IMG/VR virus record: IMGVR_UViG_3300021057_000274 | Coordinates: 62,001 to 126,000 of that record | Direction: 5' to 3' (one strand) | Length of the DNA: 64,000 bases | In this document: piece by piece, positions 1-64,000 of the stretch | Position numbering within the stretch: position 1 is the first letter of the stretch | How the letters are laid out: every line of letters starts with the position of its first letter | Translations under genes and position numbers: made by a program | Notes under the pieces: generated by a model | Database searches by the model: none | What the model saw: only the letters and a program-made list of their open reading frames with translations | What the model was told of the DNA's origin: nothing

Positions 1-66
1 GTTTCTTTTGGATTTACTTTCGCGTAACTTCGTGATAAAATCTCTCAATAGTTCACGGAGGCGTGA

Positions 67-333
67 ATGTCTCGGCAGTTCCAGCTGCTCTCGTTTCGCA
101 CCGATCATGCCCAGTGTGCTTGCGGCTCGCGCCGCGAGACCTCGACGCTAGTCTGGTTCGGAAAGATCGTCCCTACCCTCGCCGAGGCGTGGGAGCACAT
201 GACGACAGACGCAGAGGGGCGGCGCTTCATCTTCGGTTACCGCGTCGAGTTTCGCGTCTCGCGCGACGGCGGCCAGACCTGGAGCGGCAACCTCTTCCAA
301 CAGCAAAACATCCCGGTCTACGACTCGCCGTGA
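67..333 (+). CDS. hypothetical protein
   Basis: ORF with GGAG RBS downstream of promoter-like motif at 14-40. Confidence 0.7.
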   Translation: MSRQFQLLSFRTDHAQCACGSRRETSTLVWFGKIVPTLAEAWEHMTTDAEGRRFIFGYRVEFRVSRDGGQTWSGNLFQQQNIPVYDSP

Positions 334-533
334 AAACTAGCACCCTCAAGGTCGAGACGACCTTCAAGAAGATCGGCTCGGATCAAACCGTCGTCGGCAA
401 GCCGGGCGATCAGGTGCAATACGAGCGCTCCCCGGTCGACATGTCGATCGTCATCTGGCTCGGAAAATTCTCACGGCGCGGCGCGTGGTACACGAAGGTA
501 GAGCCCACCAAGATCCATGAGGTGATCGCTTGA
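330..533 (+). CDS. hypothetical protein
   Basis: GTG start overlapping upstream TGA (GTGA coupling). Confidence 0.6.
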   Translation: MKTSTLKVETTFKKIGSDQTVVGKPGDQVQYERSPVDMSIVIWLGKFSRRGAWYTKVEPTKIHEVIA

Positions 534-630
534 AGCCACGTTACAAGCTGCTCTACAGCTATCGATGGGGCCGCGGTGAGTGGTGGACCCCGAGGCTGAA
601 GCTGGTGGTTCGGTGACTCCGACCGTCGCG

Positions 631-954
631 ATGTGGGTGGTCCTGGTGCCGACCGAGATCCGACGCCCGGTGGGCAAGCGTCAGCACTACTCCGTGCGGT
701 ATCATCGCACGTGGGACGCGAAGGTGCGTGAGATCACCGGGGGCTTGACGATCATGTCACCCGCGAGGGGGCAGTGGGTCGCTCCGAACGGTGAGCTCTT
801 CAAGGAGCGGATGATTCCGGTGCAGGTCATGGCGACGCGAGAGCAGATCGATCAGATCGTCGACCTCACCCTCAAGCACTACGACCAGCTCGCCGTTCTC
901 TGCTACAAGCTGAGCAGCGAGGTCATCATGCGCTACGCGTCGGAGGCCAAATGA
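631..954 (+). CDS. hypothetical protein
   Basis: ORF; ATG at 631 preferred to upstream GTG. Confidence 0.7.
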   Translation: MWVVLVPTEIRRPVGKRQHYSVRYHRTWDAKVREITGGLTIMSPARGQWVAPNGELFKERMIPVQVMATREQIDQIVDLTLKHYDQLAVLCYKLSSEVIMRYASEAK

Positions 955-1214
955 TCGTTTGGGTTGAAGACAGGAAATTTTCGGGGGTCTACAACGCGGA
1001 AAACCTTCCGCAGTGGAATCTTCACGGCCAACTCAAGATCAACTGGAACCTCTGGATCGAGACTCGCCCAGTCTATTGTGACCGTGGACGTTATCTCGCC
1101 AAGACAGACGCCCCGCTCGACGCGCAAGAGGGATTTCCGCGCTATTACTTCGACCTGGAGATCGCCAAGCGTGAGCTTCAAGCGTGGATTGACGCTCGAA
1201 AGGAGTTAAGGTGA
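951..1214 (+). CDS. hypothetical protein
   Basis: ATGA overlap with upstream gene. Confidence 0.7.
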   Translation: MIVWVEDRKFSGVYNAENLPQWNLHGQLKINWNLWIETRPVYCDRGRYLAKTDAPLDAQEGFPRYYFDLEIAKRELQAWIDARKELR

Positions 1215-1513
1215 GAGAGTGGCCCTGGAAGAAGAAAGGTTTTATCGGCTTCAAGTACATCCCTCATGACCGCGGAGACGTCTTCAACAAGCTTCACGAG
1301 ATCATGCTCAAGGGTTGCTATCAAGACTCGATGAATGGCTACTCTCAAGAGTTCGCGAGCTTGGCCGACCTGACGAACCAGTATCAACAGCTCAAGCTGC
1401 TCGGGATTCTGGACGAGGGCGACATGGAGGAGCGGGCGGCCTACGTTGTCTGGTACGCCAACGGGCCGGGACGGGTCTACGTGCGCGACTTCGACTGGGG
1501 AAAGCGCGGATGA
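1211..1513 (+). CDS. hypothetical protein
   Basis: GTGA overlap, GGAG RBS. Confidence 0.7.
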   Translation: MREWPWKKKGFIGFKYIPHDRGDVFNKLHEIMLKGCYQDSMNGYSQEFASLADLTNQYQQLKLLGILDEGDMEERAAYVVWYANGPGRVYVRDFDWGKRG

Positions 1514-1547
1514 GCTGGCCGATCGATGAGGGGCGCTCGGAGGAAGA

Positions 1548-2216
1548 TTGATCGACCACGACCTCGTCAAGCGAGTGCGCACGGCGTTCGGAGATGAGTG
1601 TACCGTCGCTCTGTTCGGGTCGCGCGTCTACGGCACCGACGATCGCTTCTCGGATCATGACTTCATGATCCTCTACAAGGGCTCTCGTAACTTCGGCAAG
1701 AGCTTGAACAAGCGAGCCGCGCAGCTCAACCAGCGCACGATCAACCTCCATGTCTACGCCGCGGCTCAGTTTCAAGCTGCTCTCTACTCGCATGAGCCGA
1801 TCGCGGTCGAGCTCTGGATGCTCCCGAGCGAGTTCGTTCTCCAGGGACCGCACCCGGACAAGATCTGCTGGTGGCAGATCGACCACGGAGGGGCAGGAAA
1901 TTTTCACAAGTTTCATCACGCGTTCACGAAGAACGTCCAGAGCACGTGGAAGAAGGCTGAGAAGCGATTCTGGATCGATCGCCGTAGCTCGTTGAAGTGC
2001 GTCTTTCACGCGCTACGCACTCTCGAGTTTGGGGTTCAGATCGCAAAGCAAGGACGGATCACCAACTGGCGGCGCATGAATCACGTGCTAGCCGCTGTTC
2101 ACCAACCCCCGTGCGTGGAGTGGAGTCAAGTCGGCGCACGCTTTCATGGCCAACTGCAAGAGCTCACTCAGGAGTTTAACCAATCATGCCGTTCTCTGTC
2201 CTCAAGCCGCCGTTAG
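1548..2216 (+). CDS. Pol-beta superfamily nucleotidyltransferase
   Basis: LFGSRVYG...SDHD = GS/DxD motif. Confidence 0.75.
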   Translation: MIDHDLVKRVRTAFGDECTVALFGSRVYGTDDRFSDHDFMILYKGSRNFGKSLNKRAAQLNQRTINLHVYAAAQFQAALYSHEPIAVELWMLPSEFVLQGPHPDKICWWQIDHGGAGNFHKFHHAFTKNVQSTWKKAEKRFWIDRRSSLKCVFHALRTLEFGVQIAKQGRITNWRRMNHVLAAVHQPPCVEWSQVGARFHGQLQELTQEFNQSCRSLSSSRR

Positions 2217-2410
2217 TCCTCTCGGAGGACGACAAGAACGCTCTCGCGCGCTCGACGAACCAGGAGCTCAGCGCGAAGTTTCAGAGGGATCTCAGCATCG
2301 ATCGCCAGATCAACGTGATCCTGCGCAAGCTCGTCGACAAGGTCGAAGCAAAGGTGCTAGAGCGCCAACGAGACAAAGAGAAGAGCCCCGAGACTCCAAA
2401 GGCTCCCTGA
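2186..2410 (+). CDS. hypothetical protein
   Basis: ORF in co-oriented run. Confidence 0.6.
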   Translation: MPFSVLKPPLVLSEDDKNALARSTNQELSAKFQRDLSIDRQINVILRKLVDKVEAKVLERQRDKEKSPETPKAP

Positions 2411-2437
2411 TTTACTTCACGACGATTAGATGATATA

Positions 2438-2713
2438 GTGCACGATATGAAGACTCTCGCCGAGGAAAAGATTCTCACCGTCTTCGACTGGAGAGATCCG
2501 TCGACTCTCCCAAGCGCGGCCGGGCTCTACGAGCGCCGAACGAAGCTGGGAGTCACCGTCGATTATTGGGACGGTGAGGCGTGGTATCGCGCTGGCAAGA
2601 CGAGCGAGCCCCTCATCAAGTGCGCCAACCAACACATCTTTCCTTGGCGCCGATATCTCGTAGCTAAGAACGCGCTGTATCGTCCGCTCGAGGGGATCAT
2701 CATCCGGCGGTGA
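2438..2713 (+). CDS. hypothetical protein
   Basis: ORF after promoter motif 2412-2440; start may be ATG 2447. Confidence 0.6.
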   Translation: MHDMKTLAEEKILTVFDWRDPSTLPSAAGLYERRTKLGVTVDYWDGEAWYRAGKTSEPLIKCANQHIFPWRRYLVAKNALYRPLEGIIIRR

Positions 2714-3339
2714 GATACGGGCGCGAGTACCTCGTCGGGTTTCTCCTGAGATGCGTCGTCTGGGTGTTGATGCACGTCGTCTATCGTCTTACCAAGGTTG
2801 GAGTTGAGAACATCCCGAAGCGTGGCCCGGGGGTCATCGTTTGCAACCACGTCTCGTTTCTCGATGCTCTCGTGATCACGGCCGCTTGTCCGCGTCCGAT
2901 CCGCTGGGTGATGGACCATCGCATCTACCGCACCCCAGTGATGAGCTGGCTCTTCAAGCTGTTGCGTGCGATCCCGATCGCGCCTGAGCGCGAGGACCGA
3001 GAGACCCTAGAGAGAGCTTACGACCGCATCGCTAGAGCCTTGGACAAGGGAGAGCTAGTCGGGATCTTCCCAGAGGGGCGCTTGACCAACACCGGTGACA
3101 TCCTCGAGTTTCGTGGCGGGGTGATGAGAATTCTCGAGCGCTACCCGGTCTACGTCGTGCCGATGGCGCTCTCGGGTCTGTGGCGCAGCCTGTTCGCGCG
3201 CAATCCCGAGAAGTACCGGTGGTGGACGCGAATCTGGCCGCGCGTGCGCGTAGTTGTCGGCGAGCCTGTCCCGCCTCTCGGAGTGACGCCTCAGATGTTA
3301 CACACGATCGTCGCTGGATTGAGAGGGGCTTGGAGATGA
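2710..3339 (+). CDS. plsC: 1-acyl-sn-glycerol-3-phosphate acyltransferase
   Basis: NHVSFLD (HxxxxD) and FPEG motifs. Confidence 0.9.
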   Translation: MRYGREYLVGFLLRCVVWVLMHVVYRLTKVGVENIPKRGPGVIVCNHVSFLDALVITAACPRPIRWVMDHRIYRTPVMSWLFKLLRAIPIAPEREDRETLERAYDRIARALDKGELVGIFPEGRLTNTGDILEFRGGVMRILERYPVYVVPMALSGLWRSLFARNPEKYRWWTRIWPRVRVVVGEPVPPLGVTPQMLHTIVAGLRGAWR

Positions 3340-3434
3340 GTGGTGAGAACGCTCTCCGTAGCGCGTTAGGAATTCCGAACTAGCTCTTCAAAAAGTAGTT
3401 TACCTTTGAAAAGAGCTGTGATATATTCTTCCTC

Positions 3435-3527
3435 GCGGTGGCTATTGGTCGGGTTACTCCCACACATGCCAGCGGCGACGCCCCTCGGGGCTAGCCGCTA
3501 CCAATCACTTGGTCAGATCTCCATCGC
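3435..3527 (+). ncRNA. Y-RNA-like structured RNA, copy 1
   Basis: Ends pair (gcggtgg/ccatcgc); inner stem ttggtcgggt/acttggtcag; 22/23-nt identity with copy 2. Confidence 0.55.
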
Positions 3528-3530
3528 TTT

Positions 3531-3572
3531 AGCGTCGCCCGGTGATCGAGGGTTCGACTCCCTCGCGGCGCT
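3531..3572 (+). ncRNA. tRNA-like minihelix (acceptor stem plus T arm)
   Basis: agcgtcgc/gcggcgct 8 bp; GAGGG-TTCGACT-CCCTC. Confidence 0.6.
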
Positions 3573-3574
3573 CC

Positions 3575-3640
3575 TGCAACGGCTATAGGTCGGGTTACTC
3601 CCATCCTTCATGCGAACACTTGGCCTAATCTTCCGTTGCA
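3575..3640 (+). ncRNA. Y-RNA-like structured RNA, copy 2
   Basis: tgcaacgg/ccgttgca outer stem; taggtcgggt/acttggccta inner stem. Confidence 0.55.
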
Positions 3641-3662
3641 AACAATTCTCCACGGAGGCACC

Positions 3663-5876
3663 GTGACACAGCTCTCGAAGAACATCGTCGCCCTGTCCAA
3701 GGGCCTGGTCGTGATCCCGCGGGGATCTGGCCTCAAGATGCAGTTGCGCGAGGACGTATACGCGGCCTCCCTCCAAGCGTCGCTGATGCAGCTCGGCTAC
3801 ATGCTGAGCCGCGAGGCGTACGCCCTCGCCCTCTCGGCGCCGGCCGAGTGGGTCAAGGAGTTCTACGACGAGGCGATCCCGTACCTCAAGGAGGCGGTCG
3901 GGGCGAAGCGCGACTACCGTGCGATGTATCGCAACTTCCCCCAGCAGGTCATGGACCTGTCACACGTCGATCTGTTCATCAACGCGATCACTCACTATTG
4001 GTCAAACGGCCAGTGGGAGCCGCCGCACGAGCTAGCTGAGCGCGGCGTCAAGTTCGAGAGCACCGAGTTCAAGCTGCTGAAGCCGATCGACGAGGCCGGT
4101 TTTCTCAACCTCTTCACCCAGATGGTGGCGATCGGCCAAGCGCTCACTCCTCAAGACCGCAAGATCGTCGAGTGGTTCATCGACTCGGGGCTGAAGCTCA
4201 CCCTGCCAGAGACGATCCCGTTCAAGGAGACCCTGTGCCTGCTCGCTGCGAAGGGTCTCAACGTTCCGGTGAAGACTCCGACCGACGTGCTCCGCATCGC
4301 GGTTCACCTGTCTGGCGGTGACATCTCGCTGCCGGGCATCCCGTCGGCGAAGGTGAAGGCGCCGACCGGTGGCCGCTACTCCTCCGCTCGCTATTGGGAG
4401 ACCTACTATCGAGAGAGCGCCGAGAGAGCCGCGGCCGCCGCGCGCGAAGCGTTCAAGTTCAGGAAGTTCAAGCGACCGCAGCGACGCCTGCTGCTCGAGA
4501 TGCTTGACCGCGTCGCCGACGTCGCCGAGATGCAACGCTACCTCGGCCGCTGGCTCCGTCTGGGTGAGATCCTCCACCCGGGCGAGTTTGCCGGAAAGTT
4601 CCCACGCGCCCACGCGGCGTTCAAGACCCTTCGTAACCAGGAGGGACCAGACACTCGAGTCCGCACGTTCGACGCGCAGGTCAACCTCGCTTTCGCCGCG
4701 AGCGCGAGGGCTGGTTTGAAGGTTTTGACGACCCGGCCGGGCGAGTTCGCTCGCCGCCTGGATTGGCTGCTCCGCACCCATGACGCCGAAGCGGTCATGG
4801 ACGTTTTCACCGAGATCGCGCCGCGAATCAGCTCGAAGGTGCTGTTCGAGCTGTGGACTCACCTGGTCAATCGTGAGACTCCGGGCGCGGCGCGGACGGT
4901 CATGCTCAAGGGTCGCGGCGCGAAGTTTAAGACCCTTCCGACCCTCCCGGCGCTCCCGACCGACGTCGTGCAGCTCGCGACGCGGACGATCGCTAAGGCC
5001 CTCAAGGGCAAGATCAAGGACGCGAAGCTGCCGAGCCTGGGTAACGTTTGGATCGACCCGCAGCTGGCGACCCTGCCGCTGCCAGCGTCGATGCGTGACA
5101 TGAACACCGGTCTCAAGACGTACGTTCGCGGCACCCGTCTGCCGTTCCGCGGGGACGCGAAGGTGGTTCGCGCGTTCGTGCACTGGTACGACGAGGACGG
5201 GACTCAAGACATCGACCTGAGCTTCTCGTTCCACGGCCACAGCCTGGAGGCGATGGGGCACGTCAGCTTCACGAACCTGCGCGAGGGGGCGTGGGCGGTG
5301 CACTCGGGCGACATCCGTCACCGGGTCGGCTCGTGCGCGGAGTACATCGATGTCAACATCGAGAAGGCTCGCCAGCGCGGCGTCCGCTACGTGATGGTGC
5401 ACTGCTACAACTTCAACGGTCGTCCGATGCACACGGTGCCAGAGTGCCGCTTCGGGATGATGGAGCGCGAGCACCAGCGCTCGAACGAGATCTTCGAGGC
5501 GCGCACCGTGACCAACGCGATGCCCCTGATCAACCAGGGCACCACGGTCCTGGCGTGCATTCTCGATCTCCAGGAGCGCTGCATGATCTGGGCGGACATG
5601 GAGGCGGATCGCTACCTGGCGGTCGTTGAGAACACCGCGAGCAAGGCCGCGGAGGCGATCCGCAAGCTGGTGGGTCGTCCTGCGATCTCGGTCGCCGACC
5701 TGCTGCGCATGCACGCCGAGGTGCGCGGCGAGGTGGTGCAAGACGAGGCTCGCGCAGACACGAAGTTCAAGGCCGAGGACCTGACGACGGATTACGTCAC
5801 GATCGCGGGGCTGATGTCCCTCGACGCGCCGGCCAAGAAGGCGCCGGCGTCTAAGCGAGTGAAGATCGCCGCGTAA
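3663..5876 (+). CDS. large protein with C-terminal TerD-like domain (resembles SCO0854/MXAN_6230-type proteins)
   Basis: GGAGG RBS plus GTG; RPGEFARRLDWLLR; C-terminal DIDLS..HSGDI..AEYIDV TerD-like motifs. Confidence 0.7.
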   Translation: MTQLSKNIVALSKGLVVIPRGSGLKMQLREDVYAASLQASLMQLGYMLSREAYALALSAPAEWVKEFYDEAIPYLKEAVGAKRDYRAMYRNFPQQVMDLSHVDLFINAITHYWSNGQWEPPHELAERGVKFESTEFKLLKPIDEAGFLNLFTQMVAIGQALTPQDRKIVEWFIDSGLKLTLPETIPFKETLCLLAAKGLNVPVKTPTDVLRIAVHLSGGDISLPGIPSAKVKAPTGGRYSSARYWETYYRESAERAAAAAREAFKFRKFKRPQRRLLLEMLDRVADVAEMQRYLGRWLRLGEILHPGEFAGKFPRAHAAFKTLRNQEGPDTRVRTFDAQVNLAFAASARAGLKVLTTRPGEFARRLDWLLRTHDAEAVMDVFTEIAPRISSKVLFELWTHLVNRETPGAARTVMLKGRGAKFKTLPTLPALPTDVVQLATRTIAKALKGKIKDAKLPSLGNVWIDPQLATLPLPASMRDMNTGLKTYVRGTRLPFRGDAKVVRAFVHWYDEDGTQDIDLSFSFHGHSLEAMGHVSFTNLREGAWAVHSGDIRHRVGSCAEYIDVNIEKARQRGVRYVMVHCYNFNGRPMHTVPECRFGMMEREHQRSNEIFEARTVTNAMPLINQGTTVLACILDLQERCMIWADMEADRYLAVVENTASKAAEAIRKLVGRPAISVADLLRMHAEVRGEVVQDEARADTKFKAEDLTTDYVTIAGLMSLDAPAKKAPASKRVKIAA

Positions 5877-5880
5877 GTAG

Positions 5881-5910
5881 TTTACTTTTCGCGCGATCTG
5901 TGATTAAATA
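5881..5910 (+). promoter_or_regulatory. sigma70-like early promoter (representative of recurring motif)
   Basis: TTTACT-N~17-TG.TAAAT; similar at 14, 2412, 3399, 9503, 12724, 17270, 29319, 38798. Confidence 0.6.
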
Positions 5911-5996
5911 TCTTCTACCGTAGTGCGAATCCTGGGGTCCCGGGTGGGATCGCCAGCCATCGAGACGATTTTTCAACGAACCAAGTGGAGAACGTT

Positions 5997-6335
5997 ATGA
6001 AGTCCTAGGTTTCCGAACAAAAGCACTGGACGTACTGCTTCCTCCGCGGTGATCTCCCGATCGCCCAGCAGGCGCTCCAAGCCGGACATGCTCTCCTCGA
6101 GCTCGGCATCAAGCACGGCCCGTCGCCCGACGGTCATCCCAGCATCATCTTCCTGGACACAAAGGACAAGCAAGAGCTCGAAGCTGCTCTCGACTTGACG
6201 CGCTCTCACGGGCTCAAGACGTACGAGTTCCACGAGCCGTACAAGAACTGGGGCCTCACGTCGTTCGCGACGCAACCGATTCCGGAAGATCAGCGTCACC
6301 TCTTCAAGCAGTTCAACCTCTGGAGGAAGTCATGA
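5997..6335 (+). CDS. Pth2-like peptidyl-tRNA hydrolase with in-frame TAG at codon 4
   Basis: GGAG RBS, ATG AAG TCC TAG then 108 sense codons; RGDL..QQALQAGHA and EP...LTSFATQP motifs; missed by ORF track. Confidence 0.7.
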
Positions 6336-6478
6336 ACCAGCAGCTCAAGGATAAGCTCGTCGAGTTTCTCGAGTACGCAGCTCAGCGAGAGGAGGACTCG
6401 GACCAAACCAGTGATCACTACGTCAAGTGGGCGCGAGAGCTCGCCGACGAGGTCAAGAGGGAGAAGCTCGATGCGTAA
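6332..6478 (+). CDS. small hypothetical protein
   Basis: ATGA overlap, GGAGG RBS, 48 aa. Confidence 0.6.
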   Translation: MNQQLKDKLVEFLEYAAQREEDSDQTSDHYVKWARELADEVKREKLDA

Positions 6479-6746
6479 GGAGATGACCGAGCTGGAGCTC
6501 AAGTTCGGCTTTGAGCTCGCATGCGAGCTCAAGGAGATCGTGAAGGCGTACGCGAGAGAGCACAAGCCGGCTGACGTCTGGCATCGCCCCTTCGAGGGCG
6601 AGCCCTCACAGGTCGACTTTGACGGAGGGCTAGTCAACGTTAAGTTCAGCCGCTACATCATGGGCTGCAACGAGTACGAGCACCAGGAGTGCTCGTACGG
6701 CGTCGATGACATCATCGAGTGGTACTTCTGGGGGAGCCATGGGTGA
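6471..6746 (+). CDS. hypothetical protein
   Basis: ORF overlapping upstream stop. Confidence 0.65.
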   Translation: MRKEMTELELKFGFELACELKEIVKAYAREHKPADVWHRPFEGEPSQVDFDGGLVNVKFSRYIMGCNEYEHQECSYGVDDIIEWYFWGSHG

Positions 6747-6855
6747 CTTCTCGCGTTGTCCTCACGACGACTTTCTAGGTTACTGCAAGCAGTGCAACCC
6801 TAACCTTTGCCAGGAGTGCTACATGCAACCGTGTGAGTGTGAAGTTCCGCCGTAG
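6739..6855 (+). CDS. Cys-rich 38-aa peptide, in frame with downstream HD gene across TAG
   Basis: GGAG RBS; 7 Cys; TAG at 6853-6855. Confidence 0.55.
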   Translation: MGDFSRCPHDDFLGYCKQCNPNLCQECYMQPCECEVPP

Positions 6856-6882
6856 GTTTCCCTCGATCAGCTGATCGAGCAG

Positions 6883-7482
6883 ATGAAGACGTGCGAGCAG
6901 GCCCGCGGCCTCTCGATCTACCAGCACGGCCTCGACGTGGCCAACCGCTATCGTGACCTCTACGAGTACCTCGAGACAGGAAAGACCGTCTACAAGTGGG
7001 ACATTCCCGAGGAGTCACTTCTCGAGACTCCCGTTCTCTACCGGGTGGCCCTCCCGCCCAAGGACGTGCGCACGTACCACATCTTCCATGATTGCGGCAA
7101 GCCCTACTGTCTAACGATCGACGCTGATGGGAAGAAGCACTTTCCGAACCACGCCGCCGAATCGGCTCGGGTGTTCCGAGAGCTGTTTATCGAGAATCGG
7201 GAGTTCGACGCGACTAAGGACTCTGGATTGCTGCTCATGACCGAGCAGCTCATCAAGCTCGACATGTGGGCGCACACTTGTCGCGGCGAGGAGATCACCG
7301 AGTTTTGCAAGCATCCGCTGGCGCCGACGCTCCTCCTGACGGCTTGGGCCGAGATCCACGCGAACGCCGAGATGTTCGGTGGCTTCGAGTCCACCTCGTT
7401 CAAGATCAAGAGGAAACACCTGGCCAAGGTCACCAGGCGATTGCACGCTTACCTGTGCGAGCAATTAGAGCTACCGAAATAG
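6883..7482 (+). CDS. HD-domain phosphohydrolase-like protein
   Basis: QHGLDV...FHDCGKP...HAAES. Confidence 0.7.
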   Translation: MKTCEQARGLSIYQHGLDVANRYRDLYEYLETGKTVYKWDIPEESLLETPVLYRVALPPKDVRTYHIFHDCGKPYCLTIDADGKKHFPNHAAESARVFRELFIENREFDATKDSGLLLMTEQLIKLDMWAHTCRGEEITEFCKHPLAPTLLLTAWAEIHANAEMFGGFESTSFKIKRKHLAKVTRRLHAYLCEQLELPK

Positions 7483-7495
7483 GTAACCACCTACC

Positions 7496-8278
7496 TCAGA
7501 ACGGAATGTCCTCAAGTTCAGGCTCCTCACGCCGAGGAGCCTGACGTTGCTTTCTCTTGTAGCTGGGACCAGAGGTAAACTCAGGAAAGTCATCAAGATC
7601 AAGCTCCGCGCGCATGAAGCGGTCATGTACTTGCTGCGGAGTTTCGCCGACCCAGACCGGGTCGATGATCACGATCGTGCCGTCATCTCGCATCATGAAG
7701 TTATCCTCCTTGATGTCAGGCGACCAATCGACGTGGAGGCTGATCTCCATGTACGCCTTGCAGAGCGACTTAAACCAAGGTACCCGGTCGAACAGCTCTC
7801 GCTGCTGGATCTTCATGACAGATCCGTCAGGCATGCGGTACTCGATCTTCGGAGCTTCACGATCTAGCTCATCTTTGCCGTGCTCCATGCGGTTGAGCAA
7901 GCTAGACGCGTTCTCGAGATAGTCCGCGATGAAGCGAGCGATCTCGGCGTGAAGCTCTTTGAGCTTCTCGACCTTGATTACCCATAGAAAGTCCTTGCCT
8001 GAGTCCTCGCGAGTGTGAAACTTGTGAAGCTTCAACGGCCGCTTGACAATTTTCGGGTAGTGCTTGCTAGGATGCTTGATGACGAAATCAATAAAGTCAA
8101 GATAGGCCGGATCGTTCTCGATGATCTTGATCACGTAAGGCCACCTGTCGTGAGTGAAGACCTGTCCATACTCTCCGCTCCCGACGAACTTGATCCCGAA
8201 GCGTCTCGCCATCTTGATGAGATCGCCCGTGCTCTTTCCGTGGAAGCGCTTGACGCCGATGAGCTCATTGAGAAGCAT
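7496..8278 (-). CDS. protein kinase-like fold protein
   Basis: GSGEYGQV Gly loop, VIK, DIKEDN catalytic loop, IIDP; TAAATA upstream. Confidence 0.75.
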   Translation of the reverse strand: MLLNELIGVKRFHGKSTGDLIKMARRFGIKFVGSGEYGQVFTHDRWPYVIKIIENDPAYLDFIDFVIKHPSKHYPKIVKRPLKLHKFHTREDSGKDFLWVIKVEKLKELHAEIARFIADYLENASSLLNRMEHGKDELDREAPKIEYRMPDGSVMKIQQRELFDRVPWFKSLCKAYMEISLHVDWSPDIKEDNFMMRDDGTIVIIDPVWVGETPQQVHDRFMRAELDLDDFPEFTSGPSYKRKQRQAPRREEPELEDIPF

Positions 8279-8320
8279 GACAATATTTAAGCGTGTCAGA
8301 TCTTGTGTTATGATCACGAG

Positions 8321-8911
8321 GTGAAACTTTTCATAGACACGGAGTTCTCAGATTTTCTAGATCCCCATCTCATCTCGCTCGGAGCGGTGACCGAGGACCT
8401 CATGAACGAGTACTACGTTGAGATCAGCGACTACGATCGCCGGCTCTCATCGAGCTTCGTCAGAGAGGTCGTCGAGCCCCTCCTCGATCTCCCAAAGCAC
8501 GGCAAGACGTACATGCAAGCCTCGCTCGAGTTCGGCCTCTGGCTGGGTGAGCTCGCTCAAGGATTGCCTGGGGACGAGAAGCTCTACGTCACGGTTGACT
8601 ATGCGACCGACTGGGAGCTGATGCTCGACCTGCTTCAAACTGACCTGAGCCTCCTGCCCAAGGTTAACAAGGCGTTCACTCTGATCAACAATGATCTGCT
8701 CCATCGCGTCGTGATCCGGTGCAGTCAGCTCGCGGTGCCGAACATGAATCAGAAGTGCGAGGGTGCGGCCGAGGCCTTCGGCCAGGGCCTAATGAGCTAC
8801 TTCGTCGAGAACAAGCTTCCGATCCACCACGCTCTCAACGATGCTAAGGCGAACGCTCACGGGTGGCGGAACGCGATGACGTGGATTGAGAAGAACGTGC
8901 ACCCGATCTAG
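8321..8911 (+). CDS. DEDDh 3'-5' exonuclease
   Basis: FIDTEF...D...HHALND. Confidence 0.85.
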   Translation: MKLFIDTEFSDFLDPHLISLGAVTEDLMNEYYVEISDYDRRLSSSFVREVVEPLLDLPKHGKTYMQASLEFGLWLGELAQGLPGDEKLYVTVDYATDWELMLDLLQTDLSLLPKVNKAFTLINNDLLHRVVIRCSQLAVPNMNQKCEGAAEAFGQGLMSYFVENKLPIHHALNDAKANAHGWRNAMTWIEKNVHPI

Positions 8912-9048
8912 CGTAGTACGTCGACATTCATAAGAAGGATAAGATCGACCTCGTCACTAACATGATCAAGCATTGCAAGGTGCCACACGAGCTAGCGATC
9001 AAGATGCTAGAATACATGAACGCCCGACTCGGCTAGGTAAATAGCCTC

Positions 9049-9471
9049 ATGAAGATTCTTGAAACCCTGCTTAGCGTCGTTGAAGCTAAGACCTCATCTG
9101 ACGACTCAGACCTCGCCAAGAAGGTCAAGGCCGCGCTAGTCGGGAAGACCGTCAAGGCCTTCGGTGGCAAGCCAGGTCTCTACGCCAAGCACGACGGGCC
9201 AGTTAAGTTTGTGATCACGAACACGCGAACGATCACGTACGACCACGACAGCCTGGCTCACTTCGCCTCGCTGAACGTCTACCTCGCGCTTGAGGCTAAG
9301 AATCACATCTACAGGCTAGATTTCATCGGTGACCTGTACACCGACGAAGGCCTCGAGAACGAGATCCGCAAGCTCCTCAAGCCGATCAAGCTGATCACCA
9401 AGATCAGCTACTCCGAGTCGGGCATGCAAGGTAAGGACTTCGTTAACTTCGACCTGCGGCTCGTCGACTAG
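9049..9471 (+). CDS. hypothetical, putative virion internal protein
   Basis: TAAATA at 9038; MKILE N-terminus. Confidence 0.7.
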   Translation: MKILETLLSVVEAKTSSDDSDLAKKVKAALVGKTVKAFGGKPGLYAKHDGPVKFVITNTRTITYDHDSLAHFASLNVYLALEAKNHIYRLDFIGDLYTDEGLENEIRKLLKPIKLITKISYSESGMQGKDFVNFDLRLVD

Positions 9472-9545
9472 TTCTTCTGGACTACACGTCCGCAAAAGGT
9501 GTTTACTTTCTGACTGGACCGTGTTATGATGCTTCCATTGCGGCT

Positions 9546-9553
9546 TATAAATA
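9546..9553 (+). promoter_or_regulatory. T4-type late promoter TATAAATA ahead of tRNA cluster 1
   Basis: Exact TATAAATA 13 nt before tRNA; an early-type promoter also lies at ~9503-9533. Confidence 0.6.
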
Positions 9554-9565
9554 GCCTCAAGCGAT

Positions 9566-9643
9566 AGCGGAGTGGAGCAGCCCGGTAGCTCGTTGGCCTC
9601 ATAAGCCAAAGGTCGTTGGTTCGAATCCAACCTCACGCAACCA
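9566..9643 (+). tRNA. tRNA-Met(CAU), initiator-like 1:72 mismatch
   Basis: Cloverleaf, loop CTCATAA, CCA; bulge in acceptor stem. Confidence 0.8.
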
Positions 9644-9762
9644 GCTCAGCACCTTCCCCGAGGTGCAAAGCTAACTAGCGGTGGATCGCTAGCACAATCT
9701 GAAAAATCAGTCGTTTCTCCACCTAAGCACAAACGACCGTCGGACGCTGTAACCGACATTTT

Positions 9763-9836
9763 GCGGGTGTGGTACAATGGTAGCATGCAACCTTGCCAAG
9801 GTTGAGACGAGGGTTCGATTCCCTTCACCCGCTCCA
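9763..9836 (+). tRNA. tRNA-Gly(GCC)
   Basis: Cloverleaf, loop TTGCCAA, U73, CCA. Confidence 0.95.
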
Positions 9837-9899
9837 GTAGGTAGTTGTAAAAGGTCGACCGCCCACATGGGGCGGCGGATTTGAAGGTACCTACGCAGT

Positions 9900-9970
9900 G
9901 CGGGTGTAGCTCAATGGTAGAGCAACTGCCTTCCAAGCAGAAGACGGGGGTCCGATTCCCCTCACCCGCT
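9900..9970 (+). tRNA. tRNA-Gly(UCC), no genomic CCA
   Basis: Cloverleaf, loop CTTCCAA. Confidence 0.9.
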
Positions 9971-9972
9971 CC

Positions 9973-10046
9973 GAGGTTGTCGTCTAAGTGAAGACGCTGG
10001 GGCCCCAAAATCTCCAGAAACGGTGGTTCAAACCCATCCGACCTCG
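9973..10046 (+). ncRNA. tRNA-like RNA with 11-nt anticodon loop
   Basis: gaggttg/cgacctc acceptor, D and T arms; loop GCCCCAAAATC. Confidence 0.6.
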
Positions 10047-10171
10047 CCGATGCTGGAGTTCAAACGCGAAGCCGGTTTCCGGAGCTAGCTCAACCTGAAC
10101 TCGCAGCAGAAGCATCACAGGGTTGGGGGTTTCGCGGACCTCTGTGTTTCAAGAGCTTTGCTGATGCGTCT

Positions 10172-10247
10172 GGGGAAGTAGCTCAGCTGGGAGAGCGCAA
10201 CGTTCGCAACGTTGAGGTCGAGGGTTCGATCCCCTTCTTCTCCACCA
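10172..10247 (+). tRNA. tRNA-Ala(CGC)
   Basis: Cloverleaf, G3-U70, CCA. Confidence 0.95.
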
Positions 10248-10302
10248 CGTTAGTCCCGTAACTAGTACTCGGGACAGTGATCGGTGAGACTCCGATCAAG
10301 TT

Positions 10303-10378
10303 GGGGCCTTAGCTCAGCTGGGAGAGCGTATGCATGGCATGCATAAGGTCAAGGGTTCGATCCCCTTAGGCTCCACCA
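10303..10378 (+). tRNA. tRNA-Ala(GGC)
   Basis: Cloverleaf, G3-U70, loop ATGGCAT. Confidence 0.95.
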
Positions 10379-10506
10379 ATCGCGCACTGAGCGGAGACGC
10401 TTGGGGCGAAAGAGGGTTCAAAGCTGGTGCTGAGAAGTCGGGGTAAGAGCTAACGCCCAACCCGAGAACCTCAGGATGATGCTCGCTTTGATTGCGTTAG
10501 CACCAA

Positions 10507-10581
10507 GCGGAATTAGTTCAGTGGCTAGAACGAGAGCTTCCCAAGCTCAAGACGCGGGTCCGATTCCCGCATTCCGCTCCA
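10507..10581 (+). tRNA. tRNA-Gly(CCC)
   Basis: Cloverleaf, loop TTCCCAA, CCA. Confidence 0.95.
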
Positions 10582-10683
10582 GCGGGGTCGAGAAGTGGAG
10601 AACTAGGAAGAAATTCTGAGGTTCGCATCTCACTGGCCTCATAAGCCAGACAAGGCAGCGTTCAAATCCTGCCCCCGCAACCA
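10582..10683 (+). tRNA. tRNA-Met(CAU)-like with enlarged D loop
   Basis: gcgggg/ccccgc acceptor, CTCATAA loop, CCA; D stem gaga/tctc encloses ~34 nt. Confidence 0.65.
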
Positions 10684-10759
10684 GTAGAAGCCCGCAACGG
10701 GTCTACGCCAACCGGCTTTAAGAAGAAAGGCTGTTAGCCGGTCAGCCTCAAGGAGCAGT

Positions 10760-11587
10760 ATGATGTACAACAACAAGCTCGCCGTGGCGATCCTCAATAA
10801 CGGCCAGGTGTTGCGCGAACGCGGCGACACCGTCTACCTCCCCTTTGGTTCAGAGTACGCCATCCGCGTCAAGAACCTCAACACGACCAAGGCATCGGTC
10901 AAGGTTGAGATCGACGGCAAGGAGGCGACCGAGGGAGTAGCGCTCATCATCGACCCTAACGAGAGCTTCGACCTCGAGCGCTTCATCAAGAACGGCAACC
11001 TCAACCAGGGAAACCGCTTCAAGTTCATCCAGCGCACCGCGGCAGTCGCGAGGCATCGCGGCGTCAGCATCGACGACGGGCTGATCCGCGTCACGTTCCA
11101 GTTCGAGCGTCCCTACGTGCGCCCGAGCACGTGGCCATGGGTTGAACGTCGACGCAGCAGCTGGACTCTCGGCGGCACTCCCTACGGCAGGCGCTCCACC
11201 GACAACGGGAGAAGCTCTTGGACCGCAGGAGGTCTCGGATCAAGCGGGAGCTCTTACAGCGCTAGCGCCTCTAACTCCGTGCTTCGGTCGAAGTCATCAA
11301 CTGTCTACGACGGTGACGCGCAGTGCTCGCTAGAACCAGATCCGGTCGGAGTCACAGCGGCTGGAAGCGTCTCTGACCAGCAGTTTCAAGTCGTCAGCTC
11401 TCTCAATCTCGATCCTCAAGAGCACGTCATGGTGCTCCGCTTGCTCGGAGAGTCCGCCGAGACGAAGATCAAGGTGACGAAGCCGCTGACGGTCAAGTCG
11501 AAGCCCAAGTGCTCCTCGTGCGGCTTGAAGTGCAAGTCGTCCTGGAGATCTTGTCCGCGATGCAGCACTAGCCTCGAGATCGTCTAG
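10760..11587 (+). CDS. hypothetical protein with C-terminal zinc ribbon
   Basis: GGAG RBS; CSSC..CPRC. Confidence 0.8.
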   Translation: MMYNNKLAVAILNNGQVLRERGDTVYLPFGSEYAIRVKNLNTTKASVKVEIDGKEATEGVALIIDPNESFDLERFIKNGNLNQGNRFKFIQRTAAVARHRGVSIDDGLIRVTFQFERPYVRPSTWPWVERRRSSWTLGGTPYGRRSTDNGRSSWTAGGLGSSGSSYSASASNSVLRSKSSTVYDGDAQCSLEPDPVGVTAAGSVSDQQFQVVSSLNLDPQEHVMVLRLLGESAETKIKVTKPLTVKSKPKCSSCGLKCKSSWRSCPRCSTSLEIV

Positions 11588-11985
11588 TGGGAAGCCGAAG
11601 CCAGCGGCGACGCGATCGCCTCGGAATCCGGGCGACCGGACACACTCCTGAGGGAAAGCAGGTCATGGGCGGGATGTTCAAGCTCGTCAACGAGCACGGC
11701 GTGCCGCTCTCGATCCTGCTCTTCAAGCTTGACGAGAGCGGTTGCGTTCTAGACTGGCAAGACTTCGTGCAAGACGCTCTAGAAGCAGGTTGGACGATCA
11801 AGGGTCTCACCTCACGGGTTGAGGAAGCTCTGATCGACAGCTCGTACAACAAGATCTCGCGTGACGAGATCTTGAGCAGGTTGAAGTTACTCGTCGTAAA
11901 GCTCTACGCCGAGACACAAGAAAGTGAAAAATTCCATGCCAAAGCGCATAAACATCAAGCCGGTCAAGAAGACCAAAACTCCTAA
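11587..11985 (+). CDS. hypothetical protein with AlaRS-helical-domain-like motif
   Basis: FKLVNEHGVPL..E..LD...F resembles AlaRS FRLYDTYGFP motif. Confidence 0.5.
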   Translation: MGSRSQRRRDRLGIRATGHTPEGKQVMGGMFKLVNEHGVPLSILLFKLDESGCVLDWQDFVQDALEAGWTIKGLTSRVEEALIDSSYNKISRDEILSRLKLLVVKLYAETQESEKFHAKAHKHQAGQEDQNS

Positions 11986-12679
11986 GCTCACTCGCATCCT
12001 CTTCGTTCTCGACGAGTCGACCTCGATGGGATCGGTTCGCAACGAGACGATCGCAGGTTTCAACACCTTCCTCGAGGAGCAAAAGAAGATCAAGGGGAAG
12101 GCGACGATGACCCTAGTCAAGTTCAGCTCGGCCCCAAAGATGGTCTTCTCGAACGTTCCGATCGAGCACGTCCAACCGCTCGATCACACGACGTTCACCC
12201 CAAACGGATGGACGGCGCTCTACGACGCGGTCGGCGATGCGATCACGAGCTGCGGTGACCTCAAGCCGAAGGGCGTCAAGACGATCCTCGCGATCCTGAC
12301 CGACGGCGAGGAGAACAAGAGCTATCGCTTCTCGTTCGAGCGCATCACGGCGATGCTCAAGGAGTGCCAGGGCAACCCGAGCGAGCCCTGCGCAGATGAC
12401 TGGGAGGTGCTCTACCTCGGGTCACAGATGGGTGCGCGCCAAACCGCGATCGACATGGGCATCAAGCTCCAGAACGTCGCCGCGTTCGACGTCGGCGCCA
12501 AGGGCATGTCCGACGCGATCAAGACGATGTCGGCGACGGCCTCGTCCTACCGCGGAATCGACCAGAACATCGGTGGAGTCTTCTACGCCGCCGGCGCGGT
12601 AGACACCCAAGCGATGTACGAGACGATCAAGAAGGAGATCACGACCACAACCGTAACGACGAAGAAGGCCGACAAGTAA
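11936..12679 (+). CDS. von Willebrand factor A domain protein
   Basis: LDESTSM MIDAS, TALYDA, TDGEEN. Confidence 0.9.
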   Translation: MPKRINIKPVKKTKTPKLTRILFVLDESTSMGSVRNETIAGFNTFLEEQKKIKGKATMTLVKFSSAPKMVFSNVPIEHVQPLDHTTFTPNGWTALYDAVGDAITSCGDLKPKGVKTILAILTDGEENKSYRFSFERITAMLKECQGNPSEPCADDWEVLYLGSQMGARQTAIDMGIKLQNVAAFDVGAKGMSDAIKTMSATASSYRGIDQNIGGVFYAAGAVDTQAMYETIKKEITTTTVTTKKADK

Positions 12680-12687
12680 CGAAAGCT

Positions 12688-12715
12688 TTCGGGGAGGCTC
12701 GCGAGCCTCCCCGAA
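12688..12715. terminator. GC-rich hairpin, probable terminator
   Basis: 13-bp perfect inverted repeat after vWA stop. Confidence 0.55.
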
Positions 12716-12757
12716 GCCCGCGGTTTACCTCTCGCGTCTCTCATGATATAATTTCTC

Positions 12758-13708
12758 ATGAGCAATTCCTACAACCTTCAATTTCAGAAGGATCGGACCT
12801 TTCTCAAGGCCTACATGTTGGGGAGAGGATACTCCCTCGGGCTCAAGGCTCTCGGCTTCTCAGAGCGACACCACACCGGACTCAGGAAGGACAAGCAGAC
12901 CCCGGAGTTTCATCACCAGGTTCAGATCGCTCTCTCGGTTCTCGATCTCAAGGGGCTCATCAACGAGGAGCTCGCGATCGTCATCGCTCTCCTCCATGAC
13001 GTTCAGGAGGATCACCGCGTTCCGACCGAGGCGATCCGCCGCGAGTTTGGCGACGATGTCGCCTCCGTCAACTGGAAGATGACCAAGAAGTTTGTCGAGA
13101 CCGACGGCACGCTCACGGTCAAGGACAGAGAAGCTTACATCATCGATCTCTCACTTGACGCGACTGGTTCGATCGTCAAGGGGCTTGACCGAGTCAACAA
13201 TCTTCAGACGATGATCGGCGTCTTCACCGTCGAGAAGATGCAGAGCTACGCCGACGAGGCGGAGACGATCTTCCTCCCGATGCTGAAGAAGGCGTCGAAG
13301 CACTTCCCCGAACAACATCACGCGTATCAGGCCGTGCAGCAAACGATGAAGCGCCAGCTCAAGTGGATTCGCGCTTACATCGACTTGCACCAGCGCCTCG
13401 AAGCTCACATCGATCATGTCGAGATGGAGCACGAGGCAACGATCGTAGAGCGAAACGCGGCGCTAAAGACGAACGCTGATTTGCGTCACTTCACAGAAAC
13501 TCTTCAAGAGAAAAATCGAGGACTCGCAGAGATTGCCGCCAAAGGGGTGACGGAAATAAACCGCGCGCTGATTCGTGCCGTTGCTAAAGCGCTTCTCGAG
13601 AACCGCGTGACAGGTGACAAGCATGACAGCGTCTTACAGCGTCTTGCATGGCGTCATGCGCGAGCTGGGCATCTCCGAGCTCGAGATGATCCAATTTCGC
13701 GACGATAA
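12758..13708 (+). CDS. HD-domain (p)ppGpp hydrolase-like (RelA/SpoT HD) protein with coiled-coil tail
   Basis: H.G.RK...P..H, LLHDVQED, K..DRVNN; possible indel near 13645. Confidence 0.8.
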   Translation: MSNSYNLQFQKDRTFLKAYMLGRGYSLGLKALGFSERHHTGLRKDKQTPEFHHQVQIALSVLDLKGLINEELAIVIALLHDVQEDHRVPTEAIRREFGDDVASVNWKMTKKFVETDGTLTVKDREAYIIDLSLDATGSIVKGLDRVNNLQTMIGVFTVEKMQSYADEAETIFLPMLKKASKHFPEQHHAYQAVQQTMKRQLKWIRAYIDLHQRLEAHIDHVEMEHEATIVERNAALKTNADLRHFTETLQEKNRGLAEIAAKGVTEINRALIRAVAKALLENRVTGDKHDSVLQRLAWRHARAGHLRARDDPISRR

Positions 13709-13800
13709 GGTGAGCGGAGACATCAACCAGACCTAACTTTCCTATCTCCCAGCGGCGGCCAGGTTAAATAAGAGGGCCAACTAAAGCTCGGAGATGTGAA

Positions 13801-14208
13801 TTGAAGCTAAACGAACTTAAGGCCGCGATGATCCAGCGGTTCTTTAAGAGCACCAACGGTCTAGGTGACGATCGTCTCGACGAGATCCTAGGGTCTCTAG
13901 GGACCGCGATCACAGAGGAGATCGACAGCTTCTTGACCGTTGGAAGCTCCGAGTCGCATGAGGCTAGCAAAGCCTTCAGTCGATTCATCTCGGGTGACCG
14001 GGCCTTCCTCACCGTCTGCGAGGAGGAGGGCCACAAGAACAAGATCTTCTTCGCGGCGCTCAGGTCAGGAAAGAAGATCTCCTACGTCGACCTGTCGGAC
14101 GGTGAGATCAAGGTTGAGCTAGGTACCTTCGCGCAGATCAAGGAAGCTCTCAAGCAAGCTCAAGCGCTCAACGACGACATCTTCTTTGAGATCGCGGTCG
14201 AGGGATGA
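13801..14208 (+). CDS. hypothetical, putative virion internal protein
   Basis: TAAATA 13765; MKLNEL. Confidence 0.7.
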   Translation: MKLNELKAAMIQRFFKSTNGLGDDRLDEILGSLGTAITEEIDSFLTVGSSESHEASKAFSRFISGDRAFLTVCEEEGHKNKIFFAALRSGKKISYVDLSDGEIKVELGTFAQIKEALKQAQALNDDIFFEIAVEG

Positions 14209-15635
14209 GGATCACCGAGGTTTACCGGCGCAAGACTACCCCCGAGGGGTGGATCGAGATCGGCGAGATCGGCCGGACGATCTTTGGTCAACAAAATCAG
14301 TACTTCGCTCGATACTTCGAGATGCCCGAGATCGTCAAGGACCTGCGGGTGAACGGCGACCCCGCCGACTATCACAGCTGGTCGATCCACCCCGACGACA
14401 AGGACAAGTTCGTTGAGCGCGTGAGAGAGCATTCAAAGAGCAAGGGACTAGCTGAAGCCGACACCCCACCTTCACCCAAGCCGGAAGATCCAGTCAAGCA
14501 GGAGATCAAAGCTGAGGTTACTAAGCGAACGGGGTCGGCGCGCACCAACTTTGCTCAAGAGTACCAGCGACGCTCCGCTCGCCAGGCAGAGATCAACGAG
14601 CTGAGCAAGCAAGGCACCTCCGAGCTCAACATCAAGGAGGCGATCATCAAGATCGCCGAGGACGATAACAAGGCCTACCCCCAGTTTCACGGCAAGTGGA
14701 AGGGCAAGGACTGGCGCGTGATGCGGTGCAACCACCGCGTCAAGACGAAGGGTTACCCAGCCGCCGAGAGGGGGGACCTCGTGCTAGCCAAGAAGGAGCC
14801 TGCGCAGGAGCACGAAAAGCACAAGGGCGACGAGCGTGTCACCTTCTACTCGATCCGGAACGCCGTTGACACGATCAGCATGAAGGCTAAGTCATTCGTG
14901 CCGCTCTCTACCGTGACAGAGAGTAAGACTGAGATCAAGAAGCTCTTTAAGAAGGGTGGCTTCTTAAAGTGGAACAACATCACGAACAAAGAAGCTCGCG
15001 AAGCAGGAATCGCACCTAACGACCTAGTACCTGCGACTTTGAATCAAACTTACGACAAGAAGATCTTGGGGCTTCGCATCGACGGACGGCCTTATCTTCT
15101 CAACGAGGGTCATCCCGGCTTCGACAGCTACTACACGGTGCGACGTGCAGGAGGCTATGAGGAGTACGAGGTCGCGAAGTTCTCGGACCGCAAGGAGCCT
15201 GAGTACGTCGAGTGGGTCAAGAAGAAGGACGACAAGAACTTTGAGTCATCCTCTCACAGCTTCCGCAAGATGGGGCAGCTTGACAAGTCGATCGTCATCG
15301 TCAAGCAGTTCATCGCGGACGGTGAGCCTGACCTCGTCTACTACACCGTCGAGGAGAAGCCAAAGCGTCACGCGGTGAAGCACAAGATGGGCGGCGAGGG
15401 CCCGCAGCCAGACATGTTCTCAGAGGGAAGGTTGGGAGATCTTCAGGCAGAGCTCACTAGACTGAAGGTACCTAGCTTTCACATGAACGCCGTCATGAAC
15501 GCGGCGACGCAAGCCTCCTCCTACACCGATTTCGTCAGCATGCTCAGAAAACGCGAGCTTCTCCTGAAGCACGGCAACGAGGGGATGGAGGAGATCTACC
15601 GCACCGTACGCTCGATGATGAAGAGGACCTCATGA
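14205..15635 (+). CDS. hypothetical, putative virion internal protein
   Basis: 476-aa ORF, MRITE start, coupled. Confidence 0.8.
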   Translation: MRITEVYRRKTTPEGWIEIGEIGRTIFGQQNQYFARYFEMPEIVKDLRVNGDPADYHSWSIHPDDKDKFVERVREHSKSKGLAEADTPPSPKPEDPVKQEIKAEVTKRTGSARTNFAQEYQRRSARQAEINELSKQGTSELNIKEAIIKIAEDDNKAYPQFHGKWKGKDWRVMRCNHRVKTKGYPAAERGDLVLAKKEPAQEHEKHKGDERVTFYSIRNAVDTISMKAKSFVPLSTVTESKTEIKKLFKKGGFLKWNNITNKEAREAGIAPNDLVPATLNQTYDKKILGLRIDGRPYLLNEGHPGFDSYYTVRRAGGYEEYEVAKFSDRKEPEYVEWVKKKDDKNFESSSHSFRKMGQLDKSIVIVKQFIADGEPDLVYYTVEEKPKRHAVKHKMGGEGPQPDMFSEGRLGDLQAELTRLKVPSFHMNAVMNAATQASSYTDFVSMLRKRELLLKHGNEGMEEIYRTVRSMMKRTS

Positions 15636-16138
15636 AGCTTAAGACTGTCTTGACCGAAGCCCCGAAGTGGACAAAGCACCCGACTCGCAAGGGGGTACTG
15701 ACTCGCACGATCTCACCTGAAGAGCGGAAGCGTGAGGAGGAAAAGGAATCTGCTCCCAAGAAGAGCGCGAGCAACGAGCAGAAGTGGCTCCAACCGATTC
15801 CTGAGCTGGACGTCTCGGAGATCAAGAAGGCGTGCAAGAACGGAGGTAATGACATCGGCGCCGAGATCGAGGAGGCCACGCGAGGGCAATCCTTCGTCAA
15901 GGAGGTCACGTACGATCCTGAGCACATCGGGGTCCCTGAAGCGAAGCGGAAGTATAAGTTCAAGAGTGACAGCGACATGCCGAAGCGCAAGGTCGCAGCC
16001 GTCAAGTATGACCTCTTCGTCTACTACGACGCGAAGGAAGCTGGGATCGAGACCGACGCCGATCACGTCGAAGAGATGGTGAAGATCATCATCTATCGTG
16101 ATCCGATTAACCCGAAGCGCTTGATCGGAACGTACTAA
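15632..16138 (+). CDS. hypothetical, putative virion internal protein
   Basis: MKLKTVLTE start. Confidence 0.75.
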   Translation: MKLKTVLTEAPKWTKHPTRKGVLTRTISPEERKREEEKESAPKKSASNEQKWLQPIPELDVSEIKKACKNGGNDIGAEIEEATRGQSFVKEVTYDPEHIGVPEAKRKYKFKSDSDMPKRKVAAVKYDLFVYYDAKEAGIETDADHVEEMVKIIIYRDPINPKRLIGTY

Positions 16139-16139
16139 G

Positions 16140-16697
16140 TTGAAGTTCAAAGCTTTTCTCGCTGAGTCGGTCACCTTCGGCGCGACGATCCATCGCGTAG
16201 AGAAGGACGGGCAGCGCTCGCATGACTTCACTCCGTTCGAGAAGGAGAAGGAGATCGACTGTCGTGAGTGCCACTACCACGGCAAGTCCGAGCACTGCTG
16301 GATGTGCAAGGGAACGGGAAAGGAGAAGGTTTGGGTGACCGACTACGACAAGATTCAGCTCTCAAACTCGGGCGCGCTCGCCTTCTTGAGCGCGATCGGT
16401 GAGAAGGTCAACGGCGACGAGAGCTTAGTCGGCGGGTGGGATAACTCGGAGCTCCCTGAGCTCCGACGGAGGCTCATTCGGATGAAGAACGGCGACCTAA
16501 AGCACCATGAGACGCCACCGAGCGATGAGCAGCGCGTCCGCGGGGTCAAGCATGACGGAAACGTAGCGACGATCGAGCGCGGCCCTCGCATGATCAGTTA
16601 CGGACGAACCGCCGCACAGTACGGCGAGCTGATCGACGACTTGCTCAAGCTCATCGACTTCGCTCAGAAGCACGACGCAGGAGTGAGCTGGGCATGA
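16140..16697 (+). CDS. hypothetical with CxxC..CxxCxGxG zinc finger
   Basis: MKFKAFLAE start; CREC..CWMCKGTG. Confidence 0.75.
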   Translation: MKFKAFLAESVTFGATIHRVEKDGQRSHDFTPFEKEKEIDCRECHYHGKSEHCWMCKGTGKEKVWVTDYDKIQLSNSGALAFLSAIGEKVNGDESLVGGWDNSELPELRRRLIRMKNGDLKHHETPPSDEQRVRGVKHDGNVATIERGPRMISYGRTAAQYGELIDDLLKLIDFAQKHDAGVSWA

Positions 16698-17263
16698 AGA
16701 TCATCGAGCTCGTCGAGGGCGAGGTCATCAACATCGAGGACAAGCTTACCAAGAAGGTCAGGTCAGAATTTCGTGACAAGCTCAGCAAGATTGCCGACGA
16801 CTTGCCTCGCGCTTTCAAGCAGCAAAAGGACCAGGAGAACTGGCTCTCAGACGAGCTCAAGCGAATCAAGGAGATTCCGAACAAGGAGTTCGGAAAGGCC
16901 GAGCTCATGAAGGTGCGTCCGCTCTTCAAAGATCGCGTCGGTGGCTTCCAGATCACCGACGCGATCGTCAGCAACATGCATCGCCTCGAGTGGATCAGAG
17001 ACGGCGAGGAGTACGATAACTCGGCGACCGGCGAGACCAAGGAAGAGTTTGAGCTCGCCAAGAGGTACTTCAGTGAGAACCACGAGAAGCTCATTCAAGT
17101 TCTTCAGAAGCAGATCGACGAGCTGCGAAAGCTCGCCGAGGAAGCTCGCAAGCTGAAGTGGTACGCGCCGTGGGAGCGCTACTCGATGTACGGGTACGAC
17201 CTTCATCAGTACAAGCGTGACCTGGAGTCCCTCAAGCAGTTCAAGAAAGCGTTAAAGCTCTAA
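16694..17263 (+). CDS. hypothetical, putative virion internal protein
   Basis: MKIIELVE start. Confidence 0.75.
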   Translation: MKIIELVEGEVINIEDKLTKKVRSEFRDKLSKIADDLPRAFKQQKDQENWLSDELKRIKEIPNKEFGKAELMKVRPLFKDRVGGFQITDAIVSNMHRLEWIRDGEEYDNSATGETKEEFELAKRYFSENHEKLIQVLQKQIDELRKLAEEARKLKWYAPWERYSMYGYDLHQYKRDLESLKQFKKALKL

Positions 17264-17325
17264 ATTTCATTTACTTTTGAGTGATTTTGAGTTAAAATGC
17301 CTCTATTGCTACTTCGGAGGCGAAC

Positions 17326-17805
17326 GTGGCGCAAGTCTTTGACCTGAATGAGCTTCTTCACGAGGACGCGCTGCCTTGTAGCTTCGCGTATCTCGACATC
17401 GACGAGCTTCAGATGACGGTCGGGGACTTCTTCTCACGCAACTACGCTCGCGACCTGGTCAACTTCACCCCGATCGACTACCCGGGCTCGCAGCACAAGC
17501 GCGTGCTTCAAGCGTTTCTCCTGCGTCAGCCGATTCCCCGTTTCATCCTCGCCAACAATGACTCTAGCGGCGCCCTGAAGATTCTCAAGGGCCACGCGAT
17601 CATCGAGGCGATGGAGTACGTCTATCGCAATTACAAGAGCACCGACAGAGCGCTCGCCCGCCGTGTCCTGACCTCGATGATCACCTTCACGATCGTTCGT
17701 CGACACAGCGAAGCTCACAAACCCTTCGGTCGATTCGGTATCGACAACGAGACGCTCTACCTGAACTTCCTCAAGTTTCTCGACGCGTGCAACGAGTCGC
17801 GCTGA
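17326..17805 (+). CDS. hypothetical, weak DUF262/ParB-like
   Basis: LL..PIP.F.L segment; GGAGG RBS; early promoter upstream. Confidence 0.5.
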   Translation: MAQVFDLNELLHEDALPCSFAYLDIDELQMTVGDFFSRNYARDLVNFTPIDYPGSQHKRVLQAFLLRQPIPRFILANNDSSGALKILKGHAIIEAMEYVYRNYKSTDRALARRVLTSMITFTIVRRHSEAHKPFGRFGIDNETLYLNFLKFLDACNESR

Positions 17806-17987
17806 GTCTCGTCGCTCTCTGCCTCACAGGATGCGCCTCGGTCTGCCCTGAAGACACCCAGCGCCACGTCATCGCGAAGACGGTCGGCGGGCTCACCCAG
17901 TACTCGGTACCTTATGTCAGCCGAATGCCGGTACCGGTCTACGCGGAAATTCCAGTCACCGTCAGCGTCTGCCGCCCGGTCGAGTAG
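17787..17987 (+). CDS. small putative lipoprotein
   Basis: Hydrophobic N-terminus with LTGC lipobox. Confidence 0.55.
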   Translation: MQRVALSLVALCLTGCASVCPEDTQRHVIAKTVGGLTQYSVPYVSRMPVPVYAEIPVTVSVCRPVE

Positions 17988-18049
17988 TTCACAAGAACTA
18001 ACGGCAGTGTTTACAAGCTACTAGATTCCGATTACAATTACTCCAAGTT

Positions 18050-18422
18050 GCACGGAGGTCCGCAAGGCTCAAGTCGGACTAGGCAGGCCCCACAAGGGTC
18101 GAACAGCAGTTCGAGCCTCCCACGCAACCCAGTTACGAAGGTTCTCCGGGTGGACTCCGGGGAAGAGATCGCAGTATAACGCCAGACCCTGTCGGTTAAG
18201 AGCCAGGGACCAACCGGTGAGACCGTGGACGCCGAGAGGCAGAGGTCAAGTCCGGGAACCCCGCAGGGCGGACTGGGTATAGCGGCCGATCGTAACGCTC
18301 TGTGGAATTCGTTTTGGATCCGCGGCTGGTGCAGTACGCAGTTCGCCACTACGCGCTGAGGTACCGAGGTGAAGAGGCTCCAGATAGACGGCCGTCTAGC
18401 TGGAGCGGATAGGGTCCAAAAC
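18050..18422 (+). ncRNA. unassigned ~370-nt structured RNA
   Basis: TTTACA-N17-TACAAT promoter; multiple nested stems, GNRA loops; no credible ORF. Confidence 0.55.
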
Positions 18423-18532
18423 AAATTGCACAAAGTTGTTTACAAGCGAGGGAGACTGTGATACCATCGCTCTTCGAGTTGCACATGATTAACCTTTTCG
18501 GAAAATTGAGCACCGGTATAAATACCAGCACA

Positions 18533-18655
18533 ATGAGAACCTCCTTTACAAAACCAGCGCAAATTAGGACCGCCGCCGGCGAGCATCGAGAGACGATGCA
18601 GCCGTGCGTCAATCCTGATACGCGCTCCTCGATCGGAGGCGGAAGCTCAAACTAA
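18533..18655 (+). CDS. 40-aa putative leader peptide
   Basis: Follows TATAAATA 18517; overlaps antiterminator arm. Confidence 0.5.
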   Translation: MRTSFTKPAQIRTAAGEHRETMQPCVNPDTRSSIGGGSSN

Positions 18656-18718
18656 CGAGATCTTCCGCTAAGGCAGCACCCGGTCGAGGGGTCCAGAGAT
18701 GGACCCCTCATTCGTTTT
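18625..18718 (+). promoter_or_regulatory. attenuator (antiterminator/terminator pair) upstream of main tRNA array
   Basis: 18625-36 pairs 12 bp with 18680-91, which overlaps terminator stem 18686-94/18701-09 plus U-rich tail. Confidence 0.65.
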
Positions 18719-18748
18719 GGAGTCAAGCGGTTGAAGTTGTAGCACGAT

Positions 18749-18824
18749 GCGCCTGTAGCTCAGTGGAGAGAGTGCCGCGCTACGAACGCGGAGGTCGGGG
18801 GTTCGATCCCCTCCAGGCGTGCCA
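18749..18824 (+). tRNA. tRNA-Arg(ACG)
   Basis: Cloverleaf, CCA. Confidence 0.95.
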
Positions 18825-19028
18825 GAGGTTAAGTCGATGACCTCGATGTAACACCTAGAAGTCGACAACGCCGGTGAATCAGGGCGTGGGGAACCAAGTA
18901 CTGGTTGGATGCTGAAATGAAGCCGCGGTTTTACCCTTAAGCGCGGTGGATGACTGAGAAAGGGCGCTGTAGCCGGTCTAGCATGGGTGTCGAAGTCGAC
19001 TCCCCCTCGATCGGAGCGGTGACAAGAT

Positions 19029-19100
19029 ACGCCCGCCGATGGATTTTCGGCGCCAGGTCTTCTAAACCAGGATAGGAGGGTTCGATTCCTTCCGGGCGTG
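19029..19100 (+). tRNA. tRNA-Arg(UCU), no genomic CCA
   Basis: Loop CTTCTAA; A-A mismatch in anticodon stem. Confidence 0.75.
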
Positions 19101-19103
19101 CCT

Positions 19104-19177
19104 TCCCACATAGCTCAATGGTAGAGCCGCTGGTTGTGAACCAGATTGCCCGGGTCCGATTCCCGGTGTGGGACCCA
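19104..19177 (+). tRNA. tRNA-His(GUG)
   Basis: Loop TTGTGAA, C73, CCA. Confidence 0.9.
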
Positions 19178-19193
19178 GTAGTTGCAGTTCAAT

Positions 19194-19286
19194 TCCTCGG
19201 TACTCTAACGGTAAGAGACCTGGCTGTTAACCAGACGTATCCCGCCACCGAGCGGTATGGAGGTTCGAGTCCTCCCTGAGGAGCCA
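19194..19286 (+). tRNA. tRNA-Asn(GUU) with long variable region
   Basis: Loop CTGTTAA, G73, ~23-nt variable region. Confidence 0.85.
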
Positions 19287-19289
19287 AAT

Positions 19290-19364
19290 GGGTGCGTAGC
19301 TCAGTGGTAGAGCGGGAACCTGTTAAGTTCCGGGTCGAAGGTTTGATTCCTTCCGTGCCCTCCA
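19290..19364 (+). tRNA. tRNA-Asn(GUU)
   Basis: Loop CTGTTAA, CCA. Confidence 0.85.
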
Positions 19365-19375
19365 CAATTCAGTAA

Positions 19376-19441
19376 CCGGGAAGTCCTAGTGACGTATTGC
19401 CGCGGCTGCCATCGTTGGCACGTAGGCTAGGACTTCCCGGT
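19376..19441. repeat. 15-bp perfect inverted repeat hairpin
   Basis: accgggaagtcctag/ctaggacttcccggt. Confidence 0.8.
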
Positions 19442-19455
19442 AGAAGTACAACATT

Positions 19456-19530
19456 GGCTCATTGATGAATGGGTTATCATACTACCCTGTCACGGTAGGT
19501 TAGCGGGTTCGAGTCCCGCATGGGTCGCCA
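19456..19530 (+). tRNA. tRNA-Asp(GUC)
   Basis: Loop CTGTCAC, G73, CCA. Confidence 0.95.
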
Positions 19531-19534
19531 AAAT

Positions 19535-19615
19535 GCGCTTCGGGAGGTTGAATCTCAACAGGTCGGGTCGCTCCCGTCTGTAAAACATGGGTTAAATTCC
19601 TGTGGAAGCGCGCCA
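19535..19615 (+). ncRNA. tRNA-like RNA with non-canonical core
   Basis: gcgcttc/gaagcgc-G-CCA, degenerate T arm, no normal anticodon arm. Confidence 0.55.
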
Positions 19616-19660
19616 AAATTAGAGGCTGACGATTCTGGGCGGCAATCTAGAGTCGGCGGT

Positions 19661-19767
19661 TTGTCGTTGAGGGTGGCTCCTCAGGACCCCGAGTAGGACG
19701 GTGAGATCTTGCCGGATCGAGCCGTTTGAAACGGGTCCTGTCGGTGGTTCGATTCCACCACGACTTC
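19661..19767 (+). ncRNA. tRNA-like RNA with expanded anticodon arm
   Basis: gtcgt/acgac, D-like hairpin, ggaccc/gggtcc enclosing ~45 nt, canonical T arm. Confidence 0.5.
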
Positions 19768-19954
19768 ACTCTAACCCTCTTCATGAAGCTGTGGGTAGAT
19801 CACCCTGCCACAAATCGGGTGATGAGGTCCGATCGCCTTCGTCCGTGGCATGCATGGCGCCAGGGCGATACCCCAGCAGTAACTGCGGCCGTCACCGAAC
19901 TTTATGCGAGAAAGTTCAGCGGTGACGAGGAGGAGGCGAACTGCTCGTTCAGTT

Positions 19955-20029
19955 GTCCCATTCGTCTAGTGGCTAGGACACAACCCTTTCAAGGTTGAGA
20001 ACGGGGATCGAAACCCCGATGGGACACCA
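19955..20029 (+). tRNA. tRNA-Glu(UUC)
   Basis: Loop CTTTCAA, CCA. Confidence 0.95.
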
Positions 20030-20033
20030 CTAT

Positions 20034-20109
20034 CTGGGTGTAGGTCAGCGGCGAGACTGCCTGGTCCGGAGCCAGGAGGCCGTGGGTTCGAGTCCCACCA
20101 CCCAGACCA
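20034..20109 (+). tRNA. tRNA-Pro(CGG), C33
   Basis: C1-G72, A73; loop TCCGGAG. Confidence 0.9.
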
Positions 20110-20149
20110 AAGCGGCCCCCAGCGCCGCTCTAAGCCGAGGCTGGGGCAT

Positions 20150-20225
20150 CGGAGAGTCGCCTAGCGGCTATGGCGCCTGCTTTGGGAGCAGGATACCGTG
20201 GGTTCGAGTCCCACCTTTCCGACCA
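20150..20225 (+). tRNA. tRNA-Pro(UGG)
   Basis: Loop TTTGGGA, CCA. Confidence 0.95.
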
Positions 20226-20235
20226 ACACATCAAT

Positions 20236-20310
20236 CGCTTCTTGGCGGCAAGCTGCCGTGCTCCCACTAGAAGGGAGAGCGAGGAGGTTCACGCCCTCCA
20301 GGAGCGACCA
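20236..20310 (+). tRNA. atypical tRNA, UAG anticodon (Leu-like) without long arm
   Basis: Full cloverleaf plus CCA; loop ACTAGAA; D loop lacks GG; T loop TTCACGC. Confidence 0.55.
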
Positions 20311-20311
20311 C

Positions 20312-20385
20312 GGGTCCGTAGTTCAATGGTAGAATGTTACCTCGACACGGTAGAGACGAAGGTTCGATTCCTTCTGGACCCACCA
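20312..20385 (+). tRNA. tRNA-Val(GAC), C33
   Basis: Loop TCGACAC, CCA. Confidence 0.9.
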
Positions 20386-20391
20386 AAATTT

Positions 20392-20465
20392 GGGCTACAA
20401 GCTTTAAGGTGAAGCATCTGGCTCTTACCCAGAAGAACGGGGATCATTACCCCGGTAGCCCACCA
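20392..20465 (+). tRNA. tRNA-Lys(CUU)
   Basis: Loop CTCTTAC, CCA. Confidence 0.9.
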
Positions 20466-20468
20466 GCA

Positions 20469-20617
20469 TTCGGTAGTGACCTAACGTTCAGGACGAAAGG
20501 AATCGTGCGGTCGCCCTAGTACCAGCTCTGGGTGACTAAACGGAGTCGAGTAGGCCTGCTCGCAAAAGGGATCGGTCAGGGACTGGTACTCCAGAGGTTC
20601 GACTCCTCCTACCGGAC
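20469..20617 (+). ncRNA. 149-nt tRNA-like RNA with expanded D and anticodon arms
   Basis: ttcggtag/ctaccgga, agtaccag/ctggtact, GG-TTCGACT-CC T arm. Confidence 0.55.
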
Positions 20618-20625
20618 TAAACTAG

Positions 20626-20702
20626 GGTTCTTTAGCTCAGATGCGTAGAGCGCCGAGCTTACACCTCGGATGTCGGGGGTTCAAGTCCCTCAGGAACCAC
20701 CA
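20626..20702 (+). tRNA. tRNA-Val(UAC)
   Basis: Loop CTTACAC, CCA. Confidence 0.95.
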
Positions 20703-20704
20703 AT

Positions 20705-20780
20705 GGCGATGTGGTGAACTGGCTATCACGCGGCTCTCATAAGGCTGAGTAGACGGGATCGAAACCCTCCATCGCTACCA
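20705..20780 (+). tRNA. tRNA-Met or Ile2 (CAU)
   Basis: Loop CTCATAA, CCA; identity not resolvable by eye. Confidence 0.9.
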
Positions 20781-20881
20781 TTCTAGGAAGTTGGGACTGC
20801 TCAAGCGGACGGAGTCCGGTAGCCCTCGCGGGGAGACCAATGAGTTGTGGTTCGATTCAACGCCTAGCTTTTATTGCGCTT

Positions 20882-20956
20882 CCCTCATTCGTCTAATGGT
20901 CAGGGCCCGTGCTTGATAGGCGCGTGACGGTGGTTCGATTCCATCATGAGGGACCA
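20882..20956 (+). tRNA. tRNA-Ile(GAU)
   Basis: Loop TTGATAG, CCA. Confidence 0.9.
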
Positions 20957-21046
20957 ACAGCAGCCGAGAAGCAGGCCCGTCGGTCGGTTAGAGAGCCTTC
21001 CGCACGTGCGCTCCGTGAAGCCACGGCAAACGGACTGCTGCATTAT

Positions 21047-21121
21047 CAGGGTGTAGCTCAGTGGGAGAGTGCTACGTCGGGAACGTAGAGGCCGCAGGTT
21101 CAATCCCTGCCACCCTGACCA
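21047..21121 (+). tRNA. tRNA-Pro(GGG), C33
   Basis: C1-G72, A73; loop TCGGGAA. Confidence 0.9.
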
Positions 21122-21224
21122 ATAGCTGGCTTGCAAGTGACGAGAGGTCATCATGCTTCGGAGCGCACGCTGGGGATAAGCTCCCAGCGCAGCGACCTAG
21201 ACGGCAAGCTGGCGGGCCTTATTT

Positions 21225-21295
21225 CAGAGCGTAGCGTAGTGGTAGCGTACCTGGCCTGGAACCAGGAGGTGTTGGTTCGATTCCAGCCGCTCTGA
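21225..21295 (+). tRNA. tRNA-Pro(UGG), C33, no genomic CCA
   Basis: C1-G72, A73; loop CCTGGAA. Confidence 0.85.
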
Positions 21296-21297
21296 CC

Positions 21298-21385
21298 GGG
21301 GGAAGATGTAGGTTCGAATCCTATCCAATGGCCATAAGCCCGTGAGGGTGGCTGGCAGGTAGCTCAACCGGCAGAGCAGCTCCCC
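21298..21385 (+). ncRNA. circularly permuted tRNA-like RNA (T arm before D arm; YrlA-like topology)
   Basis: GTAGG-TTCGAAT-CCTAT precedes TAGCTC-AACCGGCA-GAGC; ends gggga/tcccc pair. Confidence 0.6.
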
Positions 21386-21391
21386 TTTCTG

Positions 21392-21467
21392 GTACATTAG
21401 CTCATGGGGTTAGAGCGCGCGCCCGATAAGCGCGGGGTGGAAGGTTCGAGTCCTTCATGTACCACCA
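21392..21467 (+). tRNA. tRNA-Ile(GAU), C33
   Basis: Loop CCGATAA, CCA. Confidence 0.9.
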
Positions 21468-21600
21468 GACAACACCGTTGCTTCTCACCGAGAGAAGCCA
21501 GCTAGCAAGCGAAGCAGACATTCGTCTAGATCACTGCGACTGGACCCGGAATCCCTCGCGTGGTGGCCGATTGTCGGCTAGGACGGATTCGTTGTCTACT

Positions 21601-21673
21601 GGGGGATGTAGCCGGGGCACAGGAACGCCTTGCAAGCGATCCGCGATGGGTTCAACTCCCATATCCTCCACCA
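21601..21673 (+). tRNA. tRNA-Ala(UGC), atypical D and anticodon stems
   Basis: G3-U70, loop CTTGCAA, CCA. Confidence 0.75.
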
Positions 21674-21774
21674 GATCTTTAGCTCAAACGGGTAAGAGCG
21701 GCGGGACAGATAACCCGCGTCAAGGTGAGCTACGGCGAGCCGAGTGCGGCGACCCCATGCCGTAAGATCTACCA
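21673..21774 (+). ncRNA. tRNA-like RNA with 8-nt anticodon loop and replaced T arm
   Basis: agatctt/aagatct-A-CCA, canonical D arm, gcggg-ACAGATAA-cccgc, tacggc/gccgta arm. Confidence 0.6.
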
Positions 21775-21778
21775 AACT

Positions 21779-21849
21779 GGGCTGTTAGTTTAGCGGGAAA
21801 ACACTGCGCTTGCACCGCGGAATCCGGGGTTCGACTCCCCGACGGTCCA
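21779..21849 (+). tRNA. tRNA-Ala(UGC), no genomic CCA
   Basis: G3-U70, loop CTTGCAC. Confidence 0.9.
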
Positions 21850-21863
21850 CCCACAGATAGGAG

Positions 21864-22052
21864 ATGATCATGTTACCGATCGACGAAGCTGTCAAGCTCA
21901 CCGACATGGATGAGCTGGGTCGTGAGGAGTGGGAGCGTCTCTTCATCTCGACGAACCCGATGTGGAACGTCAGCCCGACCGAGGTCATGAGCGAGGTCAG
22001 AAGGTTGGGTGAACGTCGTAAGGAGCTCCTCAAGGGAGTTCGCTGGTTCTAA
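21864..22052 (+). CDS. small hypothetical protein inside tRNA array
   Basis: AGGAG RBS, 62 aa. Confidence 0.65.
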   Translation: MIMLPIDEAVKLTDMDELGREEWERLFISTNPMWNVSPTEVMSEVRRLGERRKELLKGVRWF

Positions 22053-22057
22053 GCTGT

Positions 22058-22131
22058 TGGGGATTGGTGAAATGGTATCATGTGAGATTCTGACTCTCAA
22101 GTCGTAGGTTCGATTCCTACATCCCCTGCCA
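22058..22131 (+). tRNA. tRNA-Gln(CUG)
   Basis: Loop TTCTGAC, G73, CCA. Confidence 0.95.
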
Positions 22132-22180
22132 CACAACGTCCCTCCACGCCTCTCAACGATGCGCACCCAGGAGGGCCTCT

Positions 22181-22253
22181 GTGCCTCAGACCAATCTGGT
22201 GATGGACCGAGCCTGAAAGCCTCGGAAGCTCGGTTCGATTCCGAGGGGGCACA
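22181..22253 (+). tRNA. tRNA-Phe(GAA), no genomic CCA
   Basis: Loop CTGAAAG; C31-C39 mismatch. Confidence 0.8.
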
Positions 22254-22255
22254 CC

Positions 22256-22348
22256 GGTAGGTGGCGCTGGCGCGCGGCTGGGCCTTATAGACCCGGGAGA
22301 CTGGCCGGACTGGCTGGAACGGCGAGGGTTCGAATCCCCGACCTACCA
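22256..22348 (+). tRNA. tRNA with UAU anticodon (Ile-type) and long variable arm
   Basis: ggtaggt/acctacc-A; loop CTTATAG; ~25-nt variable region. Confidence 0.65.
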
Positions 22349-22453
22349 CCTGTAAGAATCTCCCGAGGTTTGACCCGAGGAGTCGTTAGAGAAGATGATA
22401 TCTCGCTGGCGACGGCCAGAGAACCCCGGGGATGACAGACTCCCGGGACGATT

Positions 22454-22529
22454 GGCCCTTAAGCTAATCAGGTGAAAGCGCCGGTCTGAAAAGCCGGAGA
22501 GTCTGGTTCGATACCAGAAGGGGCCACCA
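22454..22529 (+). tRNA. tRNA-Phe(GAA)
   Basis: Loop CTGAAAA, CCA. Confidence 0.95.
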
Positions 22530-22547
22530 ATACAGGAGGATCGCCAA

Positions 22548-22634
22548 ATGTTCAAAGCTTGGTGGGACAATGGGGCAACGAGAGGCTTTGGGATGCGCTT
22601 ATTCCGGAGCTGGCTTTGTGGTGATTGCTGCTAG
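22548..22634 (+). CDS. 28-aa Trp/Cys-rich peptide
   Basis: AGGAGG RBS; MFKAWWDNGATRGFGMRLFRSWLCGDCC. Confidence 0.45.
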   Translation: MFKAWWDNGATRGFGMRLFRSWLCGDCC

Positions 22635-22653
22635 AGCGATTCCGGACAGACAG

Positions 22654-22731
22654 ATGACATGGAGCTGGTACTTCTTTCTCGGATTTCGCGTACGTGGAAA
22701 GCACTTAATTGATTTTCGCTGGACGAAGTAG
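22654..22731 (+). CDS. 25-aa aromatic-rich peptide
   Basis: MTWSWYFFLGFRVRGKHLIDFRWTK; weak RBS. Confidence 0.35.
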   Translation: MTWSWYFFLGFRVRGKHLIDFRWTK

Positions 22732-22737
22732 ATCTGT

Positions 22738-22810
22738 TGGGGTGAGGATTGGCATCTACGGATGGCTTTGAACCATCTCGGACACGGTTCGATTCCGTGC
22801 GCCCCTGCCA
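22738..22810 (+). tRNA. tRNA-Gln(UUG)
   Basis: Loop CTTTGAA, G73, CCA. Confidence 0.85.
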
Positions 22811-22966
22811 AGGTTGATGGAATGATCATCGACGCCTAGAAGAGCGTGCACGCTTCCTCCAGAGCGGCTAGACGTGAGGAGGATTTTGGATGAAGGGCTA
22901 TCCTCGTTCGATTCGAGGCGTCCTGAACGAAACGGCGCCGAGTCGGTGGAAGCCCGGCGCCTGCAT

Positions 22967-23038
22967 GTCCCGTTGGATTTCCGGGTAGATCGCTGGGACT
23001 TCACCCCAGAGAGACGGGTTCAACTCCCGTACGGGACG
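22967..23038 (+). tRNA. tRNA-Glu(UUC), C33, no genomic CCA
   Basis: Loop ACTTCAC, G73. Confidence 0.85.
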
Positions 23039-23045
23039 CCCCCAC

Positions 23046-23134
23046 GGGGCGCGACGCTGAAGACACCGCCGCGGGCTCAACGCTAGGCCACCGCGGTAAG
23101 ACTTCGGGGCGGACGGTTTCCGCGCGCTCCACCA
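23046..23134 (+). ncRNA. Ala-acceptor tRNA-like RNA resembling a tmRNA TLD with no mRNA domain
   Basis: ggggcgc/gcgctcc with G3-U70, A73, CCA; stemless D region; accgc/gcggt arm. Confidence 0.55.
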
Positions 23135-23151
23135 AATGATACAATAGCTAG

Positions 23152-23907
23152 ATGCTCTACGTAGGAACCAGCGGCTTCCAGTACAAGCACTGGAACGACG
23201 GCGTGTTCTACCCGTCTGGCGTCAAGGATCGCTTGGCGTTTCTCAGCCAACGGATGAACGCTCTCGAGATCAACGCGTCGTTCTACAGCATTCCAAAACC
23301 GGGGAGCGTGCGGCGCTGGAGCGAGAAGCTTCCGCAGAACTTCAAGCTAACGCTCAAGGCTCCTCGGTCGGTCACGCACCGACGTCGCCTCAAGCTGCGG
23401 AGCGACCCGACGATCAAGCAAGGCTGGGACCTCCTCCGCTACTTCTCGGAGGGCGTTCTTCAGATCGCTCCGCAGCAGCGAGGACCTGTTCTCGTGCAGT
23501 TGGAGCACAGATTTAAGATCGATCTCGACCGCTTAGAGGCCGTGCTGGAGTTCTTCAGAGTTCTCCAGCTGACCGTTGCGCTCGAGGTAAGGTGTACCTC
23601 CTGGCTTCGGATGGAGACGCTCAGGCTGCTTCGAGAGTATCGAGGCGCGTTGGTCTCCGCGGATTGGAGGGAGTGCACGGTGCCGATCTACGACACGGGA
23701 AGCTTCGTGTACGTGCGCCGCCACGGGTCGCTCGGACGATACTTCGGGTCATACTCGAGGGCCAAGCTCCAGGCTGATCTCGACGCGGTAGCGCCGTACC
23801 TAGAGCAAGGGCGCGACGTCTACGTCTTCTTCAACAATGACGGCGGCGGCGCGGCCCCGAGGAACGCAGTAAGCATGCTTAAGTTAGCAGATGTCCGATT
23901 CGTCTAG
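23152..23907 (+). CDS. DUF72 (YecE-like) family protein
   Basis: YVGTSGFQY.HW..FYP, EINASFY, KAP..TH, FFNN. Confidence 0.9.
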   Translation: MLYVGTSGFQYKHWNDGVFYPSGVKDRLAFLSQRMNALEINASFYSIPKPGSVRRWSEKLPQNFKLTLKAPRSVTHRRRLKLRSDPTIKQGWDLLRYFSEGVLQIAPQQRGPVLVQLEHRFKIDLDRLEAVLEFFRVLQLTVALEVRCTSWLRMETLRLLREYRGALVSADWRECTVPIYDTGSFVYVRRHGSLGRYFGSYSRAKLQADLDAVAPYLEQGRDVYVFFNNDGGGAAPRNAVSMLKLADVRFV

Positions 23908-23967
23908 TGGTAAGGACGCTAGCCCCTCAAGCTGGAAACCCGGGTTCGATTCCCGGCTCGGACGCCA
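23893..23967 (+). tRNA. tRNA-Glu(CUC), C33
   Basis: Loop CCCTCAA, CCA; overlaps DUF72 stop. Confidence 0.9.
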
Positions 23968-23968
23968 C

Positions 23969-24042
23969 GCGGATTTGGTCTAATGGTATGACGTGAGATC
24001 GCCAGTCTCAAAGCGCGGGTTCGATTCCCGCAATCCGCTCCA
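23969..24042 (+). tRNA. tRNA-Gly(GCC), C33
   Basis: Loop TCGCCAG, U73, CCA. Confidence 0.9.
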
Positions 24043-24117
24043 ACGTTGGTCGCGCGCTTGACCGTTCCGCGAGATAAGAGAGGAGGTCTCTAAAATGAGA
24101 TCCGCCAACGTTTCAAT

Positions 24118-24192
24118 GGTACCCATGGTGTAATGGAAGCACTTCTCCCTGTGAAGGAGGTAGCACCGGATCGATACCGGTTGGGTACCCCA
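24118..24192 (+). tRNA. tRNA-His(GUG) with G-1
   Basis: G-1:C73, loop CTGTGAA, CCA. Confidence 0.95.
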
Positions 24193-24195
24193 TAA

Positions 24196-24270
24196 CTCGC
24201 TGTGGTGAAACGGACATCACGATCCTCTCCTAAAGGGTAAGTCCAGGTTCAATTCCTGGCAGCGAGGCCA
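24196..24270 (+). tRNA. tRNA-Arg(CCU)
   Basis: Loop CTCCTAA, CCA. Confidence 0.95.
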
Positions 24271-24271
24271 T

Positions 24272-24346
24272 CTCCGGTCCAGTGGCATTCTGGCACAGCG
24301 GCTACGAACCGCAGTTGCGGGAGTTCGATTCTCTCACCGGGGTCCA
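24272..24346 (+). tRNA. tRNA-Arg(ACG)
   Basis: Loop CTACGAA, CCA. Confidence 0.8.
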
Positions 24347-24353
24347 AACACAT

Positions 24354-24427
24354 GTCGGTGTGGTCCAATGGCAGGGCGATTGGCTGCAACCCAATAGACG
24401 GGGGTTCGATTCCCTTCACCGACTCCA
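24354..24427 (+). tRNA. tRNA-Cys(GCA)
   Basis: Loop CTGCAAC, U73, CCA. Confidence 0.95.
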
Positions 24428-24630
24428 AAGAAAAAGCGGCGCCCGATGAGTTGGGCGCCGCTGGAGGACCGGCCCTTCGCAGGGAGGGGAGGAGGGGCCG
24501 GTTGGACGAATTTCAATGTATCACTCTCTCCCGAGAAAGTAAACAGATTCTTGCAAGAAGAAAGCACTTCGACCTCAGCCTGGCCGGGCGGTCGAAAAGT
24601 TGGGGTAAGAGCCCTCATGGCTAGGCGCAG

Positions 24631-24704
24631 GCCCGGTTCGTACAGTGGTAGTACGCCTGTTTCGTAAACAGGATGCGGGGGTCCGATTCCCTCACTGGGC
24701 ACCA
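24631..24704 (+). tRNA. tRNA-Thr(CGU)
   Basis: Loop TTCGTAA, CCA. Confidence 0.95.
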
Positions 24705-24705
24705 T

Positions 24706-24780
24706 CTCGCTGTAGTGAAGTGGACATCACGGTCTCCTCCGAAGGGACAAGCCCAGGTTCGATTCCTGGCAGCGGGGCCA
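24706..24780 (+). tRNA. tRNA-Arg(CCG)
   Basis: Loop CTCCGAA, CCA; body nearly identical to Arg(CCU). Confidence 0.95.
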
Positions 24781-24798
24781 AGCTACATAAATAGCCTC

Positions 24799-25125
24799 AT
24801 GAAGCTCTCAGACCTCTTCGAGACCAAGTCCAACTTTTACGTGAAGCTGTGGGGGAAGGTGAACGACGTCCAGATCGACGGCGTCTCCGACCTCGAGGAC
24901 CTCCACGAGAAGATCGGCACAGGCGCTTCGAATCCGATCAAGAAGAAGATTGAGGCGGCGTTCGCCGAGCTGGTCAACGCTAAAGGCGACCACTACGCCG
25001 CCGAGATTCAAGAGGTGATCTGGGAGCACAATGACGAGTTCTTCGGCGTTGACCTCTACGTCAGCACTCCAGACCTTGACGGTGAAGCTCCCCGCACGGT
25101 GCGCGGCGAAGTTCACCAGTCGTGA
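24799..25125 (+). CDS. hypothetical, putative virion internal protein
   Basis: TAAATA 24788; MKLSDLFE. Confidence 0.75.
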   Translation: MKLSDLFETKSNFYVKLWGKVNDVQIDGVSDLEDLHEKIGTGASNPIKKKIEAAFAELVNAKGDHYAAEIQEVIWEHNDEFFGVDLYVSTPDLDGEAPRTVRGEVHQS

Positions 25126-25454
25126 GACTCAACGAGATCTTCTCCTACGAGGACGACGAGGAGCGTCGCATTCAAGCTCGTCGCAAGCGCGACACGTACG
25201 GTGCTCCACTACATCCCAGCAAGGCCAACACCTTCGTCGCCAAGTTGCTCGACAAGCATGACGGCAACCCGAAGGCGGCACTCGCTGAGCTCGTCGACGA
25301 GATCGACGACTACCAGCGGAGCCGCGGCAAGAACGGCCCGATGATGACGCTCTACACCGCGATGCACCAGATGCTCTTGGACTACGTCAAGAACCCAAGC
25401 GCCTTTCAGCGGTTCATGCAAAAGGTTGTCAAGACTCCGCCCGATAAACTTTGA
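25122..25454 (+). CDS. hypothetical, putative virion internal protein
   Basis: GTGA coupling; MRLNEIF. Confidence 0.7.
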   Translation: MRLNEIFSYEDDEERRIQARRKRDTYGAPLHPSKANTFVAKLLDKHDGNPKAALAELVDEIDDYQRSRGKNGPMMTLYTAMHQMLLDYVKNPSAFQRFMQKVVKTPPDKL

Positions 25455-25513
25455 CGGTGAAGCCTTCTCTTGTAAAGAAGCGGAAGTCGGTTCGAATCCG
25501 GCATCGGGCACCA
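25439..25513 (+). tRNA. tRNA-Thr(UGU)
   Basis: Loop CTTGTAA, CCA; overlaps upstream CDS end. Confidence 0.9.
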
Positions 25514-25524
25514 AACTCAACAAC

Positions 25525-25598
25525 GCTCTTGTAGTCCATTGGTAAGATGCATCCTTGGTAAGGATGAGAACAGGGTTCGATTCCCTGCTGGAGCACCA
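25525..25598 (+). tRNA. tRNA-Thr(GGU)
   Basis: Loop TTGGTAA, CCA. Confidence 0.9.
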
Positions 25599-25614
25599 CG
25601 TAGAAAGTCATCAA

Positions 25615-25854
25615 ATGAATCTCAAGGACATGGTCTCAGGCAACAAGCTCGTGCGGTTCTCCTTTTACCGTGAGGGCCAGCTCTGGTACAAGACGGAGTG
25701 CGGCTTCGAGTTTCCCGTGCCCACCGATCCCAACGAGATCGGCACCGCCGTCTTCCTCGCGGAGGACAAGGCGCTGCTCTTCATGCGGTACATCAGGAAG
25801 CACCTCGACTATCTCAACAAGGCCAAGCAAGAACAAGCTGGAGATGCCGGTTAA
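25615..25854 (+). CDS. hypothetical protein
   Basis: 79-aa ORF with phage-like codon use. Confidence 0.7.
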   Translation: MNLKDMVSGNKLVRFSFYREGQLWYKTECGFEFPVPTDPNEIGTAVFLAEDKALLFMRYIRKHLDYLNKAKQEQAGDAG

Positions 25855-25969
25855 GACCCGGCCGGGCGCGCGTGAGTTACCGCGGCACGTAGTTTAAACC
25901 TAGAACGCCAGCTACTCACTTAGGAGTCAAACATGACGCACCTCCGAAAACATCCCGCTACACCTCGAC

Positions 25970-26675
25970 GGGAGAGTGGTGTTAACGGTTGAGCACAGCG
26001 GACTTATTCATGAGCTTGATGCGCTATGTAAAATAGACGTCATGCTCATGTGTCAGCACTGCAATAGATCCACATCGCAACGTCAAGCGCTCATCATGCA
26101 TGAGCGGTCGTGTAAGCAGAATCCTAATAGAGTGCCCGGGAAGAATTCCTGGTCCAATCCAACCTACAAAATGTCGGAAGAGACTAGGCAGAAGCTTCGT
26201 GAGAGCACGATCCGAAGAAATCGAAGCATGTCTCTAGAGTGCGCAGGAAGATCTCTGAGGGGCGGATCAGGTATCTGCGTGACCATCCTGAGATGGTGCC
26301 ATACAAACTCAATCATAAATCTAAGGGTAGATCTTTCCCGGAGAGATACTGGGGAGAGCTCCTGAAGAAATACGGTCTAGAGTTCGTCGAGCAGTTTCAG
26401 GAATCTACCTACACGCTTGACTTCGCATTCCTTGATCGCAAGATCGACCTCGAGATTGACGGAGAACAACACTACGTCGATCCTAGGATTGTTTCCTCTG
26501 ATCAGCGCCGAAATGCTTTTCTTGAGGGACGAGGATGGAAGATTGTTCGAGTGCGCTGGTCTAAGTACCAGCAGCTTTCTGGAGATGATCGCGAAAAGTT
26601 CGTCACGAATCTCGTTGAAAGCCTGACGACAGGTTAATCCGACAGGTCTCGGTTCGAATCCGAGTTCTCCTACCA
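25970..26675 (+). tRNA. tRNA-Lys(UUU) split by 628-nt insert (exons 25970-26005, 26634-26675)
   Basis: Joined exons give gggagag/ttctcct-A-CCA and cgga-CTT|TTAA-tccg. Confidence 0.8.
26042..26637 (+). CDS. EDxHD/DUF559 homing endonuclease with Zn finger and NUMOD3-like repeats; one -1 frameshift near 26239
   Basis: CQHC..HERSC; SEETRQKL; ER..LDF..LEIDGEQH..DQRRN..GWK.VR. Confidence 0.8.
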
Positions 26676-26749
26676 CGTAATTGTGTGTGTTCTTTTGAGT
26701 GATTTTGAGATATAATGTCTCATATTCAACGGTCCTGGAGGCGGGAAAC

Positions 26750-27148
26750 GTGGAAAAGATCACCAAGTTCGACAAACACAATCTTCAACTCCTTCGCCAA
26801 GAGATGAACGCCGCGCTAGCCACAGTCGGGGCGAAGTACGGCATCAAGGCAAACATCGGTAACATCAAGTACAGCGAGTCGGCATTCTCTTGCCCGCTAG
26901 CGGTGATCGTTGAATCCGCGGTCGCAGATCCCCGGCTCGAGAGCGTGGCGCCAGAATCGATCATCCACCTCAAAAAGAAGTGCGGTGACAAGGCCCTCCT
27001 CAAGCAGATCACCTACAACGGCCGCAAGATGGTGGTCGTCGGACTACGCGGCAGCAATTTTCTGGTGCGTGTTGACGGTGTCGACGGCGTCCGGAAGTTC
27101 AAGGGCCGTTGCTTCAGCGAAATATACGACGCGATCCTGAACCAATAG
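26750..27148 (+). CDS. hypothetical protein
   Basis: GGAGG RBS, TATAAT promoter upstream. Confidence 0.75.
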   Translation: MEKITKFDKHNLQLLRQEMNAALATVGAKYGIKANIGNIKYSESAFSCPLAVIVESAVADPRLESVAPESIIHLKKKCGDKALLKQITYNGRKMVVVGLRGSNFLVRVDGVDGVRKFKGRCFSEIYDAILNQ

Positions 27149-27359
27149 AATCGCATAAATCGAATGATGCCTCCCGGGTAACCGGGAGCGCAAGCGGAGC
27201 TAGATGACCTGATCTAGCTTCGGCCGTCTCTGGAATTAGCGTCGAGCGTCACGTTGACGCGCGCAAGCTAAGGAGTTACTCCTGAAGCCTCGCGTGATGC
27301 CGCACGCCGGACCCAGTTGGGGCGTATCAGGTAGCTTGCATTTTTCTAGGGAGCAGATC

Positions 27360-28025
27360 GTGCTGTACACGTTTGTCGGAGATGTCCACGGAAAGTGGGA
27401 GGCCGTCGAAGCGGCCCTGGCCAACGACGGCCAGGTGATCTTCGTGGGTGACATCGTCGACTCGTACGGAGATCGAGGAGTAGAAGATTATCGCCGCTGT
27501 TACGATCTCATCCTCGCCGCGATCGAGAAGGGTAAGGCTCGCGCGATCTTCGGTAACCACGAGCTCTCGTACTACATGCCGTATACACATGCGGCGTCAG
27601 GGAAGACAGACGCGTCGATCGACATGATGAAGGAGTACGAGGCCAAGCTCATGCAGAAGTTCGAGCCGTTTATTCTGCTTAACTCGCGATTTCTGGTGTC
27701 ACACGCCGGGCTCAGCAATGAGATCTGGGAAGCTGGATATCTCGATCAAGCCGATGACTTGCAAGCTCGCCTCACGATGTGGTGGCATGATCTTAAGTCA
27801 CCTATGCACTGGATCGGTGTCGTGCGTGGCGGAAAACAATTCGTCGGCGGGATGTTCTGGTGCGACTTTCGCCGGGAATTTCAACCAGTATCTGGGTTGA
27901 CTCAAGTGTTCGGTCACACCCGCGGGCGTGACATCCGCTTCGCGGAAGATCCAGTCAAGGGTGGGTCTTATTGCATCGACTGTCTAGACTTCACGGAGAA
28001 CAAGTTCCTCCAGCTAGACGTCTAA
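27360..28025 (+). CDS. calcineurin-like metallophosphoesterase
   Basis: GDVHG, GDIVD, GNHE, HAG, GHT. Confidence 0.92.
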   Translation: MLYTFVGDVHGKWEAVEAALANDGQVIFVGDIVDSYGDRGVEDYRRCYDLILAAIEKGKARAIFGNHELSYYMPYTHAASGKTDASIDMMKEYEAKLMQKFEPFILLNSRFLVSHAGLSNEIWEAGYLDQADDLQARLTMWWHDLKSPMHWIGVVRGGKQFVGGMFWCDFRREFQPVSGLTQVFGHTRGRDIRFAEDPVKGGSYCIDCLDFTENKFLQLDV

Positions 28026-28034
28026 GAAGTAACC

Positions 28035-28108
28035 GCCTCTGTACGTCAATGGCAGACCACCGCTCCCACACAGCGGGAACTCTGGTTCGATTCCAGACAG
28101 AGGCACCA
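28035..28108 (+). tRNA. tRNA-Val(CAC), C33
   Basis: Loop CCCACAC, CCA. Confidence 0.9.
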
Positions 28109-28140
28109 GTCTCACCTGCCACGTGTAGGAGGAGCATCGG

Positions 28141-28174
28141 AGGGCCTTAGGCAGAGATGCCTAGGGCCCTTTGT
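28141..28174 (+). terminator. intrinsic terminator-like hairpin
   Basis: agggccttaggca/tgcctagggccct plus TTGT. Confidence 0.55.
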
Positions 28175-28217
28175 CATTTCTGGAGTCTCGTTCTGAGAGT
28201 CCAAAGTAAATACTCGC

Positions 28218-28862
28218 ATGAAACTCACCGAAATTCTCCTTGAGCGTCGCGGCTACTACGCACCGCACTACAATGACGAGGACAAGCGCCAGGTCGGTTA
28301 CACGAAGGACTGGCTTGACCAGCTCGGCGTGACCCAAGCTGACATCGATCAAGCGATCGTAAAGGCCAAGCAGACCAAGGCCTTCAAGGATCTCATAGAA
28401 GCTGGCTTCAAGTATGACGGCACCAAGCGCACCGAAAAGAACGGCACGCTTCGCTTCGCGCTTCCAATTTTCCTCGACGTGCCTGCTGGGCACCGCAAGC
28501 GTACTGGAGAACGTTGGTATCAGATCATGGCGAACGGCCTGATCAGGCAAGAGGATGAGACCAAGGGCGTTCTCAAGGGTCGCGGCCCGATGAAGTCGCC
28601 GAAGACTCGCGTCGTGCCGGGCAACGCGGTTAAGTCGCTCGTGCGCACGTACGAGACCGCGATGGAGGAGCTAGCGAAGAAGAAGGTGCGCAACAAGGCG
28701 GTGAGAGAAGCGCTGAATCCGCGCGGCAACCTCAAGGAAGATGACACTTGTCCGAGCTGCAAGAAGGGCGTTCTAGAGGCAGGTCGAGTACGAGACTCGA
28801 GCATGCCAGACGCCGATTGGCTCCAGTGCTCTGATTGCGACTTTCAAACGGATCCAGAGTGA
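28218..28862 (+). CDS. hypothetical, putative virion internal protein with C-terminal Zn ribbon
   Basis: TAAATA 28207; MKLTEILLE; CPSC..CSDC. Confidence 0.8.
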   Translation: MKLTEILLERRGYYAPHYNDEDKRQVGYTKDWLDQLGVTQADIDQAIVKAKQTKAFKDLIEAGFKYDGTKRTEKNGTLRFALPIFLDVPAGHRKRTGERWYQIMANGLIRQEDETKGVLKGRGPMKSPKTRVVPGNAVKSLVRTYETAMEELAKKKVRNKAVREALNPRGNLKEDDTCPSCKKGVLEAGRVRDSSMPDADWLQCSDCDFQTDPE

Positions 28863-29056
28863 AACCCTCCCTCAAGAGCTATCTCAACGAGACCCCGAGC
28901 GTGGCGACCGATAGCCAGATCCAGCACGGCTTTGACAAGCTAGACGGAAAGATCGAAGCGCTCGCGAGGGAGCTCGCGAAGCTCACCAAGGACAACGGCG
29001 GCGATCCAGCCGAGGTGGCGAAGTACTTCGTCAAGAAGTACATGCTCTTCGTATGA
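28859..29056 (+). CDS. small hypothetical protein
   Basis: GTGA coupling; LKSYLNE. Confidence 0.6.
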   Translation: MKPSLKSYLNETPSVATDSQIQHGFDKLDGKIEALARELAKLTKDNGGDPAEVAKYFVKKYMLFV

Positions 29057-29256
29057 GGTTCAAGGCCATGCTCACAGAAGCTGCTACAAAGTACGTGACG
29101 GTAACCGTAAACGTTGAGACACACAAGATCTTGAGCGTCGACGGGGTCTTTAGCAGCGTGGCGGAGGCGCAAGCCCACGTTGACAAGATGAACGAGTTTC
29201 ACGGCAGGGACGTCAAATACAAGACCACCGTAGAACCAGTCACCAAGCCGCGATAA
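29053..29256 (+). CDS. small hypothetical, putative virion internal protein
   Basis: MRFKAMLTE. Confidence 0.65.
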   Translation: MRFKAMLTEAATKYVTVTVNVETHKILSVDGVFSSVAEAQAHVDKMNEFHGRDVKYKTTVEPVTKPR

Positions 29257-29270
29257 TCGCTAAATTTACG

Positions 29271-29304
29271 AGAAGGCTCTCTTTATTGAGAGCCTTCTTC
29301 ATTT
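29271..29304 (+). terminator. intrinsic terminator
   Basis: gaaggctctc/gagagccttc plus TTCATTT. Confidence 0.7.
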
Positions 29305-29381
29305 ATGCAACATGCTTGTTTACTTTTTGTCAGCATTTTGATACAATTCTCCTATCATAAACGTTCCGGAGCTCTAGGAAT

Positions 29382-30887
29382 ATGACGGTAGCCCAGGCGG
29401 TTCAGCAAGCTTTCGAAGATTCCGAACAACAAGCTGCGTTCTTCGCCTGGGTCAGAGACGGCTTCGGCTCCTGCATCCTCGAAGCGGTCGCCGGCGCCGG
29501 CAAGACCTCCACCCTCCTCAAGGCGCTCGCGATGATGGTCGGTACCATCTTCTTCGGCGCTTACAACAAGGGCATCGCGGTCGAGATCAAGGCCAAGGCC
29601 GCCTCGATCATGCGCCCTGGCCTCTTCATCAGCACCATGCACGCCGCCGGCCTGAAGGGCTGCCGCAGCAAGTGGAATAAGACCGAGGTCGACAACTCCA
29701 AGTGCACCAAGATCTTCCGCCGCATCCCCGAGGGCGACCCGCGACGCCAGTTCGAGGGTCAAGTTCTCTCCCTCGTGTCCTACGCCAAGCAAGCCGCCTT
29801 CGGTGTCACCGGGCAGCCAGCGATCGAGAACACCTCCGCGTGGGTTCGTCTCGCCGAGCACTTCGACGTCGAGTGCGGCGAGAGCAACGAGCACCTCGAC
29901 ACGATCATCAAGCTCGCTCAGCGCCTCCTGGTCGCCTCGAACGCCGCCTGCGCCGAGTCGCTCGACTACGACGACATGGTGTACGCGCCGCTGGTGCACC
30001 GCGTCAAGATGTGGAAGCACGACTGGGTGCTCATCGACGAGGCGCAAGACACCAACGCGGCTCGTCGTCTCCTCGCGCTCGCCATGCTCAAGCCGAACGG
30101 CCGCCTCGTCGCCGTCGGTGATCGTCACCAGGCGATCTACGGCTTCACCGGCGCTGACCACGACGCGCTCGACCTGATCGGCGCCGCCGTCAACGCCCAG
30201 CGCATGCCCCTCACCGTGACCTTCCGCTGCCCGCAAGAGGTCGTCAAGGTTGCCCAGCGGTACGTGTCGCACATCCAAGCCGCTCCGACCGCTCCGATGG
30301 GTGTGGTTCGTGAGCTCAAGACCGACCTCATCACCGAGGCCAAACCGGGCGACGTCGTCCTCTGCCGCTTCAACAAGCCGCTCATCGAGAACGTCTACGC
30401 CTTCATCGCCGCCGGCGTCCCGGCCAAGGTGGAGGGCCGTGAGATCGGCAACGGCCTCAAGCAACTGGCCGGGCGCTGGAAGGTCAAGTCGTACGACGCG
30501 CTCCTCTCCCGCCTCGACGCCTTCGTCGAGCGCGAGACCAAGAAGCTGACCGAGCGCGACCAGCTGACCAAGCTCGAGGGTGTCCTCGACCGCGTCGAGT
30601 GCCTGAAGGTGATCATCGGTCGGGCCATGGCCAAGAAGCCGAGCACGTCCACCCCGGTCGAGGACGTCAACGCCGAGATCGACGCGATCTTCGCCGATAA
30701 CGTCCACGGCGGGAAGGTCGTGACGTTCTCGACGATCCACAAGGCCAAGGGCCGTGAGTGGAACAAGGTGTGCTGGCTCCAGATGCCGCCCTCCCCGTTC
30801 GCCAAGCAGGACTGGGAGATGCAGCAAGAGACCAACCTGATGTACGTCGCAGCGACCCGCGCTAAAAAGGAGCTCGTTCTGTGCTAG
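29382..30887 (+). CDS. UvrD/Rep-family SF1 helicase
   Basis: AGAGKT, DEAQD, GD.HQAIYGF.GA, TIHKAKG.EW, YVAATRA. Confidence 0.95.
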   Translation: MTVAQAVQQAFEDSEQQAAFFAWVRDGFGSCILEAVAGAGKTSTLLKALAMMVGTIFFGAYNKGIAVEIKAKAASIMRPGLFISTMHAAGLKGCRSKWNKTEVDNSKCTKIFRRIPEGDPRRQFEGQVLSLVSYAKQAAFGVTGQPAIENTSAWVRLAEHFDVECGESNEHLDTIIKLAQRLLVASNAACAESLDYDDMVYAPLVHRVKMWKHDWVLIDEAQDTNAARRLLALAMLKPNGRLVAVGDRHQAIYGFTGADHDALDLIGAAVNAQRMPLTVTFRCPQEVVKVAQRYVSHIQAAPTAPMGVVRELKTDLITEAKPGDVVLCRFNKPLIENVYAFIAAGVPAKVEGREIGNGLKQLAGRWKVKSYDALLSRLDAFVERETKKLTERDQLTKLEGVLDRVECLKVIIGRAMAKKPSTSTPVEDVNAEIDAIFADNVHGGKVVTFSTIHKAKGREWNKVCWLQMPPSPFAKQDWEMQQETNLMYVAATRAKKELVLC

Positions 30888-31099
30888 ACTACGAAAGACT
30901 TGAAATCATGCGAAAGTTCAACCGCGAGGCGATGGGAACGAACGCTGTGCTGCTCGCCCTGGGATCGATGACTTTAGTGTTCACAGGCCAAATGGACGGG
31001 TTTCTGGCGGCTCTCGCGATCGCCTTTCTGTCCGCCTCGTGGGTCGCTTACAACGCCGACGTCGCCGTGGTTTTAGGGATGACCGACAATGAGACCTAA
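30881..31099 (+). CDS. small membrane protein
   Basis: Two hydrophobic segments. Confidence 0.6.
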   Translation: MLDYERLEIMRKFNREAMGTNAVLLALGSMTLVFTGQMDGFLAALAIAFLSASWVAYNADVAVVLGMTDNET

Positions 31100-31346
31100 C
31101 TTCAAGCGCTTCATGCGCACCGGCAACCCACTGGATCTCTACCGCGAGGACCCGAAGCCAGCCCTCGTCGTCAAGGAGGGGGTCGAGGGCTACTACCGCT
31201 ATCACCTCGCGGAGCAGAGCAAGTACCTCTCGCTCTGTGGCAAGCGCGTGATGAACACCAGCGTGCCAGTTCGTGCGTGGGGCACCCGTACTCACCTCGG
31301 TGAGAAGTGGTGCGACCGATGCAAGCAGCTAGAGAACCAGCGATGA
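31089..31346 (+). CDS. hypothetical protein
   Basis: Coupled ORF; H..C..C..C. Confidence 0.7.
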   Translation: MRPNFKRFMRTGNPLDLYREDPKPALVVKEGVEGYYRYHLAEQSKYLSLCGKRVMNTSVPVRAWGTRTHLGEKWCDRCKQLENQR

Positions 31347-31687
31347 GATTCTGGGCAAGCTGGTGGTCTGGTAATTACGCTGACGAGGGATGCACGAAGC
31401 CACCCTTCGAGACCTGGGTCACCGGGCAGCGCTTCCGCCAGGGCGACGGGCTTAACAAGGCTCAGCTCGAGGAAGCGAGCAAGATCACGAATCAGCGTAA
31501 GTACGACGCGTACCTGAACAAGCACTCGCGAGACGACTGCTCGATGTGCGCGGTGATCGACGCCGAGAGCGAGGATGATGTCGAAAAGCTCGTGCGCCAG
31601 CACTTTCCAGACGCCGAGATGCGATTTTGCGAGGTCCGCCCAGCAGATTACGATCCTCGCAAAACTTCAGGTGGGAGGTTCAAGTGA
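31343..31687 (+). CDS. hypothetical protein
   Basis: ATGA coupling. Confidence 0.7.
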   Translation: MRFWASWWSGNYADEGCTKPPFETWVTGQRFRQGDGLNKAQLEEASKITNQRKYDAYLNKHSRDDCSMCAVIDAESEDDVEKLVRQHFPDAEMRFCEVRPADYDPRKTSGGRFK

Positions 31688-31842
31688 GAGAGGTTTATCT
31701 CGAGCACCACCTCTGGACCGAATCACTCGGCTGGATAAAGGTGGGTGAGTACGCGCTCACCGAGGACCAGGCTGAAGCGAAGAAGCTCGAGATCAAGAAG
31801 CGCAACCCCGAGGATGACGTCAAGTTCGTGGAGCGCAAGTGA
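31684..31842 (+). CDS. small hypothetical protein
   Basis: GTGA coupling, GGAGG RBS. Confidence 0.55.
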   Translation: MREVYLEHHLWTESLGWIKVGEYALTEDQAEAKKLEIKKRNPEDDVKFVERK

Positions 31843-32327
31843 GCCACAGAGGCGACACCAAGATCTTCAACCGTCCGATCTGTGTTGATGATTACGGTAC
31901 AGAGGTCTACGTGTGTCACTGGACCAAAAAGCTCGTTTGGGCGGATGAGGCGATCCTCTTGGGATCGTTTTACCCAGGAATTCACGGGGTCTATGTCTCG
32001 GCCCCAGATTCGCATGAAGCTCGGCGCAACTCTCACCGGGCCTTCAACGAGATGGACCGGAACTGCAACACTTGCAAGCATCTCAAGCGAATCAAGTTTG
32101 ATCCTGTCGGAATCGTGCGCGTTCCGCTGGTGAAGGACGGCAAGCCAGCAGGTTTCAGGGATGTCAGGGTCACCTCTGGATTCATCCCAGCGCTGTGCAC
32201 GAGCACGCCGCTTGCTCACCCTTACCCGGTGACCTTTGACGGGCAGGGGCCCTTCAGCATTAAGTTTCACCCGGATGACGCGATGAACATGCCTTGCTAC
32301 GAGCCGAGGGACCCGTGGAGACCCTGA
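31839..32327 (+). CDS. hypothetical protein
   Basis: GTGA coupling; CNTC. Confidence 0.7.
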   Translation: MSHRGDTKIFNRPICVDDYGTEVYVCHWTKKLVWADEAILLGSFYPGIHGVYVSAPDSHEARRNSHRAFNEMDRNCNTCKHLKRIKFDPVGIVRVPLVKDGKPAGFRDVRVTSGFIPALCTSTPLAHPYPVTFDGQGPFSIKFHPDDAMNMPCYEPRDPWRP

Positions 32328-32488
32328 GCGAAAAGTCGATGGTCACTTGGGAGTTCTTCCAGCAGCTGAAAGGCCAGACCGTGCAGGACGTCACGCTCAG
32401 GCGCGAAGGCGATACCATTACCGACGTGACGCTGAAGTTCACTAACAAGCGTGCCGTCACCTTTAACATCTCCCAACGAAAAACTTGA
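32315..32488 (+). CDS. small hypothetical protein
   Basis: ORF in run. Confidence 0.5.
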   Translation: METLSEKSMVTWEFFQQLKGQTVQDVTLRREGDTITDVTLKFTNKRAVTFNISQRKT

Positions 32489-32572
32489 TGAATTCGCGAG
32501 AATTCACACAAAAAGAAGAAATTTTGAGAGAATTTGTGATATAATTCTCTTGTACCACTCACGGAGGCGTGG

Positions 32573-32767
32573 ATGGCCAAGGCGATTCAAGCAGGAGAGC
32601 TGAAGTGCGGCGACGTCATGCTAGTCGGCGACCCCGAGCTTCAAGCCGACGCGACACGCACCGTCCTCACCGCGGAGCAAGTCGAGATGGACGTCACTCA
32701 CGTCGTCTTCACAGACGGCACAGACCAGTGGCTCCCCCGCACCACCGTCGTCGCGATCGAAGCATGA
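32573..32767 (+). CDS. small hypothetical protein
   Basis: GGAGG RBS after TGATATAAT promoter. Confidence 0.7.
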   Translation: MAKAIQAGELKCGDVMLVGDPELQADATRTVLTAEQVEMDVTHVVFTDGTDQWLPRTTVVAIEA

Positions 32768-33312
32768 CCGATACCGCCAACTGGGATCCATACGAGGGCA
32801 GGAGCAACCCCGCCGCAGGCGCCCGCTTCGTTCCGCTCGTTTTCGCCGAGGTGCGCAAGCTTCTCGAGGACGAGATGGGGTTCGAGCGCGTCCAGGTCGC
32901 TAAGACTCGCGAGCTCGTCTGGCAACGCCGCGTCACCGTCAAGGACGTACCGACTCACTACGCCGTTCGTGTCTACTCTACCTTGGAGCCGGACGGAATT
33001 TGCCGCAACAACGGAGCAGACGCTATCCGCGTTTGCCTCGTTGACCTCGAGCAGGGAGAGTGGATCCTCTCCGTCGAGAAGAAGGTTCTCCGCACCAAGA
33101 GCGCGCTCGAGAACCTTCGGCAACGAGCTCGTGACGTGTACGGCTACGTCCTCAACAAGAACCACCGCTGCCCGAAGTGCAACAGGTTGATGGTGGTCAA
33201 GAAGGCGAAGAAGGCCGGCACCACCGCGAGCTACTTCTTCGGTTGTCTCGGTTACTTCCGCGACCCGAAGTGCACCCACTCAACCAGCCTCATCCCGGAG
33301 ACCGCCAAGTGA
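32764..33312 (+). CDS. hypothetical with topoisomerase-type C4 zinc finger
   Basis: CPKC..MVVK....FFGC..Y...C. Confidence 0.75.
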   Translation: MTDTANWDPYEGRSNPAAGARFVPLVFAEVRKLLEDEMGFERVQVAKTRELVWQRRVTVKDVPTHYAVRVYSTLEPDGICRNNGADAIRVCLVDLEQGEWILSVEKKVLRTKSALENLRQRARDVYGYVLNKNHRCPKCNRLMVVKKAKKAGTTASYFFGCLGYFRDPKCTHSTSLIPETAK

Positions 33313-33560
33313 AAGCCGCTATCCATGTTCCGCTGAACACCCAACACGGGCGCTATCCGCGCCTCCAGGTCAACAAGCACGGCGAGGTCGTTCTGGTTAT
33401 CGAAAACCGTGGCTTGCTGTCGACTGAAATTTTGGTCGGCAAGCTGCCCGGATCGAAGTCGACAGTGCCGCTCGGGAAGCGCTTCGACGACTGGGAAGTC
33501 GCTGGTGAGCTAACCGATTACGATGGCGAGGTTACCATCTCGCTCAAGAACGAGCAATGA
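33309..33560 (+). CDS. hypothetical protein
   Basis: GTGA coupling. Confidence 0.6.
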   Translation: MKAAIHVPLNTQHGRYPRLQVNKHGEVVLVIENRGLLSTEILVGKLPGSKSTVPLGKRFDDWEVAGELTDYDGEVTISLKNEQ

Positions 33561-33880
33561 TTTCGATCCTCAAGTTGCTCTTCGTGCTCAGTTGTCTCTA
33601 CCTCGCGTTCAAGTGGGTGCTAAACCGGGGCATTCGAGCGATCATGCGCGAGACACAGCTCTTCATGCTCGTCAATGAGAACGGCGAGATCGACGATCCC
33701 CAAAGCCGGTACATCCAGCGCAAGTACGTCAACGACTACGGCTGGCATGGCAAGTTCTACATCACCGAGTGGGCTCGCGTAGTGCTTCTCCGCGACGGCA
33801 CGTTCAAGATGGCGAGCGACTGGTTTCGCGCTGGCCCAGAGTTCAAGGGATTCAAGTTTCAACCGATCGCTCGCAACTAA
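33557..33880 (+). CDS. hypothetical with N-terminal TM
   Basis: ATGA coupling; hydrophobic N-terminus. Confidence 0.7.
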   Translation: MISILKLLFVLSCLYLAFKWVLNRGIRAIMRETQLFMLVNENGEIDDPQSRYIQRKYVNDYGWHGKFYITEWARVVLLRDGTFKMASDWFRAGPEFKGFKFQPIARN

Positions 33881-33918
33881 ATTTTCTCTAGAGCCGTTGA
33901 AGTGATAAGATAGTCACG

Positions 33919-34368
33919 ATGGCTAGAGAGCAAGTTGAAAATCCCGTAACCTGTGCGCTCGCGGTGATCGTTCCCGGGCGCCGGGTTCTCCTCGCTCACC
34001 CGACAGGCGCCAACTACGTCAACGGCTGGACCCTTCCGAAGGGAATCAAGGAGCCGAGCGAGACCGAAGCTGAGGCCGCCGCTCGAGAGTGCTTCGAAGA
34101 AACTGGTCTAGACTTAAGAGAGCGTGCAGGCAAGCTGCGAGATCACGGTCGCTTCAAGTACCAGCCCCACAAGGACTATCATCTCTTTTCGGTTCACCTC
34201 GCTGACGAGGTCCCTCTCGCGCGCTTGAAGTGTGAGTCGATGTTCATCTCGAACATGATCTTCTACCCCGAGGTAGATGCCTTCACCTACATTCGCCTCG
34301 ATCAAGCTCACATGCTCTTGTCGAGGAGACAGGGAAAGATCTGGGAAGCGGTTTGGAACCAGCTCTAG
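33919..34368 (+). CDS. NUDIX hydrolase
   Basis: PKG..E..E....AARECFEETG Nudix box. Confidence 0.92.
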   Translation: MAREQVENPVTCALAVIVPGRRVLLAHPTGANYVNGWTLPKGIKEPSETEAEAAARECFEETGLDLRERAGKLRDHGRFKYQPHKDYHLFSVHLADEVPLARLKCESMFISNMIFYPEVDAFTYIRLDQAHMLLSRRQGKIWEAVWNQL

Positions 34369-34403
34369 GTATACAAGTACACCTTCTCATGTTACAATGC
34401 ACT

Positions 34404-34668
34404 AGCTTCGGTCTCGATCCGTCGCGCCCGCAAGGGTGAGGAAAGTCGGGACTGCACAGAGTGGGTGTCCAAGCTCTAGGGCAGGCGAAAGCCGTAAACC
34501 GGCCTCACGGTCGGCAACCGTAACTTGGCCCGCAGCAACCTAAACAGGAGATGATGACTCTACTCGACGAGTCTCCGGGTTGGGGCACGATCGCGAGAGC
34601 GTCGGGCGGCCGTAACCGCCAGTCGAATGACGGAATAAAACAGAATCCCGCTTACGGGGACCGAAGCT
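34404..34668 (+). ncRNA. rnpB: RNase P RNA, compact (reduced S domain)
   Basis: P1 agcttcggtctc/gggaccgaagct; GAGGAAAGTC and ACAGAATCCCGCTTA form P4. Confidence 0.9.
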
Positions 34669-34684
34669 GTTTTGTGGGGGAACG

Positions 34685-35773
34685 ATGACCGAAGAAAAAG
34701 TTAGCATCAAGATCTTAGGGGCTGGACGAGTTGGAATCGCAGTCTCGCTGATGCTCGAGGAGCTTAACGCGCGGCGAGATCTAGGATGGCGGATCTCACT
34801 CGTTGACAACAACCCCGACTTAGGTCTCGTGCGTGATCTAAGAGACGTCAAAGTCATCACTGACGAGATCAAGAGCGCAACAACCGTCATCTGTTGTCTC
34901 CCGGTGTCAGTGATGAGGGCGGTGAAGCCTGGCATGATCTGTGCGAACCACGGAGTCAATTACATCGACATCACCGAGGATGTCGATCTGAGCTTGATGC
35001 ATCGGACGTACGGCGCGGTCGCCGAGAGCAACGGCTCCGTTCTCATGCCCCAGTGCGGATTAGCGCCAGGGATCATCAACATCGCGGCTGGCTCGATCTA
35101 TCGTCGCTTCGCCGACGGTGAGGAAAACGGGTGTCTTGACCTCTTTCTCAGGGTAGGTGCCCTGCCTCTCTTTCCGACCAATTCGCTCAAGTACGGGCTC
35201 ACTTGGAGCTTGGAGGGACTGATCAACGAGTACATCAATCCCTGTGACGCGATCGAGGGGTGGAAGCGAGTACGCGTTCCAGCGCTCGAGGATCTAGAAG
35301 AGCTGATGATCGCTGGAGTTCACCTCGAGGCGTTCTCAACCTCAGGTGGACTGGGATCACTCGCCCAATCTCTGAAGGGTAAGGTTCGCAACCTCAATTA
35401 CAAGTCGGTCAGGTATCCCGGTCATCACCACTTGATCAAGTTCATGCTCCAAGAGCTCGCTCTATCTAGAAAGAAGATCGAGGGCCTGCTGAGGAACACC
35501 CTCCCTCAGGTGAGCGATGACGTCGTTTACATCTCCGTCATCGGGAAGGGCGTCGTCAACGGCCAAGCTAAGCACGAGGTGTGGAGCACCGCCGTGACTG
35601 GAAAGCGGGGGTTGACGGCTCTCCAGTTGACCACGGCGCTCGGCGCCTCGGCGATGGTCGAAAACATTCACGTTAACGGCTTCTCTAGGAAGGGGTTGGT
35701 TCTCCAAGAGGACCTTGACTTGACCGCTGTCATCTTCGGATCAGACATCAACAACCAATGGAACGTCTTTTAA
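34685..35773 (+). CDS. saccharopine dehydrogenase-family oxidoreductase
   Basis: LGAGRVG Rossmann motif, NYIDITE, QCGLAPG, YKSVRYPGH. Confidence 0.88.
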   Translation: MTEEKVSIKILGAGRVGIAVSLMLEELNARRDLGWRISLVDNNPDLGLVRDLRDVKVITDEIKSATTVICCLPVSVMRAVKPGMICANHGVNYIDITEDVDLSLMHRTYGAVAESNGSVLMPQCGLAPGIINIAAGSIYRRFADGEENGCLDLFLRVGALPLFPTNSLKYGLTWSLEGLINEYINPCDAIEGWKRVRVPALEDLEELMIAGVHLEAFSTSGGLGSLAQSLKGKVRNLNYKSVRYPGHHHLIKFMLQELALSRKKIEGLLRNTLPQVSDDVVYISVIGKGVVNGQAKHEVWSTAVTGKRGLTALQLTTALGASAMVENIHVNGFSRKGLVLQEDLDLTAVIFGSDINNQWNVF

Positions 35774-36168
35774 CTCGTGAAGAGTTCAAGGTGCTCGTCT
35801 TCAAGCGAGACAAGCACACCTGCGTCGTGCCTAAGTGCGGGCGTCCTGCGGTTGACGCTCACCACATCCTCGACCGCAAGCTCTTTAAGGACGGCGGATA
35901 CTACCTTGCTAACGGAGCCTCGCTCTGTGGAGCGTGCCACTGGGACGCTGAGACGGGAGTGATCACTGTCGAGCAAGTTCGTGAGTACTCGAAGATCGAG
36001 ATCGTCATCCTTCCGCCCGGCTTCAATCCTAGATTCACCTACGATAAGTGGGGCAACAGCTACCACGCGGTCGACCACGGCACGAAAGCCATGAAGGGGC
36101 CGCTCTTTCATGACGCTGGAGTTCAAAAGATCTTGAAGCAAACGGGACGAATTCGGTACTTCTTTTAG
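35758..36168 (+). CDS. HNH endonuclease-like protein
   Basis: RDKHTC..C....AHHI....LC..CH. Confidence 0.75.
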   Translation: MERLLTREEFKVLVFKRDKHTCVVPKCGRPAVDAHHILDRKLFKDGGYYLANGASLCGACHWDAETGVITVEQVREYSKIEIVILPPGFNPRFTYDKWGNSYHAVDHGTKAMKGPLFHDAGVQKILKQTGRIRYFF

Positions 36169-36233
36169 TGTACATCGCTAAATTTACATGATATGATCGG
36201 CACCGTGAGTCAACAACGTCAGAGGGAGATCTC

Positions 36234-36887
36234 ATGAGCTTCGCGACAGCTGCAAACGTTTTCGCTCAAAACCGCGTCTTACGCAACACGTTCTTTCTGC
36301 TCGCTCTCAGCTTCATCACCACGATCGCTGGGACGATCGGCGGCATCATGGCAGGGTTGCCAGCCTGGGGTAGCGAGAACCCCGTCACCTTCGCGGTGAT
36401 CAGCCTGGTCGGCGCCATCGGCTTGATCTTCCTGACCCACGCGTTTCGAGACGACGCGTTGGGAGTTCCTCTCTTCCTCGCCTTCTCTCTCTTTGAGGGT
36501 GGCGCGATCTGCGGGTTGATCAATCAGGTCTGGACCAACCCAGGCGGCCCGATGATCATCGCGAACGCGTTCGCTGGCACCGCGCTCGTCACCGTCGGCT
36601 GTTCGATCTACGCGATGGTCACCAAGCGCGACTTCAGCGTCTTCGGCGGCTTTCTCTTCGGAAGCTTGTTAGCGCTTCTCGGCCTGATGGTCCTCGCGCT
36701 AGTCTTTGGCTTCTATGGCACGTGGATCTCTTACCTCGCGATTCCGCTCTTCTCGTTCTACCTGATCTGGGACGTGCAACGAGTCGTCGACGGTGGCGAA
36801 GACAACTACATCTCAGCCGCGATCGGCATCTACCTAGACGTCCTGAACATCTTCTTGCACATGCTCAACATCGGCAAGGATGATTGA
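36234..36887 (+). CDS. Bax inhibitor-1/YccA family membrane protein
   Basis: 7 TM, NYISAAIGIYLDVLNIF. Confidence 0.9.
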   Translation: MSFATAANVFAQNRVLRNTFFLLALSFITTIAGTIGGIMAGLPAWGSENPVTFAVISLVGAIGLIFLTHAFRDDALGVPLFLAFSLFEGGAICGLINQVWTNPGGPMIIANAFAGTALVTVGCSIYAMVTKRDFSVFGGFLFGSLLALLGLMVLALVFGFYGTWISYLAIPLFSFYLIWDVQRVVDGGEDNYISAAIGIYLDVLNIFLHMLNIGKDD

Positions 36888-37022
36888 CACCTCTCCTAAG
36901 ATCGGTGAGCTCGCCTTCGGTTGCTTTTCAATCGGAGTCGGGCTCGGCTTCGGCACGCCGTTGGGGTGGTGGCGATTCCGATCGCGATCGGGCTCTTTTT
37001 CATCCTTCCTGCGAGGTAACCA

Positions 37023-37526
37023 ATAGACAAGAGACACCGCATCAATCGAGAGATCACCGCACCGCAAGTTAGAGTCGTCTCCGCCTCTGGCGACCAGATG
37101 GGCGTCATGACGGTCTTCGAAGCTCTCACTCTAGCTGAAGAGAAAAATCTTGACCTAGTCGAGTTCGCCCCCACCGCGGTGCCGCCCGTTTGCAAGATGA
37201 TCGACTACGGGAAGTTCCTTTACCAGCTCCAAAAGAGCACCCAACGTCAGAAGACGCCTGAGCTGAAGGAGATTCAGCTACGTCCGTCGGTCGACGAGGG
37301 AGATTACAAGATCAAGGTGCGAAAGATCATCGAGTTTCTCACTGACGGTCACAAGGTAAAGGTCGCTCTCAGGTTCAAGGGGCGCGAGATCACTCATCGA
37401 GAGATCGGCGACGCTTTGCTCACGCGGCTTCAAGATGACACCAAGGCCCACGGCAACGTCGAGAGCTATCCCAAGCTCGAGGGCAAGCAGATGATCATGG
37501 TCCTCTCACCCCAGAAAAAACACTGA
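37023..37526 (+). CDS. infC: translation initiation factor IF-3, non-canonical ATA start
   Basis: INREI..VRV, DLVE..P..PPVCK..DYGKF, KVKV..RFKGRE; GAGGT RBS before ATA. Confidence 0.92.
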   Translation: MDKRHRINREITAPQVRVVSASGDQMGVMTVFEALTLAEEKNLDLVEFAPTAVPPVCKMIDYGKFLYQLQKSTQRQKTPELKEIQLRPSVDEGDYKIKVRKIIEFLTDGHKVKVALRFKGREITHREIGDALLTRLQDDTKAHGNVESYPKLEGKQMIMVLSPQKKH

Positions 37527-37714
37527 TGTACTGGCTCGTCACGTACGAGCACCAGGGACAGCTCGGGGAGGAAGTGTGGAGAGGGTCTCTAGGAAAGTGG
37601 CGTCTTGATGCTCTCAGACTCGAGGAACGTGCGCAGTCAGGGCCGTACTTCCTCGTGAACGCCGTCACGATCTCCGAGGATGAGTATTACCAGCTGGAGC
37701 ACAAGATCGGATAA
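37526..37714 (+). CDS. small hypothetical protein
   Basis: TGATG coupling. Confidence 0.6.
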   Translation: MYWLVTYEHQGQLGEEVWRGSLGKWRLDALRLEERAQSGPYFLVNAVTISEDEYYQLEHKIG

Positions 37715-37742
37715 ATAGCAGTCTACCTCTACGGAGACTGCT

Positions 37743-38630
37743 ATGACCGGGCTTTCGGACTACTTCTCGTCGTTCACGATGACGCCTGACTACAAGGCGC
37801 CGTCGCTCTCGTTCTCAAAGGTCTGGGATCAGGCCGACACCTACTACTTCACGTATCCGACCGCTGGCGTTTGGGCCGCGGACGTGATCACGTTCACCGC
37901 TAAAAACCACAACCTGATTTCAACCGACTCGGTCATCGTCGAGAGCAACGTCGACGCGTGGAACATCGGTGCCGTCACCGCAACTGTCACGAACGCGAAC
38001 ACCTTCACCGTCCCCCGCGTCGGTGATCCGGTGATCGCCTTCCCAAACCGCGCGTCGGTGACTCCGAACGGGTCGGTCAGTCCAACCCCGCCGTGGACGC
38101 GACAGACTGGACCCACCGGTGGCACCGCGAACGGCACGCTGACGAAGGTAGTTGCGAATCGCGCGAGCGCGATCGCTGAAACATGGACGCTAACCTCTAC
38201 CAACGCCACTACGTTCACCGTGGTTGGCTCGCTGTCGGGCTCAAAGGCAAACGCCACCGTCGGTGTCGACTATGACAATGGGATCATCGCCTTCCTCTTG
38301 ACCGCTGGAACGACCGCGTTCCACACAGGTGGAGCTACGGTCTTCACGATCACCGTGATGGGCGGCAATCTGCTCTGGACTAGGGTGTCTTGCAAGAAGT
38401 ACTCGCGCTTGATGTTCAAGCCGACGGCCATCCAGATCGCCGCTGCTACTGGCGGCGGAACGTTGAAGGTGATGGGAAAGTTGCATCCTGACGCGGGGTG
38501 GCACGAGATCGTTGCGGCCTCTGGGGCGGCAGCGCTTCACACCTATCCGACATTTCAGTACAACCTGGTGCGACTTGAGCGAGTAGGCGGAAGCGATTCC
38601 GACATGCCGATCTGCTACACCCAGAGCTAA
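37743..38630 (+). CDS. putative structural protein
   Basis: TAAATA 37712; Thr/Gly-rich beta composition. Confidence 0.7.
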   Translation: MTGLSDYFSSFTMTPDYKAPSLSFSKVWDQADTYYFTYPTAGVWAADVITFTAKNHNLISTDSVIVESNVDAWNIGAVTATVTNANTFTVPRVGDPVIAFPNRASVTPNGSVSPTPPWTRQTGPTGGTANGTLTKVVANRASAIAETWTLTSTNATTFTVVGSLSGSKANATVGVDYDNGIIAFLLTAGTTAFHTGGATVFTITVMGGNLLWTRVSCKKYSRLMFKPTAIQIAAATGGGTLKVMGKLHPDAGWHEIVAASGAAALHTYPTFQYNLVRLERVGGSDSDMPICYTQS

Positions 38631-38631
38631 G

Positions 38632-38808
38632 ATGCGCGCGGTTGTGTTCGTAGGGCTCTGGCTGCTCGGATTCATCACCGTCGTCACGGCCATCGAACCT
38701 CCGCCGCCGCCCTTCGAAATGTGTGTCGGAAAGCACGTCTATCTCGTGAAAAACAACGAGATGACAAGATCCGCAAAGGCTTGCACCGGCAAGACGTGGT
38801 TTACTTAA
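38632..38808 (+). CDS. small protein with N-terminal TM
   Basis: 58 aa, hydrophobic N-terminus. Confidence 0.5.
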   Translation: MRAVVFVGLWLLGFITVVTAIEPPPPPFEMCVGKHVYLVKNNEMTRSAKACTGKTWFT

Positions 38809-38834
38809 GAGATTGGCGGTGATACAATCTCCGG

Positions 38835-39236
38835 GTGAGGCGCGATTGGGAATTCGATCCGAGTGAGCTTCCAGCTGACCTAGCTCTCCCAGAGGGGGCA
38901 TCCTGGAAGCCTGAGGTCTTCAAGCGAAAGGTCAGCCGACGCACGATCGTTCCGAAGATCTCGTGCTACGAGCTCAACGGGGTGCGTCTCAAGGATCTCC
39001 ACGCCTTCTTATCGAAGCTCATCCGTGACAACAATCCCAAGGCGGATTCTCCTCTCTTCATCGACGACGTCATCATGGGTCACGACTCCGACTATGATGA
39101 GTCTTGGCTGACGATCTGCGTCGACACCCCCGAGACCGACGAGGAGTACTTGACTCGACTCCGTCAGCATCGAAAGCGGCTGATCAGCTCGCTCAAGGGG
39201 CGTCAAGCTGCCGCGGCCAAGCGAGCTCAAAGGTGA
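38835..39236 (+). CDS. hypothetical protein
   Basis: Early promoter upstream. Confidence 0.7.
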   Translation: MRRDWEFDPSELPADLALPEGASWKPEVFKRKVSRRTIVPKISCYELNGVRLKDLHAFLSKLIRDNNPKADSPLFIDDVIMGHDSDYDESWLTICVDTPETDEEYLTRLRQHRKRLISSLKGRQAAAAKRAQR

Positions 39237-39991
39237 GCTTCATCCCGAAGGTCCACGCCTCTCTCGCTCGCGGCGCGACACGCACGGTGCTTCGTGAGGG
39301 GCGGAGGGACATGGAGGAGCGGATCAGCAAGATCCCTGAGTGGGTGCCTGTCCGCGACGAGCGAACCGCTCGCCGAAGCTATCCGGTGCTCCGACGGTTC
39401 TTCGACAAGACAACGATCATCGGGAGGGTCGAGTACGCCAAGAAGCACTCCTCGATCAAGATCGTCTCTCTCGAGCCGCGGCGCAGAGGTGAGTTCGACG
39501 AGCTCTACGCGAGCTCGACGGTCGCAGGTAACGGGATCTTTCAAAGCAAGTGGATGAAGTTCAGAATTACTCACCACGCGATCGATCGATTTCAACAACG
39601 TCACTCCGGGGTCCTTCAAGATCTCGAGACGCTGATCGACGAGTTTGCTCCCACGGTCATCGCCGGTACTACCGTCGAGGAAGAGAAACCTCAGAACGTC
39701 TTGCTTCCAGCGGTACACGGAGCATGCATCATGAGCTTCGAGGAGGGGTCAGGCGAGCGCTACGTCTCGACCTACCTCTCAGACAATGAGCTTCGCCCCG
39801 AGCAGCTCGCGGAGCGAGAGAGACTGATGGAGAGGGTGATCAGCCTCGCGTGCGGAAGCGCGCTTCCGCTAGCTCGCCGAGGTACCTTCGCAGGACGAAA
39901 CGACACCGTCGAGTGCTACCTGCGCTCGTCGTTGCAGCCACGCGTCGCGGCGCGAGCTCTATCTCACCAGAAGGCCAAGAACAAATCTTGA
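39233..39991 (+). CDS. hypothetical protein
   Basis: GTGA coupling; start uncertain. Confidence 0.65.
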   Translation: MSFIPKVHASLARGATRTVLREGRRDMEERISKIPEWVPVRDERTARRSYPVLRRFFDKTTIIGRVEYAKKHSSIKIVSLEPRRRGEFDELYASSTVAGNGIFQSKWMKFRITHHAIDRFQQRHSGVLQDLETLIDEFAPTVIAGTTVEEEKPQNVLLPAVHGACIMSFEEGSGERYVSTYLSDNELRPEQLAERERLMERVISLACGSALPLARRGTFAGRNDTVECYLRSSLQPRVAARALSHQKAKNKS

Positions 39992-40290
39992 AGTTGATGT
40001 GCATCGACGGAATTCCGTCGAGGGGTCTCTTCAGCGGAAGCGTATACGAGCAGCTAGCCTACCACGCGTGCTGCGGGATCAGTCCCTTTCCGCTGATCAG
40101 CGTCGATCGCTCGACGGGGCGGACCTTGCCCTGCGTTTGCAAGAGATGCCAGACTAGGGCTCCAGATGCCCCCAACGGGTGGTACAACGCGCGCCGCTTC
40201 ATTCCCTTCAATCCAGACGTAGAGAAGCTGGGCGATCTCGTCGATGAGATCATCCCGGAGCCTCTAGTCGAGGAAATTCTGAGTAAATAA
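39988..40290 (+). CDS. hypothetical Cys-containing protein
   Basis: TTGA coupling. Confidence 0.55.
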   Translation: MKLMCIDGIPSRGLFSGSVYEQLAYHACCGISPFPLISVDRSTGRTLPCVCKRCQTRAPDAPNGWYNARRFIPFNPDVEKLGDLVDEIIPEPLVEEILSK

Positions 40291-40361
40291 TCGCACCCAG
40301 CTGTGGCGTGGCCTCTCTCGGCTGCTCCGATAACTAACTTAGAAAAGAGGATCTGCTTGAG

Positions 40362-40748
40362 ATGCAAGAAATTTCTGGAGGTGTCGGGCTTCACCTGCTG
40401 TTAGACCTACACGGCGTCAAGCCTGAGCTTCTGATCGACCTCGAGTCGATCAAGAAGATCTTGGTAGAAGCTTCGAGAGCTACTGGAGCTACAGTTCTGA
40501 GCTGCGAGGGAAGATCCTTCGGCGAGGGACTGGGAGTCACGGCGATGACGATTCTCTCAGAGAGCCATTGCTCGATTCACACGTGGCCAGAGCTAGGTAA
40601 GGCTATGCTCGACATGTTCACGTGCGGAGCATGCAATCCTCGACGCAGCATTCCTGTCTTTGATCGTTACTTCAAGCCAGAGTACATGAACGTCGATCTC
40701 CTTCACCGCGGCTCAACCATAGGCCTCGTTCCAAATTATGACTTCTAA
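40362..40748 (+). CDS. speD: S-adenosylmethionine decarboxylase proenzyme
   Basis: GLHLLLDL; LSESH.SIHTWPE; DMFTCG. Confidence 0.95.
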   Translation: MQEISGGVGLHLLLDLHGVKPELLIDLESIKKILVEASRATGATVLSCEGRSFGEGLGVTAMTILSESHCSIHTWPELGKAMLDMFTCGACNPRRSIPVFDRYFKPEYMNVDLLHRGSTIGLVPNYDF

Positions 40749-41106
40749 TCCTCGTCTAGCGTTCACCTCCGCCACGCTCGAGCGCATCAAACAGCTCGAA
40801 GAACGCTTGCATCAGCTTGGAGTGAGGAGCGTGAGCATGACCGTCAACTCTCTCATGGGGGCCGGCTCTTGCACCTCTGATGAGCTAGCAAACAGTTTTC
40901 TAGATCTCATCGAGGCAGGGTTAGACGGGAAGACGAAATCGATGAAGATCGAAGATACGATGAGGATCGAAGATCCACCAGAGGTCCAGCTAAATGTACC
41001 AAGGCCCATAGGTAGGTTACCATTTACCTCTCAACAGGTGTTCCAGCCTGTCATTGCACCAACGCCTACCTTAAGGGAGAACGATGAAGTTGGAAAAAGG
41101 TTTTAA
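40738..41106 (+). CDS. hypothetical protein
   Basis: Coupled ORF. Confidence 0.65.
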   Translation: MTSNPRLAFTSATLERIKQLEERLHQLGVRSVSMTVNSLMGAGSCTSDELANSFLDLIEAGLDGKTKSMKIEDTMRIEDPPEVQLNVPRPIGRLPFTSQQVFQPVIAPTPTLRENDEVGKRF

Positions 41107-41317
41107 GTGCCCGGGCGCGCTGAAGACGATGATCATCACGATGAACATGAGCCCCGCGGCCAAGAAGACGATGATGCTCGCCGAGCAGACGCGCGCCAAC
41201 AAGCACCGCGAGATGCTCAAGCGCAAGTGGGTTGACGTCGTGAGCGACTCAACGACGCCGAAGCAGCGCCGCAGCACGACGAACGTCGCAAACGTCGTGA
41301 TCGGTGATCCCGAGTGA
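41084..41317 (+). CDS. small basic hypothetical protein
   Basis: ORF; start uncertain. Confidence 0.5.
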   Translation: MKLEKGFKCPGALKTMIITMNMSPAAKKTMMLAEQTRANKHREMLKRKWVDVVSDSTTPKQRRSTTNVANVVIGDPE

Positions 41318-41523
41318 AGAGGTCCCCAAAGCCTGGCGACATCCAGGTCGGTGACACCGTCAAGTGGAACTTCGGCAGAGTCGAGGTGATCGACGAGGCG
41401 ACCGACCTCGCCGCGATCGGGCCTGGGCGGTGGTTCATGATCAACGAGGACGGTGGAGTTTGGGTGAGTGAGGAAGCTGTTCTACGACGGTATGCTTCTG
41501 CTCACCGCAAGAAGAACTGGTGA
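41314..41523 (+). CDS. small hypothetical protein
   Basis: GTGA coupling. Confidence 0.6.
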   Translation: MKRSPKPGDIQVGDTVKWNFGRVEVIDEATDLAAIGPGRWFMINEDGGVWVSEEAVLRRYASAHRKKNW

Positions 41524-42014
41524 TGGGAGCTCGAACCTTTTCAACTAGCCCCAGAATTTACTCGGACATGGACGGGGTCGTCGCTGACTATGAGAGGTCG
41601 GCGGATGAGAAGGGCTTGAGCTATCGCGAGGCTCGCTTCGTGCCTGGCTTTTACCTTGAGCTTCCAGTGATGCTTGGCGCTCAAGACGCGATCACAGCTC
41701 TTGACCAGGCGGGGTTTGAGATCTTCTTTCTCACGAAGCCGCCCTCGAAGAATCCCTACGCAGCCTCGGAAAAGCTCATGTGGATGATGCGGCACTTTCC
41801 CAAGTACTACGACCGCGTCATCATCACCCCTGACAAGGGATGCGTCGGTTACTCGACCGACTTCCTGGTCGATGATCATCCAGAGTGGGCGAACGCTCAC
41901 ACGTTTCGCGGGAAGGTGATTCACTTCGGCCAGCAACCCCACGAGAACTGGGACGCGATCGTCACCTGGTTTCTCGAGATGAACTACATCGAGCAACTCG
42001 TAAAAGCGCTGTGA
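41520..42014 (+). CDS. HAD-family 5'(3')-deoxyribonucleotidase
   Basis: DMDGVVADY, K..W...HFP, LVDD. Confidence 0.88.
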   Translation: MMGARTFSTSPRIYSDMDGVVADYERSADEKGLSYREARFVPGFYLELPVMLGAQDAITALDQAGFEIFFLTKPPSKNPYAASEKLMWMMRHFPKYYDRVIITPDKGCVGYSTDFLVDDHPEWANAHTFRGKVIHFGQQPHENWDAIVTWFLEMNYIEQLVKAL

Positions 42015-42226
42015 AGTTCATCGTTTGGCTCTTGATCTCGTTTCCGCTAGCTAACCCTAACGCGATTGACTATGTCGGTTATGCTGATGAGACAAGTTGC
42101 AAGATCTGGGCCGCGATCACTAACATGATCAAAAATCCACGGTATTACTCGTACTGCCAGCCACTTACGGTTCACGAGACACCTATCAAGGATATCGAAG
42201 ATATCTTAAAGGATGATCTGAAGTAG
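42011..42226 (+). CDS. small hypothetical protein
   Basis: GTGA coupling. Confidence 0.5.
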   Translation: MKFIVWLLISFPLANPNAIDYVGYADETSCKIWAAITNMIKNPRYYSYCQPLTVHETPIKDIEDILKDDLK

Positions 42227-42229
42227 GCG

Positions 42230-42260
42230 TGAAAAAGGCCGCATAATGCGGCCTTTTTCA
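42230..42260. terminator. bidirectional terminator between convergent units
   Basis: tgaaaaaggccgc-ataat-gcggcctttttca. Confidence 0.85.
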
Positions 42261-42276
42261 ATCTGCACCTCAACTA

Positions 42277-42861
42277 TCAGTCGAGGAAGTCCTTGATCGC
42301 CTGAAGGATCGCGCCCTTAGCAGCGGTCGCTTCGGCCGTGTTGGTCAGCTTACGCACGTCACGCCCATTGATCGTCAGGACGTCAATGACGCCGTGCTCA
42401 CCGTCGACCGAGGTCGCGATCGCGTGGGTCTTGCCTGCCGCGGTCAGAGCTGCAAGCAAGCCGCCGCCCGTGCCCGTCGTTCCGTCCGAGATCGAGATCG
42501 TCGAGTCCAAACCTGTGGTCTTGGCCACGGTGCCGCTAGTGATCTTGAGGTCGCCGCTGACGACCGCGCAGGTCGTGCCGCCGACAGCTGCATTCAAATC
42601 AGTTTGGAGCTCGGACGCGAGAGCGGTGAACGTCTGAACATCGGATCCAGTCACCGTGCAGACAGTATCGGCAGCTCCGTCGATCGATACCTTGAGCGTG
42701 TAAGTGGTCGCGTCGTTCGCGAGACCCGTCGCACCGCCGCCGGTGATGTTCGGGGTGAAGTTGATCGTTTGGTGACCGCTTGCGTTAGCAGCGCCGCCGT
42801 CAGAGGCAACGTTGAAGAGACGTGCGCTGATCAGAACTTCTTGCGTCTTAGTCTTAGCCAT
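42277..42861 (-). CDS. putative structural protein
   Basis: TAAATA 42924-42919; Thr/Gly-rich. Confidence 0.75.
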   Translation of the reverse strand: MAKTKTQEVLISARLFNVASDGGAANASGHQTINFTPNITGGGATGLANDATTYTLKVSIDGAADTVCTVTGSDVQTFTALASELQTDLNAAVGGTTCAVVSGDLKITSGTVAKTTGLDSTISISDGTTGTGGGLLAALTAAGKTHAIATSVDGEHGVIDVLTINGRDVRKLTNTAEATAAKGAILQAIKDFLD

Positions 42862-42971
42862 TCAAATTCTCCTGGGGTAAAGGTAAACTCCTCTGCTCAG
42901 CGCAGAAGTTTGTCGGTCTATTTATGAGGAAGCTATCCTGCTTCACTCAAGACCTGATATAATGAACTATT

Positions 42972-43487
42972 ATGAACATTAGAATCGAAGACGACGGCGT
43001 CACTCACGTCAACGTTTACTCTCGAGGTCGAACCGAGCTCGGGAGGCTTCTCAGTAACTTTTCTAACCTTCCGTTCATCTTCGAGGAGCAGATCTACGCT
43101 AGCGTCGAGGCGTGGTGGTACGTCAACAGCCTCGTGCTCTGGGGTTGCGTCTTTGACGAGGAGACGCGAGAGGCCGTCAGCTCTCTCAAGTTTATGCACG
43201 GAGCCTCGGCAAAGACCCTAGGCAGAGGATTGCACTCCCTCTTGCTAGGAACAGAGCGTACACAGCCTCCCTCTCGCGAGGTTCTCAAGGCGGTATACCA
43301 CGCCAAGATCGACGCTTATCCGCGACTGAAGAGTGACCTTCTGGGATGCAAGCTTCCGTTTGACCACTACTATGTCATGAGTGAGAGAATCGTCCACACC
43401 CCGAAGCATCGGTGGACGGGACAGCTGTGGAACGAGGTGCGAGCAGACCTGCTCGCTGAGAGCGGGATCTTTACTTCTTCCGCTTAA
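42972..43487 (+). CDS. NADAR-like protein
   Basis: LSNFS..PF....YASVEAWW resembles NADAR motif; own TATAAT promoter. Confidence 0.55.
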   Translation: MNIRIEDDGVTHVNVYSRGRTELGRLLSNFSNLPFIFEEQIYASVEAWWYVNSLVLWGCVFDEETREAVSSLKFMHGASAKTLGRGLHSLLLGTERTQPPSREVLKAVYHAKIDAYPRLKSDLLGCKLPFDHYYVMSERIVHTPKHRWTGQLWNEVRADLLAESGIFTSSA

Positions 43488-43995
43488 TCAGCTCATCGAA
43501 CATGGCGTGAGCCTCGGTACGCTTCTTAGGCTCAGGCTTAGGCTCTGGCTTCTTTGGCTCAAGCGTTGACTCTGTTCTAATCGGCTCTGGGGTCGGAGGA
43601 GGAGGCGCCGAGGGTGCTGTCTGGATCGGAGGAGGTGTCGGCGCGCCCATCGTTACCTTGAACGCGGGAGCTTGCGAACCCGAGGGCTTCACGGAGATTC
43701 CAGAGACCGTCGGCTTAGGTGCGAGCTTAAGCTCGCACGTGTCGCTCGCCGGGACATAATAGTGGTCACCGATGACGACGCTGATGTTGCAGGAGTAACT
43801 GCCAGGAGCTAGGAACTTGTCAAGCACCGGCACCTTCACCTCGTAGACTCCAGAGCTCTTCTCCACCGCCGGGAAGGACAAGGTCATGTCACCGGCGTTG
43901 ATGTTGAAGCAGGTCTGGAGGGATCCCTGGAGATCTCCAGTGATCAGCATCTCAAACTCGAAGGTAGCAGCTTCGCCGCACTTGAACTCGATCAT
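43471..43995 (-). CDS. hypothetical late protein, paralog of 51378-52256
   Basis: TFEFEM.ITG shared N-terminus; TAAATA upstream. Confidence 0.75.
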   Translation of the reverse strand: MIEFKCGEAATFEFEMLITGDLQGSLQTCFNINAGDMTLSFPAVEKSSGVYEVKVPVLDKFLAPGSYSCNISVVIGDHYYVPASDTCELKLAPKPTVSGISVKPSGSQAPAFKVTMGAPTPPPIQTAPSAPPPPTPEPIRTESTLEPKKPEPKPEPKKRTEAHAMFDELIKRKK

Positions 43996-44004
43996 AGCAG
44001 CTAT

Positions 44005-44343
44005 TTATCTCCAGAAGAGCTTGATGAAGTTCCTGACTGGAGTTACGACAAATTTATCAACCGCGATCGACACTCTCTCGTTAGCCGACTTGAGAGAGGT
44101 AAGCTTCATCTGAACGACGTGAGCTGTCTTAGGGGTGACCTCAAAGGTATTTCTGAACGACTTTTTACCTACCCTCATGTGAAAGTGAAGATAAGCGGTC
44201 TGGCGTTCTTCTTCAGGTCTTCGATGCGGAAACCCGCCAGGACTGACTGGGGGTTGTTCAATTACTACCTCTACCTCAACTCCGAAGATCAGCTTCATGC
44301 GAAACATCTTGGAGTTGAAGAGCTTAGCTCCGAACAGCTTCAT
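44005..44343 (-). CDS. hypothetical protein
   Basis: C-half resembles C-terminus of 52253-54862. Confidence 0.65.
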   Translation of the reverse strand: MKLFGAKLFNSKMFRMKLIFGVEVEVVIEQPPVSPGGFPHRRPEEERQTAYLHFHMRVGKKSFRNTFEVTPKTAHVVQMKLTSLKSANERVSIAVDKFVVTPVRNFIKLFWR

Positions 44344-45038
44344 GAGTCATCAAACGTCGGGTTAACCCTGTTTCCGTTGACGTCGTACTGCATCTGGATC
44401 CGGTCCTTGGTGCCGTCCATCGACTTGAAGGTCTCGGTAGACGTACCGACCCCAGACGTCCGGCCGAACAGCGCGGCGACCATGCGCTTGACGTAGGTGA
44501 TGACAGGGAGTCCCTCAGAGACGTAGTTCCAGACTTGAGCGACGAGAGATGGGGTGGCAGACGGAGTAGAAACCGTACCGTCGATTCCGAGCCGGTGACG
44601 AATCTGAGCGCGCTCATCTGACGACCAGTCCGTTGATCCCTCAGCGGCGTTAGTGATCGTCGAGTTGACTGAGCCTAGCGTGAAAACATTGACGTAGCTA
44701 GTCGGAAGCACGGCGTCCATAGTTTCGTTGGACGCGTTGACGGCGACAAGATTTCCACCCTTGATCTTGGCGGTAACGAAGGTTGGGCCTGGCCTAGCTT
44801 GAAAGGATAGCTTGGCGTTGAGGAGAGTCGCCGTGATCCCGAGAGTGACCCCGTCGCCCAGGTCGTCCTTTCCAGACGCGCTGACGATGTGGGGGTACTG
44901 AATGTTGCTCAGCTTTTCCTCGTTGAACCGGCAAGTATCAACGAGGTCTTGGATCAAGATGTCAAGCGAGGGTGAGAGAACGGTGATGATCCGCGGGCTC
45001 ACGTTCCAGTCGATGACGACATCATTTCTTACCGACAT
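44340..45038 (-). CDS. putative structural protein
   Basis: ORF in late operon. Confidence 0.75.
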   Translation of the reverse strand: MSVRNDVVIDWNVSPRIITVLSPSLDILIQDLVDTCRFNEEKLSNIQYPHIVSASGKDDLGDGVTLGITATLLNAKLSFQARPGPTFVTAKIKGGNLVAVNASNETMDAVLPTSYVNVFTLGSVNSTITNAAEGSTDWSSDERAQIRHRLGIDGTVSTPSATPSLVAQVWNYVSEGLPVITYVKRMVAALFGRTSGVGTSTETFKSMDGTKDRIQMQYDVNGNRVNPTFDDS

Positions 45039-45201
45039 CTCGGATGGCCTCTAGCTCGTATAATATGCGCGTCTCTCGCTCGATCGCGACCCTCTCGTCG
45101 ATGATCGCGGACTCAAAGACGCCTATGTTCTGCTTGCGGCGATCAATCTGCCGCTTGAGCGCCTCGATGTCGTATCCTAGCTCCTCCTTGGTCAGAGCCA
45201 T
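45022..45201 (-). CDS. small coiled-coil protein
   Basis: MALTKEELGYDIEALKRQI..., 59 aa, not in ORF track. Confidence 0.6.
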   Translation of the reverse strand: MALTKEELGYDIEALKRQIDRRKQNIGVFESAIIDERVAIERETRILYELEAIRDVGKK

Positions 45202-45206
45202 GGGAG

Positions 45207-47675
45207 TTAGGTTACGATGGTGTCGGGCGTGCGGATGATGTTGTTCGACAGACCTGTGTTTACCACCGTAGCCTCGGTCGAGTACGGGAGCATGCTGCCC
45301 TTTTGGCGTGCGCGCACCAGGACAGGGATGTCAGCCAGATAAGTCAAGCCCGCCGACTCGGTGCCAGGCGTTCCGTCTGACCCAGTAGTCTCGTAAGAGT
45401 TGAGGAGCGGAACGTAATAAGTGTCGGACGTCGTGGTAGCCACGGGGAGAGTGTTGATCGTGTAAGAATCACCTGTAGTTTGCCCTGCGATCGCCGGAAA
45501 GATCTCGACCTGGTTGTCGCTGACGACGGTGGTGATGTAAGAGATCGCGGAACGAGTAGAGTTTCTGATCAGGTCACCGACCTTGGCGCCAGCAAAAGCT
45601 CCGGCATCCACGATCGTGTCAGTGTCGGTGCCAGCGTCGGCGGTCAGCGCGCCAGAGGATGCGAGAACGAACGTGGTGGTCGCCCACGACGAAAATCGCA
45701 GGCGGTACTCGACGTTCGCCGACACGTCGACCAAGATGATCGTGCCACCGGTAGAGCGACCGACGGTGTCAGCCGGGATAGTTCCGCCGGTGACGACCGA
45801 CGTCGCACCCAGCGACTGAGCGGTTCCGGTAAACATGTCCTTCTTGATCGAACCGCCGGCGCCGGTCAGCTTGAAGACCGACACCTTGTCGCCCGCGCGG
45901 GTGTTAGTTACCGAGACGGTGATCTTGGTCGGAGCCGAAACGACGGTACCCAAGTCATCTAGAGCCTGGAAGTTGTTAGCGTCGGCTGCCAGGTAGTTCT
46001 TCAAGATGACGCCAGGTGCTAGGAACCACTTGCCACCGGCGAAGGTGCCGAAGGGAGCGGCCTTGATCGGAGTGATCGAGGTGCAGACGGGGGTTGAGAC
46101 GTAGTTCGAGCCGTCAACCCTGATGTCGTCGGTGTTGTTGAAGGTGCCGCGCGTGTTGCGTAGCACGAGGATCTTGTCAGGCAGAGTGCCGCCGGCGAGG
46201 TGATGAGCGACGACCACACCGGTCGCGTTTGAGTTAAGCTGAGTGACCGTAGCCCCCTCAGCGATCGTGCCGGTGAGCGTACCGTAGGTGATGCGATACT
46301 CGGTGCCGATGTACCGTTCGCCCTGAATGCCGTCGGTGTCAGTCGTGTCGGTGTTGCCACGGCGGAAGAGGTACTTCGTCCGCTCATAACCCTGCTTCAC
46401 CGTGTAAGTGCTCGCCAGGTCGATCGCGATCGAGTAGTTCTCGTTGGTTCCGTCCTCGTTCAGGTCGACCGATTCGTCTTGAGCGTGGGTGATCGTGACC
46501 GTCGAGTAAGTGGCGGGACCCGCGTTGGCCGGCGTTCCTGCGGTGCAGGTCGCGTCGCCGTCTGCGATGCCTGTGTACTCCTTGATCGCGTCACCGTTCG
46601 AAAAGTCAGTGATGACTCCCCCGGTGCCGCCGATCAGGTAATACGTGATCGTCGGGGTGGCGCCTGTCGTCGCCGCGGTGATGCGGGCTCGCTTACCGCT
46701 CGTGGTCGCCGCTGCCCAGTTCGCTCCGACGTAGAGGTAATTACCGACCGTGAAGGTGCCCGTGCCCGCGGATCCGGTGAAGGTGCGATAGCCGGTGTCA
46801 TTGTTTAGATCCCCTCCGGTCGACAGCGGGATCGGGTTGCGGCCACCCGCAGATAGATCGACGATGTAGTTGTCTTGCGTGTTGCCGTACTCGCGGGCAA
46901 ACACCGTGACGTAACCCTGGTCGACCAGCGTGCCGGTCTCCTTGACGTTGACCAAGATGTCGATGTGGCCATCGCTCCACCAATCTTCGGTCGTGCTCTT
47001 GTACTTCCTGAGAACCGCCGCGGGCGACCCCTGGTAGACGTAGAGGTGAGTGAAGTCGACCAGCGAGCCGATCGAGTAGATGTTCGCCCAGAGCGACTCG
47101 CCTGAGACAGCGGCCGACGCTTGGGTGACGCTTCCAGTGCCGCCCGTGACCGAGACGGTACCAGAGGTCGAGTCCCAGTCGTTTGCGGCCGCGTTAGACG
47201 CCGGGCGGATCCACGCGTACTTCGTGGCGCCGACGTTGTTGAAGTCGAGGAGAGTGCCAGAGTCACCGCCGGTCGCGTTCGTGACGGTCTTGCCGATGTC
47301 AGACGCGACGAAGTCGGTGCCCGTCGTGTAGGTGATGCGAACGATGCCGGTGTTCGTGCCAGTGGAGCGAGCCCACGAAGCGGTCTTGAGCGAGCCACCC
47401 TTGAGGTACTCGACCGAGGTGCGGTCGATGAACCACGGATCCTTGTCGCCTGACTCGATGATGCCGATCGTGTACTCGGTCGGCGTTTGAGCCGACATCG
47501 GAATGCCGTCGTCCATCTGAGTGAGCTCGTCGAACAGGTCTTGAAGAGCCGAGTAAACCTGGTTGGCGGTGTCGATCGTCGTCGGAGAGACAGAAGTATC
47601 CCGAACGAGCCGCTTCTGACGATTCTCAGCTTCGTAGTAAACTATCCAACGGCCACCTAGGATCGTGTCGCTCAT
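45207..47675 (-). CDS. putative tail/surface structural protein
   Basis: 822 aa, Thr/Gly-rich; TAAATA upstream. Confidence 0.8.
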   Translation of the reverse strand: MSDTILGGRWIVYYEAENRQKRLVRDTSVSPTTIDTANQVYSALQDLFDELTQMDDGIPMSAQTPTEYTIGIIESGDKDPWFIDRTSVEYLKGGSLKTASWARSTGTNTGIVRITYTTGTDFVASDIGKTVTNATGGDSGTLLDFNNVGATKYAWIRPASNAAANDWDSTSGTVSVTGGTGSVTQASAAVSGESLWANIYSIGSLVDFTHLYVYQGSPAAVLRKYKSTTEDWWSDGHIDILVNVKETGTLVDQGYVTVFAREYGNTQDNYIVDLSAGGRNPIPLSTGGDLNNDTGYRTFTGSAGTGTFTVGNYLYVGANWAAATTSGKRARITAATTGATPTITYYLIGGTGGVITDFSNGDAIKEYTGIADGDATCTAGTPANAGPATYSTVTITHAQDESVDLNEDGTNENYSIAIDLASTYTVKQGYERTKYLFRRGNTDTTDTDGIQGERYIGTEYRITYGTLTGTIAEGATVTQLNSNATGVVVAHHLAGGTLPDKILVLRNTRGTFNNTDDIRVDGSNYVSTPVCTSITPIKAAPFGTFAGGKWFLAPGVILKNYLAADANNFQALDDLGTVVSAPTKITVSVTNTRAGDKVSVFKLTGAGGSIKKDMFTGTAQSLGATSVVTGGTIPADTVGRSTGGTIILVDVSANVEYRLRFSSWATTTFVLASSGALTADAGTDTDTIVDAGAFAGAKVGDLIRNSTRSAISYITTVVSDNQVEIFPAIAGQTTGDSYTINTLPVATTTSDTYYVPLLNSYETTGSDGTPGTESAGLTYLADIPVLVRARQKGSMLPYSTEATVVNTGLSNNIIRTPDTIVT

Positions 47676-47725
47676 TCAATGATCTCCAAAGATGGTCTAT
47701 TTACTCCTACGCGGTAAGCGGGCTC

Positions 47726-48148
47726 TTAAGCGATCGAATCTGGGATCTGGACAACGAATACCGAAGTTCCTGGAGAGATCTGGATGAATCCAGTTGGCGT
47801 CACCGACGCCACCGTCGTGAACGGTTGATATTTTTGTGACGAGCTACCCTTGCGCAGCTTGACCAAAACGGTGTTGTCACCGATCGGGCCAAACCATGAT
47901 ACTTGAATAGTTTGAGGGTCGGACGATATGGTACCGCTAGCAAGCACCTCGTTGTTAGACTGCCGCAGTATCGCGTATCTGGATCCGATCTGCGCATTTT
48001 GCAATACAAAGCCCACCGTAAGCCAAGCTGCGGCTGGATCTCTTGGTCTAGAAATTACCGCGTTATTATGTGGATACGCCCCCTTGAATCCCGAATCTAC
48101 GGTGTTAGTGGCCGGTAAGAACGGAGAGTGACTTATCAGTGAAGCCAT
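47726..48148 (-). CDS. hypothetical structural protein
   Basis: ORF in fibre module. Confidence 0.65.
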   Translation of the reverse strand: MASLISHSPFLPATNTVDSGFKGAYPHNNAVISRPRDPAAAWLTVGFVLQNAQIGSRYAILRQSNNEVLASGTISSDPQTIQVSWFGPIGDNTVLVKLRKGSSSQKYQPFTTVASVTPTGFIQISPGTSVFVVQIPDSIA

Positions 48149-50382
48149 TATGTCAGATCTAATTCCGGATTGATGAAGATATACTTACCGTTGGTCGAAG
48201 CTGGACAGACGCCGTGATAACTCAAAGTGGCTGTTATCTCCGTATTCTGTTTGATAGCAAATTCAGTTGTCAACGTCAATTTTTTCGAGAAATAGTTATT
48301 GTAAGGTGACGACTGCGTCCAAGCGGGGCCAGCTGCATACTGCGTGGTGGACCCATACTTGGTCTGTTGCTTTCTGATGTTACCAGAGCTGTCGATATAG
48401 CAGATCGACAGCCGAAGATTGCAGGGATTGATATCTGCTTGGGCGATGTCGTCAGAGCATAGGATGTAGACGTTCACCGTTTTTGTAGCTGCGGTCGCGG
48501 TGTAAAACATGTTTAGTCTAGCTGCGGTATATGTGCAGTGAAGACCTAGATATTGACCGAACCACAATGACCTCAAGGACCATAGAGTTCCGTCATCTAG
48601 CATCGCGTTGTAGTATGGCCACGGGGACTCGGCGCCGATCCACTCGGTATACCCGACCGGATTTTCATATCGATATATCTTCCGATCTTTAGTGGTTAAC
48701 AACCCGTAGCTGAGCAACTCAGGACTTGGATTAGTACCGGTGTACTTGCCTAGGATACCGAAAGAGATATCAGCTGGAGCTGTCTTTAGTGAGCCACCGC
48801 AGTTCTCGAACACAATTTGATTCAGAGCGGTCGCCGCCTGGGTGCCTTGAAAGCCTCCGTCAAATAATTTGAATGTCTTAGTAGCATCGTCTTCATCGTA
48901 GAAGACGCAATCTTTTATTCTCAATATAGTTCCATTAGGCGTAGTATTGCCATTAGGCTTTACTATGCCAGCGGTGGGCTGTGACAACAACCCCTTCCAT
49001 GTAAACTCGCAGCCTTCCAGAACATCTCCCATTCTCGGGGATGCATGCTGCCCGTAGGGTTGGATAGTATTTCCAACAAAGTTATTAGACTTTAGGTTTC
49101 TAAGCTTGCAATAACGGTATTGATGGAAAGTAGTGGAAGAGCTATGAGCGGGAAGTTGAATACACGCAAACGCTCCTGAAGTTGAGCTATTGTTAATACG
49201 TAGTTCTAAACCTTCCATTATATTGTACCAAGTGTTACCACCAGTACCATGACTTCCTAACGAAAACATCTTTGTACTAGTGCTTTGTACATTAACATCA
49301 ATAACGAATCTACCATTGCCGACAAACTTTAGATTCCTACCAGCAAAGTGGGTTCCGTGAGCGAAAGAGGAGTTCGTTATGTAGATGGTAAATGTCCCAG
49401 CTTCTGACCACTTTAAACCATCATCGATGATGATAGTGACTTCTCGATTTGAAGTTGGGCCTAGCGTAGACGATGAATAAGTGTGAGAGAAGCACTTTGA
49501 ACCTACCGCGGTGTGAGTGCCTGACTGAGAACCTGAAGTGTTTACCGCTGATCCACCCACCGTCGTTGAAATCTGAAAAGCATCCGCGGTGAGACCTGAA
49601 GAGATGACAAAATAGGTCGTACCAGCGGTTATCCCAGTGGGTAAAGCACCTGTTGTGCTGAATACAACTGGGGCTCCTGAGGTTAATCTATGGTTAGTCC
49701 AAGAAATAACCCCAGGAGAAGCAATTGTTATCGTTACAGTGGATGACGTAGCAGATCTGACGTGAATCTTATCACCCGCCCCCGTTCCGTTCCCCCACAC
49801 CGTCGAAATCCATGCTCCATAAGTAGCGACCGTCACCGCGCCGCCGTTGATGGTTTGAGGCAAGGAGGCTTCATTGTAAAAATAGCGCCATGGGCCAGAG
49901 ACCCCGCCTGTAAATTGGTTCGTCGTGATAGTTCCAGAGTGCCCAGCGAAGTTTGGGATGATGCTTGTATTGGCTCCTGAATCATTTAACTTCGTGGTGG
50001 CTACCCTGGCCATGATCTCGCACACGGCGCCTGTCGCTCTCGCCCATACCGTGGTGTTGACCCGCGGCGCGCTATAAGTGCCGTCAAACCAAGCCGAGGT
50101 GATCACGGCCGTGGACGAGTTGATGGCGCTAGCCATGTTGGTTGCCATGGTCGCAGGAGTAGCATTGTACGTGGGCGTGATCACAGTTGATCCAAAGATC
50201 GAAACTCCGCCGCTAGTCGGAGCAGAACCCTGAGACGCAAAGTCGACAGAGGCCGTAGCTACGGTGCCGCCCGTGGCGGCCTTGCCGTCTCCGTCCTCCG
50301 GGGTGTTCCACGTTGGGGACGAGGCAGGGTATCCACCAGAGTGGTACTGAGCCGCGTTATGATCACAGTAAAAGTCAGGCAT
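48148..50382 (-). CDS. putative tail fibre / receptor-binding protein
   Basis: 744 aa; ASPGVISW.NH.L..G..V.F.TTG.LP.G..AGT.YFV module typical of tail proteins. Confidence 0.7.
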   Translation of the reverse strand: MPDFYCDHNAAQYHSGGYPASSPTWNTPEDGDGKAATGGTVATASVDFASQGSAPTSGGVSIFGSTVITPTYNATPATMATNMASAINSSTAVITSAWFDGTYSAPRVNTTVWARATGAVCEIMARVATTKLNDSGANTSIIPNFAGHSGTITTNQFTGGVSGPWRYFYNEASLPQTINGGAVTVATYGAWISTVWGNGTGAGDKIHVRSATSSTVTITIASPGVISWTNHRLTSGAPVVFSTTGALPTGITAGTTYFVISSGLTADAFQISTTVGGSAVNTSGSQSGTHTAVGSKCFSHTYSSSTLGPTSNREVTIIIDDGLKWSEAGTFTIYITNSSFAHGTHFAGRNLKFVGNGRFVIDVNVQSTSTKMFSLGSHGTGGNTWYNIMEGLELRINNSSTSGAFACIQLPAHSSSTTFHQYRYCKLRNLKSNNFVGNTIQPYGQHASPRMGDVLEGCEFTWKGLLSQPTAGIVKPNGNTTPNGTILRIKDCVFYDEDDATKTFKLFDGGFQGTQAATALNQIVFENCGGSLKTAPADISFGILGKYTGTNPSPELLSYGLLTTKDRKIYRYENPVGYTEWIGAESPWPYYNAMLDDGTLWSLRSLWFGQYLGLHCTYTAARLNMFYTATAATKTVNVYILCSDDIAQADINPCNLRLSICYIDSSGNIRKQQTKYGSTTQYAAGPAWTQSSPYNNYFSKKLTLTTEFAIKQNTEITATLSYHGVCPASTNGKYIFINPELDLT

Positions 50383-50388
50383 GCGCTA

Positions 50389-50910
50389 TTAACCGTCTAC
50401 GATTAGGTGGCTTGGAACAAGATGCTTAGCAGAGGGAGGAATTGAAGACGCAGGAATGACGCTTTCTTGGCCAACAGCGTTGCTCAAGCAGCAAGCCACC
50501 GACTTGTCTTCGAGAGCGTAAATTTCATGCTCGGTCTCCTTGGCGATGTATAAGATCTTTGGAGCCTTGAAGATATTTTCCTTGCCGTCTACCTTGACCA
50601 TAAATGAACCAGCAACCAGCATCAAGGCGTGTTCATACGGGTGCCTGTGCTCAGGATAGAACGTTCCCTTCTTGGGGAAGTGCATCAAGAACACTCCAAC
50701 CTCTCCTATGACCGCCGTAGAGAGCGATATCACGTTGGCCGGAATTCCATCATCCAAATTGGGGTCTGGCTCATAAACGTGGTCATGGTCATGAAAATCA
50801 AAACCTATCCATTCTGTCTTTTCGCCGTTGTACATGTGAATGAGGCGATTTTCATCCCGAACATGATGTGTTAAGTTACGACACGTGTCCTTGCAATAGA
50901 CCTTATACAT
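50389..50910 (-). CDS. cupin-domain protein
   Basis: HRHPYEH..L..G, HEI. Confidence 0.75.
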   Translation of the reverse strand: MYKVYCKDTCRNLTHHVRDENRLIHMYNGEKTEWIGFDFHDHDHVYEPDPNLDDGIPANVISLSTAVIGEVGVFLMHFPKKGTFYPEHRHPYEHALMLVAGSFMVKVDGKENIFKAPKILYIAKETEHEIYALEDKSVACCLSNAVGQESVIPASSIPPSAKHLVPSHLIVDG

Positions 50911-51331
50911 AGAGAATTTGATTTGCTCTTTCTTGCGTTAGGATCCCAACAGAAACTAGATGGGCCATGCTCTGGAGAGTCTCACTGCTAGTGTTTGTCA
51001 CCTTCCTCCCAGAGGCGGCTGCGATATCCAGAAGGTGGATGATGTCCTCCGCGACGGGATCAGTTTTTGCCCTCGTTCTGATGGTTACTCGCTCTTGGAC
51101 GGTAAACCTATTCAAGAAGACGAAAGGATCCCATTCTCGATATTCTTGCGCTACAACTACTTCCGGTTCAATAACTTCAGTGTGTCCATGAGTATCAAAT
51201 TCTTGGCTTTGCCACTCTACTGGAGCATCAGTGTCTGAGTTATAGACGTGCAAAATTCGATTAGCTAGCCGCACCGACTCATGTGCAGGGTCGGTACAAT
51301 TTGCTAGACATCTAACCTCGAATGTTTTCAT
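50903..51331 (-). CDS. putative tail-fibre assembly/chaperone protein
   Basis: F..RFT..ER..I...GILT.ER..QIL C-terminus. Confidence 0.55.
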   Translation of the reverse strand: MKTFEVRCLANCTDPAHESVRLANRILHVYNSDTDAPVEWQSQEFDTHGHTEVIEPEVVVAQEYREWDPFVFLNRFTVQERVTIRTRAKTDPVAEDIIHLLDIAAASGRKVTNTSSETLQSMAHLVSVGILTQERANQILYV

Positions 51332-51377
51332 TTACGATCGATTATTTGAATACAAGCTCATTGTTTCAAACATTTTT

Positions 51378-52256
51378 CTAGTGAAATTTCTTCAACATTT
51401 GCCCTAGAAGAGCATCTACCTCTTGCTTCTTCTTCTCTTCAACCGGACGTACAGCTCTCTTAGCACCTACATAAGCAGCGAAAGACCCAGGCTTTTTCTC
51501 CTCAAGTCGCTTCTCTTCTAGCTTCTTCCTCTCAGCTAACTTAGCTTCTAACTTTCTCTTTTCCTCGAGCAACTTAGCTTCTAGCTTTCGCTTTTCCTCA
51601 AGCTTACGTGTTTCGTGCTGCTTTTCTTCTGGTAAACCAAAGATTCTTCTAAGCTTCTCTTCGGGTGTCTCTCGAGGTGGCTCCTCAGTCTTCAAGGGAG
51701 CTTCTGGAATGGATTTTTCTTCTGACTTCGCCCCCACGGACGTCTCAATTAACGGTTCAAACTTCACTGGCTCTGGTTGCACCTCGATGACCTTAGGCTT
51801 CTCCTCAGGGAGGTTGATCGGGGCTTTAATTGTGGGAGCCTTTTCTTCGGCCCTCATCTCGTCCTTCTTCTCCTGAGGCTTCTCGGTTCCAGGCTCCATC
51901 ACCTGAACGGTCACCGACGGAGCCGCGAGATCGTCGAAGTCAGAGGTAATCTTAGCCCCTGAAACGACTGGTTTGTCGTTCTCTCGCACCTCACACGTGT
52001 TGACGATCGGAACGAAGTGATGACCGCCGATGACGATCGCGATCTCACAAGGGTAAGTACCGACGTCGAGGTAACGATCTAGCGGAGGAACCGTGACCTC
52101 CCAGACCCCTGCGCTCTTCTGGTTCGCAGGGATCGAGATCGCGACGCTCTCCGGGTTTTTGATCGTGAAGTGCCCCACGGGAACCCCGCTCACGGTTCCC
52201 GTGACCTGCATCTCAAATTCAAACGTGGTTGGCTCGCCGAGTTTGAAGATCATCAC
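51378..52256 (-). CDS. hypothetical late protein with Glu/Lys-rich tail, paralog of 43471-43995
   Basis: TFEFEM.VTG; KLEAKL/KLEEK repeats. Confidence 0.75.
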   Translation of the reverse strand: MMIFKLGEPTTFEFEMQVTGTVSGVPVGHFTIKNPESVAISIPANQKSAGVWEVTVPPLDRYLDVGTYPCEIAIVIGGHHFVPIVNTCEVRENDKPVVSGAKITSDFDDLAAPSVTVQVMEPGTEKPQEKKDEMRAEEKAPTIKAPINLPEEKPKVIEVQPEPVKFEPLIETSVGAKSEEKSIPEAPLKTEEPPRETPEEKLRRIFGLPEEKQHETRKLEEKRKLEAKLLEEKRKLEAKLAERKKLEEKRLEEKKPGSFAAYVGAKRAVRPVEEKKKQEVDALLGQMLKKFH

Positions 52257-54862
52257 TGACTATTTAGCCTTAACTTAATAGCCACATTAATCTCTTCGTC
52301 TGGCGTCTTGCTCGCAGATCTCCGCTTGACGTAGACCCTTGGATTGCCTGGCTCGATCTCGATCCTCTTGAGGTAGGTCTCTCCGTCAAAGAGGATCTCG
52401 AAGGTGAGATAGTCCCTTTCGGTTGTCCTGTCATCATCACCTCTAAAGCTAGCTGGTGACGCGCGGGTGTTAGAGTCAACCCGCGCGACGGCTACGAGGC
52501 TAGCTGATCCGAGGAGCGTCGACTTGCCGCTGACGATCTTGGACGCGGAGGCTGAGACGGCGCTCTCGCCAGCCAACTCGCCTTGGGCTCTGTTCTCCGT
52601 CGTCGCTGAGGGAGTGACGGCGCTAGAGCTTGAGAGAGTCGTGCTCCCTCGGCTCTCGTTTGAAGCTTCTGGCGTGACCGTGCTGTTGCTCGAGAGCGAC
52701 GCGGTCGCCCTGATCTCCTTTACCGCAGCTGCTGATAGCGCGCCGATGCCTGGCAGAGCCGCGGCCGCGCGCTTCTCGAGCTTACCTGCCCCCGACAGCG
52801 CGCTTGAGCTCTCGAGCGTCGAGACAGCTCGACTCTCGTTGCTAGCGACCCCAGACAGAGCGCCGATGCCTGGCAGAGTGACGGCGGCTCGAGCTTCGTT
52901 CTGAGCCGTCGCGATGATCGCCGCGGACCCAGAGAGAGAAGCCGCGCCGCGGCTATCGATCGTCGCCGCTGGGGTGAGCGCGCTGTTGCTAGACAGCGCC
53001 GCCGCACCCCGGCTCTCGCTTGCAGCGGCGCTTTCTAGGGAGCTCTGACCAGCTAGCAGCGCCGCAACGTTTCTGATTCGCGAAGCTGTAGCGGTTAACG
53101 CGCCGGTGCCAGAGAGGGACGCGCCGGCGCGGCTCTCGCTCGAAGCTGTCGGCGTAACCGTACCGTCACCGGTCAGGGACGCGCTCGCCCGATTTTCATT
53201 GGTGGCGGTCCCCGACAGAGCGCCAGCCCCCTCAAGCCCAGCAGCTGCCCGGCTTTCACTTTGAGCAGTTGCGGCCAGGATGGCCGCCCCGTTAAGCGAT
53301 GAAGCTCCGCGATTTTCATTTCTGGCGGAGGCGATGATCGAGCTGCTGCTCGCAAGCTGAGCGGTCGCGTTAGCTTCGCTTCGCGCCGCGGCCTCTAGCG
53401 TGCTTGCAGCCGCGAGAGCAGCAGCCGCACGCTTTTCAATCTTGCCTGTCGCAGCTAGAGCGCTCGCGCCCTCGAGAGTAGAAGCTCCTCGATTTTCGTT
53501 GCTAGCGTGGGCGTTGATCGAGCTAGCTCCTGCTAGCGACGACGCTGACCTAGCTTCGTTCTGAGCCGCGCCCACGACGGCGCTCGCAGACTCGAGAACC
53601 GCCGCAGCTTGATTTTCGTTCTGAGCCGCGGCTGCCAGAGCGCTTGATCCTGCTAACGTCGCCTCGCCGCGAGTCTCGATCTTGCCTGTCGCAGATAGGG
53701 TGCTTGCTCCGTCAAGAGCTGCAGCTCCCCGAGCCTCGCTTCGCGCGACAGGCACGACCGCTCCCTCGCCCGTTAACGAAGCCGCGGCTCTAACCTCCTT
53801 CCGGGCTGAAGCTGCTAACGTCGAGCTAGAAGCTAACGTCGCGGCGGCGCGGCTCTCGCTCTGGGCGACCGCGACGAGCGCGCCGACACCGTTTAGAGAA
53901 GCCGCTGCGCGGCTCTCGTTGGTCGCCGAGCTGCTTAGAGAGCCCTGCCCGCTTAGCGACGCGGCGGAGGCTAGAACCAGAACGGAAGCCGCGGACAGGG
54001 TTCCTGCGCCAGCGAGCGTAGTAGAGCCGCGGCTCTCGTTCGTCGCTGCGGCCGAGAGAGCGCTTGCTCCGCTCAGAGTCGCAGCTGCTCGGCTCTCGCT
54101 CCGAGCTGCGGCGGTGACGGTGCTTGCCCCTGCTAACGTAGCTTCGGCGCGGGTCTCGATGCTTCCTGACGCGCTAAGAGCGCTAGAACTTGATAGCGAA
54201 GCCGCAGCTCGACTCTCGACTGTGCCTGCTAGAGCGATCGAGCCTGCTCCAGCTAACGTCGTAGCGGCTCGATTTTCGTTTTGAGCTGATGGAGATAGCG
54301 TTGAGCTGCCGGCGAGAGAGGTTGACCCGCGGCTCTCGTTTGTAGCGACAGCCGCAACGGTGCCGGTACCTGTCAGCGTCGCCGAGGATCGAGCTTCACT
54401 CTGCGCCGAAGCTGAGAGAGTTCCAGCTCCAGCTAGCGCGCTAGCTGCGTCGTGTGTCCGAACGACGGAAGCGACCGCCGAGACGCTGCCTGCGCCGGCT
54501 AGACTTGAAGTTGCTCGGTTTTCGTTCTTAGCCGCGGCGGCGACGGTGCTAGATCCGCTGAGAGCGGTCGCTGCGCGGTTTTCATTGACAGCCGTCGGTG
54601 TGACCGTCCCTGCGCCAGCCAACGTGGCGACAGCTCGGCTCTCGTTGCTAGCTGCTGGAGCGACCGTTCCTGCGCCAGCTAACGTGGCAGCGGCGCGGCT
54701 CTCGTTTCTTGCGACAGCCGAAACGGTACCTGCGCCAGCAAGAACTGCGGCTGACCGGTTTTCGTTGTTAGCTACCGCGGAGAGAGAACCGGAGCTGCTT
54801 AGGGTAGCAGCTCCGTCATGTACAACTCCACCCCCACCCTGGTTCGCAAGGAGCAGGGACAT
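52253..54862 (-). CDS. Ala/Ser/Gly-rich protein with ~40 tandem 20-aa repeats
   Basis: NE(S/N)RAAATLAGAGTVSAxAx unit repeated. Confidence 0.85.
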   Translation of the reverse strand: MSLLLANQGGGGVVHDGAATLSSSGSLSAVANNENRSAAVLAGAGTVSAVARNESRAAATLAGAGTVAPAASNESRAVATLAGAGTVTPTAVNENRAATALSGSSTVAAAAKNENRATSSLAGAGSVSAVASVVRTHDAASALAGAGTLSASAQSEARSSATLTGTGTVAAVATNESRGSTSLAGSSTLSPSAQNENRAATTLAGAGSIALAGTVESRAAASLSSSSALSASGSIETRAEATLAGASTVTAAARSESRAAATLSGASALSAAATNESRGSTTLAGAGTLSAASVLVLASAASLSGQGSLSSSATNESRAAASLNGVGALVAVAQSESRAAATLASSSTLAASARKEVRAAASLTGEGAVVPVARSEARGAAALDGASTLSATGKIETRGEATLAGSSALAAAAQNENQAAAVLESASAVVGAAQNEARSASSLAGASSINAHASNENRGASTLEGASALAATGKIEKRAAAALAAASTLEAAARSEANATAQLASSSSIIASARNENRGASSLNGAAILAATAQSESRAAAGLEGAGALSGTATNENRASASLTGDGTVTPTASSESRAGASLSGTGALTATASRIRNVAALLAGQSSLESAAASESRGAAALSSNSALTPAATIDSRGAASLSGSAAIIATAQNEARAAVTLPGIGALSGVASNESRAVSTLESSSALSGAGKLEKRAAAALPGIGALSAAAVKEIRATASLSSNSTVTPEASNESRGSTTLSSSSAVTPSATTENRAQGELAGESAVSASASKIVSGKSTLLGSASLVAVARVDSNTRASPASFRGDDDRTTERDYLTFEILFDGETYLKRIEIEPGNPRVYVKRRSASKTPDEEINVAIKLRLNSQ
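52480..54830 (-). repeat. degenerate 60-bp tandem repeat array (coding)
   Basis: Recurring cggctctcgtt/gattttcgtt at 60-nt spacing. Confidence 0.85.
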
Positions 54863-54891
54863 GGATTAATCCTCTATAGTGTCGCTACCTG

Positions 54892-55302
54892 TTATGCTAC
54901 GGTGATGTCTAGGTCACCAGCCAAGAAGCGGAAAGTGTCACCGGTGTTGACCGTCTTCGCTTGGGTGAGCGCGCCGTACATCAAGACGTTGACGTTCGTG
55001 CCCCAGGTCGTGTTCGTTAGGTGGTCGACCACCGCGACGTGAGTTACCGTGCCCCAGTCACCTGTAGCGGTGGTCCAGTCAACGTTGCTTGAGTTTTGAG
55101 TCGCTCCGCCAGACGCCGCGTCTAGGGTAACCGCCATTCTGGCGTAAGAGCCGCCGCTGACCTCGGCCGACGGGTTGTTCGCCTCGAGGCCGGTGACAGC
55201 CGTAAAGAGCGCCAGATAGACCGTCGACGGCGGAGTGAACGCCTGGTTCCGCAGCATGTGGTTGATGATCTGATTTTCAAAGTAATCACTAAATGCGGAC
55301 AT
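54892..55302 (-). CDS. small phage tail-fibre-associated protein
   Basis: SDYFEN..L...AFT.PSTVYLALFT..EVSGGSYAR; TATAAATA upstream. Confidence 0.75.
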   Translation of the reverse strand: MSAFSDYFENQIINHMLRNQAFTPPSTVYLALFTAVTGLEANNPSAEVSGGSYARMAVTLDAASGGATQNSSNVDWTTATGDWGTVTHVAVVDHLTNTTWGTNVNVLMYGALTQAKTVNTGDTFRFLAGDLDITVA

Positions 55303-55384
55303 TTGATTTCCCTAAGAGGATCGTGAAACTATTTATAGCTCGGTGAGAGTGTACTTTTCCATCTCGATAGTTTAAGATAAACCG

Positions 55385-56374
55385 GTGAGCGGAAATCTTC
55401 GAGTCGGGTTAGTCGGACGAAAGCCAGCCAAGGTCACAGATGACATCACCGACCTCGAGCGCTTGATGCGCGAGGTCGCGAGGGTGATCGCTCACCATGG
55501 AAAGCTCATCGTTGAGGAGAGCACGTACAACTACCTCTTCACTCGCGACAACATCACGAAGATCGGCCTGATCGGTGAGTGGTCATCGCTCAGGGGAGCA
55601 AATCTCGATCTAGCGGTTGTGGTCGGAGGTGACGGCACGATGCTAGAGGCGGCGCGAAATCTCTACAACATTCCGTTGATCGGCGTCAACATGGGGCGAC
55701 TAGGCTTCATCACCGACCTCCCCAGAGTCGGAGCCGCGCAGGTCATTGATCTCATCCTACGCGATTGGGCCGCGTGGGATCGAGAGCGATCGAGCGACGG
55801 TCCTGTTCCAGCATACCCGAAGAACGTCACCCTCGAGAGACGCGCGCTCATCCACGCCGAGAGAGACAACGTCTCTTGGGGAGACGCCCTCAACGACATC
55901 GTCATCTCAAAGACGGGCGGACGCATCCTCGAGTTCAAGGTCTTCGTGGATGAGAAGTTCGCTTACAAGGTTCGAGCCGACGGGTTGATCATCTCCACCC
56001 CGACCGGCTCTACGGCTTACGCCTACTCCGCGGGTGGGTCAATCTTGAGCCCCGGGTCACACACCCTACAACTCATTCCGATGATGCCCCAAACACGATC
56101 CTACAGTCCGCTGATCATCAGCGACAGGGAGTGCGTCAGGGTTGAGATGGTGGCTGGTGAGGCTCGGATCTGGGCCGACGGCATCGATTCGGGAACGATC
56201 GTGCAACCAGATCTGGTCAAGCCAGCGATCTCCCGCAACAGCTCCTGGGTGAACGTGTGTCGCTCTTTTCATGACGCGGTTTTTGTTCACCCCCACTTCT
56301 CGGATCTGGATTACGAGTACTTCCAGACCCTCCGAGAAAAACTCAACTGGCATCTCGAGCCAGGAACACGATGA
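55385..56374 (+). CDS. nadK: NAD+ kinase
   Basis: GGDGT, LNDIV, TPTGSTAY..SAGG. Confidence 0.95.
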   Translation: MSGNLRVGLVGRKPAKVTDDITDLERLMREVARVIAHHGKLIVEESTYNYLFTRDNITKIGLIGEWSSLRGANLDLAVVVGGDGTMLEAARNLYNIPLIGVNMGRLGFITDLPRVGAAQVIDLILRDWAAWDRERSSDGPVPAYPKNVTLERRALIHAERDNVSWGDALNDIVISKTGGRILEFKVFVDEKFAYKVRADGLIISTPTGSTAYAYSAGGSILSPGSHTLQLIPMMPQTRSYSPLIISDRECVRVEMVAGEARIWADGIDSGTIVQPDLVKPAISRNSSWVNVCRSFHDAVFVHPHFSDLDYEYFQTLREKLNWHLEPGTR

Positions 56375-56604
56375 ACAACCAAAAAGAGCAACAGAGTCAG
56401 GTAGCAAACGTCGTCGGTGACGTGATCACCACGGCAGCAGAAGTCGCGATAATCGTCGGATCAAACGCCGCTCAGGCTGGAGAGAAGGCTGCTGAGCTAG
56501 CGGCTGAGCTCGCGAGCGGCGTAGTTGAGGTCGCAAGTGACGTGGCTGGAAATGTCGGTGAAGCTGTGGGCGAAGTGCTCGGCGGCTTGACCGACATCCT
56601 CTAG
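56371..56604 (+). CDS. small acidic Ala/Val-rich protein
   Basis: ATGA coupling. Confidence 0.6.
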   Translation: MNNQKEQQSQVANVVGDVITTAAEVAIIVGSNAAQAGEKAAELAAELASGVVEVASDVAGNVGEAVGEVLGGLTDIL

Positions 56605-56879
56605 TGCCTGTCAACCTGAAGGTCGCAGCAGCCAAAACTCGCGACCTTCTCAAGCAAGCTCAGTACCAGCTCGGTCCGATCTATTCTGGCGACCCCTCCC
56701 TCTCTCTGGAGCACTTGATCGAGATGCTTGACAAGCTCGAGTCTGGAGAAATTGACGGCGAGAAGGGACACCGCTGGCTTGGTTGGGCACAATGCCTCAT
56801 GTGTGCGCGCGACGTCGCCTCTCTAGAAGACTTGAAGATCATCAACAAATCTTCAAAGATCTCGCAAGAAGCCGGATAA
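56604..56879 (+). CDS. hypothetical protein
   Basis: K.HRWLGWAQ motif. Confidence 0.65.
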
Positions 56880-56928
56880 TCTAGCAGTACTGGTATACTT
56901 TTCCACAGGATGTGGTTATAATTCTCCT

Positions 56929-58035
56929 GTGGACCCCAAGATCTATCTGGTAGGCGGCGCTGTACGAGACCACGTGCTGGGAGTTCTCAGCAAGGATCGT
57001 GACTACGTCGTCGTCGGGGCCACTCCCGAGTGGATGATTGAGCGCGGCTTCAAGCGGGTGGGAGCCGACTTCCCGGTTTTCTTGCACCCTGAGACCAGGT
57101 ACGAGTACGCCCTGGCGCGGCAAGAGCGCAAGACCGGCCCAGGCTATCACGGCTTCGACACTCGGTTCGACCCCAGCATCACGCTGGAGGACGATCTGCG
57201 TCGTCGTGACTTGACGATCAACGCGATGGCGATGACCGACGAGGGTGAGATCATCGACCCGTTCGGCGGCTTGACCGACCTGAAAGCTGGCGTGTTGCGT
57301 CACACCAGCGAGGCCTTCGCCGAGGATCCGTTGCGCGTCTTGCGCGTCGCTCGCTTCGCCGCTCGCTATGATTTCACGATCGACCAGACCACCGTCGAGC
57401 TGGCGCGGAAGATCGTCGCTTCAGGCGAGCTGAACTCCCTGCCGCGCGAGCGCTTCTGGACCGAGCTGTGGAAGGGTTTCAACGAGAAGCATCCCTCCAA
57501 GATGATCTCCGCTCTGGAGAACATGAACGCGATTGCGACGGCACCGCTGAACCAGTACTTCGGCAGAAATTTCTCTCTGGACGTCACCGTCGAGAAGATG
57601 AAAGCCGCCGAAAAGAAGTCACTCCCGGCGATCGCCGTTGCAGCTCTGACCCTGGGGCCGATAGACGCCGACAAAGCGAACGAGCTGCGGGTGCCCTCAG
57701 ACGTGTACCGCGTTCATGTCTGGGCCAATAAGCTGGCGATGCTGCACACCCATGACACGGCTGAGAAGATGATCAAGTTCATGGGAAGCATCAAGTATGA
57801 CATCACCAACCCCGACTACTATGCGGCGCTGAGAACTAGCGAGCTGATCGCGTCGCTGATGCTGGACGATCGCAACTTTTCTCGGTGGCACGAGATGAGC
57901 GGCCGAATGGTCATGGTCGACGCCGAGCTGAAGAAGACCAACTTCAAGGAGGTCGCCGAGAACGGGCCGAAGGCGACCATCAGGGAGCGGATTAACGCCG
58001 CTCGCTTAGCCGCGGCCCGGAGAGCTTTCAGCTAA
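56929..58035 (+). CDS. cca: tRNA nucleotidyltransferase (CCA-adding enzyme, class II, no HD domain)
   Basis: [36 protein letters not shown]. Confidence 0.95.
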
Positions 58036-58047
58036 CGGAGACGCCAC

Positions 58048-58251
58048 ATGGATGAGGAGATGTACAAAGAGGTGAGGCAGATGTTTTGGCTCAAGACCTT
58101 CGACTCGGCGGTGCGCTCGGCGGATTGCGCGAACGCGCCCCACGCGACTGCGAGGCTCGCTGGCGAGATCGCTGATGCCGCGTGCAACGAGCTGGACAAG
58201 CGGATGAAGCCGAAGCCGAAGACCGAGCCGCGCGGCACGAAGGCAACCTGA
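58048..58251 (+). CDS. small hypothetical protein
   Basis: GGAG RBS. Confidence 0.6.
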   Translation: MDEEMYKEVRQMFWLKTFDSAVRSADCANAPHATARLAGEIADAACNELDKRMKPKPKTEPRGTKAT

Positions 58252-58529
58252 TGCGCCGCCTCGAGCGAGTCATTCCGGACGCGCCGCGTCCCTTCCGCAT
58301 CTACAACTCAAAGGCGCGTCGCTTCTTCCGCTGGTACCTCTTCAAGTACAAGGACCGCGCGATGAAGCAAGCCTTCTGGATCGCGCACTGGGTACCTGGC
58401 GTCGCGGTCGAGCTGATCGATATTCGCAACGGCAATTGCCACGGCGTCTACGTCGGGCGACGCGTCGGCGAGAAGATCGTCGTTGAGGCGGTCCGTGAAA
58501 CCATCAAAACGCACAAGGAGTTCAAATGA
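58251..58529 (+). CDS. hypothetical protein
   Basis: TGATG coupling. Confidence 0.65.
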   Translation: MRRLERVIPDAPRPFRIYNSKARRFFRWYLFKYKDRAMKQAFWIAHWVPGVAVELIDIRNGNCHGVYVGRRVGEKIVVEAVRETIKTHKEFK

Positions 58530-58909
58530 AAGGTGACCGCAAGCGGCTAGCCGCTCTCAAGAAGGCCCAGCAAGCCGCACAAACTCCCTCCGCTCAGGCC
58601 AAGCGCACTGCCGGCATCCGCGCCTACCACGCTCGGCGCCGAGCTCAGCAAGCTGCCCAGCAACAGCAGGGCGAGCGCCTCGGTAGGGCGCAAGACAAGC
58701 GCCTCGCCGCGGCGCAAGCCGAGCAAGTTCGCTACCCCGTCGCCGAGTTCATTCCCGGCGGCAGGCAGCCCAACCTCGAGCTCGAGGGCGACCGTCCGCG
58801 TCCGGCGACCTCGTCCAAGCTGATCCAGAGCGCCGAGCAGCGCTTGGACCTGGCGAGGGCCCTAGTCGCGACGGTGCACGAGCTCATCAACCCCAAGAAG
58901 CGATCATGA
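58526..58909 (+). CDS. basic hypothetical protein
   Basis: GGAG RBS; Ala/Gln/Arg-rich. Confidence 0.7.
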   Translation: MKGDRKRLAALKKAQQAAQTPSAQAKRTAGIRAYHARRRAQQAAQQQQGERLGRAQDKRLAAAQAEQVRYPVAEFIPGGRQPNLELEGDRPRPATSSKLIQSAEQRLDLARALVATVHELINPKKRS

Positions 58910-59199
58910 AGTCGAAGAAGTCATCCCTCTCGCGAGCGAAGCAGCTCGCGCTAGCCCGCAAGAGCGCCGCGAAGAAGAGCTCTCGCTCTCGTAAAGCTAC
59001 GAGAGCTCTTCGAGGCAAGCCTGCGGCGTCCGTCAGGACGGTGAAGATGACGGACGTCTTCAAGGACCTTCGTCCGAAGATCAACGACCTCCCGGAGACC
59101 GTGCCGGTGCGCATCAACCCGGACGAGATTTACACCGGCTTCTGGCAGACCAACCTCATCCGGCTGACCCGGATGGAGGGAGGAGGCAACCTACCGTGA
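58906..59199 (+). CDS. basic hypothetical protein
   Basis: Lys/Arg/Ser-rich N-terminus. Confidence 0.65.
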   Translation: MKSKKSSLSRAKQLALARKSAAKKSSRSRKATRALRGKPAASVRTVKMTDVFKDLRPKINDLPETVPVRINPDEIYTGFWQTNLIRLTRMEGGGNLP

Positions 59200-59459
59200 G
59201 GATGCGCTGGGCGGTTCCTGTTAGACACGAGTACAACCACCCCCGCAAGCACGAAGAGCTTCTGTGCTACTGGGTACGGTACCCAGATCACAAGAAGCTC
59301 GAGGTGACGAGCGGGAAGTCGCCCTCAAGGTGGACCGAGGTGCCGCTCGTCAACGTCTTTGAGCCCTTGACTCAAGCCTGCGGCTGCTGCCTCCTGAAGA
59401 AGGGTGAAGTGCCAGCAGATCTCCCCGAGAACAAAATCTTAACTCGGACCAAGTTTTAG
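59196..59459 (+). CDS. hypothetical protein
   Basis: GTGA coupling, GGAGG RBS. Confidence 0.65.
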   Translation: MRMRWAVPVRHEYNHPRKHEELLCYWVRYPDHKKLEVTSGKSPSRWTEVPLVNVFEPLTQACGCCLLKKGEVPADLPENKILTRTKF

Positions 59460-59509
59460 TTGCTCAAGCTAGCAACTGTAAATAGAGGAACCACTTACCG
59501 AGGTTCCCT

Positions 59510-60289
59510 ATGAAGGCTTTTGAGATCGGACTTACCGAAGAGCGCCAGAGCGGGCACAGCTTCGTCTACACCTTCATCTCTCCGATGGGATTCTGCATCG
59601 ACGAGGGCATCGCGGAGCAAATCCTCGGAAATCTCGACTCCGACACGATCACTGACTCCGAGTGGAAGAAGGCTCGCGACGCGATCTGTGACTGGAACAC
59701 CTTCTTCTCCTTCGACGCGCACGAGGTCCGCGGCATCATCGAGGAAGCGCTCTCAAACAGCAAGCATCAAATGAATGACAAGGATGAGGACGATCCCGAG
59801 ACCGAGGTCGAGGAGAATCGTCCCAGCCGACATGATCGCTTCAAGCAAGATCCGGTCGAGGACGCGATCGCTGACGCGGAGGCTTTCGAGAAGGACATCA
59901 ATGATGCGGTCGAGGACGCGATCGTCGAGCTAGCCAAGGACGGCAACGAGGCTGAGCTTCATCAGTACGTCCACCATGAGACCCTCAAGGAAGCTGTCAA
60001 GCTCATCCGCTTCCGCGTCCGCAAGAACGCGACGATGGGCTCTCACTACGCGCTCTTCTCTGACGTAGTTTGCTCACGACGCCTCGAGAAGGAGGAGGTC
60101 AAGGAGCTGAAGGAGGAGCTCTCGGGCCAGTTCTCCGACGGCTGGGGTGAGGGAGTCGAGCAACGCTCCTTCGGCGATCGTCACGGCACCGGGCGCGGCG
60201 GACCAGGACTCTTCTACATCAAGCTCTGGTGGTCTAGCCACGGCGAGCACGAGAGAAACTTGCCGAAGTGGAGCATCCAAGAGATCTAA
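59510..60289 (+). CDS. acidic hypothetical late protein
   Basis: TAAATA 59479. Confidence 0.75.
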   Translation: MKAFEIGLTEERQSGHSFVYTFISPMGFCIDEGIAEQILGNLDSDTITDSEWKKARDAICDWNTFFSFDAHEVRGIIEEALSNSKHQMNDKDEDDPETEVEENRPSRHDRFKQDPVEDAIADAEAFEKDINDAVEDAIVELAKDGNEAELHQYVHHETLKEAVKLIRFRVRKNATMGSHYALFSDVVCSRRLEKEEVKELKEELSGQFSDGWGEGVEQRSFGDRHGTGRGGPGLFYIKLWWSSHGEHERNLPKWSIQEI

Positions 60290-60344
60290 TTTTCCATCTC
60301 TTGATTCGGTGATAAAATTGACTCTCTCATCACACGGAGAGTCG

Positions 60345-60995
60345 ATGACGAAGCCACTCAGGGTTGTGAACTTTTTTGCAGGGCCTGGCACCGGAAAGAG
60401 CACCACCGCGACCGCGCTCTTCGCTGAGCTCAAGTACCAGGGCTACAACACCGAATACGTCTCAGAGTACGCGAAGGACGCGACCTGGGAGCGCCGCGGC
60501 GAGAAGGTCTTCAAGTCTCAAGAGTACATCTTCGGCAAGCAACACTTTCGCCTCTCGCGCGTCGCGGAGGAGGTCGACTTCGTCATCACCGACAGCCCGG
60601 TCCTCCTCGCGATCGCGTACACTCCCTCAGACTACTACATGCCCTCTCTCATCAAGACGATCAAGGAGGCGCACGACAACTACGAGAGCATCAACATCCT
60701 GCTCGAGCGCTCAGATCAAAAGGCCTACAATCCTGCCGGTCGCAACCAGACCGAGGCCGAGGCCAGGGAGAAGGACGTCGTGATGAGGGGTGTCGTCGAG
60801 AAGAACTGTCCCTTCTACTACACGATGCCGTTCGGGCGCGTCAACCCGTGGCAAGTGATCGACCTGATGTTCGATCACGGTTGGATCGAGGACGTCAGCA
60901 AGGCGCTCCAAGCTACACAGAGCGCGATCTCAGCCGCGCAAGAAGCCGCCAAATTTTACGAGAGAAGACTCGCCAGGCTCGCCGAGTGCTCCTGA
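60345..60995 (+). CDS. NadR-type (AAA_28) P-loop kinase/ATPase
   Basis: AGPGTGKST, EYVSEYAK, ITDSP. Confidence 0.8.
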   Translation: MTKPLRVVNFFAGPGTGKSTTATALFAELKYQGYNTEYVSEYAKDATWERRGEKVFKSQEYIFGKQHFRLSRVAEEVDFVITDSPVLLAIAYTPSDYYMPSLIKTIKEAHDNYESINILLERSDQKAYNPAGRNQTEAEAREKDVVMRGVVEKNCPFYYTMPFGRVNPWQVIDLMFDHGWIEDVSKALQATQSAISAAQEAAKFYERRLARLAECS

Positions 60996-61180
60996 GGCTA
61001 CGTTGGAATTGTGTCACTTCGTTTTTCAGTGCTTTCAAGACATCGATGTAGAGGCGATCCTTTACTTAGTGTTAGCTGGGATATTTGGAAGCGTGCTTAC
61101 TATGACTTTAAACCGAGAGAAAAGATGAGAATTGAGTAGAAAAGCGGCGAGATCTGTGATATAATCTCTCTACTTTAACT

Positions 61181-61255
61181 GCTCCCTTAGCTCAGCGGCA
61201 GAGTACGGGACTCTAAATCCTAGGGTCGTGGGTTCGAATCCCACAGGGAGCACCA
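61181..61255 (+). tRNA. amber-suppressor tRNA (anticodon CUA)
   Basis: Cloverleaf, loop CTCTAAA, A73, CCA; own TGATATAAT promoter. Confidence 0.88.
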
Positions 61256-61269
61256 CTTAGGAGACCAGG

Positions 61270-61986
61270 TTGACCTGGCTCAAGACGACCGGTAAGCTGT
61301 CGTACGTTGACGAGCGGGCGCTCACGGACGGCAAGGCCTTCAAGAAGACCTGGAAGTCGCGGACCCTCATCGCGAACCTTCCGCGCCACTGTCACCTCGA
61401 CCAGTACTACATCTGGCTGCTCACTCGCCGCTTCGGTCCGTGGGCTGAGCTGACGCGCCCCCTCTTCGGTCTCCACGTCACGATCATTCGCGGTGACGAG
61501 CGCTTCGACCAGAGGTACGAGGAGCTCTGGGGCCGCTGGGCTGGCACGAAGATCGACATCGAGTACAACCCGATCCCGCAGCTCAACTGGCGATTCTGGT
61601 CGCTAGAGGCGCGCTCGAACGAGTTCGGTGAGCTGCGCGAGCGCTTCGGTCTCAACCCGGTCATCAACTTCCACATCACGGTCGCGCGCGCCAACACGAG
61701 CATCATGATGAGCAAGAACGCGCGAAAGCGTGACCCGGAGATGGTGATCCGTGAGTTGCTCAAGCAAATTCCCGGCGGTCGGGGCGGTCGTTACGACTTT
61801 CGCAAGGACCTCGAGCGCACCGCTAGCGAGATCAAGCTCGGATTTCTTCGCGGCACCCAAGCGTGGGATCGCATCATCGAGATCGTGTTCGCGCACCTTC
61901 CCAAGCCCCAGGCGGATTGGGAGGCTCAAGTCGTCGCGTACATTAACATGGTACCTGTCCACCAAGTCATGGAGAAGGCCGCATGA
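61270..61986 (+). CDS. 2H-phosphoesterase-like protein
   Basis: Two HxT motifs: LHVTII and FHITVA. Confidence 0.6.
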   Translation: MTWLKTTGKLSYVDERALTDGKAFKKTWKSRTLIANLPRHCHLDQYYIWLLTRRFGPWAELTRPLFGLHVTIIRGDERFDQRYEELWGRWAGTKIDIEYNPIPQLNWRFWSLEARSNEFGELRERFGLNPVINFHITVARANTSIMMSKNARKRDPEMVIRELLKQIPGGRGGRYDFRKDLERTASEIKLGFLRGTQAWDRIIEIVFAHLPKPQADWEAQVVAYINMVPVHQVMEKAA

Positions 61987-62207
61987 GAGAACGCTACAAG
62001 CTAGTTCGCAGCTCGCTCTCCGCTCACTGCTGCTTCGTCGGGACGGTCATCGACACCGATCGCCCGCACTTTCAAGATAACGCGAAGACGGTGCAGATGG
62101 TCGTGAACGGCGAGCTGCTCTACGAGAGCATCTGCGAGGTTTTCGACGAGAGGGACGGCGAGAAGATCGTCCAAGCTCTCAACCTCCTCGAGAAGCTCAG
62201 GTCGTGA
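61983..62207 (+). CDS. small hypothetical protein
   Basis: ATGA coupling. Confidence 0.65.
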   Translation: MRERYKLVRSSLSAHCCFVGTVIDTDRPHFQDNAKTVQMVVNGELLYESICEVFDERDGEKIVQALNLLEKLRS

Positions 62208-62518
62208 GCGACGTCCTGATCCTCGCCGGGATGTGCTTTCTCGCGATGGTAGCCTACGGCTACTACCGCAAGGTCAAGTATGGTCCGGTGATCTTAAAGG
62301 TTAGAGTGCTCGACTACGTCGACGCCCTCGAGATCCCCTCTCGAGAGGCTCGCAAGCCTGGAAAGCCCCACTACGCCTCTAAGTCCGAGATAAAGCGTTG
62401 GTGCGACTCGAGCGTCGTCATGATCAACGGGCGGCCTCGCGGGTGGCGAGAGCAGGTGAAATTTCCTGTCAACAGCCTGGTCTTCTTCCCGAAGGGGAAG
62501 CGGATCACGATCTTCTAA
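62204..62518 (+). CDS. hypothetical, N-terminal TM, S4-like motif
   Basis: SKSEIKRW....V.ING. Confidence 0.55.
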   Translation: MSDVLILAGMCFLAMVAYGYYRKVKYGPVILKVRVLDYVDALEIPSREARKPGKPHYASKSEIKRWCDSSVVMINGRPRGWREQVKFPVNSLVFFPKGKRITIF

Positions 62519-62715
62519 TGCGCCCCGAGCCCAAGTTTGGCTTCGATTGGCTTGTCGAGGACACGACAGGCAAGCGCTACGTTGTGGTTGATCGCAACTG
62601 GAGCGAGCAAGACGAGACCTGGTGGTACAGGCTCGTCCCGCAATGGTCTCTGCCGCCGGGGAGGTTTCACCGGCTGTACGGGCTCCCCGAAGATTCACTA
62701 AAGGAGGTAACATGA
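62518..62715 (+). CDS. small hypothetical protein
   Basis: TAATG coupling. Confidence 0.55.
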   Translation: MRPEPKFGFDWLVEDTTGKRYVVVDRNWSEQDETWWYRLVPQWSLPPGRFHRLYGLPEDSLKEVT

Positions 62716-63263
62716 TCGAGCAACGAAACGGCGACGTCCTCAACGTCCCCGAGGGCATCATCGTTCACGGATGCAATTGCCTCGGGGTGATGGGCGCCGG
62801 CGTCGCTCTCCAGGTAAAGAGCCGCTTTCCTGAGGCCTTCAAAGCTTACCGCAAGCAATTCGAGTCCTCCTACGTGTTCGGCGTCGACCCGTTCATGAAG
62901 AAGTACCACGAGTACAACGGTCTCAACCTCGGCGACATCATCGCGGTTCAAGTAGGCGAGAAAAAGTGGATCATCAACGCGATGACGCAGGAGAAGTTCG
63001 GCACGGACAAGCGGCACGTCAACTACGAAGCCGTAGCTACCTGCTTCGAGAAGGTCAGTGAGTTCGCGCGATCGGTGCTCGCTGAATTTTATGGACGCGG
63101 AGATGGAACGCTCGACCTCCAGAGAGCGATCGATCACCCTCTCCAGATCTGCTTTCCAGCGATCGGAGCAGGTCTCGCTGGAGGAAACTGGAAGATCATC
63201 GCAAACATCATCGACAACACCGTTCCAGACACCTTCAAGAAGGTCCTCTATGTCTACACGTGA
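62712..63263 (+). CDS. macro domain (ADP-ribose binding/hydrolase) protein
   Basis: GD....IIVHGCNC.G.MGAGVA; FPAIGAGLAGG.W. Confidence 0.92.
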   Translation: MIEQRNGDVLNVPEGIIVHGCNCLGVMGAGVALQVKSRFPEAFKAYRKQFESSYVFGVDPFMKKYHEYNGLNLGDIIAVQVGEKKWIINAMTQEKFGTDKRHVNYEAVATCFEKVSEFARSVLAEFYGRGDGTLDLQRAIDHPLQICFPAIGAGLAGGNWKIIANIIDNTVPDTFKKVLYVYT

Positions 63264-63462
63264 ACGTTGCGCTGGTTGTCCGTACTTCGTCGTGCACTAC
63301 CCGGAGTACCGCGGGCACGGTGATCGCCCAGCAAAGCTGAAGCAGCCGCCTCGATAGAAGGCGGCTATTTAGGCGGGCGACTCTGGAAAACACCGCCTCT
63401 TGAGCGTGATAAATACCTGCAACGTCGGTGAGACGTTGCCAATCACCTCAGAGGAATACCAG

Positions 63463-63678
63463 ATGACGCCAGAAGAAGTCAGAGCCAAGCTTCGCGACAC
63501 GATCAACGCGCTCATTAAAGATGAGCCGGAGCAAGCCACCAAGTCCCTCCACGACGTGCTCGCCGCAAAGATGCGCGATCGCGTTAACCCACCCGAGCCG
63601 GTTGATCCCGCGGCTACCCCCGAGCCGGTTGATACAGACACGACTCCAGAGCCCAAGCCAGAGGCTGAGGTCGAGTAA
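63463..63678 (+). CDS. small late protein
   Basis: TAAATA 63410; GAGG RBS. Confidence 0.65.
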   Translation: MTPEEVRAKLRDTINALIKDEPEQATKSLHDVLAAKMRDRVNPPEPVDPAATPEPVDTDTTPEPKPEAEVE

Positions 63679-64000
63679 TGCTGGTAGTGCCCGTTCCCGG
63701 AGACAAGGTGAGGACGGTTGACGACAGCTCACCGCGCGTCGTCAGCTCCTTCACCAGTCTCAAGGATCAGCCTGCGGTTTACCTTGACCAGGAGACCTCC
63801 AAGGAGCGGTTCATCTACTTCTCTGACATCGTCGAGATCAACGGGGTCACCGTCGAGTACCAGTCTGACAGCAAGGTGTTCAGCGCGCTCGGGCCCCTCA
63901 AGCGCAAGTACAACATCCCGCAGCCGAAGGATGTCATCGTTGTACGGCTGCTCGAGAAGCCACACAACGACGAGAAGGAAGAAGTTGAGGTCACCAAGAT
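63678..64000 (+). CDS. hypothetical protein (runs off window end)
   Basis: TAATG coupling; open to 64000. Confidence 0.65.
   Translation, partial: MLVVPVPGDKVRTVDDSSPRVVSSFTSLKDQPAVYLDQETSKERFIYFSDIVEINGVTVEYQSDSKVFSALGPLKRKYNIPQPKDVIVVRLLEKPHNDEKEEVEVTK

What the first reader, a model, noticed from the sequence alone, without database searches (positions are those of the whole stretch)
20034..28108. Nine tRNAs replace near-universal U33 with C
Seen loops: Pro tcCGGag, tcGGGaa, ccUGGaa; Val tcGACac, ccCACac; Ile ccGAUaa; Glu acUUCac, ccCUCaa; Gly tcGCCag. Several coexist with a U33 copy, and the three Pro variants also have A37 instead of G37. Known: U33 forms the U-turn, and phage tRNAs can carry loop changes that evade anticodon nucleases. 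Inference: nuclease-resistant or TrmD-independent backup tRNAs.
Basis: partly seen in the sequence, partly recalled or inferred. Interest (0 to 1): 0.72.

Follow-up and report, generated by a model that had tools for sequence, protein, structure and literature searches.

The report
Phage tRNAs with C33 replacing U33
Nine well-formed tRNA genes of a 396-kb soil phage carry C where almost every tRNA has U (position 33), and the same change recurs in the same tRNA types in many unrelated phages but not in bacterial housekeeping tRNAs, so it looks like a selected trait of phage tRNAs and not decay.

Summary
ARAGORN finds 41 tRNAs in the window and 48 in the phage genome. Infernal confirms the register where alignments were printed.

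They are not pseudogenes. Eight keep the other invariant nucleotides, and together they read the phage's commonest Pro, Val, Ile, Glu and Gly codons.

They do not copy the host. The C33 form of tRNA-Ile(GAU) was absent from 401 Pseudomonadota genomes. Alphaproteobacterial tRNA-Val(GAC) was U33 in 29 of 29 cases. Fifty-nine scattered bacterial tRNAs were all U33.

The trait recurs. The same loops (Ile CCGAUAA, Val UCGACAC, Pro UCGGGAA, Glu CCCUCAA) occur in relatives and in cultured phages of Caulobacter, Rhodobacter, Ruegeria, Sulfitobacter, Sinorhizobium, Xanthomonas and Aeromonas. About 22% of viral tRNA-Ile(GAU) genes in an unbiased IMG/VR sample have C33. Seventy-one distinct copies keep the cloverleaf through compensatory changes.

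One exception is a chromosomal tRNA array beside an RtcB ligase in an Azoarcus genome, which has three C33 tRNA-Pro.

The mechanism is untested. The best guess is evasion of host enzymes that read the anticodon loop. The phage also encodes a T4 Rnl1-type tRNA-repair ligase and a CCA-adding enzyme. I found no paper describing this.

The parts
20034..20109 (+). tRNA-Pro(CGG), loop UCCGGAG: C33 and A37. It is the only CGG copy in the phage.
   Evidence: ARAGORN; Infernal 57.9 bits; keeps U8, A14, G18G19 and the T-loop. It reads CCG, which is 46% of Pro codons.
20312..20385 (+). tRNA-Val(GAC), loop UCGACAC: C33. It is the only GAC copy.
   Evidence: 63.9 bits. The same loop occurs in phages Phosso, RcXuper and X1, and UCGACAU in DSS3P8. 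It reads GUC, 52% of Val codons.
21047..21121 (+). tRNA-Pro(GGG), loop UCGGGAA: C33 and A37.
   Evidence: 64.2 bits. Phosso has the identical 17-nt anticodon arm, and DSS3P8 and RcXuper have the same loop. The arm lies in no tRNA of 185,579 species genomes.
21225..21297 (+). tRNA-Pro(UGG), loop CCUGGAA: C33 and A37. Its twin is the U33/G37 copy at 20150-20225.
   Evidence: 64.9 bits. Relatives G001 and G006 carry the same second copy as CUUGGAA, that is with U33.
21391..21467 (+). tRNA-Ile(GAU), loop CCGAUAA: C33. Its twin is the U33 copy at 20882-20956 (UUGAUAG).
   Evidence: 59.2 bits. The same loop occurs in relatives and at least five cultured phages and in at least 117 IMG/VR contigs. The same pair of copies occurs in relative G004.
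22966..23041 (+). tRNA-Glu(UUC), loop ACUUCAC: C33. This is the weakest of the nine, and its twin is the U33 copy at 19955-20029.
   Evidence: 46.4 bits. It ends CCC, not CCA, and was not listed in the Rfam gathering scan.
23893..23967 (+). tRNA-Glu(CUC), loop CCCUCAA: C33. It is the only CUC copy.
   Evidence: 51.7 bits with the register shown. Relatives G002 and G010 have the same loop on different stems. It reads GAG, 84% of Glu codons.
23969..24042 (+). tRNA-Gly(GCC), loop UCGCCAG: C33. Its twin is the U33 copy at 9763-9836.
   Evidence: 63.6 bits with the register shown. No other C33 Gly was seen among 71 Gly tRNAs of other phages.
28035..28108 (+). tRNA-Val(CAC), loop CCCACAC: C33. It is the only CAC copy.
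   Evidence: 51.1 bits. It reads GUG, 24% of Val codons.
18749..25598 (+). Dense co-directional array of 33 tRNA genes (4.8 per kb), most with an encoded CCA end. It holds eight of the nine C33 genes and three of their four U33 twins.
   Evidence: A metatranscriptome holds three exact short contigs at 20088-20222, 22739-22892 and 25243-25395. This is only a weak hint of transcription.
56929..58035 (+). tRNA nucleotidyltransferase (CCA-adding and repair enzyme).
   Evidence: PHROG 2244, E 1.7e-94. Best NCBIfam match is the multifunctional CCA addition/repair protein, E 1.7e-94.

Best explanation
The nine genes are real tRNAs kept by selection. They belong to a widespread class of supernumerary tRNAs, found in phages and at least one horizontally spread chromosomal array, in which the near-invariant U33 is replaced by C. 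The change is confined to a narrow set of isoacceptors: above all Ile(GAU) and Val, then Pro and Glu.

The proposed mechanism is inferred, not shown. C is the mildest substitute for U33, so the tRNA can still be charged and still decode; here the nine cover the phage's most used Pro, Val, Ile, Glu and Gly codons. The altered loop would no longer fit host proteins that read or cut at U33. These are chiefly anticodon-loop nucleases and toxins used in defence and bacterial competition, and secondarily host modification enzymes. The phage would then keep translating when the host's own U33 tRNAs of these types are cut or disabled.

A37 in place of G37 in the Pro tRNAs similarly removes dependence on TrmD.
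For: Real and constrained:
- All nine score 46-65 bits with Infernal.
- Eight of nine keep U8, A14, G18G19 and the T-loop, while several U33 tRNAs of the same phage do not.
- Seventy-one distinct C33 Ile(GAU) tRNAs keep the cloverleaf, with compensatory changes in 20 of 21 pairs.
- Glu(CUC) keeps CCCUCAA in three relatives on three different stems. The U33+C33 Ile pair is shared with a relative at 55% helicase identity.

Not host-like:
- The C33 Ile pattern was in 0 of 401 Pseudomonadota genomes, against 34 of 61 for the U33 pattern.
- Host Val(GAC) was U33 in 29 of 29.
- Fifty-nine scattered bacterial tRNAs were all U33.
- Reviews call U33 invariant in elongator tRNAs (PMC5041475, PMC11122139).

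Recurrent and isoacceptor-specific:
- Identical loops occur in seven cultured phages of unrelated types.
- In an unbiased IMG/VR sample, 15 of 69 tRNA-Ile(GAU) genes have C33.
- In other phages C33 is found in Ile 32%, Val 29%, Pro 13% and Glu 11%. It is 0% in His, Gln, Phe, Cys, Trp, Asp and Gly. The window's five families against the rest give 39/278 versus 21/967, p = 4e-13.

Conflict setting:
- The phage encodes a T4 Rnl1-type RNA ligase with the tRNA-specific C-terminal domain and a CCA repair enzyme.
- The chromosomal array with C33 Pro tRNAs lies beside RtcB.
- Loop changes that protect phage tRNAs from nucleases are an established idea (PMC10264068).
- Nucleases acting at or near this site exist: CdiA-CT EC536 cuts between positions 32 and 33 of tRNA-Ile(GAU) (PMC11724271), and an EndoU toxin prefers the tRNA-Glu(UUC) loop (PMC9086364).
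- E. coli t6A synthase failed on a U33C tRNA in vitro (PMC8887486).
Against: - No nuclease that needs U33 in these isoacceptors is known, and none was identified here.
- The host is unknown.
- No cleavage, charging or decoding data exist for any C33 phage tRNA.
- Close relatives such as G001 (51 tRNAs) have no C33 at all, so the trait is dispensable.
- Isoacceptor bias could also reflect differing tolerance of the change rather than targeted attack.
- The TsaBD structure shows no base-specific contact to U33, which conflicts with the in vitro U33C result (PMC13276492).
- Expression evidence is only three short metatranscriptome contigs, none covering a C33 position.
- The phage sets are related to one another and partly chosen through similarity to this array, so the p-values overstate independence.
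Confidence: 0.45

Rival explanations
1. Tolerated variation. Because the host supplies canonical tRNAs, supernumerary phage tRNAs are under relaxed constraint. U-to-C at position 33 is the least harmful change and drifts in wherever a given isoacceptor tolerates it. It confers no benefit.
For: - The trait is patchy among close relatives; G001, G006, G014 and G016 have none.
- On a tree with position 33 masked, C33 needs 10 changes against a shuffled mean of 14, so there is no single clade.
- The same phage also varies other 'invariant' uridines in T-loops.
- A33 and G33 are rare but do occur.
Against: - C33 tRNAs are among the most canonical in the phage.
- C33 persists while every stem pair turns over.
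- It reaches 22-32% in Ile and 29% in Val but 0% in seven families of similar size.
- C33 copies are often the only phage copy for the phage's top codons.
Confidence: 0.25
2. Independence from modification. C33, with A37, gives an open, pre-formed anticodon loop that needs no host modification at position 37 (m1G37, t6A37). This would allow fast mass production of working tRNA during infection.
For: - In tRNA-Pro, C33 goes with A37: 10 with A37 and 1 with G37, against 27 and 29 for U33 copies, p = 0.017.
- For Pro(CGG), Pro(GGG) and Gly(GCC), folding predicts that a U33 version would close to a 3-nt loop.
- Forty-six of 48 tRNAs of the phage have A37.
- The phage has no TrmD or TsaD.
Against: - Across phages, C33 is not enriched where positions 32 and 38 can pair (odds ratio 0.52, the wrong direction).
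- Six of the nine loops fold the same with U or C.
- The chromosomal-array C33 Pro tRNAs keep G37.
- Most A37 tRNAs do well with U33.
Confidence: 0.15
3. A role outside decoding. The C33 copies would act as decoys or regulators, for example by soaking up a nuclease, a synthetase or a sensor, while the U33 twins and host tRNAs do the translating.
For: Four of the nine have a U33 twin. In eukaryotes C33 marks initiator tRNAs with a special role (PMC5041475).
Against: Five of the nine are the phage's only copy for very common codons. Most IMG/VR carriers have only the C33 Ile copy in the stretch fetched. The encoded CCA ends and intact discriminator bases fit a tRNA that is charged.
Confidence: 0.07
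4. C33 is edited back to U33 in the RNA by a deaminase.
For: The phage encodes one cytidine/dCMP-deaminase-fold protein at G000:310914-311486.
Against: Its best match is the dCMP-deaminase type (ComEB). It scores far below every curated cut-off, and the TadA match is generic. No RNA read covers a C33 site. Carriers are too diverse to share one editing enzyme.
Confidence: 0.03
5. The nine are pseudogenes, or assembly or annotation artefacts.
For: Glu(UUC) at 22966 is weak: 46 bits, a CCC end, and it was missed by one scan.
Against: See the observation check. There are no read variants, independent assemblies agree, scores are high, and covariation is present.
Confidence: 0.03

Closest known systems
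Phage tRNAs with anticodon-loop changes proposed to escape host anticodon nucleases (van den Berg et al. 2023, PMC10264068; T5 tRNAs against PARIS and retron effectors, PMC11464382, PMC11555353)
   Same: They are phage-encoded, sit in large arrays, and differ from host counterparts inside the anticodon loop. The phage also carries tRNA-repair functions.
   Different: Those cases change variable loop positions next to known cleavage sites of known nucleases. Here the change is at the near-invariant U33, in Ile, Val, Pro and Glu tRNAs, and no nuclease is known. That paper does not mention position 33.
Eukaryotic initiator tRNA-Met with C33
   Same: A natural, functional tRNA with C33. C33 changes recognition by a loop-reading enzyme: yeast and E. 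coli t6A synthases reject it (PMC8887486).
   Different: Those are initiators of multicellular eukaryotes. The phage tRNAs are elongator types with Ile, Val, Pro, Glu and Gly anticodons and matching discriminator bases.
Long horizontally spread tRNA gene arrays of bacteria (L-arrays; PMC8421152, PMC4758250)
   Same: Dense supernumerary arrays shared among phages, plasmids and chromosomes, and linked to RtcB and translational stress. One such chromosomal array, in an Azoarcus genome, holds three C33 tRNA-Pro beside RtcB.
   Different: The two array papers found in the search hold no mention of U33. The window's array is in a lytic-type jumbo phage.
Candida tRNA-Ser(CAG) with G33
   Same: An elongator tRNA that works without U33 (PMC5041475).
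   Different: It is a single eukaryotic lineage, carries G rather than C, and is tied to codon reassignment.

Membership tests
Canonical elongator tRNA (Rfam RF00005) | Cloverleaf with a 7-nt anticodon loop, scoring above the family cut-off | tested here: met
   All nine score 46-65 bits against a cut-off of 29, with 5-bp stems around 7-nt loops.
Canonical elongator tRNA (Rfam RF00005) | U at position 33 | tested here: not met
   C33 in all nine.
Canonical elongator tRNA (Rfam RF00005) | Other invariant nucleotides (U8, A14, G18G19, T-loop) and a purine at position 37 | tested here: met
   Eight of nine pass all checks. The ninth fails only by an offset of the called 5' end. All nine have A37.
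Nuclease-evading phage tRNAs | Phage-encoded, with an anticodon loop that differs from the host counterpart | tested here: met
   The phage genome is shown. Host-type Ile, Val and Pro(CGG) tRNAs have U33. The true host is unknown, so the comparison is with Pseudomonadota in general.
Nuclease-evading phage tRNAs | A host nuclease that cuts the host tRNA at or near the changed position | not testable with these tools
   The host is unknown and no cognate nuclease was identified. Only analogies are available (PMC11724271, PMC9086364).
Nuclease-evading phage tRNAs | The variant resists cleavage and rescues infection | not testable with these tools
   This needs cleavage assays and phage genetics.
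tRNA pseudogenes | Broken stems, lost invariant nucleotides, low scores, no conservation | tested here: not met
   Only Glu(UUC) at 22966 is borderline.
Initiator tRNA with C33 | CAU anticodon and initiator identity | tested here: not met
   The anticodons are CGG, GGG, UGG, GAC, CAC, GAU, UUC, CUC and GCC.
tRNA array unit (at least 20 genes at 2 or more per kb, PMC4758250) | Gene number and density | tested here: met
   33 tRNA genes lie in 18749-25598, which is 4.8 per kb.

The most novel reading that the evidence does not exclude
U33-to-C defines a widespread and so far undescribed class of 'stealth' tRNAs in phages and mobile tRNA arrays. It accounts for about a fifth of viral tRNA-Ile(GAU) genes and a similar share of tRNA-Val. 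These tRNAs would stay active in translation while being invisible to a family of host defence or competition enzymes keyed on the invariant U33 of particular isoacceptors. If so, U33 would itself be an immune recognition mark, and the isoacceptor list (Ile, Val, Pro, Glu) would point to nucleases not yet discovered.
Probability: 0.3. Interest if true: 0.85.

Novelty: new variant of a known kind. Interest (0 to 1): 0.74.

Why it matters
U33 makes the U-turn of the anticodon loop and is treated as invariant in elongator tRNAs. A natural set of hundreds of diverse, structurally conserved C33 elongator tRNAs, limited to a few isoacceptors and to phage or accessory arrays, bears on two questions.

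- How far translation really needs U33.
- Which host factors phages are escaping or bypassing.

The question is directly testable, because cultured phage-host pairs carry the same variants. Examples are phiCbK on Caulobacter, which has a U33/C33 Ile pair, along with X1 on Xanthomonas, RcXuper on Rhodobacter, and DSS3P8 on Ruegeria.

The result could also reveal new tRNA-targeting defence enzymes. Separately, it offers modification-independent tRNA scaffolds for engineering.

Tried and rejected
1. Host mimicry. The 17-nt Pro(GGG) arm gave 46 hits in 185,579 species genomes, about the number expected by chance, and none lay in a tRNA. The C33 Ile pattern was in 0 of 401 Pseudomonadota genomes. 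Host Val(GAC) and Pro(CGG) have U33. One of the three host Pro(CGG) examples (L152) comes from the unpublished genome G063, and the point stands without it.

2. C33 as a general device to stop a U33-A37 pair from closing the loop. This holds for only three of the nine, and across phages the trend runs the other way.

3. A single C33 lineage. The tree is unresolved, with 10 changes against a shuffled mean of 14, so this is inconclusive.

4. Editing by a phage deaminase. The only deaminase-fold gene looks like a dCMP deaminase.

5. Phage-encoded IleRS/ValRS-type synthetase, TsaD, TrmD or RtcB. None was found.

6. Finding the host from the 'provirus' flanks. There are none. The record is a circularly permuted phage genome of about 395.7 kb.

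7. Recoding of TAG. Coding density is unchanged if TAG is read as sense, and TAG ends 74 of 404 ORFs.

8. Close relatives through the DUF72 gene or the 869-aa ORF. None was found. The helicase worked instead.

9. Literature. Searches found no description of C33 in phage tRNAs. The array search found no mention of U33 in the array papers. The library lacks most subscription journals.

10. T5, DLP_6 and Big4. These have no C33, so the trait is not universal in tRNA-rich phages.

Full report
**What is there.** The window is bases 62001-126000 of a 389,331-bp IMG/VR virus record from soil. ARAGORN finds 41 tRNA genes in the window and 48 in the genome, covering all 20 amino acids plus a CUA suppressor. 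Thirty-three of them form one co-directional array at 18749-25598. Each loop is closed by a complementary 5-bp stem, so the register is not in doubt. Infernal aligns the C of Gly(GCC) and Glu(CUC) opposite consensus U33. All nine score 46-65 bits against a family cut-off of 29. Two DNA runs cover 20000-25999 at depth 17 and 32 without any variant. The genome was also assembled independently in several samples. The weak member is Glu(UUC) at 22966-23041: it scores 46 bits, ends CCC, and was missed by the Rfam gathering scan.

**Not pseudogenes.** Eight of the nine keep U8, A14, G18G19 and a canonical T-loop. The ninth fails only because its called 5' end is offset by one base. Several U33 tRNAs of the same phage do deviate in their T-loops. 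The discriminator bases fit the anticodons, for example A73 for Pro, Val and Ile, G73 for Glu(CUC) and U73 for Gly, and eight of the nine encode CCA. The nine read the phage's most used codons: CCG 46%, CCC 23%, GUC 52%, GUG 24%, AUC 87%, GAG 84% and GGC 42%. For Pro(CGG), Pro(GGG), Val(GAC), Val(CAC) and Glu(CUC), the C33 gene is the phage's only copy. A soil metatranscriptome holds three exact short contigs on the array, but none covers a C33 site and DNA carry-over cannot be excluded.

**Not a copy of host tRNAs.** The host is unknown.
- The 17-nt arm of Pro(GGG) gave 46 hits in one genome for each of 185,579 species. That is about the chance expectation, and none of the hits is in a tRNA.
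- BLAST of that tRNA against 121 Alphaproteobacteria retrieved their Val(GAC) and Pro(CGG) genes. These share its stem, but their loops read UUGACAU (29 of 29) and UUCGGGA (3 of 3), that is U33, with G37 in Pro. One of the three Pro(CGG) examples lies in the unpublished genome G063, and the claim does not depend on it.
- A pattern for C33 tRNA-Ile(GAU) (YCGATAA, 13 free bases, then the T-arm) matched 0 of 401 Pseudomonadota genomes. The U33 form matched 34 of 61.
- ARAGORN on 78 tRNAs fetched from five bacterial genomes gave 59 scattered tRNAs, all U33. The remaining 19 lie in one accessory array, described below.
- Reviews state that U33 is invariant in elongator tRNAs. The cited exceptions are eukaryotic initiators (C33) and Candida tRNA-Ser (G33) (PMC5041475, PMC11122139).

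**The same change recurs in other phages.** Relatives were found through the UvrD-type helicase at 29382-30887. Several of them have C33.
- L049: Ile CCGAUAA and Val(GAC).
- G002 (345 kb): Ile CCGAUAA, Glu(CUC) CCCUCAA and Val(UAC).
- G004: Ile CCGAUAA together with a UUGAUAG twin, the same pair as in the window.
- G010: Glu(CUC) and two Glu(UUC).
- G012: Val(UAC).
- G001, G006, G014 and G016: none.

Unrelated cultured phages show the same loops.
- Ile CCGAUAA: Caulobacter phiCbK (beside a U33 twin), Rhodobacter RcXuper, Sulfitobacter phiCB2047-B, Xanthomonas X1 (twice) and the T4-like Aeromonas Aswh_1.
- Val(GAC) UCGACAC or UCGACAU: Sinorhizobium Phosso, Ruegeria DSS3P8, RcXuper and X1.
- Pro(GGG) UCGGGAA: Phosso, DSS3P8 and RcXuper.
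- No C33: Stenotrophomonas DLP_6, Microbacterium Big4 and coliphage T5.

Sixty-four of the 80 stored loci were confirmed by ARAGORN. A scan blind to position 33 gave 15 C33 and 54 U33 tRNA-Ile(GAU) genes, that is 22%.

**Selection and specificity.** Seventy-one distinct C33 Ile tRNAs keep the cloverleaf, and 20 of 21 base pairs show compensatory changes.

In phages other than this one, C33 frequency differs sharply by family. Ile in the Ile-selected loci was left out of these counts.

| Family | C33 / total |
|---|---|
| Ile | 9/28 |
| Val | 15/51 |
| Pro | 8/63 |
| Glu | 7/65 |
| Lys | 5/73 |
| Ser | 4/77 |
| Ala | 2/41 |
| Thr | 3/95 |
| Asn | 2/62 |
| Tyr | 1/39 |
| Leu | 2/106 |
| Met | 1/82 |
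| Arg | 1/86 |
| Gly | 0/71 |
| His, Gln, Phe, Cys, Trp, Asp | 0 each |

The five families hit in the window carry 39 of 278 against 21 of 967 for the rest (Fisher p = 4e-13). These phages are not independent, and some were chosen through similarity to this array, so the p-value is only indicative. On a tree of 71 viral Ile tRNAs with position 33 masked, C33 needs 10 changes against a shuffled mean of 14. That means either many origins or an unresolved tree.

**An exception that fits the pattern.** In an Azoarcus genome, a chromosomal stretch flanked by MurJ, LpxK, XseA and transaldolase genes holds 19 tRNA genes in 3.6 kb, directly beside an RtcB RNA ligase. Its Pro(GGG) and two Pro(UGG) genes have C33, here with G37. 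Such long arrays spread horizontally, also occur in phages, and in Anabaena are induced together with RtcB under translational stress (PMC8421152). C33 is therefore a trait of supernumerary tRNAs rather than of phages alone.

**How it may work.** This part is inferred. The phage carries a T4 Rnl1-type RNA ligase with the tRNA-specific C-terminal domain, at G000:42001-43194, outside the window. It also carries a CCA-adding and repair enzyme at 56929-58035 and a PTH2 peptidyl-tRNA hydrolase. This is the equipment of a phage whose tRNA supply is under attack.

Phage tRNAs that escape anticodon nucleases through loop changes are an established idea (PMC10264068). Relevant enzymes are known.
- CdiA-CT EC536 cuts tRNA-Ile(GAU) between C32 and U33 (PMC11724271).
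- An EndoU-type toxin prefers the tRNA-Glu(UUC) loop, and two CDI toxins are specific for tRNA-Ile(GAU) (PMC9086364).
- E. coli t6A synthase did not modify a U33C tRNA in vitro (PMC8887486), although the TsaBD structure shows no base-specific contact to U33 (PMC13276492).

The best reading is that C33 keeps the tRNA usable while spoiling recognition by one or more host loop-reading enzymes. No such enzyme was identified, and the host is unknown. I put this reading at 0.45.

**Rivals.**
- Near-neutral tolerated variation in redundant tRNAs (0.25). It is supported by patchiness among relatives. It is opposed by the strong isoacceptor bias and by long retention of C33 through stem turnover.
- Independence from position-37 modification (0.15). 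In tRNA-Pro, C33 goes with A37 (10:1 against 27:29, p = 0.017). Three of the nine loops would be predicted to close to 3 nt with U33. However, C33 is not enriched where positions 32 and 38 can pair (odds ratio 0.52).
- Decoy or regulatory roles, C-to-U editing, and pseudogenes are each unlikely, for the reasons given in the rival entries.

**The A37 point.** All three C33 Pro tRNAs have A37, and 46 of the phage's 48 tRNAs have A37. Across phages, 37 of 67 tRNA-Pro genes have A37. Lack of G37 excludes m1G37 by definition, so 'TrmD-independent' is correct. It is a broader habit of phage tRNAs and not tied to C33.

**Novelty.** Full-text searches found no description of C33 in phage or array tRNAs. 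The library lacks most subscription journals. I file this as a new variant of a known kind: phage tRNAs with altered anticodon loops.

Noticed in passing
window 61181-61255: A tRNA with anticodon CUA (amber suppressor, called 'Pyl' by ARAGORN), well formed with a CCA end. The genome still uses TAG as a stop (74 of 404 ORFs), and coding density does not rise if TAG is read as sense. Several other phages sampled also carry a CUA tRNA.
   Followed up: partly
window 9900-9972, 10507-10581, 19104-19177, 24631-24704 (T-loop TCCGATT); 19955-20029, 20392-20465, 20705-20780, 24119-24192 (ATCGAAA-type); 19290-19364 (TTTGATT): Nine U33 tRNAs of the phage change other 'invariant' T-loop uridines: U55 to C in four, U54 to A in four, and C56 to U in one. 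In the 78 bacterial tRNAs sampled, 77 had the canonical T-loop. This may be a second case of phage tRNAs dropping positions that the host normally modifies (m5U54, pseudouridine 55).
   Followed up: partly
window 19194-19286: A 93-nt tRNA-Asn(GUU) with a long extra arm, next to a normal 75-nt Asn copy. Over-long Asn or Lys tRNAs also appear in Phosso, X1, phiCbK and RcXuper annotations.
   Followed up: no
window 23152-23907: A DUF72 (YecE-like) gene sits inside the tRNA array between the two C33 Glu tRNAs and overlaps the start of tRNA-Glu(CUC) by about 15 bases. Its function is unknown.
   Followed up: no
window 12758-13708 and 27294-28025: An HD-domain protein resembling the SpoT/RelA hydrolase domain lies upstream of the main array. 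A calcineurin-like phosphoesterase, with a faint match to the bacterial Pnkp phosphatase domain, lies just before tRNA-Val(CAC).
   Followed up: partly
G000:C1:42001-43194 (outside the window; L302:6001-7194): T4 Rnl1-type RNA ligase with the T4_Rnl1_C domain, followed by an ATP-grasp (R2K) gene. A PARP-like gene lies about 3 kb downstream.
   Followed up: partly
whole record G000; L408-L411: The 'provirus' label is an artefact. Contigs of about 395.7 kb from at least three samples are circular permutations of one another and join the record's end to its start. The roughly 6 kb trimmed from the record encodes a ribosomal L7/L12-like protein, an M3 peptidase and HSP20. The genome also encodes an anti-Pycsar Apyc1-like protein and PTH2.
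   Followed up: yes
L421 = G023:C43:246400-250300; L433:13325-14470: An Azoarcus genome has a chromosomal array of 19 tRNA genes in 3.6 kb, directly beside RtcB. The array includes tRNA-Ile(UAU) and three C33 tRNA-Pro.
   Followed up: partly
whole genome: Only 2 of 48 tRNAs have G37. Leu(CAG), Leu(GAG) and Arg(CCG), which carry m1G37 in bacteria, have A37 here.
   Followed up: partly

What the first reader, a model, noticed from the sequence alone, without database searches (positions are those of the whole stretch)
21298..21385. Circularly permuted tRNA-like element in the array
Seen: a canonical T arm precedes a canonical D arm, the acceptor position is closed by a GNRA-capped hairpin, and the ends pair where the anticodon stem would be. 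Known: this is the YrlA Y-RNA topology, also seen in permuted tRNA genes. Inference: a Y-like partner for the 3663 protein or a tRNA decoy.
Basis: partly seen in the sequence, partly recalled or inferred. Interest (0 to 1): 0.62.

Follow-up and report, generated by a model that had tools for sequence, protein, structure and literature searches.

The report
Permuted tRNA mimic in phage array
The 93-base gap between two tRNA genes of a 389-kb soil phage encodes a tRNA folded "inside out" (T arm first, D arm last, no anticodon, closed acceptor); the same design turns up in other phages, some with no Ro60 protein, so this kind of tRNA mimic probably has a job that does not need Ro60.

Summary
Window 21298-21390 fills the whole spacer between tRNA-Pro(UGG) and tRNA-Ile(GAU). 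It folds as a 6-bp closing helix, a canonical T arm, a GUGA-capped acceptor-like hairpin and a canonical D arm. All tRNA-elbow nucleotides are present, including an A15:U48 Levitt pair. It is not an ordinary tRNA-tRNA junction: its end pairing (-10.9 kcal/mol) is matched by 1 of 77 ordinary junctions. A model built only from 11 similar elements of other phages scores it 52 bits, against at most 36 for the window's ordinary junctions. The design recurs in viral contigs. Four copies lie beside Ro60 (TROVE) genes and are true phage YrlA-type RNAs. Others lie in tRNA arrays, including isolated Xanthomonas phage RTH11, where four base pairs covary. This phage (98% complete) has no Ro60. The "3663 protein" is TerD-like, not Ro-like. 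Ro60 was not found in 151 genomes of the only host family hinted at. Best reading: a YrlA-type tRNA-core mimic, cut out by tRNA processing and acting without Ro60. Its partner is unknown. No expression data or close relatives exist. A rearrangement by-product is not excluded.

The parts
21225..21297 (+). Upstream tRNA-Pro(UGG). It ends in ACC and is followed directly by the first G of the element. It is one of the few tRNAs of this phage without a fully encoded CCA.
   Evidence: ARAGORN; Rfam tRNA 64.9 bits; 3' ends of all 48 tRNAs listed.
21298..21303 (+). 5' strand of the closing helix (GGGGGA). It occupies the position of the 3' strand of a tRNA anticodon stem.
   Evidence: MFE and centroid fold. 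Duplex energy with the 3' strand is -10.9 kcal/mol, matched by 1 of 77 ordinary junctions.
21304..21307 (+). Linker AGAU in the position of the variable loop. It holds G46 and U48, the Levitt partner of A15.
   Evidence: Sequence. U at this position in 12 of 13 permuted elements against 29 of 68 ordinary junctions.
21308..21324 (+). Canonical T arm: 5-bp stem and loop UUCGAAU.
   Evidence: Aligned to the T arm of the YrlA model and of models R1 and R3.
21325..21359 (+). Acceptor-position hairpin. Two C-G pairs at its base, an irregular stem, and a GCCC/GGGU helix capped by GUGA at 21342-21345. CCA at 21332-21334 follows the 7-nt acceptor-like strand.
   Evidence: The block 21329-21341 matches the element of L031 at 12 of 13 positions (alignment A3).
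21360..21377 (+). UA (positions 8 and 9) plus a canonical D arm: GCUC/GAGC stem and loop AACCGGCA with A14, A15, G18, G19 and A21.
21381..21386 (+). 3' strand of the closing helix (UCCCCU).
21387..21390 (+). 4-nt single-stranded tail up to the 5' end of tRNA-Ile. This is the presumed RNase P cut site that would make the element's 3' end.
   Evidence: The cleavage itself is an inference.
21391..21467 (+). Downstream tRNA-Ile(GAU).
   Evidence: ARAGORN; Rfam tRNA 59.2 bits.

Best explanation
The spacer encodes a circularly permuted, tRNA-derived small RNA of about 93-95 nt. It keeps the complete tRNA elbow (T arm, D arm and their tertiary contacts). It has no anticodon loop, and its acceptor end is closed by a hairpin. 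It is a stand-alone version of the tRNA-like module of YrlA-type Y RNAs.

Inferred steps:
1. It is transcribed with the tRNA operon.
2. It is released by the enzymes that mature its neighbours. RNase P, cutting at the 5' end of tRNA-Ile, makes its 3' end. 3' processing of tRNA-Pro, which lacks an encoded CCA, makes its 5' end.
3. It then acts as a stable mimic of the tRNA core. It occupies or recruits a factor that recognises the tRNA elbow: a tRNA-processing or decay enzyme such as PNPase, or a tRNA-directed host defence protein.
4. It does this without Ro60.

Shown: the anatomy, the membership of a recurrent class that covaries, and the absence of Ro60 from the phage. Inferred: expression, processing and the partner.
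For: Anatomy and chance:
- The anatomy and the tertiary nucleotides are intact.
- End pairing is stronger than in 76 of 77 ordinary junctions.
- The Levitt pair is co-adapted across the class.

Recurrence of the design:
- A viral-contig pattern scan returned 121 T-loop-to-D-arm matches. In 14 of them neither arm lies in a called tRNA. With the window's element these make 15, and 12 of the 15 have at least 4 of 5 closing pairs, against 16 of 77 ordinary junctions.
- In an alignment of 12 elements, 91% of cells are paired. The covariation score is 0.53 against 0.15 in shuffles (0 of 500 reach it) and at most 0.18 in slid controls.
- A leave-one-out model scores the window element 52.1 bits, against at most 35.6 for other junctions in the window.

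Conservation in relatives of other members:
- The nearest relative, L031, scores 44.7 bits. It shares a 12-of-13 block in the hairpin and the rare D loop, and its closing helix has a different sequence but still pairs.
- Its 97% variant L134 differs from it in about 1 kb only by a G.U to G-C change in the T stem.
- In an independent homologous family (L049, L071, L122 and Xanthomonas phage RTH11), 4 pairs carry compensatory double changes.
- The L085 copy lies between two small open reading frames and is followed by a hairpin and a U run.

Link to YrlA, and absence of Ro60:
- Four copies lie 0.5-1.3 kb from TROVE genes.
- There is no TROVE gene in this phage, in RTH11 or in the complete record G008.
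- A neighbouring spacer carries an orphan abiF antitoxin-type RNA, so this array already holds at least one probable decoy RNA.
Against: - There are no RNA data. Only DNA runs hold this sequence.
- No close relative of this phage exists, so conservation of this particular copy cannot be tested.
- The fold is no more stable than shuffled sequence.
- The acceptor-position hairpin is irregular.
- The same array holds several degenerate tRNA-like pieces, so decay products do occur here.
- Complementary ends, the Levitt pair and the CCA could all be inherited from tandem copies of one tRNA, without selection.
- The covariance models also give 50-68 bits to ordinary junctions that share the same loop sequences. 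The class is therefore defined by 'not part of whole tRNAs', not by score alone.
Confidence: 0.57

Rival explanations
1. A non-functional by-product of tRNA gene rearrangement. A unit-length piece of a tandem tRNA repeat, or two half-deleted neighbours, is kept only because it is young. It is transcribed passively and degraded.
For: - The array contains other degenerate tRNA-like pieces and orphan T loops.
- CCA after the acceptor-like strand, complementary ends and the Levitt pair are what a piece of a tandem tRNA pair would inherit.
- The fold z-score is -0.14.
- There is no expression or conservation evidence for this copy.
Against: - If both halves came from one tRNA, the acceptor pairing has decayed to 4 of 7 while 34 nt of T and D arms and all tertiary positions are untouched.
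- If the halves came from two different tRNAs, the end pairing (1 of 77) and the two exact breakpoints must be coincidence.
- A GNRA-capped helix has been built at the acceptor position.
- Homologous or analogous elements are kept, with compensatory changes, in unrelated phages.
Confidence: 0.22
2. A classical YrlA Y RNA that binds a Ro60 (Rsr) protein supplied by the host, and tethers it to PNPase.
For: - It has the same module order as YrlA (PMC4201824).
- Sibling elements lie beside phage Ro60 genes.
- In the 437-kb record G006 the element sits in the tRNA array, 170 kb from that phage's TROVE gene, so action in trans is conceivable.
Against: - The phage has no TROVE gene.
- TROVE was not found in 151 sampled genomes of the family whose DUF72 genes are closest to the phage's copy. 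That host hint is weak.
- There is no room for a long 5'/3' stem, because the element is flush with both tRNAs.
- The 5' motif reads GGGGAAG, not GNCGAAG.
- The YrlA score is 17.9 against a gathering score of 69.
Confidence: 0.07
3. A structural spacer. It folds on itself to insulate the neighbouring tRNAs from misfolding, or to present them to RNase P and the 3'-processing enzymes, and has no function after release.
For: - Nearly every 60-130-nt spacer of this array folds with its two ends paired. Some are far more stable than shuffles: z = -6.3, -4.1 and -3.0.
- The element is exactly spacer-sized and abuts both tRNAs.
Against: - Insulation needs only a hairpin. It does not explain an intact tRNA elbow, the Levitt pair, or the recurrence of the same design outside tRNA arrays, followed by a hairpin and U run (L085).
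- This spacer is among the least stable of those tested.
Confidence: 0.08
4. A true permuted tRNA gene. The ends are joined in the anticodon loop, for example by one of the phage's three Rnl2-type ligases, and the hairpin is opened at the CCA. The product is a working or two-piece tRNA.
For: - The 3' half precedes the 5' half and the ends pair at the anticodon-stem position.
- CCA follows the acceptor-like strand, as it does in L031, L055, L085 and L129.
- In tRNA register, exactly 7 nt (CCUUUCU) would form the loop, and the phage has no tRNA-Lys(UUU).
- The phage has three RNA-ligase-family genes and a CCA-adding enzyme.
- M. smegmatis YrlA is cut by RNase P and receives CCA (PMC4201824).
Against: - Only 4 of 7 acceptor pairs can form, two of them G.U, and there is no discriminator base.
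- The would-be loop has C33 and C37 instead of U33 and a purine at 37.
- No tRNA model matches any circular reading.
- To my knowledge, no bacterial or phage pathway for permuted tRNAs is known.
Confidence: 0.04

Closest known systems
YrlA-type bacterial and phage Y RNAs (Rfam RF02553; Chen et al. 2014, PMC4201824)
   Same: The module order is T arm, acceptor-like stem-loop, D arm, closed by a helix. The T and D loops are near-invariant and a Levitt pair is present. It groups by structure and covariance model with phage elements that lie beside Ro60 genes.
   Different: There is no Ro60 gene in the phage. There is no GNCGAAN0-1G motif and no long stem with an internal loop. It scores 17.9 bits against a gathering score of 69. 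It sits inside a tRNA array, flush with two tRNAs. It has CCA in the hairpin loop, which the Ro-adjacent copies lack.
Circularly permuted tRNA genes of the red alga Cyanidioschyzon merolae and some other algae and archaea (from my own knowledge; Soma et al. 2007)
   Same: The 3' half is encoded upstream of the 5' half, and the ends pair where the anticodon stem lies.
   Different: Those genes keep a perfect acceptor stem and a proper anticodon loop, and mature through a circular intermediate. Here the acceptor stem is broken and capped by a GNRA hairpin, and the loop would be non-canonical.
Two-piece (circularly permuted) tmRNA of alpha-proteobacteria and cyanobacteria (Rfam RF04321; otherwise from my own knowledge)
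   Same: The gene is permuted: the T arm and the acceptor 3' strand with CCA lie upstream of the acceptor 5' strand, and the loop between them is removed.
   Different: There is no tag reading frame and there are no pseudoknots. The D arm is fully canonical and the element is only 93 nt. ARAGORN and Rfam report no tmRNA here.
Non-tRNA stable RNAs inside phage tRNA clusters: BF23/T5 RNAX (annotated 'stable RNA with unknown functions') and T4 species 1 and 2 RNAs (from my own knowledge)
   Same: They are small structured RNAs encoded between phage tRNA genes, presumably released by tRNA processing, with unknown function.
   Different: There is no sequence or structural relationship. The 26-nt match to RNAX is only a T arm that belongs to a normally ordered tRNA-like piece.

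Membership tests
YrlA (RF02553) | tRNA-like module in the order T arm, acceptor-like stem-loop, D arm | tested here: met
   The element aligns to model positions 28-81.
YrlA (RF02553) | Conserved tRNA tertiary nucleotides, including a 15:48 Levitt pair | tested here: met
   A15:U48, U8, A14, G18, G19, G53-C61 and U54-A58 are all present.
YrlA (RF02553) | Encoded within about 4 kb of a Ro60/TROVE gene on the same strand (criterion of PMC4201824) | tested here: not met
   There is no TROVE gene in the 98%-complete 389-kb genome, either by Pfam or by a profile of five phage Ro60 proteins.
YrlA (RF02553) | GNCGAAN0-1G motif near the 5' end (Ro60 recognition) | tested here: not met
   The only similar string is GGGGAAG at 21299-21305, with G in place of the invariant C. 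The other array-embedded elements show no such motif.
YrlA (RF02553) | Long stem formed by the 5' and 3' ends, with a large internal loop | tested here: not met
   There is only a 6-bp helix, and the flanks are complete tRNAs.
YrlA (RF02553) | Score at or above the Rfam gathering threshold (69 bits) | tested here: not met
   It scores 17.9 bits. However, phage copies lying beside Ro60 genes also reach only 31-51 bits, so this threshold does not separate phage members.
YrlA (RF02553) | Binds Ro60; modified by TruB and DusA | not testable with these tools
   This needs immunoprecipitation and modification mapping.
Permuted tRNA gene | 3' half upstream of the 5' half, with the ends pairing as the anticodon stem | tested here: met
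Permuted tRNA gene | Intact 7-bp acceptor stem with a discriminator base and CCA | tested here: not met
   Only 4 of 7 pairs form in tRNA register, two of them G.U. CCA is present but there is no discriminator base.
Permuted tRNA gene | Joining the ends gives a canonical 7-nt anticodon loop (U33, purine at 37) | tested here: not met
   The loop would read CCUUUCU, with C33 and C37.
Permuted tRNA gene | Circular or re-joined RNA intermediate | not testable with these tools
   No RNA runs hold this sequence.
Two-piece tmRNA | tmRNA call with a tag peptide frame and pseudoknots | tested here: not met
   ARAGORN finds no tmRNA. Rfam gives no tmRNA match at E up to 10 in 21200-21480.
tRNA (RF00005) | Cloverleaf in the normal order | tested here: not met
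   No tRNA match covers the element, even at E up to 10.

The most novel reading that the evidence does not exclude
Array-embedded, Ro60-less permuted tRNA-like RNAs are a distinct and widespread class of phage RNA. In this reading the YrlA-type tRNA core has a function of its own. It could be an anti-defence decoy against tRNA-directed host nucleases, or a hijacker of a tRNA-processing or decay enzyme. Some members would be processed further: opened at the CCA in the hairpin loop into two-piece tRNA-like molecules, or, as appears in Xanthomonas phage RTH11, carried inside the anticodon loop of another tRNA.
Probability: 0.3. Interest if true: 0.8.

Novelty: new variant of a known kind. Interest (0 to 1): 0.6.

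Why it matters
What the tRNA-like half of bacterial Y RNAs does has been open since it was described in 2014 (PMC4201824). It has always been studied together with Ro60.

Copies of the same module in phages that have no Ro60 gene, sitting inside tRNA operons, suggest that the module works on its own. They also offer a simple test system. Xanthomonas phage RTH11 is isolated and complete. It carries a homologous-class element that nobody has annotated.

The finding also adds to the view that phage tRNA arrays are more than codon suppliers. In this window the array carries an orphan abiF antitoxin-type RNA as well. The spacers may therefore be a store of small RNAs aimed at host systems.

Tried and rejected
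- **Close relatives for conservation.** Two neighbour proteins, searched by back-translated patterns, found nothing in viral contigs. A 20-nt exact piece of the element found nothing. The 476-aa neighbour has no homologue among 5.8 billion proteins. The other contigs that carry the region are 100% identical. A metagenome-wide pattern found only this phage and the L031 lineage.
- **Reads.** Three soil DNA runs show no variants and no joints. There are no RNA runs.
- **Rfam YrlA as a test.** Rejected as uninformative. Ordinary adjacent tRNAs score higher than the element, and true Ro-adjacent phage copies stay below the gathering score.
- **Covariance score alone as a class definition.** Rejected. 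Model R2 gives 50-68 bits to ordinary junctions that share the loop sequences.
- **Recent copy of array tRNAs.** The halves match array tRNAs only in the generic T and D arm motifs.
- **Second copy in the genome.** None found. A weak look-alike at 25836-25917 is seen by R1 only.
- **BF23/T5 RNAX match.** It is only a T arm in a normally ordered tRNA-like piece.
- **L111 and L120.** Dropped from the set because they are tandem tRNAs with inserts.
- **Neighbour genes of L031 and L085.** Terminase, portal and a homing endonuclease; no functional hint.
- **The 3663 protein as a Ro-like partner.** It is a TerD-like fold family.
- **RtcB in the phage.** None found.
- **Folding energy as evidence.** It does not support the structure.

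Full report
**Setting**

The window is bases 62001-126000 of a 389,331-bp virus record that is estimated 98% complete. The record comes from soil metagenomes. It carries 48 tRNA genes, 40 of them in window 9570-28108. It also has a CCA-adding enzyme gene at 56929-58035 and three Rnl2-family ligase genes.

Its few recognisable proteins link it only distantly, at 24-31% identity, to jumbo phages such as Xanthomonas phages XacN1 and Xoo-sp13. The only host hint is weak. A DUF72 gene inside the array is 57% identical to genes of Oxalobacteraceae.

**The observation**

Window 21298-21390 is the entire 93-nt spacer between tRNA-Pro(UGG) at 21225-21297 and tRNA-Ile(GAU) at 21391-21467. The minimum-energy and centroid folds agree:

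- a 6-bp closing helix, 21298-21303 with 21381-21386;
- a 4-nt linker;
- a T arm at 21308-21324 with loop UUCGAAU;
- an irregular hairpin at 21325-21359 that ends in a GCCC/GGGU helix with a GUGA loop;
- UA at 21360-21361;
- a D arm at 21362-21377 with loop AACCGGCA.

In tRNA numbering every nucleotide that builds the elbow is present: U8, A9, A14, A15, G18, G19, A21, G46, U48, G53, U54, U55, C56, R57, A58 and C61. There is no anticodon loop and no free acceptor end. CCA at 21332-21334 follows the 7-nt acceptor-like strand directly. No tRNA model matches the stretch, even at E up to 10. No ORF of 80 aa or more covers it.

**Is it more than chance?**

Folding energy gives no support: z = -0.14. 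Real tRNAs and several neighbouring spacers are also unremarkable by this measure.

The relevant null is the ordinary junction of two adjacent tRNAs, which always places a T arm before a D arm. I scanned the viral contig collection for a T loop followed within 25-50 nt by this type of D arm.

- In 77 matches both arms lie inside ARAGORN tRNAs. These serve as the null set.
- In 14 matches neither arm does. With the window's element this makes 15.

Three comparisons separate the two groups:

- **Closing pairs.** Using the five positions where an anticodon stem would lie, 12 of the 15 have at least 4 of 5 pairs, against 16 of 77 in the null set.
- **End pairing.** The window element's flank duplex (-10.9 kcal/mol) is matched by 1 of 77 null junctions.
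- **Levitt pair.** The base before the T stem is U, the partner of A15, in 12 of 13 elements against 29 of 68 null junctions (p = 0.0009).

The two halves are therefore adapted to each other as one folding unit.

**A recurrent class**

Two loci, L111 and L120, proved to be tandem tRNAs with inserts and were removed. One near-duplicate (L071) was also left out. Twelve elements were then aligned.

- With the common structure, 91% of cells pair.
- The covariation score is 0.53 against 0.15 in shuffles (0 of 500 reach it) and at most 0.18 when partners are slid.
- All five closing pairs show changes on both sides.

A covariance model built without the window's element scores it 52.1 bits. Every ordinary junction in the window scores 35.6 or less.

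One caution applies. The same kind of model gives 50-68 bits to ordinary junctions that share the selected loop sequences. The class is therefore defined by architecture plus 'not part of whole tRNAs', not by score alone.

**Homologous families**

The nearest relative of the window's element is L031 3522-3599, with 44.7 bits under a single-sequence model. It lies in a GC-rich 40-kb phage contig, 37 nt upstream of a tRNA. The two elements share the rare D loop and a 13-nt block of the hairpin at 12 of 13 positions. Their closing helices differ in sequence but both pair. A 97%-identical variant, L134, differs from L031 across about 1 kb only by a G.U to G-C change in the element's T stem.

A second family comprises L049, L071, L122 and the isolated Xanthomonas phage RTH11 (OQ790161.1 75880-75956, unannotated). 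It shows four pairs with compensatory double changes, two in the closing helix and two in the acceptor-position stem. This is the clearest sign that the design is under selection.

In L085, a complete 39.8-kb phage record, the element lies between two small open reading frames and is followed by a hairpin and a U run.

**Relation to YrlA and Ro60**

The order T arm, acceptor-like stem-loop, D arm is the defining module of YrlA RNAs. These RNAs are found within about 4 kb of Ro60 genes in bacteria and 22 phages. They carry a 5' GNCGAAN0-1G motif thought to be involved in Ro60 recognition (PMC4201824). That paper already warned that tandem tRNAs mimic the model.

Four of my elements (L056, L077, L091, L114) lie 0.5-1.3 kb from TROVE genes, so they are genuine phage YrlA-type RNAs. 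Even so, they score only 31-51 bits on the Rfam model. Elements with no TROVE gene found in their record overlap that range: L129 at 49, RTH11 at 44, L055 at 36.5 and L031 at 34.5. Several of those records are fragments. The window's element scores 17.9.

Ro60 genes are missing where the genomes are complete enough to judge:

- This phage has none, either by Pfam or by a profile of five phage Ro60 proteins.
- RTH11 has none.
- The complete record G008 has none.
- In the 437-kb record G006 the element sits in the tRNA array, 170 kb from that phage's TROVE gene. No element lies beside that gene.
- TROVE was not found in 151 sampled genomes of the family that holds the closest DUF72 genes.

The element therefore works like the YrlA tRNA module but fails the membership tests that concern Ro60.

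**How it probably works**

The following steps are inferred, not shown. All tRNAs of the array lie on the same strand as the element. RNase P cutting at tRNA-Ile would make the element's 3' end. tRNA-Pro is one of the few tRNAs here without a fully encoded CCA; it ends ACC followed by G. Such an end fits release by an endonucleolytic cut after the discriminator, followed by CCA repair, and the phage encodes its own CCA-adding enzyme.

The released RNA would show a complete tRNA elbow. It would offer nothing for anticodon nucleases or aminoacyl-tRNA synthetases to act on. A decoy or tether for an elbow-binding factor is therefore the most economical function.

Two observations give some support. 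Phage phiLo Y-like RNAs bind host PNPase directly (PMC12135203). A spacer two tRNAs downstream, at 22140-22176, carries an abiF-motif RNA at 48 bits against a gathering score of 37, although the phage has no Abi_2 gene. RNAs with that motif neutralise AbiF toxins (bioRxiv 10.1101/2025.04.15.648962). The array thus already appears to carry one RNA directed at a host system.

**What remains open**

- There is no expression evidence of any kind.
- This particular copy has no close relatives.
- The array holds other degenerate tRNA-like pieces.
- Five of seven Ro-less lineages keep CCA after the acceptor-like strand, while none of the four Ro-adjacent copies do. This fits a recent origin from tandem tRNA genes, so part of the 'design' may be inherited rather than selected.

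I put the functional tRNA-core mimic at 0.57 and the neutral by-product at 0.22. The other readings share the remainder.

No alternative genetic code was used. Read laying received 4,001 letters.

Noticed in passing
window 22140-22176 (+): An abiF RNA motif (Rfam RF03085, 48 bits against a gathering score of 37) lies between tRNA-Gln and tRNA-Phe. The whole 389-kb phage has no Abi_2/AbiF gene. This looks like an orphan antitoxin-type RNA, possibly a decoy against a host AbiF system.
   Followed up: partly
L186 1465-1617 (Xanthomonas phage RTH11, OQ790161.1 about 75849-76001): The RTH11 permuted element (L186 1496-1572) seems to lie inside the anticodon loop of an outer tRNA-like molecule. The outer parts are an acceptor strand and D arm upstream, stem CCUGU/ACAGG, and a T arm, acceptor strand and G-CCA downstream. 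The pairings fit by eye and in the fold, but the fold z-score is 0.25. The region is unannotated in GenBank.
   Followed up: partly
window 21674-21777 (+): A tRNA-sized RNA with paired ends followed by ACCA, a canonical D arm, and a 5-bp stem with an 8-nt loop. It has no canonical T arm. ARAGORN and Rfam do not call it. Fold z = -2.0.
   Followed up: no
window 9837-9899, 19365-19455, 20226-20311, 20957-21046, 21122-21224, 21468-21600, 24043-24118: Nearly every 60-130-nt spacer of the tRNA array folds with its two ends paired. Three are far more stable than shuffles (z = -4.1, -6.3 and -3.0). The spacers may encode further small structured RNAs.
   Followed up: partly
window 25836-25917 (+): A weak look-alike of the element: a 6-bp closing helix, the same AGAU linker, a T-arm-like hairpin with loop UUAAGAC, a hairpin containing CGUGAG, UA, and a degenerate D-like arm. 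It overlaps the end of ORF 25555-25854. The single-sequence model finds it (21.6 bits) but the class model does not.
   Followed up: partly
window 61181-61255 (+): A tRNA with anticodon CUA (ARAGORN labels it 'Pyl'; Rfam tRNA 65 bits). This would be an amber-suppressor type tRNA, far from the main array. I did not check whether the phage reads TAG as sense.
   Followed up: no
window 9972/9973, 21297/21298, 22255/22256: Three tRNAs (Gly-UCC, Pro-UGG, Phe-GAA) end in C or CC and are followed with no spacer by the G that starts the next structured RNA. At the first and third sites that RNA is a tRNA-like molecule in normal order. Almost all other tRNAs encode a full CCA.
   Followed up: partly
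window 19028-19100, 22256-22347, 9973-10047, 24271-24353: Sub-threshold or uncalled tRNA-like sequences. Two give weak tRNA-Sec model hits of 28 and 21 bits. One has an oversized anticodon loop. One has a poor D arm. They may be odd tRNAs or decaying copies.
   Followed up: no
window 23152-23907 (+): A DUF72 (YecE-like) gene sits inside the tRNA array. Its best matches, at 57% identity, are in Oxalobacteraceae (Keguizhuia, Noviherbaspirillum, Herminiimonas). This is the only host hint found.
   Followed up: partly
whole record G000 (389,331 bp): IMG/VR labels the record a provirus. However, assemblies from other samples give contigs of about 395.7 kb that start at different points, and one ends 12 kb from the DUF72 gene. 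That fits a circularly permuted free phage genome better than an integrated one.
   Followed up: no
L182 (G004) and L184/L114 (G011): Phage Ro60 genes are accompanied by two to three tandem YrlA-like copies on the same strand, for example L056 6998-7075 and 6836-6906.
   Followed up: no

What the first reader, a model, noticed from the sequence alone, without database searches (positions are those of the whole stretch)
25970..26675. tRNA-Lys(UUU) interrupted by a ribozyme-less insert filled by a homing endonuclease ORF
Seen: the two exons join uniquely at anticodon 34/35 (cgga-CTT|TTAA-tccg) into an intact tRNA with A73 and CCA, and it is the only Lys(UUU) in the window. The 628-nt insert has 36 nt before the ORF, and the ORF stop TAA lies in the 3' exon's anticodon loop. 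The insert ends can pair (ttcatgag 26007-14 with ctcgttgaa 26611-19) and a gcctg-acga-caggt hairpin abuts the 3' junction. Known: EDxHD/DUF559 nucleases normally ride group I introns, whose core needs about 200 nt. No such core is visible here. Inference: a protein-spliced or novel tRNA intron class, or an HEG-parasitised tRNA.
Basis: partly seen in the sequence, partly recalled or inferred. Interest (0 to 1): 0.9.

Follow-up and report, generated by a model that had tools for sequence, protein, structure and literature searches.

The report
Homing endonuclease gene splitting a tRNA-Lys
A selfish nuclease gene that normally sits beside phage tRNA-Lys(UUU) genes has here landed inside one, in the anticodon loop and without any self-splicing RNA, so it most likely broke the tRNA rather than forming a new kind of intron.

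Summary
The split tRNA is real. No group I or II core was detected. The insert is a complete free-standing homing-endonuclease (HEG) cassette: a 36-nt leader hairpin, then a zinc-finger/NUMOD3 plus Vsr-like (DUF559, EDxHD-type) nuclease.

In 30 of 36 distinct IMG/VR loci the same HEG family lies free-standing, directly beside an intact tRNA-Lys(UUU). In one locus (L007) it lies beside a tRNA-Lys(UUU) that carries a true group I intron at 35/36.

One sister element (L063, 57% identity) sits at the same 34/35 site with an intact HEG. Its tRNA halves no longer form an acceptor stem, and a spare tRNA-Lys(UUU) follows it. The two inserted copies form one clade.

Best reading (about 0.7): the HEG targets the tRNA-Lys anticodon arm and integrated into its own target, fracturing the tRNA. 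The HEG in the window is now decaying. This is a new variant of known "intronless homing" and "fractured gene" biology, not a new intron class. Splicing by unknown means is not excluded (about 0.1).

The parts
25970..26005 (+). tRNA-Lys(UUU) 5' half (positions 1-34: acceptor 5' strand, D arm, anticodon stem 5' strand, C32 U33 U34)
   Evidence: ARAGORN on joined exons and with -i; sequence
26006..26633 (+). 628-nt insert: a complete free-standing HEG cassette (leader plus ORF). Its GC content (0.46-0.51) is lower than that of the flanks (0.56-0.60).
   Evidence: no Rfam family at E<=10; no similarity to phage tRNA group I introns
26009..26050 (+). Leader hairpin. Its 3' arm holds the ATG codons and its loop holds an A/T-rich TAAAATA motif. 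Read here as a translational-control hairpin of the HEG.
   Evidence: fold -20.6 kcal/mol, z -2.6; an equivalent hairpin in L063 (z -3.65); the same layout is described for Vsr-like and T4 HEGs (PMC2677866, PMC2988022); TATAAATA motifs upstream of many family members
26042..26206 (+). HEG N-terminal piece (frame 2): CxxC...HxxxC zinc finger plus first NUMOD3-like motif. The frame then runs on out of register to the TGA at 26363-26365.
26204..26212 (+). Approximate site of the frameshift (net -1) that breaks the HEG
   Evidence: alignment A1 of both pieces with intact homologues; codon reading
26212..26637 (+). HEG C-terminal piece (frame 1): second NUMOD3-like motif plus Vsr-like/DUF559 nuclease with the E..D...H..D motif. 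The stop TAA (26635-26637) is U36 A37 A38 of the tRNA.
   Evidence: Pfam MTES_1575 8.5e-10 and DUF559 1.1e-8; 73 homologues; invariant residues; family profile matches I-Bth0305I catalytic domain 3r3p, E 4e-5
26634..26675 (+). tRNA-Lys(UUU) 3' half (positions 35-76: U35 U36 A37 A38, anticodon stem 3' strand, variable loop, T arm, acceptor 3' strand, A73, CCA)
   Evidence: (weak partial tRNA match)
26627..26647 (+). 8-nt direct repeat CGACAGGT (26627-26634 and 26640-26647). The end of the insert copies tRNA positions 41-48. This may be a scar of the original insertion.
   Evidence: read; a weaker counterpart (5/8) in L063; not tested further

Best explanation
**What it is.** The window comes from a 389-kb uncultured phage contig (IMGVR_UViG_3300021057_000274) with a large tRNA array. 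A homing endonuclease gene lies in the DNA of the array's tRNA-Lys(UUU) gene, between anticodon nucleotides 34 and 35. The protein has a zinc-finger/NUMOD3 DNA-binding N-terminus and a Vsr-like, EDxHD-type nuclease C-terminus. This lineage is normally free-standing directly beside phage tRNA-Lys(UUU) genes.

**Inferred mechanism.**
- The enzyme recognises the tRNA-Lys(UUU) gene, probably the pseudopalindromic anticodon arm.
- It cuts HEG-less alleles in co-infecting phages, and break repair copies it in together with neighbouring tRNA sequence.
- In the common ancestor of the window element and L063, the whole cassette (leader hairpin plus ORF, borrowing U36-A37-A38 as its stop codon) integrated at or next to the cut site.
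- That destroys the enzyme's own target, which gives self-immunity. It also fractures the tRNA.

**Consequence.** The insert carries no ribozyme, so the tRNA is most likely not restored. The gene is then a casualty that the phage tolerates, because the host, or a second copy as in L063, supplies tRNA-Lys(UUU). In the window the HEG has since acquired a frameshift, which is the degeneration stage of the HEG life cycle.

**Shown:** the anatomy, the homology, the absence of a detectable ribozyme, the sister element, and the family-wide linkage to tRNA-Lys.

**Inferred:** the target site, the mode of insertion, and the absence of splicing.
For: 1. The split tRNA and its unique junction are real.

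2. The insert is only a HEG cassette.
- The ORF pieces align end to end with intact homologues of about 190-250 aa.
- The 36-nt leader is a start-codon-sequestering hairpin of the kind described for Vsr-like and T4 HEGs (PMC2677866 section 14; PMC2988022 section 12).

3. No ribozyme was detected.
- Rfam at E<=10 with permissive filters finds no intron or small ribozyme in the window or in L063.
- The same library does detect group I introns in tRNAs of related loci at gathering score (L007 57.9 bits, L012 54.5, L031 58.8).
- In a blastn control, the ORF-bearing insert of L080, which Rfam missed, matches those introns at E 1e-22 and 1e-7. The window and L063 inserts have only short matches of 8-22 nt, at E 0.045 or higher.
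- Synonymous sites between the two inserts show no conserved block (45/100 third positions identical).

4. Family context.
- 30 of 36 distinct IMG/VR HEGs directly abut an intact tRNA-Lys(UUU), upstream or downstream. About 21% would be expected from the share of Lys(UUU) among neighbouring tRNAs (binomial 1.5e-15).
- L007 has the HEG abutting a tRNA-Lys(UUU) interrupted at 35/36 by a bona fide group I intron.

5. Sister element L063.
- The site (CTT|...|TTAA), frame and borrowed stop are the same, and the HEG is intact at 189 aa.
- Only 4 of 7 acceptor pairs can form, and ARAGORN does not call the tRNA.
- An intact tRNA-Lys(UUU) follows 43 nt downstream.

6. The two in-tRNA HEGs form one clade (bootstrap 99 / SH-aLRT 95). 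They lie in non-syntenic arrays.

7. Exon identity between the two loci falls with distance from the insertion site, as co-conversion predicts.

8. I-Bth0305I, the characterised EDxHD enzyme, is a homodimer. It cuts next to its insertion site at the centre of a 14-bp pseudopalindrome (PMC3239194). Site 34/35 is one nucleotide from the dyad of the anticodon arm.

9. No RNA ligase, RtcB or splicing endonuclease was found among the 42 flanking window ORFs scanned.
Against: - The exons in the window are intact. Their stem quality is within the range of the phage's other tRNAs.
- This is the only tRNA-Lys(UUU) seen in 64 kb holding 41 tRNAs.
- The arrangement has survived long divergence (57% identity between the two HEGs). 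That would be easier to understand if it cost little.
- Both inserts follow a U and end in G. L063 can form a 5-bp P1-like pairing with a terminal U-G pair. These features recall group I conventions.
- Only 64 of 389 kb were searched for splicing or ligation enzymes.
- There are no expression data.
- The frameshift rests on a single assembly. The only other record is the same sample's contig.
- The target site of the enzyme is inferred, not measured.
Confidence: 0.7

Rival explanations
1. The insert is a functional intervening sequence. The pre-tRNA is cut at both junctions and religated by phage or host proteins, or by the nuclease-fold protein itself. That would give a working tRNA-Lys(UUU) and a ribozyme-less, protein-spliced tRNA intron in a bacterial virus.
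For: - The exons are intact and this is the sole Lys(UUU) in the window.
- The arrangement is old and is shared by two diverged elements.
- The PD-(D/E)xK fold also gives a weak RAP-domain match (9.4e-5; PDB RAP proteins).
- Only part of the genome was visible.
Against: - A canonical bulge-helix-bulge cannot form with only nucleotides 32-34 and 35-38 available around a 34/35 site (reasoned from the sequence, not computed). The full-length folds of the window and L063 share no junction structure.
- The L063 halves cannot form an acceptor stem.
- No ligase, RtcB or EndA was found among the 42 flanking window ORFs scanned.
- The nuclease is 40-57% identical to free-standing relatives that have no intron to splice.
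- The HEG in the window is frameshifted, so a maturase role would be lost.
Confidence: 0.08
2. A cryptic or highly reduced self-splicing ribozyme overlaps the coding sequence. The element would then be a true group I-type mobile intron whose core is hidden in the ORF.
For: - The 5' exon ends in U and the insert ends in G in both elements.
- Short P1-like pairing with a U-G pair is possible (3 bp in the window, 5 bp in L063; read).
- Site 34/35 is the classical position of the bacterial tRNA-Leu(UAA) group I intron (from my own knowledge).
- Rfam missed the ORF-bearing intron of L080, so a negative CM result alone is weak.
Against: - Only 36 nt (window) or 10-25 nt (L063) are non-coding, and they form the HEG leader hairpin.
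- The whole ORF is homologous to free-standing HEGs.
- There is no similarity to four phage tRNA group I introns. The L080 control is detected at E 1e-22.
- No block of synonymous-site conservation was found.
- There is no Rfam hit even at E 10.
Confidence: 0.04
3. The fracture is kept because it is useful to the phage or to the element rather than merely tolerated. One possibility is that the split allele serves as the immune allele in a phage that relies on host or other tRNA-Lys. Another is that the flanking tRNA halves act as RNase P / RNase Z processing signals that release and stabilise the HEG mRNA from the highly transcribed array.
For: - Persistence across two diverged, non-syntenic loci.
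- The ORF uses the anticodon-loop UAA as its stop in both.
- Relatives likewise run their ORFs into the first 10 nt of the tRNA.
- RNase E processing of the segB and segG transcripts, and of a site in the Aeh1 mobE transcript, is reported in PMC2988022 section 11.
Against: There is no direct evidence. The frameshifted HEG in the window argues that nothing here is under strong selection now. The L063 halves cannot pair, so they would not form an RNase P substrate.
Confidence: 0.12
4. Assembly artefact: the insertion or the frameshift is a chimera or an error of the metagenome assembly.
For: There is a single assembly. The only other record (Ga0196981_1000006) is the same sample and is identical.
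Against: An independent contig from another sample (L063, 3300027902) has the same insertion site and frame. A chimera would not fall precisely inside an anticodon loop with both halves complementary. The frameshift is not in a homopolymer run.
Confidence: 0.03

Closest known systems
EDxHD / Vsr-like homing endonucleases (I-Bth0305I; Dassa et al. 2009, PMC2677866; Taylor et al. 2011, PMC3239194)
   Same: - Vsr-like PD-(D/E)xK catalytic domain with the E-D-H-D motif at the C-terminus.
- Modular DNA-binding N-terminus.
- Phage-borne.
- 5' UTR hairpin with a late-promoter-like motif.
- The family profile matches the I-Bth0305I catalytic domain.
   Different: - I-Bth0305I sits inside a group I intron in recA.
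- This lineage is attached to tRNA genes.
- In the window and L063 it lies inside the tRNA with no intron around it.
- The sequence relationship is distant (E 4e-5, detectable by profile only).
Fractured genes: free-standing HEG between the two halves of a host gene (PMC2677866); Aeh1 mobE splitting nrdA (cited in PMC2988022)
   Same: A free-standing HEG cassette with its own control hairpin is inserted into a conserved host gene and breaks it into two pieces.
   Different: In the protein cases the product is restored by split inteins or by subunit assembly. Here the host gene is a tRNA broken in the anticodon loop, and no restoring mechanism was found.
T4 SegB and intronless homing in the T-even tRNA cluster (PMC2988022; Brok-Volchanskaya et al. 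2008 as cited there)
   Same: A free-standing HEG lives between tRNA genes, cuts in the tRNA region of a related phage, and drags neighbouring tRNA genes along. It is regulated by a hairpin and a late promoter.
   Different: SegB is a GIY-YIG enzyme and lies between genes. The present family is Vsr-like, is tied to one isoacceptor, and here sits inside the gene.
Collaborative / trans homing of a free-standing HEG with an ORF-less group I intron (summarised in PMC2988022 section 16)
   Same: Locus L007 has exactly this layout. The HEG abuts a tRNA-Lys(UUU) whose anticodon loop carries an ORF-less group I intron one nucleotide from the window's insertion site.
   Different: In the window and L063 the HEG itself, not an intron, occupies the site.
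I-Ssp6803I, a PD-(D/E)xK HEG in the group I intron of cyanobacterial tRNA-fMet (cited in PMC2677866)
   Same: A PD-(D/E)xK-fold HEG that targets the anticodon region of a tRNA gene.
   Different: It is carried by a self-splicing intron and belongs to a very different branch of the fold.
Archaeal bulge-helix-bulge introns carrying LAGLIDADG HEGs (my own knowledge, not checked here)
   Same: Ribozyme-less intervening sequences in stable RNA genes that contain a HEG ORF.
   Different: - They need a BHB motif and the archaeal splicing endonuclease and ligase.
- No BHB can form here.
- The relatives of this HEG are in phages of bacteria.

Membership tests
Group I self-splicing intron | Conserved catalytic core (P3-P9) recognisable by covariance model or by similarity to known introns | tested here: not met
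   No RF00028 hit at E<=10 in the window or L063. No blastn similarity to four phage tRNA group I introns, whereas the ORF-bearing L080 control is found at E 1e-22.
Group I self-splicing intron | Enough non-coding RNA (about 200 nt) to build the core | tested here: not met
   36 nt (window) and 10-25 nt (L063) are non-coding. The rest is ORF homologous to free-standing HEGs.
Group I self-splicing intron | U at the end of the 5' exon paired to G in P1; terminal G of the intron | tested here: inconclusive
   Both inserts follow U and end in G. P1-like pairing of 3 bp (window) or 5 bp (L063) is possible but short, and it competes with the leader hairpin.
Group I self-splicing intron | Self-splicing of the transcript | not testable with these tools
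   Needs in-vitro transcription with a GTP/Mg assay.
EDxHD / Vsr-like homing endonuclease | Vsr-like nuclease domain | tested here: met
   Pfam MTES_1575 8.5e-10 and DUF559 1.1e-8. Profile A2 matches 3r3p (I-Bth0305I) at 4.2e-5 and 3hrl at 1.5e-5.
EDxHD / Vsr-like homing endonuclease | Catalytic E, D, H, D residues | tested here: met
   E84, D86, H90 and D93 of piece B are invariant in 24 sequences.
EDxHD / Vsr-like homing endonuclease | Separate N-terminal DNA-binding module | tested here: met
   Zinc finger plus NUMOD3-like repeats align with homologues. NUMOD3 (PF07460) is recorded for several homologues.
EDxHD / Vsr-like homing endonuclease | Intact reading frame | tested here: not met
   Frameshift at about 26204-26212 in the window. 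The frame is intact in L063.
EDxHD / Vsr-like homing endonuclease | Site-specific cleavage of the HEG-less allele, and homing | not testable with these tools
   No HEG-less allele of this phage was found. Needs a cleavage assay or phage crosses.
Free-standing HEG / fractured-gene arrangement | HEG cassette with its own 5' hairpin and promoter-like motif between two halves of a host gene | tested here: met
   description in PMC2677866
Free-standing HEG / fractured-gene arrangement | A device that restores the host gene product (split intein or subunit assembly in the known cases) | tested here: not met
   No ribozyme. No shared junction structure in the full-length folds. No ligase or endonuclease in the window ORFs scanned. 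The L063 halves are incompatible.
Archaeal/eukaryal protein-spliced tRNA intron | Bulge-helix-bulge motif at the junctions | tested here: not met
   With the insert at 34/35, only nucleotides 32-34 and 35-38 lie between the anticodon stem and the junctions. They cannot form the 4-bp helix (reasoned from the sequence, not computed). The full-length folds of the two elements share no junction structure.
Archaeal/eukaryal protein-spliced tRNA intron | Splicing endonuclease and RNA ligase available | tested here: inconclusive
   None among the 42 flanking window ORFs scanned. Only 64 of 389 kb were visible, and the host is unknown.

The most novel reading that the evidence does not exclude
A bacteriophage tRNA-Lys(UUU) is restored from a ribozyme-less, HEG-filled intervening sequence by a protein-dependent cut-and-ligate pathway or by a cryptic RNA activity. 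That would be a bacterial-virus counterpart of archaeal HEG-bearing introns, and it would persist as a mobile 'intron' in at least two diverged phages.
Probability: 0.08. Interest if true: 0.9.

Novelty: new variant of a known kind. Interest (0 to 1): 0.5.

Why it matters
If the main reading holds, this is a natural example of a homing endonuclease gene entering its own target in a stable-RNA gene without any splicing element. That is the costly 'naked' step which models of mobile-intron origin assume but which is rarely seen.

One HEG lineage here shows all the stages side by side:
- free-standing beside the tRNA (about 30 distinct loci);
- free-standing beside a tRNA protected by an ORF-less group I intron (L007);
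- inserted in the tRNA (the window and L063).

This makes the 'collaborative homing' pathway testable in one system.

It also has a practical consequence. tRNA counts for huge phages obtained with intron-tolerant predictors can include fractured, probably dead genes.

A nuclease family aimed at tRNA-Lys(UUU) genes is of interest because phage tRNA-Lys is a known battleground with anticodon nucleases (my own knowledge). Cultured relatives in E. coli T4-like phages and in Rhizobium phages make experiments feasible.

Tried and rejected
- **Search for a HEG-less or closely related allele.** Exact-pattern scans with the 5' exon, the 3' exon and the T-arm/acceptor sequence in IMG/VR and JGI metagenomes found only the same contig, or a chance hit in a non-tRNA context. 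The flanking 149-aa protein finds only itself. blastn against GenBank phages finds nothing.

- **Search for more split loci.** A junction pattern gave 14 chance hits and no tRNA halves. A second protein search seeded with the L063 enzyme found no closer relatives. A scan of species genomes gave 6 loci, none split by this HEG.

These are absent from the minimum-energy folds and are not conserved.

- **Resistance signature.** I looked for a simple difference in the anticodon stems of HEG-adjacent tRNA-Lys genes. The stems are very diverse and show no clear pattern.

- **Exon decay in the window.** The count of non-Watson-Crick pairs is not an outlier.

- **Sigma-70 promoters and terminators around the locus.** Nothing above shuffled expectation.

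- **Programmed frameshift.** Rejected, because there is no slippery motif at the shift and the sister gene is in one frame.
Full report
**1. Observation**

The window is part of IMGVR_UViG_3300021057_000274, a 389,331-bp viral contig. The same sequence exists in the source metagenome as Ga0196981_1000006. The window holds 41 tRNA genes on the + strand between 9570 and 28108, plus one at 61181. There is a Lys(CUU) gene but no uninterrupted Lys(UUU) gene.

With introns allowed, ARAGORN calls tRNA-Lys(UUU) at 25970-26675 with a 628-nt insert after nucleotide 36 of the gene. The joined exons fold into a canonical 78-nt cloverleaf with A73 and CCA. The junction is unambiguous: CTT|TTAA, between anticodon positions 34 and 35. 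The stems contain three G-U pairs and one mismatch. That is within the range of the other 41 tRNAs (0-5, mean 2.3). The insert is less GC-rich than its flanks.

An independent contig shows the same junction (section 4).

One detail is wrong. The insert does not hold one ORF. Frame 2 from the ATG at 26042 encodes a CxxC...HxxxC zinc finger and a NUMOD3-like motif. Frame 1 from about 26212 to the TAA at 26635-26637 encodes a second NUMOD3-like motif and a DUF559/MTES_1575 nuclease. Aligned with intact homologues of about 190-250 aa, the two pieces abut at about 26204-26212. The gene therefore carries a net -1 frameshift. The shift is not in a homopolymer or a slippery site.

**2. What the insert is**

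The nuclease piece has 73 homologues at E<=1e-15. Most carry DUF559/MTES_1575, and several carry NUMOD3. The residues E84, D86, H90 and D93 are invariant. A family profile matches the catalytic domain of I-Bth0305I (3r3p, E 4.2e-5) and a DUF559 structure (3hrl). This is the Vsr-like, EDxHD-type homing endonuclease family. It was first described as free-standing inserts in 'fractured' phage genes, as well as in group I introns (PMC2677866, PMC3239194).

The 36 nt ahead of the ORF fold with the start of the ORF into a hairpin at 26009-26050 (-20.6 kcal/mol, z -2.6). The ATG codons lie in its 3' arm and an A/T-rich TAAAATA motif lies in its loop. Dassa et al. report this layout, a 5' UTR hairpin often with a TATAAATA late-promoter element, for 15 of 16 such endonuclease genes (PMC2677866 section 14). 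The same layout is reported for the T4 endonucleases, SegB included (PMC2988022 section 12). Many free-standing members of the present family have TATAAATA just upstream of the ATG.

The insert is thus a complete HEG cassette and nothing more.

**3. No ribozyme detected**

Rfam with permissive filters and E<=10 gives no intron, hammerhead, twister or other ribozyme in 25700-26900 or in the sister locus. The method does work on this kind of DNA. Group I introns inside tRNA genes of related contigs score above the gathering threshold:
- L007:4427-4681, 57.9 bits;
- L012:6074-6254, 54.5 bits;
- L031:401-652, 58.8 bits.

Rfam did miss one ORF-bearing case. In L080 a tRNA with a UAA anticodon has a 684-nt insert holding an HNH ORF. 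I therefore ran a control. By blastn, the L080 insert matches the L031 and L012 introns at E 1e-22 and 1e-7 through its roughly 170 nt of non-coding sequence. The window and L063 inserts give only short matches of 8-22 nt at E 0.045 or higher.

Codon-wise comparison of the two inserts shows no stretch of unusual synonymous conservation. Of 100 identical degenerate residues, 45 share the third base. A hidden core overlapping a protein that is homologous throughout to free-standing genes is therefore very unlikely.

A bulge-helix-bulge motif cannot form either. Only nucleotides 32-34 and 35-38 lie between the anticodon stem and the junctions. Full-length folds of the two elements share no junction structure.

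**4. Relatives**

A scan of IMG/VR with the family alignment returned 54 loci, including the window.

Among the 36 distinct non-window HEG sequences:
- 18 have an intact tRNA-Lys(UUU) as the gene immediately upstream;
- 12 have it immediately downstream, usually with the ORF ending in the first 10 nt of the tRNA;
- one (L007/L020) abuts a tRNA-Lys(UUU) that carries a group I intron;
- only five lack an immediate Lys(UUU) neighbour.

Lys(UUU) makes up 63 of 576 tRNAs in these loci. Thirty of 36 therefore compares with about 21% expected (binomial 1.5e-15).

In L007 the HEG ORF (3806-4459) runs through exon 1 of a tRNA-Lys(UUU). The anticodon loop of that tRNA is interrupted between positions 35 and 36 by a 272-nt intron, CTTT|c...g|TAA. 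This is the 'collaborative homing' layout (PMC2988022 section 16).

The second-best protein hit, P0002, led to L063 (JGI 3300027902, 2,546 bp). There an intact 189-aa HEG (1036-1605) lies between tRNA-Lys halves at the same site (ggaCTT|at...ag|TTAAtcc). It is in the same frame relative to the junction and has the same borrowed TAA stop. It also has an 11-bp leader hairpin over its ATG (z -3.65).

The L063 halves share the D arm, anticodon stem and variable loop with the window tRNA. However, their acceptor strands (GGACGTA and CACTCCC) form only 4 of 7 pairs. ARAGORN does not call the tRNA, and no alternative partner exists in the contig. An intact but divergent tRNA-Lys(UUU) follows at 1648-1722.

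The two in-tRNA HEGs are sister taxa (99/95). They remain so when 129 proteins are included (SH-aLRT 86-91). Their tRNA arrays are not syntenic.

Identity between the two sets of exons is highest next to the insertion site and lowest in the acceptor stem. Co-conversion during homing would produce this pattern. It would also explain a chimeric, mismatched acceptor in L063.

In cultured phages, relatives (29-44% identity) are annotated 'homing endonuclease protein' or left unannotated. They again abut tRNA genes:
- tRNA-Met in Rhizobium phage RHph_TM30;
- tRNA-Arg(UCU) in E. coli T4-like phage F2.

**5. Mechanism**

*Shown:*
- A HEG cassette of a tRNA-Lys-linked lineage lies in the anticodon loop.
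- No ribozyme was detected.
- The HEG in the window is frameshifted.
- A sister element has decayed or chimeric exons and a spare tRNA.

*Inferred:*
- The enzyme targets the tRNA-Lys(UUU) gene. The two independent interruptions linked to this HEG (34/35 by the HEG, 35/36 by an intron) lie within one nucleotide of the dyad of the anticodon-arm pseudopalindrome.
- This fits the one characterised EDxHD enzyme. It is a homodimer that cuts beside its insertion site at the centre of a 14-bp pseudopalindrome (PMC3239194).
- Insertion at the site destroys the target and so protects the carrier genome, but it fractures the tRNA.
- An 8-nt direct repeat may be a scar of a non-homologous founding event. 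The last 7 nt of the insert plus U35 copy tRNA positions 41-48. L063 has a 5/8 version.
- Without a restoring device the tRNA is probably dead. The element spreads as a drive, and in the window the HEG has begun to degenerate.

I put this reading at about 0.7.

**6. Rivals**

- *Protein-dependent splicing (about 0.08).* It is kept alive by the intact exons, by the lack of another Lys(UUU) in 64 kb, and by the age of the arrangement. It is weakened by L063, by the lack of a BHB, by the frameshift, and by the absence of ligase or endonuclease genes among the 42 flanking ORFs scanned. Those scans found a NinI-like metallophosphatase, a CCA-adding-type nucleotidyltransferase, a UvrD helicase and others, but no RNA repair set.
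- *Cryptic ribozyme (about 0.04).* It has only the U/G termini and a short P1-like pairing in its favour.
- *A retained use of the fracture, as an immune allele or as processing signals for the HEG mRNA (about 0.12).* This is compatible with the data but untested.
- *Assembly artefact (about 0.03).* L063 makes it unlikely.

**7. Comparison and novelty**

The element works like the free-standing HEGs of T-even phages (SegB in the tRNA cluster, intronless homing). It also works like the 'fractured genes' of Dassa et al. It is a member of the Vsr-like, EDxHD-type family by domain, motif and profile tests. It fails the defining tests for a group I intron and for a BHB intron.

Full-text searches found no report of a HEG lying in a phage tRNA anticodon loop without an intron. 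They also found no report of a Vsr-like HEG lineage tied to tRNA-Lys(UUU).

I therefore rate it a new variant of a known kind, of moderate interest. Its fallback (a HEG-parasitised tRNA) is.

Noticed in passing
L007:3806-4749 (IMGVR_UViG_3300007754_000007; same in L020): A HEG of this family abuts a tRNA-Lys(UUU) that carries a bona fide ORF-less group I intron (4438-4709) between anticodon positions 35 and 36. The HEG ORF reads through exon 1 into the intron. ARAGORN miscalls the gene as tRNA-Arg(tcg) with an intron. This is a 'collaborative homing' layout.
   Followed up: partly
L002:4407-4490, L005:4399-4483, L019:3637-3725, L022:3514-3603, L025:4687-4774, L012:3405-3494 and others: Many phage tRNA-Lys(UUU) genes next to these HEGs are 83-90 nt long with a long variable arm. 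This is unusual for tRNA-Lys, yet Rfam scores them as good tRNAs (49-65 bits). It may be a target-site or anti-defence variant. No explanation was tested.
   Followed up: partly
L080:2184-2943 (MAG contig JAKSLB010000007.1): A 76-nt tRNA with a UAA anticodon carries a 684-nt insert holding an HNH endonuclease ORF (2247-2792). Rfam finds no intron, but the flanking non-coding parts match phage tRNA group I introns (E 1e-22). It is therefore an ORF-bearing group I intron that the covariance model misses.
   Followed up: yes
L084 (Escherichia phage F2, NC_054913.1:159189-159557) and L085 (Rhizobium phage RHph_TM30, CDS 131780-132367): Cultured-phage relatives of the HEG also end at the 5' edge of a tRNA gene: tRNA-Arg(UCU) in T4-like coliphages and tRNA-Met in the Rhizobium phage. 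In phage F2 the ORF is not annotated at all.
   Followed up: partly
window 26627-26634 and 26640-26647: An exact 8-nt direct repeat, CGACAGGT. The end of the insert repeats tRNA positions 41-48. L063 has a 5/8 counterpart. It may be a scar of the insertion event.
   Followed up: no
window 19194-19286 and 61181-61255: There is a 93-nt tRNA-Asn(GUU) directly before a normal 75-nt copy. There is also a tRNA with a CUA anticodon (called Pyl by ARAGORN), which is probably an amber suppressor.
   Followed up: no
window 23152-23907, 27294-28025, 56929-58035, 55385-56374, 36234-36887: Protein genes lie within or near the tRNA array:
- DUF72 (2.5e-51) inside the tRNA array;
- a NinI-like metallophosphatase inside the tRNA array;
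- a PolyA_pol-head (CCA-adding type) nucleotidyltransferase;
- an NAD kinase;
- a Bax1-I family membrane protein.
   Followed up: no
L015-L019, L022, L025, L036, L038, L009 (open frames of 297-368 aa): In a sub-clade of the family, the open frame continues about 100 aa beyond the nuclease domain before the next tRNA. This suggests an extra C-terminal domain.
   Followed up: no
L063:1648-1722: The intact tRNA-Lys(UUU) after the split copy is atypical. Its anticodon loop is CTTTTAC, its T loop is non-canonical, and its Rfam score is only 31.8 bits. It may be a nuclease-resistant variant.
   Followed up: no
L031:7711-7964: A cyanobacterial-type (permuted) tmRNA gene lies in a viral contig that also carries this HEG and a group I intron (401-652).
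   Followed up: no
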